From the NCBI RefSeq assembly GCF_964204645.1, contig NC_134031.1:17285807-17349806 (forward strand): 64,000 nucleotides of DNA. Reading direction: 5' to 3'. The DNA is from Tubulanus polymorphus (lineage: Eukaryota; Animalia; Nemertea). A model generated the notes under the pieces. It was not told the origin of the DNA. It saw only the letters and a program-made list of their open reading frames with translations, and did no database searches. Both the position numbers and the translations under genes were made by a program. This document shows, piece after piece, positions 1-64,000 of this stretch (the first letter of the stretch is position 1; every line of letters starts with the position of its first letter).

Positions 1-2300
1 TCAAATATTTCATCAAAATAAGAAAAACATGAATTACACAAGAAGATGCTGTTGTGCCATTGAAAATATCATCAAGATTTCATTGAAAAAAAATTAACAT
101 GATTCTAACTAGAGATGCTGTTGTGCCATTGCAAATTTGACTCGAAATGTCAAATATATCATCAAAATACAAAATAAACATGAATTTCACTAGAAGATGC
201 TGTTGTGCCATTGAAAATATCATCATGATTTCATTGAAAAAAAAAGATTAACATGATTCTAACTTGAAGATGCTGTTGTGCCATTGCAAATTTGACTCGA
301 AATGTCAAATATTTCATCAAAATAAGAAAAACATGAATTTCACTAGAAGATGCTGTTGTGCCATTGAAAATATCATCAAGATTTCATTGAAAAAAAAGAT
401 TAACATGATTCTAACTTGAAGATGCTGTTGTGCCATTGCAAATTTGACTCGAAATGTCAAATATTTCATCAAAATAAAAAAAACATGAACTTCACTAGAA
501 GATGCTGTTGTGCCATTGAAAATATCATCAAGATTTCATTGAAAAAAAAAGATTAACATGATTCTGACAAGAAGATGCTGTTGTGCCATTGCAAATTTGA
601 CTCAAAATGTCAAATATATCATCAAAATACATAATCAACATGAATTTCACTAGAAGATGCTGTTGTGCCATTGCAAATTTGACTCAAAATGTCAAATATA
701 CCATCAAAATACAAAATAAACATGAATTTCACTAGAAGATGCTGTTGTGCCATTGCAAATTTGACTCAAAATGTCAAATATTTCATCAAAATACATAATC
801 AACATGAATTTCACAAGAAGATGCTGTTGTGCCACTGAAAATATCATCATGATTTCATTGAAAAAAAAGATTAACATGATTCTAACTTGAAGATGCTGTT
901 GTGCCATTGCAAATTTGACTCAAAATGTCAAATATTTCATCAAAATAAGAAAAACATGAATTTCACTAGAAGATGCTGTTGTGCCATTGAAAATATCATC
1001 AAGATTTCATTGAAATAAAATTAACATGATTGTAACTAGAAGATGCGGTTGTGCCATTGCAAATTTGACTCAAAATGTCAAATATATCATCAAAATACAA
1101 AATAAACATGAATTTCACTAGAAGATGCTGTTGTGCCATTGAAAATATCATCAAGATTTCATTGAAAAAAAAAATTAACATGATTCTAACTAGAGATGCT
1201 GTTGTGCCATTGCAAATTTGACTCGAAATGTCAAATATATCATCAAAATACAAAATAAACATGAATTTCACTAGAAGATGCTGTTGTGCCATTGAAAATA
1301 TCATCATGATTTCATTGAAAAAAAAGATTAACATGATTCTAACTTGAAGATGCTGTTGTGCCATTGCAAATTTGACTCGAAATGTCAAATATTTCATCAA
1401 AATAAGAAAAACATGAATTTCACTAGAAGATGCTGTTGTGCCATTGAAAATATCATCAAGATGCTGTTGTGCCATTGCAAATTTGACTCGAAATGTCAAA
1501 TATATCATCAAAATACAAAATAAACATGAATTTCACTAGAAGATGCTGTTGTGCCATTGAAAATATCATCATGATTTCATTGAAAAAAAAAGATTAACAT
1601 TATTCTAACTTGAAGATGCTGTTGTGCCATTGCAAATTTGACTCAAAATGTTAAATATTTCATCAAAATTAAAAAAACATGAATTTCACTAGAAGATGCT
1701 GTTGTGCCATTGAAAATATCATTGCAAATTTGACTCAAATGTCAAATATTTCATCAAAATAAAAATAAACATTATTTTCACTAGAAGATGCTGCTGCGCC
1801 GTTGCAAGTATAGAAGATTTCATTTAAAAAAAGAATTAACATGATTCTAATTTGGAGATGCAGTTGTGCCGTTACAAATTTGACTCACATATCAAAGATT
1901 TCATCAAAATACAAAATTAACATGATTTTTCAATTAATTCAGAAGATGCTGTTGTGCCGCTGCAAATATCATGAAGATATCTGTGAAAAAAAATATCTAT
2001 ATGATTCTATCTAGAAGGTGCTGTTGTGCCGTTGCAAATTTGACTTGTTAAAAATTTCATCAAAATCTAATACATAATACAATACATGATTTTTTACTAT
2101 AACGTTCTGTTTTACCATCGCAAAATTTCAACTCGACGTTACATCAGAAGATTTCATATGAATCCAAAAATTGAAGTGTGCTATAACTCCAATCACATTT
2201 ATATACACATTTGACTAAAATGTCAAAGTTTTTCATCCAAATACAAAAATTAACATGATTTTTGCTAGAAGACGCTGTTGTGCCGTTGCAAATTTGACAA
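1..2300. repeat. Tandem satellite of alternating ~70-73 bp (A) and ~80-82 bp (B) units (dimer ~153 bp); decayed copies continue to ~3010
   Basis: Core GAAGATGCTGTTGTGCCATTG recurs, with GATGC at 45, 114, 196, 269, 349, 421, 501, 574, 656, 738, 820, 892, 972, 1042, 1124, 1195, 1277, 1349, 1429, 1460, 1542, 1615, 1695 and then diverging copies. The array runs off the left edge of the window. Confidence 0.95.
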
Positions 2301-3995
2301 GTTCAAGATTATCCGATGCGGAATTTAATACTTGATTTTTTGCTATGAGATGTTTGTGCCATTGCAAAATCTTAACTTGACGTTATGTCAAAAGATTTCA
2401 TACGTATCCAAAAATTGAAGTGTGCTATAATTCAAACGACATTTACATGATGCCGTTGTGCCTGTTTTCAAACTAAGTTGAAACAAATTACAATATTTAT
2501 TTGATTTCTACAATATAAGATGTCATGACGAAGTTGACTACTAAAAGTCAAATGAATTTGGAAAATGAAAATATCAATAGCTAGAGAATAGCAAATTCCA
2601 AGAAATATGATATATACATGATTTTTTCACTCTATAAAGATGCTGTTGCGCCATGACAAATTTGAATTATTGTCGATATATTCGATATGAATACTGAATT
2701 AAATAGAGTAAGGGAATAGTTGGAGTAGGCGTTAGCAAACTCCAAGAAAAAACCCTAAGGTAAATGTACGATTTGGTAAACGATATGTCGTATCTACACA
2801 AATTTGACATAAATATGTCAAGAAAATGCTGTTGTACCTTTAAAATTTACAAAATATTTTTTTTCAATTACAACATTTTAATATTTTTTTCTACTTATAA
2901 AGTTTTATATTTTTTTTGAATTTTTCAAATTTTAGAAAAACAGAACATATGTGTATATAGACTCGTTAAACGATAAGATGCTGTAGTGCCGTTGTAAAGT
3001 TGACATTGATAACGTCAAGAATTTCATAGAAATTCATTTAAAAAAAGCGTAAAAATAAATGTCCTGCGATAAAGTATTTCAAAAATAGTTGTAAACAAGT
3101 TGTATAAAAAATGAGTAAATATTGAGTATAGTTAGATAGAATATTTCAAAAATTGTTGTAAATACGTTGTATAAAAATCTAGTAAAAATCGAGTATACTA
3201 AGATAAAATTTGAAAATAGTTTTAGTAGCCTAGATACCAGAGTTATCACAGTTGTGTCTATCACTCATTACAATATAAAGTTTCCCTAGTTTAAGATAAA
3301 TTCGTTTTGAATAGCTAAGATATATAAATGCAAATATTTGACGAGAGCCGTTGTTCTTTAGACGGTGATGACTTGTCGATAGTTGGAGACTTGATACAAT
3401 GGAAGCCTTGTACATATCGGAGACTTGTCACTTCGTATTGTTAGTTATTTGACACTGTTGGAGCCAGCCTTGTTTTGGCAACGGAGATAGAGAGTTATCG
3501 CTTGCTCGGTTGGTAGAGCCTTGTTTGACAGTTAAAACTTGACACGCATTGATGAAACACACTTGACGCAGTTGGAGCTTTGTTCGATCGTGAAGATTTA
3601 ACACTTGGTGATTGAGTCCTCTATCAGTGTTGAAGATTAAGCGATATTTATCAGTGTTGCTGTAGTCTTATCGTGTAGTGTTGAAGACTTATTGGCTTCC
3701 AATCTCGGAGGCTTCTCTCTGTTGGAGTCTTTCTTGTCACTTGTTTAGTGTTTAGGACACTTGTCACCTGTCAGCGTCGGACGGAGTCTTATCAGTGTTG
3801 TTGAAGACTTATCATTTGACACGCTTATGGAGTCATAGCTGGAGACTCAAAACGGCTACTCGTCTAGACGTTAGAACGGTATTCGAAGAATCGGTCTGGT
3901 AAATCGGTAAAATTGAATGCGCAGGTCGAGAAATTCAAAATAAAAAAAGAAAAAAAGTCCGTTTATAATTTCTGCAGTTGCTGGTTTTTGAGGAT

Positions 3996-6900
3996 TTAAC
4001 GATGTCGTCGGAAGAAGCGGGTGCAGCGTCGCGCAAATCGACGGAACTTGGACATTCGTTTGTCTTCTTTACCGACAGAAATAAGGTTGAATTCTTCGTT
4101 GCCGTACATATCCTTCATATAATCTACCAGGTCATCGCGATCTTTGAAGTGCAGGAGAACGGCTCCACCGCTGGGAATCGGTCCGTGGCCATGCTTGTTT
4201 CGTGCGTGCGAGTCGTACACGTAGATTCCGGTTGGAGTGATCGGGTCTTTCATCAGCGCAGTTGAGAAGCCTTTTGCGCTCTGTCCGTTGACGACGATCA
4301 CCGCGCCGATCGAGCCTTCATCCGCCAGAGCATTTCTTACCGATTCATCTAAACAGGTTGCGCCGGAATCGGCGTCGTTTGAGCCATAGGTCGTTCCGTA
4401 GTAATCGTTCAATCTAACGAGTTTGTGGAATTTCGATACTTGTCTCAGCGGATGTTCGTCTGGCGCCAGGAAAAAATCTTTCGGCTGCAGTATGCAAACT
4501 GATTCGTAATGTAGGTCGTGTCCCTTCTCCAGAATTCTCTCCAGTTTCCGTTCGGTCCATTCATTTGCCGGGACTTTGATCGACTCAGAAAGTGCTTGAT
4601 ACGCCATGCTGGTGCACTGAGTTCCGCTGATCGGAGATTTTTCCATGTTGGGAATGTTGTTCTGGTGAAAGCGAGCCTTGATGCTGCGTTCGAGATTAGC
4701 GTATTGGAATCTAAAGAACGGATTTGATCTTTGAGACGGAGGCACCGACTTTTCACAAACTGCAGTTATGCTGGCCACTTCTTCGTCGGGCATATCTGCG
4801 CCTGTAAATAGAAAGAAAGAAAAACATATTCAAACGAGAACATTGTAAATAGTCCGTGAAAAGAGCTACTTCTGAGTGAGAACTTCTAAAAAAGTAAAAT
4901 CTATGAGGGGGCCGCATATTGTGTCTTTAAAAAGTTCTTCAATTGCAAAAAAAATCTGAAAAAAATTCGTAGAATCCTTGAACATTTGGGGCTACCACCC
5001 TCCACATGTCAGACCTATGCTACCCAGCAATTGATACTTACTTCTTACGTCATCCGAATCAGAATTAGTTATATCAGGTATGGACGAGCAGCTTAATTCA
5101 GAGATGGAATCAGCATTTGTGTCGGATTCGGAAGTCACATCAGAGCTTGCTTCAAAGATGGTTTGCAAGCGCGGTATGAAGCTTGCAGACCTCAATCGGG
5201 AGCTAGATCGTGGAGGGTTGAATCTACCGGCATCGTTGTCAGCCCCGACGCCGTGATCTTTGTTATTATCGGAAACTTTAGATACATCGTTTGCCACATC
5301 AGCATCGTTATCTGCATCAGCATCTTTAGCTACACCTGCATCTTTAGCTGCATCAGCATTTTTAGCTGCATCAGTGTCGTGAGCTACATCAGTATCGTGA
5401 GCTGCATCAGTATCGTGAGCTACATCAGTGTCGTGAGCTGCATCAGTATCTTTAGCTGCATCAGTATCGTGAGCTACATCAGTGTCGTGAGCTGCATCGG
5501 TATCTTTAGCTACATCAGTGTCGTGAGCTACATCAGTGTCGTGAGCTACATCAGCATCTTTAGCTGCATCAGTATCGTGAGCTACATCAGTATCGTGAGC
5601 TACATCAGTATCGTGAGCTACATCAGTATCTTTAGCTACATCAGTGTCGTGAGCTACATCAGCATCTTTAGCTGCATCAGTGTCGTGAGCTACATCAGTA
5701 TCGATAGCTGCATCAGCATCCTTAGTATCTACGTCATCATTTTCTGAATCGTCACCGCTGAATTCGCCTAACGATATATCACTCTGCGCACCTGGCACCG
5801 GTTCTTCGACCGCGCTGGCTAACGAGACTGAGCTGGAGCTCGTCGTAACTTTGCTCAAGTCGCTGAACTTTTCCTCGATCTATGAAAACACAACATAGAA
5901 AAACATTCATAGTTACAGGCTATGATAGCAGTTCAGACATGAAATCGAATTTGCCAAAAAAGTGGATAACGGGGCCAAAGAATTTAATCGCAAAAATTTG
6001 GGTCTGCTTATTGTTTACACCTATTCATTTATATTGAAGGCCTATACATACATTGCAATAGTAAGGCTACTTCTCAATTTAAAAAAAAGCTTTGATCATT
6101 CTTACTTGATATAAGCCTTGGCCTAGTTTTATTTGGTAAAATTCAATTAATTTCTAATTCACTTCAATTATTCTAACTACCACTAGGTTTCAGGAAAAAC
6201 TCAATGGTCTAATTCATTTCTATTTTAGGTGTCAGGTCACGGAAAATCCACCAGAAACATATGCATTATGATCAGAAATAATCTTATGTGCAAAACGAGT
6301 CTAATTCATCAAAAGAAAAGACAAAATTTGTCAAAATTTTTTCTTGGAATTCAAAATAAATCTAAATTTAAACCAATTTATAGTGTCTATTGTTGATGAG
6401 ATCACTTCCTTGTGAATGCTGATTCGGGCCACAAAATTACATATTGATTAAACAAAGAATGTTTGTTTCAAAAAAAAATTTAGTTTGTGTTTTTGAAAAA
6501 AAGTTAATTTCAGCGCCTTGTGAAAATAACTAGCCGAAATAATTTTCAGGTCCTGAAAACAATTAGAAATTTTTTTCAGATTCCCAAAATTTTTTTCAGT
6601 CGGTGCTAAAAACAACTCGGTCCTAAAAACAAAAAAAGTCAAAGTTGTCTTGAGAACTTAAAAAAATTTTTTGAAATCAACTAGTTTTTTCAGCGGGTGC
6701 TGAATACACATTTTAGGGCCTAAAAGTTGTTTTCAGGACCTTAAAGTTAATTTCGGATCCCCCAATCAACTTAACAATATTTATCTTTTAGGTGGTGCTG
6801 ACAAAAAAATTATTCAAAAAAATACAAAAAAAAAAATTTCAAAAAAGAATTTTTTTTTTGAAAAAAATTTCTTTAAAAAAACTATTTTCTGGCCCAAATC

Positions 6901-7043
6901 AGCTACCATCTATTCTCAGTGAAATATGAAGTGATTAAACGATGTGTCCATACCTTACTATCGCTGTCCATTGGCTTAACATGAGGCTGTATTCTGCCGA
7001 AACAACACAAGAAAAAACTCGGAAAACGATTTTCGCGAGGCAT
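3996..7043 (-). CDS. 3-exon gene, ~577 aa: N-terminal Cys-Cys segment, acidic hexapeptide repeat region, C-terminal herpes-tegument-like (peptidase C76/VTD) deubiquitinase domain
   Basis: Exons 7043-6954 (MPRENRFPSFFLCCFG..., AAG|gtatgg), 5879-5042 (catag|ATC...AGAA|gtaagt) and 4801-3996 (ttacag|GC). Intron phases 0 and 1 join in frame (1734 nt). Exon 3 has IKARFHQ...SGTQCTSMA and IYVYDSH, matching the Gln, Q-C and D-x-H motifs of C76-type DUBs. Confidence 0.8.
5289..5720 (-). repeat. Coding 18-bp minisatellite, 24 units of D-[TA]-D-[VA]-A-[HK]
   Basis: 432 bp = 24 x 18; translation DADAAI DTDVAH DTDAAK ... DADVAN within exon 2. Confidence 0.95.
6418..6903. mobile_element. MITE / non-autonomous DNA transposon in intron 1
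   Basis: TIR GCTGATTCGGGCCACAAAA (6418-6436) versus TTTTCTGGCCCAAATCAGC (6885-6903), 17/19 complementary. AT-rich non-coding interior; related sequence at ~34100-34610. Confidence 0.65.
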
Positions 7044-7273
7044 TTTGTCACTCGAATTTCTTCGCTTCACTCAGCCACAGTAGTCTAATGGAAATAAATC
7101 CTAAAAAGTAGAGATTAAAGAGTTTACAATTATGTAATGAGCGACCCGATCGGGCTAGGGGGTGCGGTAGGGTTGAGGTTTAATTCGAAGGACGTCTTTC
7201 ACTCGTTGGATATTTCTCATTGGTGGCGAAAAAATGGCCGTCATTTCGATCGCGGCTTCATTCAAAATATTGA

Positions 7274-7640
7274 AAATACCGTTAAAAGATTTACCGGGTG
7301 GGGTAAAGTAGAGAGAGGGTTTGGGGAGATAGCGAGGACTGAAATATAACAAGATAGCCAACGTGACAGAAGGCCGAGAGCGCGACGACCAGTTCGGGCC
7401 GGCGGATCGGGCCGGACCGCGAGGCGCGCATGGCCGACCCCAGGACAGAGACTTCGATCAATCAACCAATAAATACCATTAAAAGTTTTGCTGGGTGGTG
7501 TAGAGTAGCGAGAGGGTTCTCATGAGATAGGGAGACTTGAAATATAACAAGTTAGTCAACGTAGAAGAAGGCCGAGCGCGACCGAGGAGAGAGGGGGGAC
7601 CGGACGCGCGTGACCACCCGACCCCTCGATCAATCAACCG
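7274..7640. repeat. Diverged ~195-bp direct duplication, possibly part of a solo LTR (7133-7668)
   Basis: AATACC.TTAAAAG...GGGTGG.GTA.AGTAG.GAGAGGGTT...TGAAATATAACAAG.TAG.CAACGT...GAAGGCCGAG.GCG...CGATCAATCAACC occurs twice. Enclosing segment starts TGTAA and ends TTACA, but no TSD is seen. Confidence 0.7.
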
Positions 7641-9369
7641 ATTCTACATCATTTCTAAGTTAGTTACATCTATTTCCACTTGTCACGGGATAGAACACGG
7701 GCTAGATTTACGTATACATACCTTTTCTTCTGTGAATTAGTGAATTCTGACGTCGATTAGTTGAATTTTCTAAGAGAATTCTGATCGTGTCAGAGTAATA
7801 TTGACAAGAAAATGTCGGTAACTACGATTTCACGAATTCTGTTGCTAGGATGCGCGCTGTGTATTTTGGGAAAAAGTGAAGCCGCATTGCATTATGGTCC
7901 TCACAGTATAGGCTGGGCCAAAATTAAAGGCTATTTTTACCTGTGTGTCCTACGCGTGCAAAATAGAAGTGTGAATCGTTGACTTAATCAATAATATTAT
8001 CGTTTTTATTGTCGTTTAGTAGTGAGAGGACATGTCACCATCGATTTTCATCATATTTTACATTATAAACATTTTGACACTTAATTCACGGGTCATTTAA
8101 CTTAAATTTAAGTTATTTAATTATGTCCGTCTTGATTTTCCATCTAGTGATTTGCAAAAAGTTAGTTTCTTTTTCACTTCGAATCAAATTCATCACAATT
8201 TTCACCCATTTTGAATTGTTCTCTGCAATCGTCCCGAGATTTCAGATGGAAAATCCTGGAATGATAAGAAAAATATCTATCTTCATCCTTTCTCCAGTTC
8301 CCTTCGGCGTTTTGAAACGCCCACATGAAAAGAAATACTTTCCCCCTTCGTAAAACATGAAATATAATAAAAAAATGGAATATATATTTGTCTAATTATA
8401 TAATTTTTCAATCGGCAGTCCTGAAGGATGCCTTTTGGTTTCTTGAAAAAAAAAAACTGATAAAAAGTCTTTCTTGATAGATGATGAATAAACTTGAGAC
8501 ATACTGACTCATATTCGCTTGAGCGGAGATCTAGAAAATAATATCGTAGATGCATGACTCGATAAGCGACATGATATATAGCAGCAGGTTTGTGGGCCTG
8601 TGATGGGCGGTATATAGGCCACGATCTATCCACCTGTCGCACCCGGTGAGCGCCTATCATCCGCTGTCATTCTACAAGATTCTACGACGAAACTTGATGT
8701 ATCACCCGGGCGCGCGGTGCGTCAACCTGCCTGCGAGACTCAACGTTATTCACCCGAGCGGCAGTCTGTCAATTTATTGAGAACGATGATGCCAGTTCCT
8801 TGACGTTTTAAGAAATCAGTCATGACCTCACTATACGATTCGGGGTCGTGGGAAGACGCGTTCGAGTCCATATAACATACCACGAAACGTACATAAAAAT
8901 ATTCGATATCTTTGATGCGGTTCCCCGCAACAAAAGCCATTACCTACTAAAGAAGCCTTTCTAGACAATTCGGGCCCGTCAAAGTCAAAAACCGCTTTAC
9001 AAAAATAGCGGAAATCCATGACGGCTAGATAATGTAATGAACAACAACAACAAATACAGCAAAAATTGCTCCAGATTCTGCTTTTTAAAAGTCTGTATAT
9101 TTTACCAACGATCACGCCCGGGGATGATCCGTCTTTTTTTTATTCCAGGCACCGTTTCTACCAATGACTTTTTAGCCGCGTCATTTCGTTCCATTATTAC
9201 AACTTCCAAACACATCTTCATCTATTATTCACAACAAAAGTATAATGGTATCATCGACTTGAGAGGCCTAGTATGGCTTGACAAGTCCGGGAAGTTTATC
9301 AACGCATTTTAAAGGTTGAAGATTTCGATTATCGATTTTCCCTATACGTTATAAACGAATACGTCAGTG

Positions 9370-9528
9370 AATGAAAACCCACAGTAGATTTGTAGAAACA
9401 GTTTTTGGTCCTCTGAAGATGAGGTTTAGTTCTAACCTAGAAACTGTTAAGAAATAAACTGTTTCTACAAATCTACTGTGGGTTTTTATTCGTTCTATAC
9501 TGAGATTTATATCAGTTCACTACAGTCC
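9370..9528 (+). mobile_element. Penelope-like retroelement pLTR fragment with inverted 5' segment and degenerate hammerhead core
   Basis: 11-bp TSD ATACGTCAGTG (9359-9369, 9529-9539). ~35-bp inverted repeat AAAACCCACAGTAGATTTGTAGAAACAGTTT / AAACTGTTTCTACAAATCTACTGTGGGTTTT. Core CTGAAGA(9413)-TG-AGGTT..AACCT-A-GAAAC. Confidence 0.65.
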
Positions 9529-10439
9529 ATACGTCAGTGTTCGATCCAGACGCAGCTGAAGCCACAGGTCCGTGACTTTCGAATGAACTCCTCGCAAAAA
9601 AGTTTGGTTACACTCGGTTTTGATTCGAAAGTACTATTTAACTATAACTATTAAGCTTAATACACTTACAGCTATTACAACATATTAGGGCTTTGATAGC
9701 CTATATTAAATCTGCTATATAAGATTTTTATATCAGCGAACTTCGCTCGGAGGACATATTCGAGCATAACACTTTCAAAAGATTCCCAGGGAAGGCTCTC
9801 AGATTCGCGTTCAGTTCGAAGCAAATCAAAAACGAACCCCGTATTCCTCGACCTGAAACCATAAACCATCAAATTTTTGAATTATATTCCTCTAATGCAA
9901 TATCGTGTGATAACACTAATGTATAAATAAAATTGCAACCGTGAGAAAGTTGCGAGAATGAGACGGAAATTTTATCAAATCTCTGGGATGAGAAAATCGT
10001 GAAGATATGGTTAGAGTTGATAGCTTATAATCGCATAATGATGACCTTGTGCGGTCTTATCGCTGGCATACGATCGAGACGTTGGGCTTAGCATTCACGC
10101 ATTTACACTGGGATTGTCATTCGGCGCCTTTGTCATCATTTTCCTGCCGTAAGTGGCAACTTGTAAATGCCGGAAAACCATCAAAATGACGTTTGAGAAT
10201 GTTTGAAGCTTATCAGAATCAAACACTATAATAGATACAAAAATTATTCGGTGGCCGTGAGAAACACGGTTTTATCTGGCACGAAATGATGTACTTTAGG
10301 CCCTCCACTGATAAACTGATTTTAATGTTATTTACCTTTATCAGTTAAATCTTTGATTCTTAGCGTGAGATCTCGATTTTATATTCACAGACAATATGAG
10401 AGTCAAATCTTAAAACTTAGACCTGATTATAGGGTACCT

Positions 10440-10670
10440 GGGACCAGTTCCACGGAACGACTCGAAGTGTCATAATTGATAATAGTGGAACTTTAAGTAG
10501 GCTCCGCAAAACTGGTTTTAGATTGGGGACGGTTCAACAGCCATGACTTGGACGTAAGATCAGCCACGATCTCGGTTCTATAGCCGAAATAATGACTTAA
10601 GTCCGGTCGTAAGATTTGAACAACTTTTTGACTTAAAGTCTATGTAAAACTATGGAAGCGCAGCTCGAAC
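10440..10670. mobile_element. Degenerate MITE copies of the family seen at 49522-49807
   Basis: GGGACCAGTTCCA and GGGGACGGTTCAA termini; interior GACTT..AAGATCAG..GTTCTATAG..ACTTAAG..TAAGATTT..ACTTTT matches the Prdx6-intron elements. Confidence 0.55.
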
Positions 10671-11097
10671 TGTAAATCAAGGCCGTTGCAATCCCATCAA
10701 AATGCAATATGTATGATCCTTCATTCACGATTATTATGTAGAATTCACTTTCCCTTGTAATTCACAGTCATTTTGAAAGGGAACTTTTCTTGATTGTTTA
10801 TGAAAATTACTGTCCCGAAATCAATCGGTTTGAAATCGCTTTTGCTGGAGCCAGTTCCAGTCTCTTTGCCTCACGATGAAATCTAGAGTCGAACTACGAA
10901 AATATGAACGGAAAATAACCAATTAATTCAGAAATAATAATTACCAGTATCTTTATTTTCACTCTTTGTTCGGTAAATGCTCGCACAAGTTTTCGCATGA
11001 TATGCATTTATTATATACAATATAATAAGCAAATATTCATTTATATTTATATTACGGTACATGGTTACAGGTATCCTGGCGCAACTTCAAGCAGGTC

Positions 11098-11240
11098 TAT
11101 CACACAATTTTTACAATATGTCGTTGCATATAAGTACAAGGCCGCAGGTCGGAAAAATCGCACGTTAGAAAATTGTTTTCCAGCAGATTTTTCGATTCTA
11201 ACTAAAACCTTTATATATATATATTTATTCATCATCACAG
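11098..11240 (-). promoter_or_regulatory. K-box (miR-2 family seed) sites in the Hes 3'UTR
   Basis: TGTGATA (plus-strand TATCACA 11098-11104) and CTGTGAT (ATCACAG 11234-11240). AATAAA signals on the minus strand at 11224-11229 and 10952-10957. Confidence 0.5.
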
Positions 11241-11714
11241 AGATCTTTGTAATATTCATGTTTCTTTAATGATATCAATACTTAATGTGTTTAAATTTCT
11301 TTTTGTATATACAAACTTACACATATCTTACAAATTTACAATTAAAGTTCTTGTGAACTATATACATACTTTCTACACCGGACTTATTGCCATATATAGA
11401 TGGTATTATTTAAATATACATATGAAACAAAACACAACAAACTTCTTACTTAGATTACACGATAAGGCCGAATCTCGACGGAAGCCCAAAATCATACAGA
11501 TAGCACAGTTCAAAGTCAACATTCACAGATTATTCATTCATACACTCACATTCACATTAAATGCCCAAAGAAAATTAGAATATCGGTTCACGATATGATG
11601 CCGATTTAGAAAAAAGAAAAAAATTGCCATTTGCAATCATAAGTAAATGCATATAGGTATAAGTATCGACTAATCATCATTAGCTCCTCGATTAGAGCAG
11701 TGAGTAGTTCGTTT

Positions 11715-14700
11715 TTACCACGGTCGCCAACAGGGGTCGCTGGGGTCAGTGACGCGATTAGTGTCTGCTTTATCGGGTGAACCGGAACTGGAACTGGCAG
11801 CCGGACTAGTTGTGAAGCCGCTTGGCGACGAGCCAAGCGAAGCAGACGATTTCGTTGACGGTGATGTATCGGATGAGGTGACGGTTGATTTTGGCGTTTC
11901 GGGGAGGTTGCACATGTTTGAACCGCTAGGAGGCGAGCTTTCGTTCTTTATCCAGTTTATCTGGTGACTGTTGCTATTGAGCGGTGTCATGTGCAGACTG
12001 TTGGCGGAGTTAACCGGTGAATTTTCTTTCGACGAGGAATACGATTCGACCGGGGACACGGGCGAGTAACGCATAGGCATCGGGCTACAGTACATATTCA
12101 TAGGCTTTTGTTCTAATGGCGATGATTTCTGATTCACCATAGTGTTCATTACTGGCGTCTGCGGCATCGACATGGCAGGAACCCCCATCACCGGGGTTGG
12201 CGTTGCGATGCCGTTATTTTGTCCGTTGTTAAAGATTGGCAGCACGCAATTCGGTATTTGATTCGAGTTGTTCAACATTGTCTGCGGAATGACGAATGCC
12301 AGATCACCATTGGGTAACCTGGTCGGTACGAGTTGGACTCCTTGTTGACCTTGGGTCATAGGAACGTTTACGGGCATCGTTGTATTCGGTAAAATGTTCG
12401 CCGGTGTTTCGCGGTTCATCTGTCCGAGCACGTGTGGGTTTGTCGGCGGGTTCGATATTTTCTTCAAGTTGGTCATCGTATTAGCGAGATGATTCAGGAG
12501 GCGAGCTCGTATTTCTACGTCTAAGCCTTCTAACGAGCCCAGATATCGAGTCACTTCGGTGGCGCACTCGTTGAATCCTGCCGAGTATTTGCCGAGTACA
12601 GACGGATCTTGCGATACGGCACCTGAAATGATAAAAACATATGAACAATGAGTAATATGAAAACTTAAATACAGCTAATGACTGATAAATAATCAAATTA
12701 CGATGTTATCAGGCATAAACATTTTTGGCGCTTTCCCACGATTGTGTCGTTTGAAAAACATAATGGTCGAACCCGGTAATTCATCTGGGATTGGTAAGCA
12801 CTTGTGTGTACGCTGCCTGTTATAAGTTGAACAGAAAGTAAACACATTTCACTGTGTAGAGTTTGTGTCGTTCTTTGTCACCTTTTGAGCCAGGAGAGCA
12901 ACTTGGCATAGCCTAGTTCACAACGTGACGTCATCTAGATTTATATTCGATGGGAAATTATACTCTTTCTCTCTCGAGACTTTTACTACGCGCGTGAAAA
13001 GGCATTCTTTCCACAATTAGATTAGAAAATGAAAGAAAAAATACCGAGAAATCGGTTGACGCGTTGTAATCGAAAATTAGGAGAGATATTTCAAGTATTA
13101 AAGCTTTTTTTTAAAGTGCCGAACAAAGACCAACCCAAGATTTCTATTTCTTTTTCTAGACTTTTTACTTTTCATGAATTCTAACGCGACAAAAATCAGA
13201 TTTGGCGCCAGAAATGATGTTATGTTCGTAAAATGCACTTGACAATCGCTGGCAAGACGCTCGGATAGACACGATGAATAGGGTCATTCATCGCCGTGAA
13301 CACGGAGAAGAATGCAACCCGGAGGCTGAGCGTATAGAACCACCTGATTGCCTACACGACAGGTCCGAAAACTCGAATGACAGGTCCTTTTCAAGACAAT
13401 AATTGATCGCGAAGAAATGATGTTTTTAGTACGAAACCCCCTTTTCATTCAGTAATTTAAAAGTTTGCTTCACCCCGCCAGATCATTCACATCATAGAAA
13501 TTTGAAATCGTCGAAAATGCATGATGGCCAACGGTTTTTGGACGCGCTGCGCGCACTAGCTTCGTTGGGCTTCTTTTTTAACCTATGGCGGCGTCGCACG
13601 CAAAAGTTTTGAAGGCGTAGTAACCAGATTGAAAAAATCACGAGGCTTCAACGGACTGAACGAGGTAACGGATGGAGTGCTCTTGATTTTCGAGATGCGC
13701 TCAAGACCAATCCATTGACAAAAACCGGGATGCTTTTTATCGTGAGAAAATAAAAGAGTTTGGCGCGTATCGTAGGGACACGTAATCATGCCGATTTGTC
13801 GGCTCGATCGAAAAATATAAGAGACAAATTGAGTGTTGTAGAGTGTCCTTGCCGGATACTTACTAGTGAACTGTTGTCGTTGGATTTGCCGGAGATGTTT
13901 TACGCTCATTTCGAGGATATCAGCTTTCTCCATTCTATTGGCTGGTCTTCCGCCCTGAAGTGGCAAAGGTACACGATTATAATGTAGGTTGAGTTTACTA
14001 TAAGTATTTGGCTCAGGAACCCGTGAGAAACGAAGGGAGTTTGAAAAAAATATGTTTGTTAACGGAACATATCTATCCACCTGTTTGCTCAGGTTTTTAA
14101 GTCTAATACTTTAAGCGAAATGTTAGGTCAGGTGCAATCTCCAAATGAATACACGATGGCAAATAAAAAGTACGCTTTATGATAAACTGAGAATTATGAG
14201 AATGAACCGTATGTATACATATATAGAAATCAAGACTAATAGAAATCAAAATTGTCGAAGGCTTGCTTTCCCTATGTGCGGTACAATTACAGGTAATTTG
14301 GAGTTTTATTGTTGCCAATAATTGTCATTCAGACAAATGCTTGAATGCAGAGACGCCAAAAAGCGAAAATTGCTTGTCGTAGTAATTTTTGCATAGAAAG
14401 ATGAAGGCAATCATATTTAAGTATAATCGGTGTCACGCACTAATGCTCACGTCACTTTCGAGAGTTTCGTATCCGGGGCGGTCCACCTGCAGAAGTTTGT
14501 CATACCCCACACGTGCATATCTATACCAGGAAGTGTTATAGACATACCGACTCTACAAGGTGGCACCAGGAAATCCGAAACCCGACTCAAGACGACAAGA
14601 TACATATTAGAATAATAGAAAAGCGTATATTTACCTCTTTGCGCATGACCTCCAACAGAATAGCTTTCAGTTCTAATAGGCTAGCATTGATTCGAGCCCG

Positions 14701-15086
14701 TCGTTTTTTCTCCATAACCGGTTTTGAACTCTGAAAATTGTTTGGGGAAAACATAAGTTAATGCAGATCCGAAATGATCGGTTTAAGTAACAATATTCAG
14801 TTAAGTGCTATGTCATATCAAGAAAGGTTTCATCTAAAAGTTGAACAGTTTTATCTTAAGAGCTGTTGTTAAAACAACGCGGTTAATCTTTTTCTTTTTC
14901 AAAGAATCTGTTAACAAGAACTTAAGAAATAAACAATGCAAACTTTGCGTGATTTACGTAATGAAATTCGAGAAATTACAGAAATTATTCACATACCTTT
15001 CGACGCTCAGATGAACTTTGGAAGAAACCATCAGCACAGGAGTCATCTCTGTTTTCCTTCAGGTTAGAGTCAGATTCCATCTCCAT
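11715..15086 (-). CDS. Hes: Hairy/Enhancer-of-split (HES) bHLH-Orange repressor, ~394 aa, 4 exons
   Basis: Exons 15086-14997 (...SSERRK; alternative in-frame ATG at 15113), 14730-14635 (SSKPVMEKKRRARINASLLELK), 13954-13864 (MEKADILEMSVKHLRQ) and 12622-11715 (Orange domain KYSAGFNECATEVTRYL...RLLNHL; C-terminal WRPW). All introns GT-AG, phases consistent. Confidence 0.97.
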
Positions 15087-18000
15087 CTTATACTTCTCGT
15101 GTATCAAATGCATTCAGTATAAGCAAGTAATATAATCCAGGCCTGGTAAGAGTTCGATGAAGGTCAGTCAAAAACTGTTGTCTTCGCAAAAGTCTTCAAT
15201 TTGTCTTTCGCACGCAGCTGACGTGTCTCGCAGAGTGAGAGAGAGAGGAGCGACCGCGACCGAAATCAGTGTTGGAATGAGATGAACAGGTTGTGTCACA
15301 GGTGGATTATTACACCGGCACAGGTGGTTGCCAGTCGCTCATTCGCTCAGCCACCCGCTGACGTCATAATACACCTCCGACGCGACTTCAGGTGCATCGG
15401 CGATGGAATCTAAACCCACGTGATCGGCAGTCCGAACGAATGGCCGCCTGCATTATTCAAACTCGTTCTCTCGCTCGCTTCTATTCTACTAGGCCCCTAA
15501 TGATTGACTTTTTAAAAAGAAAATCACCACGCCCTTGGCCAGCTTACTAAAGTGTGGAAAATAAGTATTCAGACTCGATGAAGTGGGAACTGTCGTCCTT
15601 AACCCCGGCCCGAGAAGTGTCGTAAAGCGTGTCTTGAGTGTGCGTGACATCAGCACTCCACGTTCGAGCGCATTTCAGCGCCTTTCAGCTTAACTTGATA
15701 TGTCGATTCAAGAGTTAAGCCGAAACCTATTTACGACAATCTAAAATTCGACGACTGCTGAAAATAAATTGAATGTGTAAACAGTATGTAGAGGCTCGCA
15801 CGTACATACGAATACGAATTGGAATGTGTGAATCTGAAAATAGATTGAAAATATTAAAGCTCATATCATAACTCAAGACTCATCTCATTGGATCACTAAA
15901 TTGTTCAAACTTAGATTTGAAATTCATCAAAGTAAACTTTATAACTGCCTTCCAATTAACTAATTACAATCATTTATGCAGTAATGAATGACACGTAATC
16001 CCACAATAAACCTTATCAATAAAATAGAAGAAGCTGATAAAGTAAGCTATGTGATTCGAAGAATCGAAAGCTCATTTTAAGCGAATTCCCATGATGACCT
16101 GTCGAACTTGAGATCTACATCAATTTCGGTATGGTCAGTCTCACGTGTCTATTGGTTATTTCAATAAATATCAATTTTTATCAAGGCAAGTTGTGAGAAA
16201 ATGAAAAACCTCATAAATGTACGTATATATATGGATTTTGAAGAGATGATGGTACACCGGTTGAACAATGTGATTTCTGCTTGGATGCTGTTCGGGAATA
16301 CAAGGAGCGCTTTTGTAATGGATGATAGAACCTATTGGCGCATTCACAGTAGCCGGTCAACAATTCATTTGGGATGAACAACTACTTTTTTGAATTCGCT
16401 AAATTCTCCGGGTCGTTGCTACCAGCCTCGAGAACAGGCCGGTAGTCGGTTGCAATTCACTTCTAGACTACGAGTGGCCCGGTAAACTCAACTATTCGGG
16501 GGTCAAGTTGAAATTGAGAATCGTGTCTGTTGATCCTTGCTCATTTTGTCGCGTCGCAAAAAATGCCCTTGTGCAAAAGTATATTCAAAATATGCATATA
16601 ATGGAGAAATGCCGTCAGGGATATTAGAATGTGAATATTAGAATATTTACTATCTAACTGGCGTTTCCAAGTTCCATAGCCCTTGATCAGAATGAAAATG
16701 AAGTTCAAATTAAGAACGTCTCGCAGAACGGTAGAAAATCCTTCATTTTCCGATCTCATTCTAAAACAGTGAAATAGTCGAGAATGCACGATGCCAACGG
16801 CCAACTATAAGACAAAGTGAAAAAGGCTTTTCTATATATTGTTTTTCGAATTTTGTATCGTCAAAAAGGTAGGGAGCGATAAAATCTTCAAAAGAAGCTT
16901 TTTGAAATAGTTTGTATAAAACCTGTTGGTATGTGGAATTTCGAAAATCTAAGAAATGATTTTCAGTACATAACGATCAAGATGGGCGTAACGGTCTCAC
17001 GCTCAGCATGATACATTTGATGTCTGGCCTCACGTCAATGCGTCAGGTAATCGAACGCTCCACCAGCGTGGACTTCAATTTTGTCACGTTCTCATTCAAA
17101 AAATTGGCATTATTCAAAGCACATTAAACTGCATTTCCTGGGATTGAGTCAGACATCACCTATGGAATGAGGAAGTATCGCCACAATAGCCGACGGTTGG
17201 ATTTCAAATCTCGGCACAAATAAAAATGTAAACTCCATGCACTTGTCGTAAGGTTGCACACATGAGGAAGTCGCGACAAAGCCATTGAATGGCTGGTGTT
17301 TTGAGAGGTCTAGTACGACGCAAACAGGTTATTCATCGGGGCTTCACCGCCGCGGGATGAATGTTCGAACGAAAGATGTTTGTCAAAGCCGTTCGGCGAT
17401 TTATGGATTCCAGCCTCAGCCGATGAATGCAACCTGTTTTGAGGATACCTACCTGCTAGGTAGATAATAGTATCGTATTGTAAGATAATACGAATCCAGG
17501 GTTTCGCGCTATAGCTTAACTCAGAGTCCGAAATAACGCAAACAAATTCAGCCAATTCAGAATGAAACATTGTAGACTTTATTCGCCGCAATTTATAGGC
17601 CTCTAGTTGACTTACGCCGAATAACCAAACATTACGTAAAAGGGAACAGATATTATATATCCGATGATTATTTGAGTTCGGGAATGCATAATTACGCGAT
17701 TGAGCGTCAAACCCGGAATATTTTGTCCCGCTTTCTTTTGGCAAAATCATATCGATTAATCTTTTATCGTTTTGGTCAAACACGATCACGAACAGATAAA
17801 GCTACCGCGTGCGTGCACACCTGGCAATGTGCAAATATCGCTGAAATATTTGTGTCATTTCTTATCATATGCTGAACATAACACGATGTCAAAGTCTAAG
17901 ATGACGTACGTACTCGGAAAAGCTGCCAAACGCATCAAGACACCATCTCGTTTTAGAACGAAACTAAAACGATAGATATTACCCGATGATTCTATGCTAC

Positions 18001-21000
18001 TACAGGAAAAATACGTTCAGTCAAAATATTTTGGGGCAAAACCGACATCCTTGTATGATAATCCACTGTGCGGATGTCGAAGTGGGGAAACCTTTGAACA
18101 AGAACGAACAAGGGCTATACATCCCGATTATGAATAATTGCTTAGATGCTTATAGATCTATTTTTCGAAGGGCTTCTGTACGTTTAATTCCTCTTTGTAA
18201 CAAAACCGTAGTCATTATCGTTGGGATTATGTTCGTTTCAAAATATTCTTCCTTACGTAATGACTATAGTATCAACAAATTAACAAACCAGGAAAGGGAA
18301 GCCGAAGTTCCATCAGAAAGATATTTATTTATGACACAATAAACTACATTAATGCCGATAGTTGATATTTTCATGTTTTCACTGGGGATAGAAACGAAGT
18401 TTCGAAGTATTGGAAAACCAGGGGAAAGTGGCAGGAATAATGATTAAAACGTTGATTGATATGCGATATTCGCGAATCAACTCGTTTTCGATTGTAAAGC
18501 CGTGAGAAAATGTGTACGCTTCATGATTTTGGAGCCGTCGTCGATTTGTCTTCTTTTAGATAAATTAACGTATAGGAATCAAATCGCTTGAAAATTAATT
18601 GTTGACGGCAGTATGTGGGTCTTATTCTTCATACATTAATCAAACATTTGAAAAAGCAGCGATTTACCGGCATGATTTCTAAGCGTTTAAACACGGCATA
18701 AAAGAACGTCAAATAAAAGATATCGGTTCTTAACAACCTTAGACCTGTATGCAGAAGTCCTATATATTCTGATGCGGGTATCATGTCATTGAATATACCA
18801 AATAATCTGATTACATTATTTGACTCTTCTCGTGCGACCATCCTAAAAAGATCGGAAAGGACTATAACGTCTAAAAGAGGCATTCATTTGATATAGGTCA
18901 AAGTTTAGATTGTAAATCGTAAAAATTGCCGCCAAGGGCAACTGCCAAATTTCATCAAAATCTACAATTAAATCTCAAAGGCCAGTTGAAAGAAAACCAT
19001 CTAAACGAATAGGTATCATTTTGATTAGATATGTGAATAAAGATTCTACTCCGTGTAGGAAATTATCAAGATTCTCAATATCTCGACATTTCAATTTCCT
19101 TTTTAGACTTTTGATAATGAAACCAGATCGTCTATAGGACGAAAATGCATTGCGAGAGACATTGGACTAATCAAACCTTGCTAGAGCCAAAGACTCAAAT
19201 TCATACATTCTTATTTTCAACTCCGAAAATACAAAGGTTTCATAATCATAACCATTGATTAAAACGGCTTGAAGGACACTTTTCGGTTTTCATCTTTCTC
19301 GTTTTATTAGTATGGGATAAGTTTCATTATCATTTCTAAAAGACTTTTAATCAAGAATCGTACTTCGACAACCGGAGCAGGTGATAAACGACCAATAAGA
19401 GCACTTGTCCATATTCAATATCAGAGTTCGTGTGGTCAGTTGGACACGATTTTTTGTCCATGTTGACTGATATATAGCACACCTACAAACTGAAGTGCAA
19501 AGTTGAGTAGATACATTCAAATCTCTTCTCAGTTGCTAAGTAAACACCTCTGTGCAAAAATCGATGCGTATTTACAATATGTCTATCATTGAAGTAAAGC
19601 GGAATCGTTCGGCGGTTGATGCAGTTGAAGCAGCTCATTTTCAGCAACCGCAGTTGCAAGAAAGCGATGCTCGTACTAAAGGAGCCTAAATCCCTCCAAC
19701 TGTTTGAGCTATTTCGAAAACAAAATCTTCGATAGGTGTTTTAGATGGGAAATTTTCAATATCACTTCACGTTGCTTTATGGGGGAGATAAGGCAAAACC
19801 GACAAATATTTTACACACGCTGGTTGGTACATATAGACATTGAATAGCTATCGCGTGGAAACCTGATATCGTGAGCCGGGGCAAAGTCGCCAGCATATAA
19901 ACACTCGATGAGACCTTGCCGACGAATTCTAGGGCAGGGCAGTATCAGTTTAATCCGAATCAGGCGACGGCGATTCACTTCAGTTGGGCTTTGCTTTTGT
20001 TCGCTTAGATTACGACCGTGTTGAAACGTGATATCTGATACGAATATCTCAATTTTCAATTCGCTTGAAGTATAGTCTGAAGTACACGGTCACATTCAGG
20101 TAATTGTCCATTTTCGCTGCTGAGATTGTATTGAGGACATTTCTACTCAAATATATGAGATATATTGTTCGACGGAGCTTATGAATTTGAATATATTTCG
20201 CCTTGTGTGATTGATGAAAAGTGACCCGACTTCAATATGCTAAAGTACACTGTCAACATCGATCTTTCTCTCATACCTCTTTCCCCCTTGATGGTCAAGA
20301 ATTCTTCAGAATCTTACTTCACAATGATCAAGTTGTTTAAAATGTATCACGTCCACGTATCCATGTACAACCAGCCCTGTCTCAATCGAATAGTTTACCA
20401 GAAAAATTGGGGTTTATTCCAATTGATATAAGGCATCAGATGTTTGCTCTCGACGCATTTGCATTTTTTGAATATCATATTCGTAACTGCTAAAAAACAA
20501 GGTCTTTCAATTCAACGTTATTTCAACTGGCCAATTCAGCATTTATCACCCAAACAAATTCACTCCACCATTTAACGAGAATGTTTGCGGTTTTTTATCT
20601 GACCAAATACCAATTATATTATGATATAACACGACACTTTTAACTTCAAGTGATGATACCTTCAAATCAGCGCTTCTAAAGAAATGTAAATAATGAAAGA
20701 TGATATCGTATGTTATGCTAGTTATGCGGGTAAAACCTTTTCTTATGATTTTTTTCTAAATCCGTTTTTAAAAGGTCAACAGTTTGAACTGGTTGTCCGT
20801 TAAATGGACCAGTGTAGAAATGCAAACTTATTCGAATTCAAAAAATCGGGGATTGGTCGAACGTTCTTTGCAAGGGGTTAAGTTGTTTGAATGAAAAGAC
20901 TCCATCTCGTCCCAGACACGGCCATAAAGGGCGCCCTGACCCCGAGCTGGTGATTATTTGAATTTCCCGGTTCTCTTGTCGCTCCCAGCTAGAAATGGGA

Positions 21001-24000
21001 GCAAGTTGTTGTTCTCGTTGGCTCTTTGCATTGTTCAGGTCTTAAGATGCACCGACCAACCTGCTCGTTGAGTTTCAATGCATTTCAATAGGATATTTGT
21101 CGTATGTATTGTCGACGCGAATCTACCTGTTCCCACCATCCGTAACAATGCACCATCACCACCGCCCGAGATGTAAATCAAAACTTCCATAGGATATAAA
21201 AACGTCATTGATTTGAAAAGGTCTCGAACGGTTTCAATTTAAAAAGTGCATAAGTGCTGCTGAAGTGAGATCTGGCGACGAGCCGCGCGGTCAGTCCGCA
21301 CGTTTGTAGCCCACGAGACAGGACCGCGTCCCGGCCAACATCCGAAATATCCTGCCCGCCACTCTCATGTTCATTCAAAAGATGCCAACTCAATTCTGCG
21401 CTGGATTTTTTTTTACAACTTGAACCATTTTCAACGAAATGTCATGCACAGGTGTACAACAACTACTTTTGGGCTCAGTGAGACATCAACTTAACATAAT
21501 TGATGGTGTATCTTATATCCGCATGTAAATTGTAAAAAAGCTTACATTTGAATCTGGAAGTTCGAGTTGGGCGATTATATAAGGTCTAAAAGATGTCATA
21601 TTTTGAAATCACTCAAATGTAGATGATCTCTATAAAATGAAATCTAATCGATATTCTATGTCAAATGGTATGATGAATCAAATGAATGATATCTTAAACT
21701 ATTACTTAAAATACTTTCATCGAACGTTTTGGTCGAAATGAAACCACCGGGCAACGGGCGAAACCCCGGTCTTGAGTTGAAGAAAACATAAAAAATATAA
21801 AGAAAACTTCGACTCATTTCTATAAGGCATTTTCCAAACTTTAAAAAATGGCTCACAAGATTCAATTTTTCTCCAACCGAATTATGCAGTCCCTTGTCTA
21901 ATGAAACTTACCCGATGCATTCATTTGACAATGGTTAATTTGACCTATGGATGCTATTTAGTCAACATGGGATATATTGAGGTATCATGATTTCGCTTAG
22001 ATTCATTTCATCTCGGATAATCGTCTGCTTATTCACCTATACGTGAAAAGTGTATCAACGTTGTAAAAAATGAACTGTCCTTCACATTTGATGTTGTGAA
22101 CAGATTTAAAAACACATAAATCTTCGCATATTTTTTTGCGACAGCATACTGAGATGCGTCTTTTGTAACGCGACTATAAGAAGGAATTCACCGCAAGTTC
22201 ATCTCAGTGTTGTTCGACGCTTACTTTTTTTCTTCTCGAGGTCATTCTTAAATCATATGAAGTCATCCTTTGATCTGTCAAAATAAACGACGATCTTTAG
22301 CATCCTTGATGGCGAAAGAAACGTCCGGGTTTCGTCGCATATTCGATTTGTGGTTTCCGCGGTAAGGTATAATACAACGTCTCCGCTATGATTAAAAAAA
22401 AACCGCTGTTAAGAACAACGCAAATAAAAGCGTTTCATACGAATCATATAGACACATTTTTTAAAGTCTTCTTGAGCTATAAGATGGATATTTCGGTGCT
22501 TGGCTTTGGCTTGGTGACTATTCCCATGGGAAAAGCAAACGCAACACATTCACTAGCTATACGTACATATTTACCCCTCTTCGGAAGTATTTCAACACGC
22601 ACAACCATAATAGCATAACACTTATATTGCATTCACAAGTAATTGTGGACGTTTTCTTATGAATATGAGAAGGTTTTTTTTTCCATTGAGCCGAGCATTT
22701 ATAGGCCCAATAAACTTAGTTCTAGCCGAATGCACCATCAGTTATTTTGTAGATAAATGTACGAAATCATAAATTCCTATATAGATACTATAAGATGCAT
22801 CTTATGATTAGATTCGAATATATCGTGCATTACGTAATCATTATAGAGAAATTATTAACAGATTATCCGATAAGACTTTGTCTATTATCAATGCTGTGGC
22901 CACCTCAGTATTGAATCAATAGATTATATACTACATTATAGTATATCATTATCAGATTTATGATGCGTGTATATATATATATATATATTATAGAAATGGC
23001 CGTATTAGATCGGCAGAGGCAATAAACTTATAGATACCGGTATCAGATAACAAACGGCCTTTGAAAACCAGTGGACTGGTGATAGAGCTTATTAGAAACC
23101 GGGCTTTCTATATAAGATACCGGCTGGTTATCTTTGTTGTCTAAAGTCAATAGGATTCTTCAATAAAGCAGGGAACTAAATACGTTTTAGTCTAAAACTT
23201 TTACGGTCTTATATTCTGAAGGATAGCTTCGGATGTATGGTCCTGGGTGTGTATTGCGTTTTGAAGTTGTCGGCGTTCTTGAGACCGGGCAGTTTTGATA
23301 AAGTTTCAAAGATCCCTAAGACGGAAATCAGCCGACAATGATTTCAGTTTCTTTTTCGGCGTTTGATGCGTCGCGTTTTTACGATCTCATAAAAGTTATT
23401 CAAGTTTACACGATGCTTGATAAATCATTAGTCCAACGACGATTCCCACGATCCGACCAAGACTTCGAATATTATGTATATTTTTGTTCACTGCTATTTT
23501 TCCCACCATATTATCATACCACTCCTAAGACGACGATAAATCATCGAAGACAACCACTGACCATCGATTAGACCATCATTACACTGAAAAGTGCATTTGA
23601 CCACGTCTTCGATCCACAAAAAGTAAACTATGACCGTGCTCAGAAGCGATGCATCTGCGATAACTGAATTGTATTCGTGTCAGAGTCTAGAGAAGAACTA
23701 CGCATAAAATCAATTGAGAAAAACTGCACTAAAAGAGGACCTTGTCGCAAATATCCGAAATAAACGACACATCTATGAACACAATGGGTGTCCGCGATGA
23801 CCACCGCCCCGACAATGTATTCGTATGCAAAATATTTTTGGCCAATCTTTTTATTTGTACTGATCTAAAGTGCGCGGTCCGAACGACTTAATCTAAATGG
23901 CCTCGCGTATTGTGTTTTTAAAATAAATAACCACCGCGAGGACATTGTGTGGTCAGCATCCGCCGGGTCTTGTGAGAACTGTCACGAGTAAACATATCAA

Positions 24001-27000
24001 ATTTGATAAATGTGTCAGCTCTTCCGTCGTACGTTATTTGTACTTTGAAGTGGACCGGACCGGAGCCACACGAAATCAACCTCAAATCGCTTTTTGATTT
24101 GTCCGCACGCAATTCAATTTCTTTTTGAATAACTTCTCTTCGGAAAGATTAAAGATTCAAATTGGACAATTTTTTTTGTAGCAACGACTGGACCCTGTTC
24201 GTATGCTAATAGTAAGACATTCGAAAATGAGCTTTAATGTTTAGCGCTGATACAGGAATCCTGTAATCTATCCCAGCAAAATTGCATTTATTCATAACCT
24301 ACTGATTTAATTTACAACATCAAAAATCTGTTCTTATGTCTATAATTTGAAGACACGGGGGAAATTTGTATAGACGTTTAGCATTTTAATTGCCGAACAT
24401 CGGGTGGCAACTAAAGTTTAGAATATTGTTCACACCACTTGTGTAGAGGAACCAGAAGAACACTCGTAGGGAAATTAGCCCAAACTTGTGAACAAATTAA
24501 ATCTCCCGTTTGTAGATTTCACATGAACTATCCTCCAATTAAAGCAGTCGTACTAATATAGTACGAAATAAAGCTAATTTTGCGTTATACAATCATTTAG
24601 CTTGAACTTTGGGCGTAATCAATGAACTATATTGGAGATTGTGCCATATGAAACGATTCTCAAGAAATTCCCTACTTAAGTTTATTACGTGTCAGTCATC
24701 CTTAAGTTAAAGACTGGAATTATCATTTCCAGTTCACATTTTTCTAAAGAGTTCACTTTCAAAACCTTTATTTCGAGCCGCGGTTCATACCCGGATCTAT
24801 TAATCCATAATGTTTAGCACTAATCCACGTTATCGTATCGTCTTGATCATTAAGGGATGAAGATATTAATATAATTGTTATAGATGCTCACAACTCTAAC
24901 AATGATTGCGGGGCTTTGTAAAAGTTCAAATATCCGCGATGCCATTTTGCGGACGTTATATAACCTATAGGGGCATATGTAATATATCAATGAAATCGAT
25001 CAATTATAGTAAGTGCATTTTATCGCAAAACATAATCTAAATAACATAATTAAAGTTCGAATTCTACTCATATATGCGGGCATATTTGCCATTTTGTTTC
25101 TCTGAATGAATGTGTAACGGAATTGTGGTTAAGATGCCGCAGGATAAAAGATGTGTATAAGGCATTGACGCTACAGTTATCTTTTTCGATCGAAAGTTTT
25201 GTGAAATCGTTCTTTTTTAATCGTCGGGGACCCGCTGAGCACACGACTCATCGGGGGTTCATAATTCATATTACCGAATGCATGTGACTGGCGCCGCCAA
25301 AAGACTCGAGACCAGTGGTAAAAAGATCCTCTCAAAATTATTCATGTTGTTATCAAGTTTTCAAGTGGAATCTACCTTAACTATCGCATCCCCGAAACAT
25401 CAATCAAGTTTGACCAAAATACGTTTCAATGATAATAGTAGGTCTATAAGTATTGAATACACCGAAATACTTCGTAATCTGGGATGGGTCTCGGTTAAAA
25501 GAAAACGAAATCATCTTTAAATCGATATAATGGTATCATGGAGTTAATCTGAAGCCCAGCTTCTGGTTACTATGGGCAGAAGTCAATTCCAATGCGGATG
25601 TATTTCTTACACAGGAGTTGCTCGGTATTTAATTGAACAATATGGAAATTGGCGCGTGGGAGCTGCTTTTTCGATCCGTCCATTATGAATTAAGCTATCA
25701 GGCGTGGACTGGTTACGTGATGCGGTCAGAAACCATGCGGTCCCGCGTGTGTAAATCGGGCGATGTCCGCCCTCTAGTCGCTACCAGGATCGGACAACGT
25801 ATAATTAAAGTCTAAGCCGAGGCATCAATTCTGCCAGACTGGGTAAACTATTGTAGCATAAACCGACATTTTCCTTGCAAACTCCTTTAGGTTTCTCCCT
25901 TAATTACATCATGAGCTCAGCGCGAATCTATCGATACAATGCGATTGCTGGCCGAATTAACAAGATTGGGCGTAAGTTGTTTGACTTTCGAATTTATCCG
26001 AGCAGAAAAGACAAGTCACACGTCAGATCAACGTTAGATAAAGTTGTCGCGAAGACGTTTGGATAACTTTAGCCAAATATTATATATATTCAGGCGAATC
26101 GCACATTTCATTTCATTCAAGGTTCTTACACATATGGACACCCAGAATTCCCTGATTATTCCCTGATTTTCCCTAATCTCTAAATTCCAAGATCCACACT
26201 AGATAATAACTGAACGACTGGTTTATTAGCGGGGACATCATGAGATTTCCAGCGGTTATTGTTGTAGCCGACAGAGTTGAACCATTCTATTTCGTTTCAA
26301 AAATGCGTAAGAATAAATCGACTTCAGTCGTTTTCATCTTCTTTTTTTTTCAATTCACTTCAATCTCCATCTAAAATCTTCCATTGACAATAAAGAGGAC
26401 AAAAACACGAACTAATACTGCGGTCACCAATTCATCATTCAGATTTTCCCAGGCTTGTTGACCATTGACCTGCGTCCGCAGAGTGGTCATTATACGCATT
26501 CAGTTCTCTCAACCTCTCCTATGACTGATTGTGTTTTGTTGTAAACAGAACAGTAGTAGAACGACGTGGCATTGATACCGACGGAATTTTTATGAATCAC
26601 GTTTTCGGCCGCATCATCAACTGAACGACGTCGTCTCCAGCATCATCCATCACCGTCCGCGCATCGCAACCGCAGCCTGACGCCGCGGGCACGTCGTCGT
26701 GCGGCCTTGTTCACCTCAAACCTGGCATGGCGTCGAGCAACAAGCGATTGTATTCGCAACAGCATAAACTATAGGTCCGTTTGTACATATGTATAATGCC
26801 AGTAGCAAAACCAAACAAATTAAGCAATTTCGGAAAATTTATTCATAAACAGGATGACACTACACTAATATTGGAAAATTTATTCATTCTAACATAATTT
26901 GCTATTATTGAGCACAGAATTTCGAAATATTTGCGCATTTTATGGCTTAAAGACACACCGAAGTTTACACGTTACTCGACAAACATGTGACATACAACTA

Positions 27001-27112
27001 ATTACAAATTTTAAGTTTAAGTTGCTATACGTAATGTATATAGCAGCAAAACCAAACAATTTTGACAATTTCTGGAAAATCAATTCATAAACAGGAAGAC
27101 ACTAACATAATT

Positions 27113-27341
27113 ATTATGATTATCATCTTATTCCATATAAATACCAGTATGATATGTAAATTTCATCTCTTGCGCTATGCCTGAAGAGGGGATAATGTAA
27201 CTCCCGAAAACGTTCGCTATAATCAATGTATATAACGAAACAGATTTTGTCAATGCAAACTTTTTTGTGGACAATAAAATTTCTAATCTTTCTAAATCAT
27301 TGGAAAATGAGATTTTTACTGTTTTTGCTTCTATGGATTTT
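27113..27341 (+). mobile_element. Short Penelope-like / retrozyme-like insertion
   Basis: Perfect 15-bp TSD GACACTAACATAATT (27098-27112, 27342-27356) around 229 bp containing TATAAA and a hammerhead core. Confidence 0.7.
27176..27221 (+). ncRNA. Minimal type I hammerhead ribozyme
   Basis: TATGC-CTGAAGA-GGGG(A)..TCCC-GAAA-ACGT-TC-GC(T)ATA. Complete core, stem II, palindromic AACGTT in place of stem III, short stem I. Confidence 0.65.
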
Positions 27342-29466
27342 GACACTAACATAATTTGTAGAACTTATTCAGCCCCTCGTTTCGACTTAAAGTGAATTTT
27401 CAAATATTAGCTTATTTTCTTATCCTAGAGTTTGATTTTCAGATGCAACAATACAAACATACTTCTCGATTTTACAGCTGTTATGAACTGACCATTTGAA
27501 ATTGACTGGCCATTAAACTGGCGATAATAAAGAGATACGCCGGATGTATGATTATTTGTGTTGCAGCTCGTATGGATGTAGATAATCGGTTAACTGGTGC
27601 GCGCGTTGATCAATCAACGATTTTACGACTGGTCGGCCATTCATACGAGCATTATCTCGTTATCCTCGCGGACCTCTGACTTTCAATGGCGAATCGATAA
27701 CTAAACGGAAACATACATTTCCACATACTCGCGAGGTCGACTGTCTTTTCAGCGTTAGATTTAACAACCGTCTGTAACGAGAAGATGATTACTCGGAAAG
27801 TAATTGAAACTTTAAGGCAGGAATGACCGATCCGACGAACGATTCAATCAATCGCGAATAATCCCTTATTTATTAGTTTTTAATGATATCATCCGACCAT
27901 TCGTGTTCGGTATTCGCGCCGTGGGAATTTCATAATTTAGAGGATTATCGAGATCATAAAACTGTCCCTAAAAGACGCATTCGCGCACCTGGTCGATGCC
28001 GGCCATTACTCGTGGATCAGTGACACACAATTCTTCTTTACGTAACTTAATAACTTTTATTCAGGTTTGAAATGGGGGTAATTTAACGCATGAAGGCTCC
28101 CAAACAGCGTTTCTTTTTTTCGCTTTAATTGAAATGTTCAATATATTCGTAGTATCATTGGAATGAATAATTGGCCTATATTGTATATTTATCATTTCAG
28201 TTGCTGTATTCGTTTTAAACATTTCAATTCGTGCGTGTTTATCGTATCTGTAGGTTTCCCATATAAATCGGTTTTTCACAAAGATTCTCGCCGAAGAAAC
28301 GAAGAAAATAAAATTTTCGGTTCAAATTCAATATTGATTATTTGAATTAGCCTACATCTTATTTTTGACATGGTTCGCGAAGTCAATGGAAGATGAATGA
28401 AAAAGGTGAATCGAGAACGAAAGAAGACCTAGAAACAATGATTTATATGCGAAATCATATTGTGCCGACTTGCATTGCGATAGACGCAGCACACACATCG
28501 CTATATGATGCAGGTGCGTCGTAATTTCGGCGAATTCTATGGAACGCATCAATTCGCGACGTCTTCGTCTTTCAATGTGCGAGCATGGCGTGTATATCGA
28601 CACGCCCAAGACATATGTAGCGAAACAATCGGATGTTTTTCGCACGGAAAGTACACATAGTTATATTATCCCCCGAAATGATCGTTAAACAATACGTCGG
28701 TTGCACCTGACTCCCGATGGAGATATCTCTCCCCGTCTCGAGAGATGCGTATATATTAAGTTGTATACGTGTGAGAAATATATTTCCGTTCGCGAATTCA
28801 ATGACGACGTCACACAATTATTTTCCCGTGGACGGTTGCAAGAATAAAGAAACGTACATAACAAACAAATGATTATGGGTCGGGGTTTCGTCGGGGAAAA
28901 AAATCTAAATACATAGTGAGGTTTTCAGTCTGGCAAACTTGTATTAATTCCATAGAATTTGTATTTCTAGTCATGGAAAGATAGAAAAGCTGAAAGATAA
29001 AAATTCTATCGTTTTGATGCGATACAATACAACTTCCAGTCGAATTTCACACGGTCTCGTCTGCGATATATTGTGCAGACTGATGGAATTGCATTATAAC
29101 CCGGCTCCGTAAGCGGAAATGAAATATCAGACGCGGCTACGAACTATAGATACTTCGAATTTTTATTAATGGCCCGATGATGACGATTTTTGAGATGGGC
29201 CTATCTATGGGAACCCGGGTTAGGGTCAACATTACAAGTGGCCCATTAACTCGTTATCGCAGGTCAAATTTACCCGCATCCAAAAGCGCGCATATATACA
29301 TACATGGGAAAACAAACAACTTCGACGTACACATACGTATTTTTAAAAATTAGAATTCTTTTTTTTCACAAAAACCGCTACTCGAATTGTTTTGTGTTTT
29401 TGTTTGATGTGTAACCCAGACATGGATTCTTGACTTTATGAACTCAGACACAGTGTCACAATCCTA

Positions 29467-29499
<33 letters not shown>

Positions 29500-31784
29500 C
29501 ACATATAAATCAACGAACATCGTACAGTATCGACATACCCTCGTGGACATTATTGAAGTAGTTAATATCAAGTACGAAATACATCGAAATATATTCAAAT
29601 ATTTTTCAAAAATTAACATTCAAAGATTCTCAGTAGTGAATACTTGCAAAACGTGCCCGCCACTGAAATGTAACCGAAACTCAACGATTTCTATTTGCAT
29701 AATAGATTCTTACTATCGAAGCAAAAATGCGCGCTAGTGATTTACAAGTTACCACTGGTAACAATATACGTGTATAGAATGTGAAATGATTCAACACATA
29801 GAATCGTATTGTAGAAACTGAAAATTATCCCTATTTGACTGATAATTCTAATCGAGGAACACTATATCCTACAATGAGAAATCGTTTGAAGGACTGCATA
29901 TACAGCCTTTTCAGCGATCTCGACGTACAATGGGGATTTTTTCTGTAACCCATATTCGAAAACCGGGGAGTGCCGAAATAGGAAATGTCGTAATAAATTC
30001 AGGACACAACAACCGACATCAATGACAGCCATCTCTCCTTTTCGACGTCATCGACATGTGCGCGGAGATGCGATGTCGCCCGAGTGCCTGCGCCGAATTG
30101 AAAATAGTGACAGGAAGTAGTATCCGGAATCTCGCGCAAATACGTGACTTCCATAACAATATTTATAACTATGTGTACATATCATCAGGTTTATATTGAA
30201 AATTAGGAAACCGCAAATAGACCTCACTCCGCGTTCCTGTCGTCGGACATATTCGACAAGTATTAGCGAAACGGTCTAATGATAACCATTGTCCTCATTA
30301 TTATATTATCTCCAAGATATTAAACACTTTACACAAGATGTTTCCTGTTTATACGTTAATGAGCGATTGCTGAACTTTATTATGGGCGCCGCGGTGAAAT
30401 ACGTGATTTACCGGCAAACTGACCGCTGAGTCGATTTCAATAGCCCATCGAGACGGATGTTAGCTCTTCAAATTGAATGCTTGCCGAGAATATTGACAGC
30501 GCTTTGTTTAAAATTCATTTCAGAACGCATCTTGTTAGTATTTATTTGGGGAATCATGTCGCTCAAATCTTTCAATTAGATTCAACCGCATGATTTTATG
30601 TATATGAGACATTTTCATATGTACGGAGGGGAACATTATTATTTAATTGTCGGTTGGCTGCGCGCGACACCGTTTGATACGAGATGTTTGAAAAGACGCA
30701 CCAAAGTGTAACCAAGAAAAGAATAATACCATTTACAACACCTGACGAAAAACGTCCTGCCAAGCTTTTAAACGAATTCATCTCCAATTTCATTTTCGAA
30801 TGAATCCTCCATATTTTTCGATAGTTTTCACGAAGGGCAAATTTCGCGAAAGCAAAATCGCATACATTTTCGTTATACACGCGCTTTGATTGCGACCAAA
30901 ACCGCAAAGAAAGAGAAGATGTCGACTGCGCCCTGCTAGTGTTTGGATATAGAATCAATTTCCCTTTTTGATATACTCACTTCTATTTAGTTCGATTTTG
31001 CGGTACACTTGCGGTTAGTGATATATTTGCCTTATCGAATTCGACGATTGTAAAAGGTCCGTTACACAACGGTCGCGTTACCCATCCCGTATTTGCTGCC
31101 ACCATCAATTCCTTAGCCTATTATTGTTCCCGATTGTAGGCGTTTTCTTTTCATCTCAACATATTTTCATTTCCTATATGTTTTTTTGTCTGTGTTGACA
31201 TAAAGTATTTTAGCCCCGCCGTTTATATTATATACGCTGATTCACCATGGGGTTTTCTGCGCGTCTGCGCTTTATCCGTAATTGTGTGTAACGTATGAAA
31301 TAGAAATTCCCGTTTTTTGTTTATCCTTTTTTTTCATAAAAAGATATGAGGTCATGGTTCATCTCGAGAGAAAATCTTCCCATGCCCTCGAGTAAACGGA
31401 CAATAGAAAGTTAGCCAAGCAAATAATTGTTTTACCATGTTTTAAAGAAGTCAAAATTCGAGCCAACGTCTGAGTATGCGGGATCGGGAGGAAATGGGTT
31501 TTTTAGTAGATGCTAAACGTCCAATCCCGTCCGCATAATCTTTGCAAACGTCTTGCGTAGGATGGAGCGCTTACGCATTGATTTCATTCGAGTTTACGAG
31601 CAGCTTTTTACAAAACGAATGGTTTAAAAAGTTCGGCGCATGAATCATGCCGATGTTATGGAATTTGAAAAAAAATCTTCGGAGCATATCTCAGAACTAC
31701 TCGAAATTACGAGGCGCAAATTATCTATTGCGTATATTGCTCGATCAACGGAGGCTATAATATGAAAATCGTGTAATTTACCGC

Positions 31785-31998
31785 AGAAATCCTTGTAGAA
31801 ATGATGACTGATAAATGAAGAAATATGTATGTAACTCGCCAGGGAGGGCCAATGGAAAATTAAAAGTAAAGAAAAACTGGTTATAAAAAACGTTTAATTT
31901 GGCGTAGCAAAGAAATCCTTGTAGAAATAATGACTGATAAATGAAGAATCCTGTATAACTATAGGAAGGGTCAATGGAAAATAAAAAGTAAAGAAAAA
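31785..31998. repeat. Local direct duplication, period 126 bp
   Basis: AGAAATCCTTGTAGAAAT.ATGACTGATAAATGAAGAA...AGGG.CAATGGAAAAT.AAAAGTAAAGAAAAA at 31785 and 31911. Confidence 0.85.
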
Positions 31999-34099
31999 TA
32001 CCAAAAGTTTTTTTTCAAGAAGGGGTTTGCGTACTACGTTAACCCCAACGATGAATAAAGAATCGAGTCATTTTTTAAACGACGATTTAAAATAGAATTC
32101 GGTACTGAATTAAGATTATGGGGGTTACGTAATGCCACTCGTGAGAGCTGCATGCCCCTCCCGCCGAGAGGTGCATTGACATCCGGAGCGAGTGGAATTT
32201 GCGGTCACATCGCTATAGGCACGATGTCAATCGTGAGACGAAAAGATAGACACGTTTTACTGCGGTAGGATTGTCCTTGGAGATGACGGCGGTTTAAGTG
32301 TCCCCTATGTCCCCTATAAGACGGTATTGTCCACAGGACCCGCTCGATGGCTTCATGAATGGCATCGAGCTGCACCTGACTACCAAGGGTGAAATCATAG
32401 GCACTTTTGACAGCGTATAAATTAATAGGATTGTTAGCATATTGAACGGACAATTCTAGCTCGGGAATTCAAATAAAGCGACGAAGCTGAGTGCGTTATT
32501 TACAATACATCTTAGGTTAGCGACGCCAAAGGCAACGGGTCCATCCATCCGAAAAGGTGTATAGAAAATCCGACCCGTAGAAATGCATGTTTACTGGTAC
32601 ATGATGCGAAATGATACGCAGAACATCCCCCGCGGATTTCTATGGATGTCTAACTGAACGGATTCATCTAGATTTCAATACATAATCCGCCCTTTGAAAT
32701 AACGGTTTTGACAATTGAAGAAATATATCTGCTATATGAATCTCACAGCTCCCCGAGGACAGATCATACCCAATTATCATGAAAATTAACTCAATCACCG
32801 GTTAGATTTTTGAATACGAGCTACATTAGAAATAACAATAGAGATTGAACTCTTTTTAGTGTCAAGGCGCTAATATATCGCGAAGAATCTTTTTCTTCGT
32901 CGGTTCTTCGTCAGTTCTCACGCTTCTGAAATGTAAATAGAAAGCCGTAATAAATGATAGTCTATAGCGACGACACTGGTCAACGGATCTTTTCTACGAA
33001 AATGAAAATATGACAAATAGAAAACACCCGGCGGCGAGACAATCAGTGTTTTGCAGTCTTTAGCGGGCGTTTATTTGCGCTTTTTTTGTGTGCAAACCTC
33101 GGCTCAGAAATTCCAGCCCACGCAAGAGTGATGGGTGATCTGAACCCAGAACACCCCACGCTTAGGTATTTAGCGATTTTCACGGAAGTTTCAATTGTAC
33201 GTTAAAAAACGATAATTCGGGCCGTGAGTGATCTTCAGGCTTGCGAAACAAACAAATCGGAGAATTCGTATTGTTGAAAAAGTCGGGCGAAATAGTTTTG
33301 TTCATTTTTTCGCCTCCCCGTGCTGGGAGTGTCAACATTTGTGAATACGGATTCGGGTTTCCCACGGCGGCAAAACCAACAAAAATACTGAATTCCAGGA
33401 AACTATAACCCGCAGAATAGTTTGCCCATCAAAGTATCATCAGCCAGAAAGTCGGTCAAGTTTTTTGGGCAATTCGGTCTATGTTATTATCAATATACCG
33501 TTGGTCCCAAAACGATGTTTAACATCAATATTTTATGGATTTCCGTCATCCCGCGGCTCATAGCGTAGAATTAGGTAAAATTACCAAAGCTCATATAATA
33601 TTAAAACGCCGTCGGGGATTTTTTCACGAAGCCATCGCTAATAAGGATATCTCTATCCAGCGGCCACTTTCCTGTTGGAACACAATAGATACAAGTCCTA
33701 CGGGGGTGATAGCCGTTTCCTACATCCGCCCTACAGGCAAAACAATCAATAGTCGAGTAATTCCGCGTGTAATTAGTCGGCTAAATCGAAGCCGTTGACC
33801 ATTAGAAAATGTTCAACAACCGATTAACGAAAAGAATGCTTGTAATTTGAGGTAATTGCGTTGCGTTGTTATCAATTCAAACACAAGTTCTTGTCGCGTA
33901 CACTTGTCCATTTGAGCGATTGTTTTGTGATTACGTTTGGTTTTTGATGTTGAACACAAAGTGCGCAATCTAACGCTTCGGGCCTTAATTAAGCGTCTAT
34001 ATACGCGATGCTTAAAAACCTACCATGAACCTATATTGTTACGACGGAATAGCCGCCGGCCAATTTTTCGAAAATTTTCGAAGATCACTTTTCTAGATA

Positions 34100-34610
34100 G
34101 TGAAAATTCAACTGCTTTTAGTTGTTTTCAGGTCCAAGAAATTGTTTCCAGGAACGTTGCAAAAAAGACTAGTTGCTTTCAGCACCCGCTGAAAATATCT
34201 GTTAGGTCTTGGCAATAAATTTTGGCCAAAGTCAGATTTAGTCTCGTTACTTTAAATCTCTCACTTAATGTAATCAGTAAAACGTAGCTCTTTGCTCATT
34301 TACTCAATGAAGCTTCTATACTGAGGTAGCGAAAGCTCGTATTGAATAAACTAGTGAACCTATTAAGTACTATCTGTCTCTACGTCCTACCGATTGATAC
34401 CAGAGAATCCTAGAATATAATGCGATTGCGTCATCATCAGAGACTTTACTCACGAAATTTTTTATTTACCCGGACTCAATTTCTTAAGGCAATAGTTTTT
34501 TTTTTTTGCAAAATGGTCGTTTTGAAATCAACTAGTTGTTATTGTGATGTGCTGAATACAACATTAAATTCCTTTATCAATCGGAGATTTTGTGGCCAGA
34601 ATCAGCCACC
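34100..34610. mobile_element. Degenerate relative of the 6418-6903 MITE
   Basis: Shares TTGTTTTCAGG, AGCACCCGCTGAAAA, TTGAAATCAACTAGTT, GTGCTGAATAC and the terminal TTTTGTGGCCAGAATCAGCCACC. Confidence 0.55.
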
Positions 34611-36372
34611 GTCTGTTGGCGAATCGGGTGAAAGTGGTGTCTGAAATATCACAGTCGTTTCTTTCACGTGCAGCGTCGTTGAATCCCGGAGTGACGAGCA
34701 TGTATCAATATATGTTTATACTTTATTACCTGTAGCAAGCAGACGATTTGACGAAATTTTGGCATTTAAATATTCTTTTTCGAAGAAATTTTAACATATT
34801 TTTCAAACTTATGGTTGACTTGAATGATAGTAGATTTTGTTATGGATAGACATACTACTGTGCTGCCACCTGTTTTCGAAATTGCAAATACATGCAATTT
34901 AGTTATAAATCAGATTTTTCTAACGAATTATATTTCGAGACAACAAATACGTATTTAAGACATGGGCCGCTACTGTGCTGGATCCAGGTGTGTTTTTCGT
35001 GAATTCATTTATTACTTGTGAAATGTTCGATTTCATTCTTCTTCACCGGAAATGTATTCAGCATTTAGAAAAAAATGTTTTTTTCTACTGCAACGAATTC
35101 ACTGTTACCGACTATTTCTGTCATTATGTGGCTCTGCGTCATTCAATTGATGAATCCAAATTACATCATATTCGCGTGTTGTTTTGCGCTTTAATGCGAA
35201 AGTCGTTTTCGAAAATGAATGCATTAAACGCGAGATAATTCGTAGATGAATGACGCCATCAAAACCAATCACTACTTCTACGTACATTCCCATAGCAACT
35301 ATGAAATAACAAGAAACATGGCGTTTAATCGACGATGCTGATGTAAAGATATCGAGTAACCATTATCCTACTGTAGGATAATGGTAGTCGGAATTGCTAT
35401 TGTCGGAATGACTATTTACAACACAAACAGATTGGTTCAGCCAATATCGAGTCTTGGGACCTGACGGGTAGATCTGCCAGTACACATAGTCATCAGCGAA
35501 TATGAATCGCTAAGTATGGGGTGAATCAGCCTGCTTTACTTGTGGGCGATTTGAAAATAGGTCGACGATTTCAAATCGTCGGAATTGTCGACAAGTCAAG
35601 TAATACCGAAATAACCCGACAATTAGTAAACTACTGGGGTTGTAGTTGCTCAAAAGTTGGTTAAAGGTAACCGGAGGATAAATACTACAATTACAATGAA
35701 CTTTTAGATGTCACTATGTAAACTATCCAATGGTTAACTCTAACCATTTTTTGAGCAACTGCAGCCCCTGGTCGACAATTGGACGATGGGTTCCATCGCT
35801 CAATATCTCTGAGACCTATTCTGGAGTTGCACCGAGTGAACTGGTATTTCTCCGTTAGATATTCCCAATAAATGTTAGCGATTTTTAGCTCGTTAACAAC
35901 GATCACGTGAGCCATAAAGCGTTTATATCGATAGGCCTTAGAGATATGATCTGAAATTATCGCCATTATTTCACTTTTGGAAATCGGAAATGGCGTTCAA
36001 TACGACTTACAAACTACGACTTAGAGATAGATTTTTAAGGCATTTTGAATGGGTAAAAAACAGGATTCTAAAATTCATATGAACCAGGCGATTAGTGACG
36101 ACGAGTATGATTGTAATAGGCTTATCTGCTTATAACGCGCAATAAAGCTATCATGAACATTCAATGCATTTATTTTACTGAAGACAATTCAACCAGTCTC
36201 AACATTCAGGTATAACATAGAAACAGCAAAAGGGACGGATAGCGTAATATAACAATATATTCCGATGGTGTCTGCCACGATACACTTTTTCAAAAATAAG
36301 GCAGAGAAATGGGCACGCTTTGAAACTTAGATTAATATCATATACATATGTATAAAGAAATGTATATTTTGT

Positions 36373-37140
36373 TTATTTTCTAAGTGAGTAGAGTTTCTCG
36401 GAGCCGGACGCGTATAATTTATTATCAGCAGATATTTCTCGTTTAGCAGCAGGAACGATAGGAGCAAGTCCGCGGCGTCCCATGCCGGATCTAGGACGGC
36501 CGGCAGAGGGCGGTCTCGGTGATTGGGAGCAGCCCATGTGTAAATTCTCGACGGATTTCGAAAGTTCGATGCCTCCGCCGTAGACGGGTAGTTTCTGTGA
36601 TGGATCAGTTGACGCGCGTTTATGGACGTTCGGCAAAACTCGATTCGAACCAGAAATCACTGGTAGATTCTCCATTGATCGACTGCCTTTGATTTCCGGC
36701 AGTTGTACCGCCAAGAGCCTGCTACCTTTAGAAGCAGCCACCGAAGGCGAACCCTTAACCGGCAGCGTATCCTCGAAGAGCACTTGGTTTTCATCCTTTT
36801 CCTCGTTTCCACTGAAGCTTTTATTCAGATCTTGCTCGGCTTGTTTTAATTCACTACGCATTTTTCGCTTCGTCAAAAACGACGGCGATGCAGCCCTGGC
36901 GATTCCGGACGCGTTAGAATGACCACTTCGATTTTTCCCGGTTAGAACAGTCTGTTTGTACTGCTTAGCCGCACTCAGACGCGTTTGTTTAGCCTGTTCG
37001 TAGGCTATATCCGGGGGATTATCGACCTGGTCGAACTCGGCGGCTTCGAATGCGTCGACGTCGACATTAACCGTATCGGAATCGACAGAACCAGTCGACA
37101 GCCGATCGATGACGTCATCTGTTACGTCATTTTCCGCCAT
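36373..37140 (-). CDS. Uncharacterised 255-aa low-complexity protein, single coding exon
   Basis: Long hydrophilic ORF. An in-frame TAG upstream makes ATG 37140 the start. Acceptor at ~37180, candidate 5'UTR exon ~37648-37717, AATAAA on the minus strand at 36169-36174. Confidence 0.75.
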   Translation of the reverse strand: MAENDVTDDVIDRLSTGSVDSDTVNVDVDAFEAAEFDQVDNPPDIAYEQAKQTRLSAAKQYKQTVLTGKNRSGHSNASGIARAASPSFLTKRKMRSELKQAEQDLNKSFSGNEEKDENQVLFEDTLPVKGSPSVAASKGSRLLAVQLPEIKGSRSMENLPVISGSNRVLPNVHKRASTDPSQKLPVYGGGIELSKSVENLHMGCSQSPRPPSAGRPRSGMGRRGLAPIVPAAKREISADNKLYASGSEKLYSLRK

Positions 37141-38790
37141 TTCCACACGCTACTAACAGCAAACGTATATTCCGATAGTCTAGATGAAACCAAGTGTTAG
37201 TAATCCAAGTCAGCTATACTTGACGACAAGAACGAATACTTTTTACTGCGAACAATATGTATAAAAACTATAAAACACTTGGAGTATCTAAAGTGTACAG
37301 AATCTCGTGTGACAGCTCCTTCAGGTAATAGTTCGCTGTACGAATCGGAGAGCTATTTCCCGGCGAAATCCTGCTCTACTAAATTATTGACAACATTTAT
37401 TGGACGACGTTTACCACTCAATCAACGACGCTGGGATGCCATTAGAGCTGCGCTATACGCACGTGTTAGTGTATCCTGAGCTAACTGCAAATAATCGTAA
37501 ATGGCGAGTTCGAGTCGACACGAAAATGACAAACCATTAAAAGCTTTTTAATTCGTGACATGTAACACGGTATACTGTAGCGAACTATTGTCTAAAACGA
37601 ACTGAAACCTACACGTACCGCCAAATATATCGGAATCAAAGTCTTACCATTCGAGAAATCTCACGACTTACAGCAGCGTCGTTATCCTACGTCAACTGCA
37701 GCTATACCGTCTGCGATCTGAAAAAATTTGCTCGAAATAGAATGACAACGCTAACTCGCAAACATTTCAAAGCACTGAAGTTTAGATTATACACGAATCG
37801 AACACTGATAAGCCGTAATCGATACGCTTAAAAACTATCGGCGTTAATCGATACGTTTCGAAACTTTCAATCGTTCATAAATAATTCGTCGTTATCACAA
37901 CAGTTCACCGCAAATCGAATATATCGCGGTCCAATAATGCAAAGAGCTAAATTGATACGGGCCAATAAACTAAAGACATCCCTCATACTCCGGCGGTTAC
38001 CACTACATCGTTCTGACACGCTCAATTCGTCAAGAACATCAGTTATGTACTGGTAGTATTCATCATGGAAGTTCCCCCGGAGAGTTGCGGAATCGATATT
38101 CTCGTTTCACTATGGAGACACGGTCGGTTCACAGCGATAAACCACATTATATCGGATATCATTTATTTCTGCCCCGAATCCTGAATAAATGATAATACAT
38201 ACTACACCGATCGGCAGACGACAGACACGATGGGAAATTGTAGAGGGAGCAACGGGCGACTTATAGGGGTCTAATCAATTTGATCGGATACATTACTGAT
38301 TGCACAGCGATTATGCAAGTGACTGTCATGTAGTTGAATTCTGTTTAGGTAAAAGAAGTTAGATTTTTTTCGTTTATGAAGAGTAAAACACTAAAAACAT
38401 TAGACATTTTTTTAATAACGAAAAGCCATTTATTGATGATAGTTTCTCTGATGATTGGTTTATTACGACATTTTATTGAAATGATTGCGCGCCTATACAT
38501 ACATACATACACAAAATACATAAATATATATATATATATATAGGTCTATAGATTAAATAACATATATCACAGCAATGCTAACAAAACATAATTCATAGTT
38601 CGACGAACAGGAACATCGACACGACACCCAGGGTAACATATCTGGCCACGGAACGACGTCGCGGTGCCCACAGAAATTTCGTTCAATTTACCGATCAATA
38701 CAAATGAGAAAGAATTCGCCCATCTCGTCTGTATAGTATGCAAAAATTCGTAATTTCTGTATACATTTATGCGTTAGATATTGTGTCAAA

Positions 38791-41700
38791 TTATACACCC
38801 CAATCCGGGTGTATGGTAAAATGTCGAGAAATAATTTTCTGTGGATTGGTATAATGGGAGCTTGTGTTCTGTACATTCGCAGTTTTGTATTTGGGTAGGT
38901 GGTGCCATGTAGTATACATATCCCTGTTCTTTTTATCGTTTGGTGACACCAACTGAATGTTGCGGAACACTCTAGCGCCACCTTGCGGCTTCTCACGTTT
39001 CGATTTTGGTTGACTGACGCCGTTCGGTTTTCCGCTGAAAAGTCCAACATATTCTAGGATTATTAATCAGCGTTAAAGTCGAAAAAACTACCACAGAAAC
39101 ACCACTTTTTGCACGGATGAAATATTTCAAAATTCGGAATTTCGGTGTTTTTGAAAACTGGAGAAATTCTTACTTTTCGAGGGCTTCCAGAACCTCTTGA
39201 AGTCTTTGTTTCTTCACTTCCGTATCAATGCCCAAGAACTGAACTCCGCCAAGGGATGTGAAAAATTTCAAAGCGACATCCCGATCTAGAGAGGATAATC
39301 AGAATGGTTGAAATATCGCGTCAAAATATATGATTAAACATACGATTTAGCGGAATTCGTTATTTTACCTTCTTCGCTGGCATCTTCAAGCCACTTGCTG
39401 ACGGTTTGTTTAGCATCCGGTAAGACTGTCTTACCGAGAGCTTGATCGTAATTTTCTCCACGAGCCGCTGCCAACAGCGCCTTCTCGATTACTCTTCTTT
39501 CGCAGCTAGAAGCATTCTTCAGCATGTTTTCCGCTGTTTGCCACATGGCGGGATTAATTACACGACGAATCACCTGAAAACCGACACAAAAATTACATTT
39601 TCAATTTTGTCACAGTTTGAAAATAAGAAAAGAAGAAATCATATTCTATACCTCTTTCTTCTTGTCGTCGAGTAATGAATCTTTCCTCGGAGAAGTCGGT
39701 TTCAATTTCGTGCTTTCTCGACTGGCATTCTTCCGCGGTGAAGTGGGTTTGATGGGACTGCTTGGCTTGACCGGCGACTGAGGTTTCTCAGGCGAGGCGG
39801 GCTTCGAGTTATGTATATCGGGCACTGTCAAAAATAGGTTTATTCTGAACAAAATGTTTTCTATATTCTACGGTGGAAGCGCAAGAGTTTTTGTGCATAT
39901 ACTTACGTTGGCTTTTCTGGCTCATCGCCGTGCTTGGTTTAACTGCGATTTCTTTTTCTAATTGAATGTAATAAAATGATTTTAAAAGAATAAAACGAAC
40001 AATCTATTTTAGTGAATAGTTAAATGTCTAAATATATATAGATAGACAAGATAGGTAGATAGATAATTTTATTTTCAACAACAAAAAATATTTGTATTGA
40101 CAAAAGCAGTTTCAATGGTTAGTGCACGGTATCGATGTAAGTGTTGTAAGTAACACATTAAGGGGATTTAATAGCAGCAGCAGCTGCTGCACCAGCAGGG
40201 GCCAGTTTCACAATACCTTTCGGCGGTTCGGGAATCGGTTCCTGGTCATCTACGAGTCTGGACGGAACCTTCCAGTTCATAAACATCTGTAAAAGAGGAA
40301 GTTTAAAATGTTCAATGTTTTGACGTTGAGCTTCCTATAACTCTTTATCTTCAATACGTGTGAAATAGCGTTCGGATAATTCGTCGACGAACACTTTTCC
40401 AATTTAATTCGCATTGGTTTTTCCAGCCCATAAACGATTTTAGCTAATGAGGCAATGAGATGGTATAAACTCTAGTCTGGTCGTCCTGGTGACGAGAGAA
40501 GTAATTCAATATTGCATAAGCGGTTATACAGACATCAGACAGACCATACTCGATGGATATCAATATTTGAATCTACAAAAATATCCAAGGTAGATTTATG
40601 ATTGAACTGGCTGACGCATAGATTCAAATTAACGCATTTCTCTCATTTCTTTTTTACAGGTATTAATCAAACGATTTCGAAGTCAGTCCGGATGCACATT
40701 TCACTTCTATGCGCTCACGGCATGAATAATAAATCTTTCGCTAAAAATCAACATGGCGTGCGTAGATGCAATAAATTATCATATCAGTTTTTAAATCATT
40801 AATGATCTCAGGCGCTAATAGTCGTTTGTCCCGCGATCTAACAGCGAAAATATCGAGTACACGAAATACTTACAATACGTATATATGTCACACATGAATC
40901 ACTGCTTATGAAATATACATATATCTACATTCGATTCTGACTTCTTACCTTCGGTCTAGGACTTGAAGCATACATCTTTGAGCAGATATCTGGTATCTAT
41001 TTTGATTTTTGACCGCGACAGTGCGCACATATATGTTTGATATAGTTAGTATAGCGGCCTCTAATGTATATAATGTTATGAACCTGTTACTGGGGGCATT
41101 ATGAATTGAAGCGAGACCTGTACGGTTTAACGCCGCACAGTGGAACCTGTTACTCGCTTAGAATTTACTTAAGCGCATATCAGTGATTAAATCAAAGCTT
41201 TCGGACTGATTTTCTGCAATTAATTGTTTGTATATTGCCTAACATTACAGTGTATTACAATCTTTTGCTACAATACAAATCCTCGTTCCTTGAAATCGGT
41301 TTTATTTTCGCAAAGCTTAGTTCGAGCGAAGAATTTTCTTGACGAAACTTGCTGTTGATAAAGTATAGCTGTATTCAATTTCATTCAGAAAAATCTGATT
41401 AATTCATTTGGACGTAGAATTGAAAACTATAATCGCCCTGCCTTGTGTATAGCACCGTAGACAGTACGTGATTAGCTGGAAATTTTTTCCTGGCAGTTTT
41501 GAGCGCGTACAAAAACTGGGTTCGAAAACGCATAAAATGATTAATGATATGAATCATTAATCACAGATTTTACAACTGAAATGATGAATGAGTCTACCAA
41601 AACATAACTGCGGTCTTTTAACGAGAAATATTAAAAGTCTACCTTTAGATTTCGACCTATGTTTTCCAGACGCGTATAGTGTGAATAAATCTTTATACTA

Positions 41701-42931
41701 CCAGAGCATCGGCACGTTTTCGATACCAAAAATATTTCTTTTTTTTTGTTTTTATTAGTTTCTCAGCAACGGACCGAATAGTATCAAATCTACCTATAAA
41801 AATTACACTTTCTTGTTATACTTTCTTGTTTCCCAATTCCCTGACGATTCCCCGAAAAGAAAAAAACTATCTACCAAGGCGGTTCACATTGCAGCATTTA
41901 CGGCATTCGAATTACCTTTTATCATAGCACTGCATGTTATCTATTGAACGTCATTGTGCGTCTTGTTTCAACAACTACAATAAACCTTTGATTGCGATAT
42001 TAAGATTTTTGAAACGATTTTTTACGATCATAGATTTTGCGCAAATCGGTATTTCCAGTCCGGGTTGTCTGAGTATATTTATATCGTAACTTTGTTCGAC
42101 CTGCAAATCGGTTTATTTGTCTATGACTCTAGTGGTTATTCAGAATATAACGGAATAAAAATACGTTATTTGAATATTTTGGGGGTGATTCAAGTGTATG
42201 TACGGAATGACGCGTTATTATCTTTCTGTTATGTAGAAAAATTGAAAAAAATGATTTATCAAAGTACAAACTATTTTTCGTAAAAGAATTTTCTGTTAGA
42301 AATGGAGTAAGAAAATAACAATGAAAAGTATCGACGACATCAAAAAATATGTGAGAATGGAAAATGAAATACGTGGGAAAGGAATTGAGTTGAAATAACT
42401 CACCGCGTAATTTTGTTGTGATTGGAAATATAGTGATTAGAAACAGGAAAGTTATTTGTTATTTGAATGTAACTCTGCGAAAATTGTATCTTGATTGCTT
42501 TTTATTTACGTATTTTATCATATCATCTCGGTCATAATCGGGCTTACCTTTGGACGAACTCTTGAAGCCATCGGGTCAGATAGCAAACGACGCATATGTT
42601 TAATTCGTTCTTGGGCCTCTTCCGCATCGGACCGACTTGTTTTGGCCACGATCGTCGGAACTCCTCGATACAAATCGGACCTATCCCAATACCGGCTGTT
42701 AAAATCCACCTCGTACAGACTCAGGTACTTTTTCGGTAGCCCGTTTCGGGCGTAGTAGTCGTCCCGACTTTTAGCGCTTCTCGGAATCAGACCCGTGCTG
42801 TCCATGTTGATAAGTCTCCATTCACGGGCGATCGTGTTCCCGGCGGCGTCTCCGAATTTCGGAAATTTTACCTGCTTCGGCGGCTTCATAGTTTTCGTCA
42901 AGTCTTTCGCTGTTATCACATCGGTCGTCAT
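38791..42931 (-). CDS. Uncharacterised ~428-aa protein, 8 exons
   Basis: Exons 42931-42548, 40996-40949 (weak acceptor), 40286-40217, 39957-39907, 39824-39652, 39573-39369, 39285-39174 and 39034-38791. All introns GT-AG with matching phases; ends TWHHLPKY...RHFTIHPDWGV*. Confidence 0.8.
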
Positions 42932-44340
42932 GATGACACTTCAATAAGAATCGCAGACGAGGTTTTAACTAATAGCTTCTAGTCTGATAGACCGCTTACT
43001 GAGCTGTCTGCTACTGATCAGCAAAACGGCTTTTATTTTATCAATGTTGCGTGAACGAATCAGAAATTCAGACGTACATATGTGTATTACGACGACGTGT
43101 TACTCACGGCCACAACTAGTCCTCATTAACGATTATTATACAGATTTAATCCTCTCTTGAAAGACGGGACGGGAGAAAATGATTTTTCGCGTTTAGTCTC
43201 TTAGGTTTGTTAGGAAAAAAATCAACACACTATAAATCGGTACGTATTTGTAGGTTTATTCGGACCTTTGAAAGTCTTCAAGCGTGATGGCTCCGGGTGA
43301 CCGACCGTCATACATAGTCATTAATAAGATTAACCTTTCATGGCTTAATAAATAGTTATAATTAAGGCAAACAGAATACCGTACGATAAGGGGTTTATGC
43401 ATACACACCCCCGGGGACACAGCTTGCCCGTTAACAGTGCAGCGATCTACCCAGATATCAATCCCAGCTTTATCAAAACCGACTATAAGATCTTTGATTT
43501 ACTTGAAAAGCAACAAACAGGGAAAAATTTGATCGTCTTTCGTAAGACAATAAGACTTGATTAATGTAATACACCTGTATGCACAGTACATTTTCAATTA
43601 GAGCTCATGGGCATAAAATCACCGCAGACTTTGGGAAACATTATGTTTTGCTGTATATTTGCTATAAAACTCATGGGCAAAATATTTATGATTTGATTAT
43701 CATCGTTAATCCGTTGATTATGTTCAGTCATATAAACGGAATTAACACAAAAACTACGGTCACGGTGAACACACTGCGACCACCGACCGGTTAGTTGCCG
43801 TAGGCATTGGTGTTCAGCAGAGACATATCTCCGTAGATATAAGCAATAATAATAAATAAGAAAAAGTACTTGTTTTTATTTACCGCCATATAATCTGTTT
43901 GAACAGTAAGCAATAGTTGAAAACATAATATGATAAATACATGATTTTGTTAATAGTTTAGCAATGCATTGGTCGAAACATAGAGCTTTAGTAATGTTTA
44001 TTCAGGCAATATATACAATTGAATTAAGTTGCAAAAGGAAATGGAAACGAAGAACTATTTACATTATGGATTGCAGTGCCTCCAAGAACTTACTGTTTGT
44101 TTGCGCCAACAAAACAAGAAATTGTTATTTCTAGCTGCAAGAAAAAGAACTTTTTCGCACGCTGTGGCTCATCAGCCACTACAGCATCGACATTTAAGAC
44201 GCTTAAAAGTCAACGTAATTCAAGTTAATTCGTTTATTATCCCTTATCCCTTCAACAAAGAATCGCCAACAAAATCCGAGTTCGCTGAACTGATCGAGCA
44301 TTTTCATTGAAAGCAGATTTGGAGTTCCAAATGATACGCA

Positions 44341-46420
44341 TTAATATCCTCCAGGAAGTGTTGGAGTAACAGCCTCTTTTAGTTGATCTCCGCTTTGTTC
44401 AAAGTCTGTACTTGAAGCACGCGATCCGTACGAGGAGGTCCCACCGTATTTCTTCGGGCGATCTTGATCGAAATCCAGACTAGAAGCTCGAGACCCGTAC
44501 GATGGGTATTTCTTCGGCCTGTCCTCCCTAGCTCTGAGGTTTCCACGTTCGTTACTGAACCAAATTCCATACGCGAAATATAGTAGCAGACCTAAATGTA
44601 AATAAGATACAAACGGTGAGCTACGAACATTTCATTTGAATCAGTCTCCAATCTAATCGTGGACTTACCAAATACCATCCATACACAAAATCGTATCCAA
44701 GCGCTAGAAGAAAGTTGTAACAACAAAACCACGTTCAACAGCATACTGAGTACCGGTAGAAATGGTACAAACGGCATCTGAAATAAGAATGACAATACAT
44801 GTAAAAAGGGTTCGGGGATTTCGATGGTACTGCGCATTTGTGTGTTTACCGTACCTGGAAAGTTAGGGATGAACTCGATCGGTGGTGCATCAGGATGATA
44901 CCGTAGAGGACAAGAATGAGGAATAGGAAAATAGCCAATAGAAGGAACAGCCACCAATTCGTCCAGTATTCACCGTAACGTATCAACAGCCCGATACCAA
45001 TCATCGGTAAGAGCATCAGGACACAGCACACTCCAACCAAACGTCCAGCACGAAATCTTTTGAGTCCAGGAATGCGGCTGAATTGGGGTTTTAGCTTGCC
45101 AACCTTCAAAGTGGGGTTGATCAGTTCCCGTGAGTCGTCGTCTCGTGGGTCGAGAAGGTAGCTATCGGGCTGGTCGGTAATGTATCGTAATACAATTAGG
45201 CACGCGGAGATCGTCGTAATTGCTACCAACGTACCAATAGACACGAACTCCGCAAGCGTAGAAACATCCATGATACAGGCCAAAACAGCAGCAACAAAGC
45301 TAAGGACGACTACGGCAAGGATAGGTGTCTGGGTGCTGGTGTTGACGTTGGCCATGAATTTAAAGAGCAACCCATCGCGAGACATAGCAAAGGCCGTTCT
45401 TGAAACCGAATAGATATTGCCCAAACATGTTCCTGTAATCGCCACCAGGGCAGCCACGTTGGATACGATCGATGCCCACTCCATGTCAAGTCGTTGGAAA
45501 GCTACGGCAAAGGCGGCGTTTGGGTCGACCAAGTAAAAAGGTGATAAGAAAGACAAGGCGAGAGACATCGCTACGTAAAGGATCGTAACAAACACCATGG
45601 CCGATATGTTGGCAAAGGGTAATGTCGTGGAAGGTTCGTTGGTTTCTTCAGCCGCTATGGTAATAGCGTCATAGCCGTAGAAAGCGTAGATCAGCATAGC
45701 GGTTCCTCCGAACAGGCCTTGTGCTCCAAACGGGACGTACCCACCACGTTCGGTGTTGCGGACATTCTCAACATCCGCATGCAATGCAGAAGCTACAATA
45801 ATCACGATGGCCAGAGCCGTATTGCAAACCGCTATGAAAGCAGTGATACCGACCGTCTCCCGGACTCCGAGTACGACCACGATCGCCAATAAGATTACAA
45901 TACCCATGGCAAGAAAATCCGGATATTCTTTTTCTCCGGCCAAGTAGAAAAATCCGGTCGCATTTTCTGTGGCATTGCTGAGCCATCCGCCGGTCAGAAG
46001 ATTCACAGTAGCGCTCCATGTTCGTGCCGCCACGGCAGTAGTTATGCAATGCTCCAGCAGAATATTCCAACCGATCACGAAAGCTAAGAATTCACCTACT
46101 GTCACGTAGGCGAACGTAAATGATGACCCGGATTTAGGCACCCGAGCCCCGAACTCGGCGTAAACAAGCGCCGATATCATGGATACTGCGCCGGCCATTA
46201 AGTAGGCCAGTGGTGCAGCCGGGCCAGCTTTTGCTCGTACGACTTCTCCCGTTAACACGTATATCCCAGCACCGGTCATTTGACCAATACCAAAAAGGAT
46301 CAACCACGGTGTTGAGATGCATCTTCTCAGTTCAGTCTTCAGGATGTCGTCATCTTCTAGAGTTTTCGTCCGAGTTAGTTTCTCCCAGAATTCAATCGGA
46401 GTGCAACACCTCCCCTTCAT
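44341..46420 (-). CDS. Slc7a: Cationic amino acid transporter (SLC7A1-4/A14-like, APC superfamily), ~641 aa, 3 coding exons
   Basis: Exons 46420-44855, 44777-44669 and 44591-44341. Motifs GAGIYVLTG, YAEFGARVPKSGS, GEFLAFVIGWN, AFYGYD, AEET, AMSRDGLLF, SIGTL, PFVPFLP, WIRF, YFAYG. Confidence 0.95.
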
Positions 46421-47685
46421 TGCGGCTCACCGATTTTCTGCTGCTGAAAGATTTTAACGTTCTTTCAAAATTCAAATAAGACAAAATATTCCATAATGCT
46501 CTTCGTTACTTCAACCAGGAATACCAGGATATGCAATTTGGAAAAAATCAACAGGTGGTTCTTTTGTCCGACTTTGTGCTAATTGCATAGATTTTTGCTA
46601 GAAGAATTCCAATACGGAAATCGATGGTACTTTAAAGGGCGTTGTAATTTAATCATTATAATGCATATACCTTATCTCAAATGGGCTATTGTCCTTTCGA
46701 AGAAGGGACAACCCTATTTCGACGTTTTCTTAAACCAATCTATCTATTATTTCCTTTGTCTAAGTCAATCGACGGATGAGAAATCTAAAAGACGAATAAA
46801 TTCTTTTGAAACTAAGAAATGGAATTGAGATTAAAAGAAAGTTAAACATTCTTTTGCCAAATTAATGTTTCGTGTTTAGTAAAAGTGTCGCAATGTTCAA
46901 GAAACATGAATAAGTCAAATCGAATGAAACAGACGGCTATGGTCATAATGATTATATCATTTATCGACGATTAAATAAGCAACAAAAACTTACCCGCACC
47001 GATATCCATCTTTAACAGGATCAGACAAACGTAGATGAATTAGATGATGAGAAAGTGTATCAAATTACAAAAAAGCTAAACTTACTATATATATCTATAC
47101 GTTATAAGCCACCGAGGTACCTAAGTTGGTACGCTTCCCGAACGTGTCTCCAACAGAGTCTGAATTGGCCAAAACAGCTGCCGTTAACCACAATTAATTA
47201 ATTGCAAGGATGAGAAATTATCGTTGATCGATGGAATTTATTTTGGTGACAAATGTTTGACGCATTCTATATCCATGCAGGATGTATGATGTAGGATGTT
47301 ACTTGTAACGCTAACACATCGCGCATTGATTGGTGTGAAAATTTTATCCGTGCAAATCTTTTTGTGGAAAAAGATATCAATCTGTAGATCTTTCCCACAA
47401 TCGAAGACTTGGTGAGATGTGATTAAACTTTTTGTTATCAACTTATAGGTTTGAGCACCATTGAGAAGATTTCATTTCCTAGTTGGGCTAATGATACGAA
47501 AATCAATGGGGCCCTTGAAATTATACCTAGAAATACAACTATTTTGTTCTGGAAAAACTGGAAGAGATAAATGAAAACAAAGAACCAAAGACAAAATTAA
47601 TTTCGATCAATTATTGCGAAAATATACTTTCCAATAAAAGTAACTTTTGTTCCATATATAAGTGATGATTTACAAACATTTTGTT

Positions 47686-47822
47686 TATATTGTATGGTAT
47701 TCGTTTCATAGTTCGATATCATTTTGTAATGCATGTACCAGTAAATGTTTAAGTTTATATTGTATGGGTTTCGTTTCATAGTTCGATATCATTTTGTAAT
47801 GCATGTGCCAGTAAATGTTTAA
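47686..47822. repeat. 70-bp tandem duplication in the SLC7/Prdx6 intergenic region
   Basis: TCGTTTCATAGTTCGATATCATTTTGTAATGCATGT.CCAGTAAATGTTTAA at 47701 and 47771. Confidence 0.9.
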
Positions 47823-47895
47823 AGGTATTCCGATAGCCAATGTGCGCATCTTTGAACCGCGATGCCATCTATATCATTGTAGAAATTCCAAAAGC

Positions 47896-47930
47896 TGACG
47901 TCATGCAATTGACGTCGTTCAATGTATAAA
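47896..47930 (+). promoter_or_regulatory. Prdx6 proximal promoter: CRE and TATA box
   Basis: TGACGTCA 47896-47903, TGACGTCG 47910-47917, TATAAA 47925-47930, about 60 bp before the ATG. Confidence 0.6.
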
Positions 47931-47986
47931 GAGCCTGACGCGAGCCACTAGTCGTGTCACACTATCACTGACGGTATACCGGCATA

Positions 47987-50451
47987 ATGGCGAAGCTAGG
48001 AGAAGTGTTCCCCAATATCAAAGCTGAAACCACCGAAGGTGCAATTGAACTCCACGATTGGATCGGACCTTCGTAAGTAGCCTACGTACATGTCCCAGTG
48101 CCCTATATGGTTTCTTTTAGCATTTAACAATTTTTAAGAACATGGATCATATCTATCGATTTGTACAGTGCACGTTCTCTAGCTGGTATAGACTATATAC
48201 GATAGTGTACAAGAGAACTCGACAGTCGTGAGAGATTCATAAATAAACACTGTGCAGATGTTCTCTGTAAATTGCATAAAAACTATAAACTAATAACTAA
48301 TTCTGTATAGGCTTACGTATCATTGTAAGCCTTTATCTAATTTTGCAAGGACTCACAATGCGAATCGAATTCTTATTTTCACAGTTGATTGTCAAATGTT
48401 CAATTAATTATCGTTTTATTCGAAAGCATTACCTGCTTCGTAAGAATGTCTTCGACTTTTGAGATGACTATAAAAAAACATATTTGAAACGTATCATTCT
48501 TTAGATGGGCAATACTGTTTTCACATCCTGCTGACTACACGCCTGTCTGCACCACTGAGCTGGCCCGAGTCGTGCAACTACTACCCGAATTTCAGAAGCG
48601 TAACGTTAAAGTCATTGCTTTGTCATGTGATAGCGTTGATTCGCATCATGGATGGTCGAAGGTAAAACTGTGGTGCATGTACTGTGATTATTTGATTTTA
48701 TTCTAGAAATAAATTATGTATTTTGCATGTTGAAGGAAGTTGTTGATATATGTATTTACATTTTCTCTTCTTTGAATCAATAAATATATTCATAATATGT
48801 CATTTTATCGTTATATAATTTTTCAAAAGAATAAAGTTTCAGAGTCAATTGTTCATTCTTTCTGATTGAAGGATGTGATCGATTATGCCGGAAAGTCTGG
48901 GTCCACCTTGCCCTACCCTATTATCGCCGATGCCGATCGAAGTATCGTTACACAACTTGGAATGCTTGACCCCGATGAGAAAGATTCTAAGGGTCTACCA
49001 TTACCAGCCCGATGCGTAAGTCGGATAAACATATGTGCATTATATATACTTCTTGAATATGCATTTTAACTCCTTGAATACGTAGCCTACATTTATTTTA
49101 ATATCAACAGGTTTACGTTATTGGGCCAGACAAAAGATTGAAACTAAGTATTTTGTATCCAGCAACGACAGGCAGAAATTTCAAGTAAGTCGTTGGAAAC
49201 CGGTATATACTGAAAAGGTCACAAAGAGCTAAACTACTTTCTGGTTTAGATAGCGTTTTACATTGTATTATTTTTGTATTACTTTGACATTTATGTTTTT
49301 TCCAGAGCTTTCATTTCATGTTTTCACTCATATCATCGTGCATAAACACTTAATATTTTCCCGATGACTTCTGCGCACCCTTCTTCAAACTGTCCCTTAT
49401 CAATAACGATAAGATAATATTGCGTCAAGTGTATATGTCTGAAATCTGGCATTACGTATGACCTCTTGGGGTTATTATTTTGAGAAATTTTAAGTTCACT
49501 AAAAACCAAACCAAAGAACCTGGGCCCGGTTCCATAGTCACGGCTTAGACTTAAGATCAGTCTAAAACCGTTTTAGTTCTATAGTTAATCTCGTAACTTG
49601 AGACCCGTCTTAAGATTCAAGACCACTTTCCGACTTTAGTAAGTCTCAATTATGGAACTGACCCCGGGGGCTGGTTGCACGCCATGACTTAAGTACAAAA
49701 GTGGTCTTAAATCTTAAGACTGGTCTTAAGTTGTTAGATTGGCTATATAGGTAGAACTAAGTTGGTCTTGTACTGGACTTAAGCTTAGACTGATCTCAAC
49801 TGGCCCCAGGACTCGAATAGCTGTGCATTCATTCTAGTTACGCACTGTAGCAGAGACCTTCAGGTTCCCGAACTTCGGGTCTCCGCTGAAGAAGGACGAT
49901 GCATTGATTATATTGGGTACAGTCACCACTTGGCTTGGTCCAAAGTTGTTACAGCCTGTGGGCTCTGTGACTGCACCCTCACTTATCGCTGTAAAAACTC
50001 TGCATTTATATTGATCACTTCATTATCTTTAAGTGAAAGAATAAAAATGATTATCATTTTGTTATATCAGGGCGATCTCTACCTTTCCCTCGTCGCAAAA
50101 GTTAACAGTGATGATTCTCACTGAAATATTTCAATCGGTGTGACTTATTTAATTTTCCAGTGAGATACTGAGGGTCATAGATTCGCTACAGTTAACCGCT
50201 ACCAAGAAAGTAGCGACCCCCGTTGACTGGAAGGTAAACTTAATTGAGTTTAGAATGATTTCCAGTCGATCAGACATTAAACCAATCATTATTTATCGAT
50301 GTATTTCGTGTGTCTATTCCAGCAAGGGGACAAATGTATGGTGCTGCCGACTATCACTGGTGAAGAGGCGAAAGAACTCTTCCCTGAAATGAAAACGAAA
50401 GCGTTGCCGTCCGGAAAAGAATACCTGCGCATGACCCCTTGCCCGAAATGA
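47987..50451 (+). CDS. Prdx6: 1-Cys peroxiredoxin (peroxiredoxin 6), 220 aa, 6 exons
   Basis: Exons 47987-48072, 48505-48661, 48872-49015, 49111-49184, 50161-50233 and 50323-50451 (663 nt). Motifs [47 protein letters not shown]. Confidence 0.98.
49522..49807. mobile_element. Two adjacent, inversely oriented ~140-bp MITEs (PIF/Harbinger-like TIRs) in Prdx6 intron 4
   Basis: GGGCCCGGTTCCATA...TATGGAACTGACCCC (49522-49665) and GGGGCTGGTTG...CAACTGGCCCC (49667-49807); the interiors are reverse-complementary homologues. Confidence 0.7.
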
Positions 50452-53400
50452 TTAGATTAAAGTAAAACTACTTTTGTCGAGCTGCTGGTGATTGCTTATC
50501 TTACGCCAAAAGACATAAATATCAAAATCTGTGATATATATCAAATACGTATATACAAGCTTGAGAATTCGATTATCACTTAAATATTGGCGCATAAATA
50601 ATCTTATGTACGAATGAATAGATTTGTGAGGTTATAGTCTTCTACAAATGTTCTTCTTTGTTGTTAGTCTAGTTTATCTTCTCTACCGTCTAGGCCCTAC
50701 TATGAAACAGGGGGGAAGATTTAGCGACCTTTAGCGTGACCTTCTTTTCATCACAAAAGCAGAAAAGGGCACATTTTTACAAGACTAGATAATTTTTCAA
50801 CGAAAAGGCACGTCATTCTTCAGGATCTCGTCTTTAATGCCTATGGAAACTACATCTCAATGCAGCACTTTCCAGAAATCACCTTGCAACAGGACATTTA
50901 CAAGAGGACATTTAGTGTACCCAAGATGCAGAACGGAAAGGACCCCAAGAACCTCTTGTTTGTTGTGGATCATATGTTCTGCTACCATCAACAGTGGTCC
51001 CTGGATTCGCTTAAAAATATAGAATTTCTATGAATCTTAATCTTTAAATGACACACTATTCGAACGATAAAACCCGACCAGTCGCAAGAAATTTCTTAAT
51101 GAAATTTCCCTACGGTTCGTCTCCATTAAAGTGATTCGTGCGGCATTGACTCAAATAGATGGCGAAATAGTGATAGTTCATGAAATACGAACAACACAAA
51201 TGGTTGCAACATGGGAACCAACTAACTTCGGTAGACGTATAAACTAGTTTATACGTCCATGCTTGGGGAAATCAGACTGTCGTCAGAATACTCCACGATT
51301 ACTCCTGCACACATTGCACGTGGGCCCAGTGCCCTCCAAGTTGTTTCTAAGTTCAGCCCGCAATTTCAAAGGCTTGCGCTGGATCCATCACTTAACATCT
51401 TTTAGTTATTCTGAATTGCGAAAATGACCTTATTTTATAAAGTAGTTAAATGAAAATGAATCATCATTATATATCAAAAGAGTGAACCGTATTTTCAGAA
51501 ATCGAGAGTAAATGATTTTGTTCATTCTCGTGTCATGCACATTCGTGAATCAAAAAAATAATGGATATGAAATGCCACGAGAAAAAGTCTAAAAAATGGT
51601 CCACAATATCCTAGTAGTCTTCTTCAGGCCCGAAATACTAGTGACAAAATGACTATCCTTTTTTCTAAGCGTGGGATTTTATACTATCGTTACAACACGA
51701 ACTGTTTCATCAATGGTTAAAAAAGATACTTGAATTTCTCCGTGCAACGAAATCCCATCAAAGAGTTTCAAAGCTTCGCGGTTGCGTGACGGGCTCGTTT
51801 TACTTCGACGTCACGTGAAATTTCATCGTTGAGAGCAAAAACCCGATTCTTTTAAACTTTATCTCAACGACGCGAAATTGATCTCGCAACAAAGCGACGC
51901 ACGAAAGACATGTAAGCCATCATCGGTATTAGTTGATCTCGCAGGCTGCGACTATAACGGAAACCCGATACGAAACGTTCCCACGTATATCCACACGATC
52001 ACGCCACTGAAAATTCGTCTACACAATAGATGTTTTCTTTTTAATTAAGTGGAAAGAGATTTTACGTAAGGAACAAATTGATGGCATTTTCTGACTCAAA
52101 TCATAAACGAAATTATCTTCAGATGGGTCTCGACGCTTGTGAGGTCAAGAGATGTGCATCGGGATATAGTTCGTGAGAGTTCCAAAGCGAAAAAGCATGA
52201 ACAGAGAACGCTAACCTCGGCCTACGAGCAATTATCTCAAATTGAGTCAAATTTTGGTTTAAGTGAAAAAATTGCTCGTAGCCTCGCCTAACTCGACAAG
52301 CTGGGCCGGAAAAATTGGTCCGAGGTAAGCGTAAATACGTAGGGAGCCAGAAAAATTATTTCCGTTTCGTCCGAGTAGGTACAAAATCCTGAGGTGGTCA
52401 TGTCCAAACAAGAAAAAAAGGTACTAATGGGTTTTTTTTGGTGGGGGGGGGGAGGGGTAAGGTATATATGCATTCGAAACCACAAAAGTTTACGATCTCC
52501 TTAATTATGAAAAATAACTCGTCGCCTCGAGGAGTAGATACGTCGGAATTACCCTTATTGTTCCTGCATTATTTCATAGCCGAGCAACGGAAAGAATATC
52601 CGTGTGTGACGTTTGCCCTTCGTACATGGTTGAACGCATTAAATTCGCTTTCATTACCGAGCATTCATGACGGCTAAATGGGGCCAAATCAGCCGGCTTG
52701 TACTTGGAAAATGCCTGCAACAGAAATTCAAGAGAAATTCTCAACAGACTGTACCCGTTGATTGGGGGACTAGGCGGATTTTTCGTTAGAGCGATTGTTG
52801 GCGCGCGCGAGACACCGGTTTTATGTATTATGTGTGTAGCCCTATGTCTACGTTCGGCTGAACGTTTTGTTAGTATTTGCTAACGAAAGAAATCCGCGCC
52901 CGAGTCCATAATGGCTTCTAATTAATCATTAAGCCCATTGAAAAGCCCCCATACGCTAATGGAGAAGTAAGAATGCCCTCTGATCAGTCCTTGTACAAAC
53001 AATCGCTAGGAATTGCTGATTAACGCTATTCACTGATCTTAGCTCGTTAAAACGAGAATGAAGTTTGATCAGTTTTGCCCAGGAGGCTTCCATGTATCTT
53101 CCTACAGTAACAGCGCGTCTTGCGCACCAATACAAGACTATCATGAGGTCAGAAAGCTCGCTTTTAAATTTCCGGGGTTGTTTTCGACAATCAGGGTATG
53201 CTTGCGCTGAAAGACTTATACAAGATTCAGCACGACCATCAGACAACTTTCTAATCTGTCACTCTTCTCTAAAAATAGAAGGAATGTAGAAATACTTAAG
53301 AACTTTTAACCATTGTTTTAGGGATATGACTTTCCTTAAATACATACATGTATATACAGTAGTGAATTACGGAGAAATAATTGTTCAGAAATTGCAGTCT

Positions 53401-54829
53401 TTACCACAAGATGGCGTTGCCGACGGCCGCGACTTCTCAAATAGACCGCTAATTGGTTTATTCATGTTAAGTCATATAATACTTACATACGGTTCAATTC
53501 AATTAGGAACTCGATTAGTAAATGGAAAGTATGTCTGGATATGACAACCAACGCCCAAATTGCTGGTAGAATTGACGTCAAAACCTGCTATTTATAATCG
53601 CCCGTAAAACGCAGCACACAAAACTCCATTGAATATCCATTTAGTTTTATTGAACATTTTAAACGATAATTCCAATCAAGTTGTTTTAGGCGAATGTATT
53701 GGTGTTCAGGTCTTTTGTAGATTTGTATTATACTTGTATAAGACGTTGTGTAGGATGTGCGATAACAAAAATATTCTACTTATTCTTTTAATCAGGTCGA
53801 CAGTTCGACGATCTCTGAAATATGCGGTTATTTTTTTCTAATTTATTGTTCACACATTCCGCCGTCCAAACACCTTCGCAGAACTAATCACGTGGACCAG
53901 CAGTTCATTATCTTGATTCGGTCTATTCGATTGACGGGGTGGGAGGGAAATCATTATCTTCATTCATGACTCACTAACTGACGAAGCTAATGGCTGCTTT
54001 ATCAAGCAATAGCTGCAACCGCACCAGGCTCACAACCTTCCAGTCAGCCGAGCTGTACACATCAACCGCTCTTCGTATTAATAATCGCACTTTTTTACTA
54101 CCAAATCAATGATATAAAAAAGAACGTCATTCTAGAATTTACTGGAGTTATCATAGATTCAGTGCCTGTTTTAATTTTTTCGCTTTTGGTGACGGATGAG
54201 TTTTCAGATTCAACAAGTTATTATCGAGTTGTCCAACCAGCTGAGTCGTGCGTTATTCCATCAAGTTCAGTGACTTATAAGAGTGGATTTAATTAGTTCA
54301 ATTGGCAGATGTCACATTCGACGAACTTAGAACAATAGGGTAAGACGTTTAAAAACTTCATTCTTTTTTCTGGAGGCTAGAGGAGTGAAAGTTCTCTAGC
54401 TCGTTACACGTGGAAAGGGGGGGGGGGGAACTAGTAGAACTATTTTCTTGATAAACTGACGATTCATTCGAATAACCAACACAGCAGTAGTGCTTATACA
54501 TACAGAATTAGGACGTCATTTTCTTGACGAGGTGCATTATTCATAATACGCAACATAAAACTATACCGAATACAATAATAACAGTGTGTACATGAGTTGA
54601 TTTATTAATAGTATATGTATATGATTTCCTGATTGCAATTAGGGTGGTTTATGTACACCGTACCGAACTGGTTTGGCCCGCCGGTAGATTTCTAGGGGAA
54701 GAGTTCTGAAGTCATTCTCCCGGCGCCGTTGTTTACTTAGCGTAGAAGTAAAAATATCTGCAGCGTTGTTGTGACTGCGTCGATAGTAAAAAGATCGCGC
54801 ATATAGACTAGTAGTGTCATTACCGGCAG

Positions 54830-55260
54830 TATATAGTAACGTGTGGAGTGTGGAGAAACCCATTACAGCGGTACTGCTAGCTGGAAAACGATTAGGCTAC
54901 TGACTTGCGCTGTACTTTGCATAGCTGATGGGTCTTTTAGAAGCATAACGGGGCGCGTCCACGCTATATCGGACACTCTTGGTTTGATATATTACAGCAC
55001 TTGCGCACCTGAGAAACTTGACTTGTTTTTTTGTTGTAGCTGTGATTCGGATAAGTCAGTACCAATGCACGCCATGGACAACCAGCTTCCTCCGCACGAT
55101 CCGTCGGACCCAAATCTAAACGGTAAGACCATTTACAATATTCCATTCCAGTGGGGGAAATGCTACAAAGCTCTCGGGATCATAGTTGAAAACTCCTTTG
55201 GTGGTGGACATTTCTACGCCATGGAACTTCACTTGTATCCATTCACTGAAATCAAAGTTT
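54830..55260 (+). pseudogene. Possible decayed galactose-binding-like/discoidin (F5/8-C) domain fragment
   Basis: Frame-shifted pieces VYSNVWSVEK...GY*LA and APEKLDLF...CYKALGIIVENSFGGGHFYAMELHLYP resemble the start and end of such beta-sandwiches. Weak resemblance, by eye only. Confidence 0.25.
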
Positions 55261-57315
55261 CTAGTCTCGACGTGTGCATTGAGAGAGGGGGTTCACTTGT
55301 TCGTGCATTATCTACCCGAGCCATTTCTTGAAAACAGTTGGGCCGGGTCCATTCAGTTGGCTAATACTGGAGACCCGTTGACATCTGTGGCTGGATCATT
55401 TGCATGGTTTTGCGAGGCCACAGTTGGTCGGACAACCCAATCAAGTACAAATCAAATATAGTTCATTACATTGAGCACGAGGGAAATTTATGACCATTAG
55501 TCGGAGCAGCACTAATGATCTGACGATGACCAAGGGATGTCGCCTATATAGTAAATGCAACGCCAGGTCTTCGTCTGGATCTTGCCATACCTTTCAACCG
55601 TACTGGAACGTGTTGGAATAAAAAACACAGCGTTGAGATTTACAATATTGCGTAGCAATCAACTCAAAACTCTGTTCTTGTTTGTTCTCATAAATTATCG
55701 GTAAACATTATTAGAATAAGTGTGTATGTTTTCGTACGTGTACTTTTCATATTATATAGCGCATTGCTGTATACGCTCTGACTGAATTGGGTTAATTGGT
55801 GAGAAGCGCGAATTTTCGTGTTCAAATATTCAGGTTATTGATATTCAAAAATAGTTTTTCGAAGATGACAGTCAAGTTTAATCAGCATACACGTATAATC
55901 GGGTTCATTAATCTCTCGGCTTTTATCGCCGTTGATGAATTAATTCAGTTTATACGAATGAATCAAAATACTTGTTATAGAACATTAAGCTGAACTACAA
56001 GCCTTCGTCTGAATAAATAGCCGTAACAAAAGGCCTTAATACAGCAAGTTAATGGCATATCGTAAAATTTAATAACACTCGCTAAGTGGCATGCGGATTG
56101 ACTTCGAATCTGATGACCTCGCTTTTATACACTTCGCTTCTAATAATACCTCTTTTGAATGGATTGTGTGTTCGTCTATTGCAGTGTCTGTCGAAATCTT
56201 TAATGGGTTTTTAGAAGAGTTTAATTACTTTTTTTCGGCGGCATGATTGCCAACGAATTTCAACCGAATAGACGTTTTCAATCGGCGACCGTTAGTTCGA
56301 GATATTATACCGGGCTATTATTTTATGTCTCCGCGCTAAAATTGGACCAATTCAATGCGAGAAGTTTCCTTCGGCGCGCAGGTGGAATAATAAAGTTCTT
56401 TTTGTCGTTAGAGTCAGTCGGGTGCGATGAAAAAAATCATCATTGTTCCCTTTCAAGTCAATAGCAAACCATATATGTATTTATATACCCTCGCCACAAC
56501 GCCGAAAGGTCGTTTAGCCTATACGGATTTTATTAAGATCTGTCTGTTTGGGAAAGAGTGTTACAGTTTTAGAGATCGAGCATCCACCTAGAGAATAAAT
56601 TCAACGATAAAATGGGGCCAGAATCCCGATGAAATATTTATCATTATATCATATTTTCATACAGACATGTTCGCCTTTTAACGACTTTGATCGAGCTTTG
56701 GGAGAAGTTCATGTTCCACCAACCACCACACGCGTTCCCGGGGGTGATATTCGTTAGGCCGGACTTGGAGAGCCCTAATTTGTTCATGAGCTCTATCCTC
56801 TCAACAAAGTCATTATCGTTCAAAATATTCTCTCAAATAGCTTTTTTCCCATTATCGCCGACGACAAAACGCATTCATCGCAAATTCCTTCGAAATTCTT
56901 TGCGCAAATTGAAACCTGGTCCGTTTTATATTAAAGCACGCCACCACTTTATTAGTACAACAACGAAACGAGCGAATTGAAAGCCAACTTAACGATCATT
57001 AAGCCGAACCTATTGAAATTTGTCCATTAATTCGACTATTGTGATGGACCGGCAGCTGCGAACAGCTAGCGCGCCGAGAGGCTCGGCTTCTCAATGTATG
57101 GGAGAGCAGATCGCGCTTCATTTAATACCAGACTCATGAGATGAGCTGTCATTCAGTGAACGGAGGTAGCGCACAACGCACACACACACTCACACACACA
57201 CACGACAGATAGAGAGGAGAGAAAGCTCAAATACAGGACACTTTATGAGAAACTCTGTGCGGACGGACAGGATTTTATACGTTAGATACGGATTATTCAA
57301 ACACTCTAGACAAGA

Positions 57316-57343
57316 ATGAACGGGCTACCGATTAATATACAAG
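57316..57343 (+). CDS. Putative first coding exon (MNGLPINIQ, phase 1) of a gene that continues beyond the window
   Basis: Initiator-like TCAGT at ~57153, CA/GA-repeat 5'UTR, AGAATGA start context, donor CAAG|gtacgt. No downstream exon identified. Confidence 0.35.
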
Positions 57344-59419
57344 GTACGTGGTGTAATGTCAGACTAATAATGTCGTCATGTCGCGTATATTGCTAAAGCA
57401 CGAGTCATTGTCAACACGCTCTTTCTCCGTTGATATTACAACAGCGTTCAGTCTCGAATGAAGATGCGCGTGTGATGCTTACAGTTTTATAATGACAAGA
57501 TCGCGCGTGTGAACGCTTACCGCATGACTTACCCTTCAATGTTTTGCATTCAGCGCCCTCTGTGGCGGCGAAAATGCACATTGCCACGAACAAGATTCGT
57601 ACCCACTTTACAATACTTGCATATACGTGCACTATTTCAGTAGTTTGAATTCGTTTGATGGGAGCACACGCCCTTTACTAATGAGAAGTCCATTTTCATT
57701 AGTATATTGATACTGATTGTGATATTTTTTTCTTTATATGTATCATTACAATGGCGTTATTTCGTAAATGGCCACGTCGTTAGTATAATACTAAACATAT
57801 CCCCAATGTACGATACGCTCCCCGTATATCGTGGTGCACACATAATGACTATAATCTACAACTACTGTGGGTTCATTAATTAATCCATTTACTAATTAGT
57901 TTCGATTGTAATCGCGGTCAAGACCGGGTAAGTTAATTCGTGGTAGCTAATGCGGACATACTTGCGCATAGTGGGCGCTATAATGCATTAAATAGAGCTC
58001 GTGACGTCAAAAAGGGGTCCATGCTTGGCGTAGGCGATTTAGGATGTATGACTTTCATGAAAGACATGTTGAGAACATGAATGTTGACAAAATGAATTCA
58101 TTATATTTGATCCCGGATGTGGGTAAATTAAGCCTTCGAATTATCAACAACACCTGGTTTTGATATTGGAGATATGGAAGGGGTTCATCATTAAGCGGCC
58201 AGTTCCACATTAATAAGGTATAGGGCAATCATTCGATTGGCCTACACGATATAACCACGCTCACGATGTTTTATGAGTTATCAGCCATCGCGCTCGTTCA
58301 TAAACCAGGCATGCAGTAAAGCTAATGAAAAACACGAAATATCGCCGTAAAGTCATCGTGAACAGCCACTTGAAAGAAATTCCCCAGGAAATAATCAGGG
58401 TTAGCTATGCCCTAACCAAATAGTAAACGCAAATCCGTATTACAGAATAGGAAATCAAGCCGGGTGTAGTTTTTTGAGTGTGTGTGTGTGGTTGCAATCT
58501 GAATAAGTCGGCCGTATATGAATTTCTAAAATTGAATGGCTGCAGGCGTTAAAAACATAGTTCAGGTAATTACCATCTCACGAAGGAAGTTAGACATCGT
58601 GCGGTGCATAGTAACTCAAGTGATTAAAACATGGATGAATTGGTCCGGTATATGTACCGTGTTTTAGATTGACAGTCGTGCCGTTCGGATAAATATTTTT
58701 TCAGTAAATACGTTTCTGTAGTTCGTATACATATTTGGGGTTTGTGATGCATGTTTTGTCATTGGTTGGCTGCAAATAATCTGAGGTTGTCACGAATTGG
58801 TCATTCTCACAGTATATATCGCATCCTATATCTATAATGTAGGCGTATTGATGTTGATAGTATAACGTCTTGTGGTTTTGGGAAATTTTCCATTTCGTTC
58901 ACGTCCGTAGTAAATTCACCGGGCATATATAAATCACAGAACGACGAAGCATCCCGCAAGTCAAAAAGATGATATAACATCGTACACGTACTATATACGC
59001 ATTCATTCTATAATGCTCGATTTTCCATTCACTCAAACTCCTCATCCTCCCTCCAAGAGGCAACTCGCAGATCAATCATTTTTTGAAAGCTCGAATAAAA
59101 ACTGTGAGCGTGCTCTCCTTGGGTTTGATTAGACGTTCGTCGAGGTAATTGTGCGCCGCCATTGTGTCCATTCTTGTCTCGACAAATAACAGCCGAAATC
59201 GAATTATGCTCGGCAGCAATTTTTGTCTTGTTAATAAAATTATGATCACGTGTTTCGTCTCACGCGGACTAGGCGCCCGAGTGCGGCGTAGTCGTTTTTG
59301 AGGGAGGAAAAGTTTTTTTTTTTAATAAAACCCTCAACCCGCTACGCATGGCATTATAAGCGGGTTCGATGTTTCTTTTTCCCAAAGGGGAGAGACCAGA
59401 GAAGAACCTTTGACCAAGA

Positions 59420-59500
59420 AACTCTGTCGCCACCAGGGTTTGAACCCATAAACCGTGGATTGACGAGACCAGAGACCAGCGGCTTCAACCACTCGAGAAA
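59420..59500 (-). mobile_element. tRNA-derived SINE head (degenerate)
   Basis: Minus strand CGAGTGGTTGAAGCCGCTGG...GGGTTCAAACCCTGGTGGCG gives an A-box remnant and a B-box; no acceptor stem or cloverleaf. Confidence 0.5.
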
Positions 59501-62500
59501 AATTAATAACCGATTAGAATATTCGTCCGTTTTGAAAAAAATGGTTGTTATGCTGAAATTGCCGCATCGGTGGTCGGGAGAGTTGATGCATTTCGATGCG
59601 CTTTCGCATAGTTCAGCTCCAGTCAATGATTGTGTTCGCTGATTGACGTCTAATGTCATCAAGAATATATCAAGTAATATATCAAACAGGGCACCTCGCT
59701 TTGTCTGATAAGTGGTGGAATTTGATTGCGTTTATGAGTTCATCGCGCGACGAGACTGTAAATTACCGCCACATAACGATTGACAGTTTCCTCCGCGCGT
59801 ATATGTGGTCATTGTAATCAGCATTTCTCGATACTGAAAGGAGTCCAGTTTCACGATTCCACAATCAACCCCCGACCTCTGCTGGTCGCAGAGATTTGAA
59901 ATTTCATTTTGGGATTAAATCCGGCAAAAAAAAATTTGGAAGCCAAATAAACCAAGTCGGATGATGGATTGGTGCCACTGGTTTCGAGGATATCCGTATT
60001 GCTGATTCGGATGCCGTAGTGGAAGTTCGCTTTCGCTTATAATCTCTCTGAAAATACGATAACCGAGTCTTCGGTTACTTCTAAAATGCAGCTTTGTGAG
60101 TAATTCGGTAAACTTCTTTATTTACCGGCGTAAAGAATGTTGTTTTGAACTGTTAACCTTGTACCGTTATAACTTTATAGAAACCACGTACATTGGACCT
60201 AGCATTCCTGTTGTCACGGTTAGGTGACATTTTTTTCGCGTTGGCCTCGAGAAAGATGTGTCTGATGCAACTTAGGATGTTTTTTGTTTACTCATTAGAG
60301 TTGCGCGAGGCCGTTTGTCTACCCTGTTTATATCGAGTAGGCAGACTGTTTTCGTCGCTATCCTTGAAAAACGTGCGGGGAGGGAATCGTTCGAGGGGGA
60401 GCACAAAGTTTGCGACCATATGTTACGAAAACCTTCGCAGGAAAAGTGTAAATTAAAACGTCCACCTTATTACATCGAGTCAAATCTAAACTAATTAAGT
60501 GGCATCGAGGGTTAGGTAAACGTGTCGTACAAGTGTACACAATCCGGCATCCAATATATGCGCCTTAATAATCATCCTGTCAGTTGGTTAATAGCTGCTC
60601 GTAGTCGGTGTCGAGACGAAGTCCTGCTTGCGTATACGGACGCTTGATAACTCGTTGATGAGTCTAATCCGTATGATTAACCATTGTATCTGTGCAGTAT
60701 TGACAACCGCCGCGATGACAACGGCCGTAATCAATTTGCGATAATTGCGGCCTGAATGCCGGCGAATTTGTCCGTAGATTCAGACGATCTCTGCCGGCAC
60801 GGAACTGCTCATCGGCCGCTGAAGCATTCTCGCGTTGCCGATGATTTGTGGAAGCTAATTTGACTTAACGTAATCAACCCGTGCATTTGTGTGGATATTA
60901 TATTTGCAGCAATTAGTCGGCGAGACCGGTTTAAAATGGCGTCTTTATGAACAGTCACGTCGTTAACCTATGTCGATAATGTCACGACGGCTTCATCGTA
61001 GCATTTGAAATGAAACTTGATGTTCGCAATGCATCCCTAGACGCCATGTTTATATTTTCCCACTACCAATGGTTGGGTTGAGCATCGTATGAAATTCATG
61101 ACGCTATTATCATCTTTCAAAAATGTCTCGTTGCATCGCTGCTTAATGAATGTTTTTTAATCTGCGACAGCTAATGCGCTTCATGATCAAGAGTATGTGT
61201 CGACACACCACAAGGACGAACGGCTCTCCAGCAGATTGAAGGTCGTTATCGAATAGCAATTGTGGAGAAGCGTTTTTCATCTTTCGTGATGATGAAAACT
61301 GAATATCATGAGATAACGTACATAGTATATTATGTTATGATATGGTGATATGGCTTATTTTTCATGTACAATTTTTACAGAAATAATGAATAAACAATAT
61401 AGATTTAAAATGTAATGATATTATCAAAACAAGGATTTACGTGTACTTGTGGTTAACAGCGATAATCTGAATGTAAAATTCCTGAAGGATATCGGTTGTA
61501 GCGGTGATAAAGTTTCGAAAAATGTTTAGCTTTTTTCGGTTCGATTCTGATCTTAGCATATTATTTAAGGCACTTGTTTATACCTGTTCCAAAGTAACCT
61601 ATGCGTCGGTTGTAATTGGCAAGAAAATGGATGGTGTTACCTGTATTCTGGGTTAACACCGCTTTCAAATACGGTAGCTCTGATGATGAATATTCGTTTC
61701 ATTATCACCTCGATTTAATACGTATACGGGTAGTCTTTTCGAACGGTTTTTAGTTTCCTTTTTGCGCGTTTGATTAGCGGGAGCTTTGATGCGGATTTCT
61801 CGTAATTACGACTCACGGAGAGAGTGATGGCCTTATAGATTTTCCACCATTAGTCACGTGTTGTAACTGTTAATGATTTACGACAAGAGAGGCTTTTAAA
61901 TAATAAATAATAACTGTCGTTCTAACAAAAAATGTCACCTCCGCTAAAAGCCATGTCTTGTAGTCGATATTGCATTCTGTACACGGCATTTCAATGAAAT
62001 AATTAGTTAATTGGGTTTTAACAACTCTTCTTGTTCGATGATTTAGCCCCAGTCCCTATTGTACGGTACAATATGTCGCACGCGGTAACATATGCTTTAC
62101 AAATATACATGTTTTGTATATCTATATTAAGTATTATATGCAAAAAGCAATAAACACAATACGAGGCACGCGTGTATAGACATTTTTTTCTCTCCTGATT
62201 CTCTATCTAATAAGAAACGAAATTACATTATGATATCAATTTAGAGCGAGGTGTACTCGTATTGACGGACGTTTTCTAATAATATTAAGAATTAATAAAT
62301 GTTCAGATATTATAAGCGTAACAGCTGCGGGGTTCCATTATAGGCAGGGGAATCCTTACCCAGGGGTCCCGGATCCGAATTGACATTATCGAAGCATAAT
62401 AACAATATTGTCTAGCAATAATATGTGTGTGTGTGTACCGGCTGATGGATATTAGGCCTATCAAACGGGTTCTGCTGATAGACGTTGCAATTGACACAAC

Positions 62501-64000
62501 ATCATTATTGTCGAAAGACTCCGCGCGCACTAGTAATTAGTATAAGAACTAGGTATGTTCAGTAGTTTATTGTGGACTATATAATAGGCTGTATTGGTCG
62601 TGTATAATTAAGTTGCACCTTATCCGGTAGGAGGCCATATACTTCGCGACGATCGCTTTTTAATTAAAATTGCTCGGTGCCGTAAGAACCGTGCGAAACG
62701 GCCAACCTGTTCTTCTTCCAGTGTATTTGGAGTAAGTGTTTAAGTGAGTGAATAATGAGCAATCACTTAGCAGATGATACCTCTTCCCGTACTGTATTAA
62801 ATGCGCCGGTGCTTTGGGGCAGCCGACCTTCGGATGTGATTTCATCATCTGGGATCTCGTTGTTGGTCTAGTCTAGAATGACGTCAATAGTACCTCGCGA
62901 AACGCGTATTCAATATTTTCACGTTTCAAAGCTACTGTTCGTTCCGAAAAATTGGATATCCTAATCTGAAGCTATCTGAGGACAACAGATTCTCCGGGTT
63001 GAAGTTGGCTCTTGGGCTCATTGGGCTGTTTCATAAAAACGACTCGCCTGTGCATCGTTCATCCATACTCAACGTCTTCCCTCTTTGTGATAAATCTCAT
63101 CGGCGGCATCGACGTAAAAGCATTTTTCTTATATTTACCGAACCGATGGCGGACTAAACATGGCCCTCGGGCAGCTATTTAATCTCCCCGTGAACGCGAT
63201 CTCTTGTGCAAAACACGTGTTCAAATTTCGACCGAATTATCCGTAAATGGCGGCCGCGCTTCGGAGAAAAACATTTTCCAGATTCCTAATTCCAATCTCG
63301 CCTTTGTAACAATGTCCGTTCGCGGCGCGGTACGTGTGAGAAAAAAGAAATGATCATTTCATTTTCATCCGTACCCGAGTTTTCAATTTAAGTACATTAA
63401 GACTTGTCAATAGCTCGCCTTGTAATAATATTTTCAACCTATAAAATTCTCATCGATTTAAAAGGCTGCAACGCGAAAAAGAAAATTGCTACGGTTGGGA
63501 ACGACGCAGATGAAAAGTGCGTCGGAATAGAATAAATGCTCGTGTAATATAAGGTGTAATTGGCGCGCTTGGGAGTGCAATATCGGCAATGTTCAGATTT
63601 AGCGACGTAATAAAGAATTATTTAATCACACACTCGATTTCGAAATCTCTGCTGAAACGTATAAGTAGAACTCCGAAAAAGACCGGCTGATCCAGACTAC
63701 ACTGTTGTATTATATACGAATTCCACTGGAAGGCGTTAAAAAACTTACCTCGACGCGCGCGCGTTCTTCGTTAGATCCCGCATTTACATATTTCCCTGAT
63801 TAATTGGAAAATTTATCAAAATCGCTATAGCAGAAAACTGACTAAAATTCCCATTTCTCAAATGCGAGCAGTACGCCAAATGAATTTTAAACAGAGGTTT
63901 CGTGTTTCATTGCTTACCGGAGACGGGTATATTATTATCGTCGCTCTTGTAATCTTTGAGATAGATTATCAACTTTGACACCTTTTTCGTGTACAATGTT

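Follow-up and report, generated by a model that had tools for sequence, protein, structure and literature searches.

Viral-tegument-like deubiquitinases (VTDs) are a young class of deubiquitinases (DUBs), and their patchy spread may reflect either an old gene with many losses or repeated transposon capture. The family was defined by Erven et al. 2022 (PMC9741609); in the text available, insects and nematodes are described as having domesticated VTDs, cnidarians as carrying VTD fusions and molluscs as hosting Helitrons that bear a VTD, and the domesticated animal VTDs with expression data are reported as all male-specific. Palmitoylation and introns go unmentioned in the main text as available, and its three supplementary texts name no Haliotis, Lineus, mollusc, nemertean, palmitoylation or membrane; their tree figures may hold mollusc sequences. 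Domesticated VTDs are already known; an intact, spliced, Helentron-type VTD in ribbon worms or molluscs was not found in print by a search outside which most subscription literature lies. The locus described here, from the ribbon worm Tubulanus polymorphus, is fairly probably an intact, likely single-copy gene encoding a VTD with a complete Cys-Asp-His site, likely domesticated from a Helentron, whose product would be a DUB tethered to a membrane by a basic C-terminal helix.

Gene Structure

The gene lies on the minus strand of the window (the whole 64-kb stretch of T. polymorphus DNA that was analysed), where three coding exons join in frame to encode 577 aa with a single terminal stop. The features of the gene model are as follows.

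7101..7721, minus strand: possible 5'-UTR intron, predicted; donor AAG/GTATGT at 7721, acceptor TTTTTAG/ at 7101
6954..7043, minus strand: coding exon 1, 90 nt, aa 1-30; start ATG in CAAAATG context; FFLCCFG at 7016-6996
5880..6953, minus strand: intron 1, predicted; 1074 nt, GT-AG, 29% GC
5042..5879, minus strand: coding exon 2, 838 nt, aa 31-310; acidic low-complexity linker
4802..5041, minus strand: intron 2, predicted; 240 nt, GT-AG, 35% GC
3996..4801, minus strand: coding exon 3, 806 nt, aa 310-577; VTD protease domain (about aa 345-555) and basic tail

The first-pass annotation had described a three-exon ORF bearing FHQ, GTQC and YVYDSH; all motifs are found where it placed them (FHQ at 4670-4662, the Cys372 codon at 4616-4614, DSH at 4214-4206, and the tail at 4061-3996, stop included) and the exons join in frame. 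The boundaries of intron 1 (AAG/GTATGG ... TTTTCATAG/) and intron 2 (GAA/GTAAGT ... TATTTACAG/) are consensus-like with a pyrimidine tract, and GC content is 43-50% in the exons versus 29% and 35% in the introns. The predicted junctions are the best-consensus pick among many in-frame GT/AG pairs; because many other pairs also preserve the frame, they are considered a consensus-best choice and not a demonstration. A stop lies in frame 30 nt upstream of the start ATG, and pairing the donor at 7721 with the acceptor at 7101 would give a non-coding exon upstream of it. An alternative donor at 6958 is predicted to join exon 3 in frame, skipping exon 2 to yield 296 aa. The possible 5'-UTR intron also contains two GC-rich copies of a ~200-bp unit.

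The VTD Domain and Its Fold

An exhaustive phmmer search of 1.84 billion proteins with exon 3 returned 59 matches at E<=1e-3 with 23-37% identity; Herpes_teg_N is present in 43 of the 59, DUF6570 in nine, and Helitron_like_N together with PIF1 in one. The match P0002, which carries MucBP repeats, was discarded as a false positive. As a single query exon 3 had no match in Pfam or in PDB sequences, nor in a word-indexed protein search covering lengths 145-464; in the ESM Atlas matches were obtained at 0.92-0.94, one cluster having Herpes_teg_N on 17% of its members, at a recognition value under the reliable level. A profile of the query and 45 of the 59 direct matches picked up 44 proteins, of which 43 are recorded with PF04843; it also matched 8ADD (E 2e-32), followed by tegument proteins of herpesviruses, M48 and 8ADB. 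A further profile left the query out and was built from 37 proteins that lack a direct query match yet were drawn from an alignment containing the query; on it the query scores 73 bits, and the best of 500 shuffles reaches 3.6 bits. The match is far beyond chance, and exon 3 encodes a VTD (viral-tegument-like, C76-type) domain; the C76/VTD membership proposed at first pass is borne out by the 8ADD match and by Herpes_teg_N (PF04843) among the direct matches.

The alignment-based AlphaFold model of the domain has a pLDDT of 90.3 and a pTM of 0.86, while single-sequence folding gives a pLDDT of only 34. Foldseek aligns the model with 8ADD at E 2e-15 and with 2J7Q at E 5e-11. The closest structure is DrT1-VTD2 (8ADD; Z 25.5, rmsd 2.2 Å over 198 residues, 22% identity), followed by M48 (2J7Q; Z 20.7, 14% identity), Wc-VTD1 (8ADB; Z 16.0) and AvrPphB (Z 12.4); AlphaFold with Foldseek was the check that the first-pass annotation had put forward, and by this model an M48-like alpha-beta-alpha papain-type fold is present. 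The K6-specific VTD subgroup (Waddlia, fungal, protist) is represented by Wc-VTD1, at Z 16.0 versus 25.5 for the Helitron type. The idea that the tail is a K6-type alpha9 helix is unsupported, as the 8ADB match stops at model residue 221, short of the tail helix.

The model also matches viral tegument proteins (best E 5e-12) as well as several proteins of giant viruses (E 5e-5 to 2e-4), as would be seen if the domain had come from a large DNA virus, of herpesvirus or another type, and not from a transposon. A very small probability is given to such a capture: identity is 11-18% to viral structures versus 21-22% to the Helitron structure, a search sensitive to close relatives only found no relative in viral contigs, and the identified larger ORFs of the window belong to the host. 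A Helentron is considered the most likely source because the relatives carry DUF6570, a marker of Helentrons in the available text of PMC11417382, or Helitron helicase domains, and because the Helitron structure fits best.

Catalytic Residues and Predicted Activity

The putative active site falls in two short stretches of exon 3; counts refer to 97 aligned domain rows, which include the query and near-duplicates.

4614..4616, minus strand: catalytic Cys372; aligns with DrT1-VTD2 Cys322; Cys in 94/97 rows
4206..4214, minus strand: Asp506-Ser-His508; aligns with DrT1-VTD2 Asp451-x-His453; Asp in 97/97 rows, His in 96/97

All catalytic residues had been called intact at first pass, and Cys372 and Asp506-x-His508 do align with the family columns. 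Gln356, a Gln in 95 of the 97 rows, is probably the oxyanion residue by analogy with M48 and with the conserved oxyanion Gln of a review (PMC8123002, as available). Asp424 and Glu425 occupy the same motif as D376/E377 of DrT1-VTD2, the acidic pair for the RxR of ubiquitin, and these two DrT1-VTD2 residues matter for recognition of the ubiquitin tail according to the available text of Erven et al. 2022 (PMC9741609). If the gene is expressed, DUB activity is very probable by analogy with the family.

The same text states that the characterised VTDs all cleave ubiquitin, that some also cleave NEDD8, and that the ubiquitin-contacting hairpin region is poorly conserved across the family (PMC9741609). 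The last two points, along with a fold related to YopT/AvrPphB, would fit a domain that cuts a non-ubiquitin target, whether NEDD8 above all, some other modifier, or a protein of the kind cut by YopT; given the uniform record of ubiquitin cleavage, and with both the D-x-H order and the ubiquitin-tail Asp/Glu pair kept, such a target is considered very unlikely, and ubiquitin is the predicted substrate.

Host Gene or Transposon

No Helitron Rep or helicase was found within the 64-kb window, and the RepHel ORF (DUF6570, Rep, PIF1 helicase) expected of an autonomous Helentron (HLE2) is absent from it. With tblastn of 12 longer relatives, most of which have DUF6570 or helicase parts, the window was matched at the VTD alone, which bears out within those 64 kb the first-pass description of a stand-alone gene lacking Rep/helicase; a second VTD was not found in 1672 frames of the window. 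The upstream neighbour is a hairy/HES gene (WRPW end; Hairy_orange E 3e-16), and the window also holds a permease ORF whose first 440 residues are 99.8% identical to a T. polymorphus NCBI protein, with Lineus longissimus next, which marks the DNA as nemertean. A satellite of 72-82-bp units lies downstream of the gene, and Rfam gave no match at gathering score in positions 1-14000.

In DNA run X1 the gene is covered part by part, each by one long contig, at a depth of 38-41; the hairy/HES region has 32-34, and a genuine repeat (9380-9723) reaches about 2900. Since depth does not measure copy number, the safe statement is that no second gene copy at >=80% appeared in the X1 DNA contigs; the gene is likely single-copy. 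X1 also shows no multi-copy ends flanking both sides of the gene, the depth being flat; a Helitron-type test found no hairpin-plus-CTRR end 3' of the gene, and no paired inverted repeats were found around it. Over 2500-5390 the X1 contig has 22 differences, seven of them coding, of which five are silent. Four of the five allelic changes in exon 3 are silent, the fifth being Glu316Asp at the linker end, and from aa 345 on (domain and tail) all four are silent; the silent excess in exon 3 has a binomial P of 0.010 by site counts, or 0.031 if 30% of changes are silent, in a polymorphism test of 5-7 sites on a run that is perhaps the assembly's own sample. No coding indels are listed in X1, which covers the middle of the repeat array only patchily. 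This silent polymorphism gives modest support for a host gene.

The VTD exon could instead be left over from, or carried by, a non-autonomous Helentron, with exons 1 and 2 as chance neighbours: its closest relatives are Helentron-type, satellite DNA and repeats flank the locus, and the 50%-cluster protein library returned no annotated product of the gene, since no protein more than 37% identical to exon 3 was found in it. An NCBI protein does exist for a neighbouring gene, in another collection; this gene may lack an annotation, be expressed only weakly, or have a withheld record. Run X4, RNA by guess, gave no match at 85% or 80%, which carries no information about expression. A remnant is nonetheless judged improbable from the phase-matched canonical splice sites, the GC contrast between exons and introns, the silent polymorphism, and the missing multi-copy ends on both sides in X1 and hairpin-plus-CTRR end 3' of the gene (the latter by the Helitron-type test only). 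Furthermore, the non-repeat flanks of exon 2 are open solely in the needed frame, with no stops in it versus four and five in the other frames of the 5' flank and 14 and five in those of the 3' flank; and among the 111 relatives whose domain was scored, most begin with the VTD and continue after it, whereas here it ends the protein. A domesticated host gene is the most likely reading, and a functional host VTD gene is quite likely. The earlier description of a "domesticated or captured viral/transposon-type DUB" holds as to likely domestication, from the single contigs and silent changes, and gives way as to viral origin, a Helentron being favoured.

The Linker and Protein Termini

Outside the VTD fold the protein consists of a short hydrophobic N-terminus, a strongly acidic linker and a basic tail, in which three features are placed.

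5296..5720, minus strand: 18-bp tandem repeat, 23.6 copies, 0% indels; D-[VA]-A-[HK]-D-[TA] hexapeptides
5151..5168, minus strand: LxxIxE, aa 268-273, candidate PP2A-B56 docking site (lead only)
3999..4061, minus strand: predicted basic amphipathic C-terminal helix, aa 557-577, with Cys570; outside the VTD fold

The linker has 70 D/E versus 17 K/R over aa 61-310, and showed no similarity to the extension of P0018, the one extension compared. LxxIxE is the PP2A-B56 docking consensus in the available parts of PMC7108865 and PMC12357305; it is present in 431 of 20000 shuffles of the linker's non-repeat part and was not found in the abalone extensions.

In the model the tail lies past everything to which a VTD structure aligns. 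No other 18-mer of the protein has so high a hydrophobic moment as the one in the tail (0.67), a value that 12 of 10000 shuffles reached; nine of 18 residues are basic, for a net charge of +8, and four Phe run along one helix face (40-60 and 320-340 degrees). The predicted C-terminal helix is truly amphipathic, with the right physics for a membrane anchor. The best ungapped match to the tail, among 246 proteins of which 120 are permeases, is the basic N-terminal helix of the abalone VTDs P0025/P0078, with eight of 16 residues identical including the central Cys; this likeness was noticed after looking and is equalled by 59 of 5000 shuffled tails. Similarly built relatives do not conserve the tail at their C-terminus. 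At the other end the N-terminal patch is hydrophobic and weakly amphipathic (moment up to 0.42), and Cys13-Cys14, which occur without Gly2, form a candidate S-acylation site on appearance only. By raw tally, a Cys also occurs within the first 36 residues of P0018, P0025/P0078, P0038 and P0079, and not in P0048. No transmembrane-length segment, Gly2 or CaaX end was found in the 577-aa sequence. Amphipathic helices with or without palmitate anchor GRK5/6, while GRK4 is cytoplasmic despite a predicted amphipathic helix and palmitoylation sites (both from the available text of PMC4072583). A membrane role for at least one end has somewhat less than an even chance, and for both ends it is unlikely.

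The same enzyme could act elsewhere, in the nucleus or cytosol, for example of the male germ line, if the Arg-rich tail directs it to the nucleus or nucleolus, binds nucleic acid or calmodulin, or pairs within the molecule with the acidic linker. The density of basic residues in the tail, a linker acidic enough to pair with it, the missing transmembrane-length segment, Gly2 and CaaX end, and the male-specific expression of domesticated animal VTDs (Erven 2022, as available) would all agree with this; however, a plain import signal would not need the ordering of the four-Phe face that so few shuffles match, and Cys-bearing hydrophobic or basic N-termini are also seen, by raw tally, in P0025, P0038, P0079 and P0018. 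Such a location is considered rather unlikely. The tail would position the enzyme, and the membrane is the best single guess as to where.

Judging from the family, Asp424/Glu425 would grip the RxR of the ubiquitin C-terminus while Cys372, activated by Asp506-x-His508, would cut after Gly76; likely substrates are K48, K63 and K11 chains and perhaps NEDD8, as for the most similar Helitron VTDs. From its anatomy the +8 amphipathic tail may bind acidic lipids, possibly assisted by S-acylation of Cys570 and of Cys13/14, and the acidic linker would act as a flexible spacer or regulatory arm.

Abalone Relatives

Eight single-domain entries have at least 85 residues before the VTD and at most 25 after it: P0025, P0078, P0038 and P0079 from abalone, P0018 and P0048 from Logan, and P0102 and P0105. 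The last two were dropped as stand-alone VTDs; they resemble cut-off element ORFs despite a long N- and a short C-extension. The architecture, which had gone unrecognised in the first-pass annotation, is not unique, as the abalone proteins also have an extension and one C-terminal VTD.

Three trees were built from hand-chosen subsets with near-duplicates dropped, and support was below the trusted level each time: tree 1 (69 rows) groups the query with abalone and P0018/P0048 (SH-aLRT 89); tree 2 (40 rows), a quick mixture-model version in which the query is flagged as a long branch, groups it with abalone and P0033/P0057 (SH-aLRT 93); and tree 3 (32 rows) recovers the same group as tree 2 (bootstrap 80, SH-aLRT 96). 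A single clade of the six C-terminal-VTD proteins is neither rejected nor shown (AU p 0.254). Two motifs, both picked after looking, are each confined to seven rows: QCTSM in 7/97 (the query, five abalone entries from three genes, and P0048) and HQxx[ILV]P in 7/98. These sequences suggest that the abalone and ribbon-worm proteins are an overlooked, likely domesticated branch of the VTD family. It is distinctly unlikely, as a more specific proposal, that one ancient lophotrochozoan domestication of a Helentron VTD gave rise to an undescribed subfamily of active, lipid-anchored DUBs with a movable basic Cys helix, N-terminal in abalone and C-terminal in the ribbon worm.

Earlier publications cover the family, its fold and its domestication and so limit the surprise; what deserves following is the possible ribbon-worm/abalone subfamily. 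An intact Helentron-type VTD as a spliced nemertean host gene, with abalone look-alikes, adds a phylum and a testable case, and synteny among lophotrochozoans can separate one domestication from several. If the terminal helices do anchor the protein, it would be an example of a captured transposon enzyme gaining a new cellular address.

Comparison with Known Systems

The herpesviral tegument DUBs (MCMV M48, 2J7Q; C76, PF04843) have the fold, triad, and H-Q and Q-C motifs in common with the ribbon-worm domain; they differ in having about 14% identity to it with no direct Pfam match, and their tegument scaffold is absent from the ribbon-worm host gene, which has introns. The herpesviral large tegument protein is an N-terminal DUB on a 2000-3000-aa capsid-binding protein, whereas here the domain is C-terminal in 577 aa and the neighbours are host genes.

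DrT1-VTD2 from a zebrafish Helitron (8ADD) has the same fold and Asp-Glu pair, and its Cys...Asp-x-His spacing is 131 versus 136 here. Helitron and Helentron VTDs lie inside a RepHel polyprotein; in contrast, the ribbon-worm VTD ends a spliced 577-aa protein that has no Rep, helicase or endonuclease, and unlike the Helitron VTDs it is preceded by an acidic linker and followed by a basic helix.

The Haliotis proteins XP_071101173/XP_046362596, XP_046343483 and XP_046544285 share with it an N-terminal extension (104-144 aa in Haliotis), one intact C-terminal VTD, QCTSM, L-A-x-D-E, and Cys-bearing N-termini; one of them has a basic amphipathic Cys helix like the ribbon-worm tail, but at the N-terminus. 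They differ in that domain identity is 26-29% and their linkers are shorter and non-acidic, with a C-x-C...H-P motif of their own.

Drosophila ms(3)76Ca, the C. elegans VTDs and the inactive insect iVTDs are host genes too, and are thought to be transposon-derived (Erven 2022, as available). Compared by description in that text, the active domesticated animal VTDs are very divergent with a single VTD domain, and the Helitron-like insect iVTDs have no catalytic residues, whereas the ribbon-worm gene is Helitron-like, intact and extended.

Sequence surrounding the VTD gene

The predicted gene for the ribbon-worm VTD protease is bordered on both sides by repeats:

1-3000, satellite built from units of 72-82 bp that alternate as a 152-bp dimer (91% matches)
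3400-3860, minus strand, short, degenerate repeats where the 3' UTR of the VTD gene presumably lies
7255-7640, a ~200-bp unit present twice, both copies GC-rich, immediately upstream of the VTD start codon
9369-9491, hairpin element in high copy number, with inverted arms of 36 bp that are 97% complementary

The satellite decays approaching position 3000, and the presumed 3' UTR side of the gene (3300-3995) contains no long ORF and neither AATAAA nor ATTAAA. The upstream copies share 81% identity across 110 nt; two alleles differ at 7 sites within 7557-7696. In DNA sequencing run X1, depth over the hairpin element is ~2900 versus 35, and its loop contains CTGAAGA-stem-GAAAC, which resembles a hammerhead ribozyme core; Rfam returned no hammerhead for the element, only miRNA-hairpin matches, all of them sub-threshold.

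Further genes and long frames are as follows:

11715-14110, minus strand, hairy/HES gene (bHLH and Orange domains, WRPW end)
17313-17801, minus strand, long frame, no Pfam match
36376-37149, minus strand, long frame, no Pfam match
42521-42940, minus strand, long frame, no Pfam match
44344-46420, minus strand, Cationic amino acid transporter 4-like gene; its open frame extends to 44849, beyond the splice site of the NCBI model
54840-55328, plus strand, long frame, no Pfam match

Relatives and fold matches of the VTD domain

Among viral structures, the best fold match of the AlphaFold-predicted VTD domain is Q06VS9, an unnamed protein (E 5e-12); uncharacterised giant-virus proteins of Indivirus, Catovirus, Tupanvirus and Yasminevirus are also fold-alike (E 5e-5 to 2e-4), and together these may be non-herpes viral VTDs or YopT-like proteases.

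Three Haliotis (abalone) proteins, P0025, P0038 and P0079, carry an N-terminal extension and a single C-terminal VTD; P0079 begins with Met-Gly and has a cysteine at position 5. The linkers of all three share two motifs preceding the VTD, L-x-L-K...P and C-x-C...H-P, a possible metal site that the ribbon-worm protein lacks.
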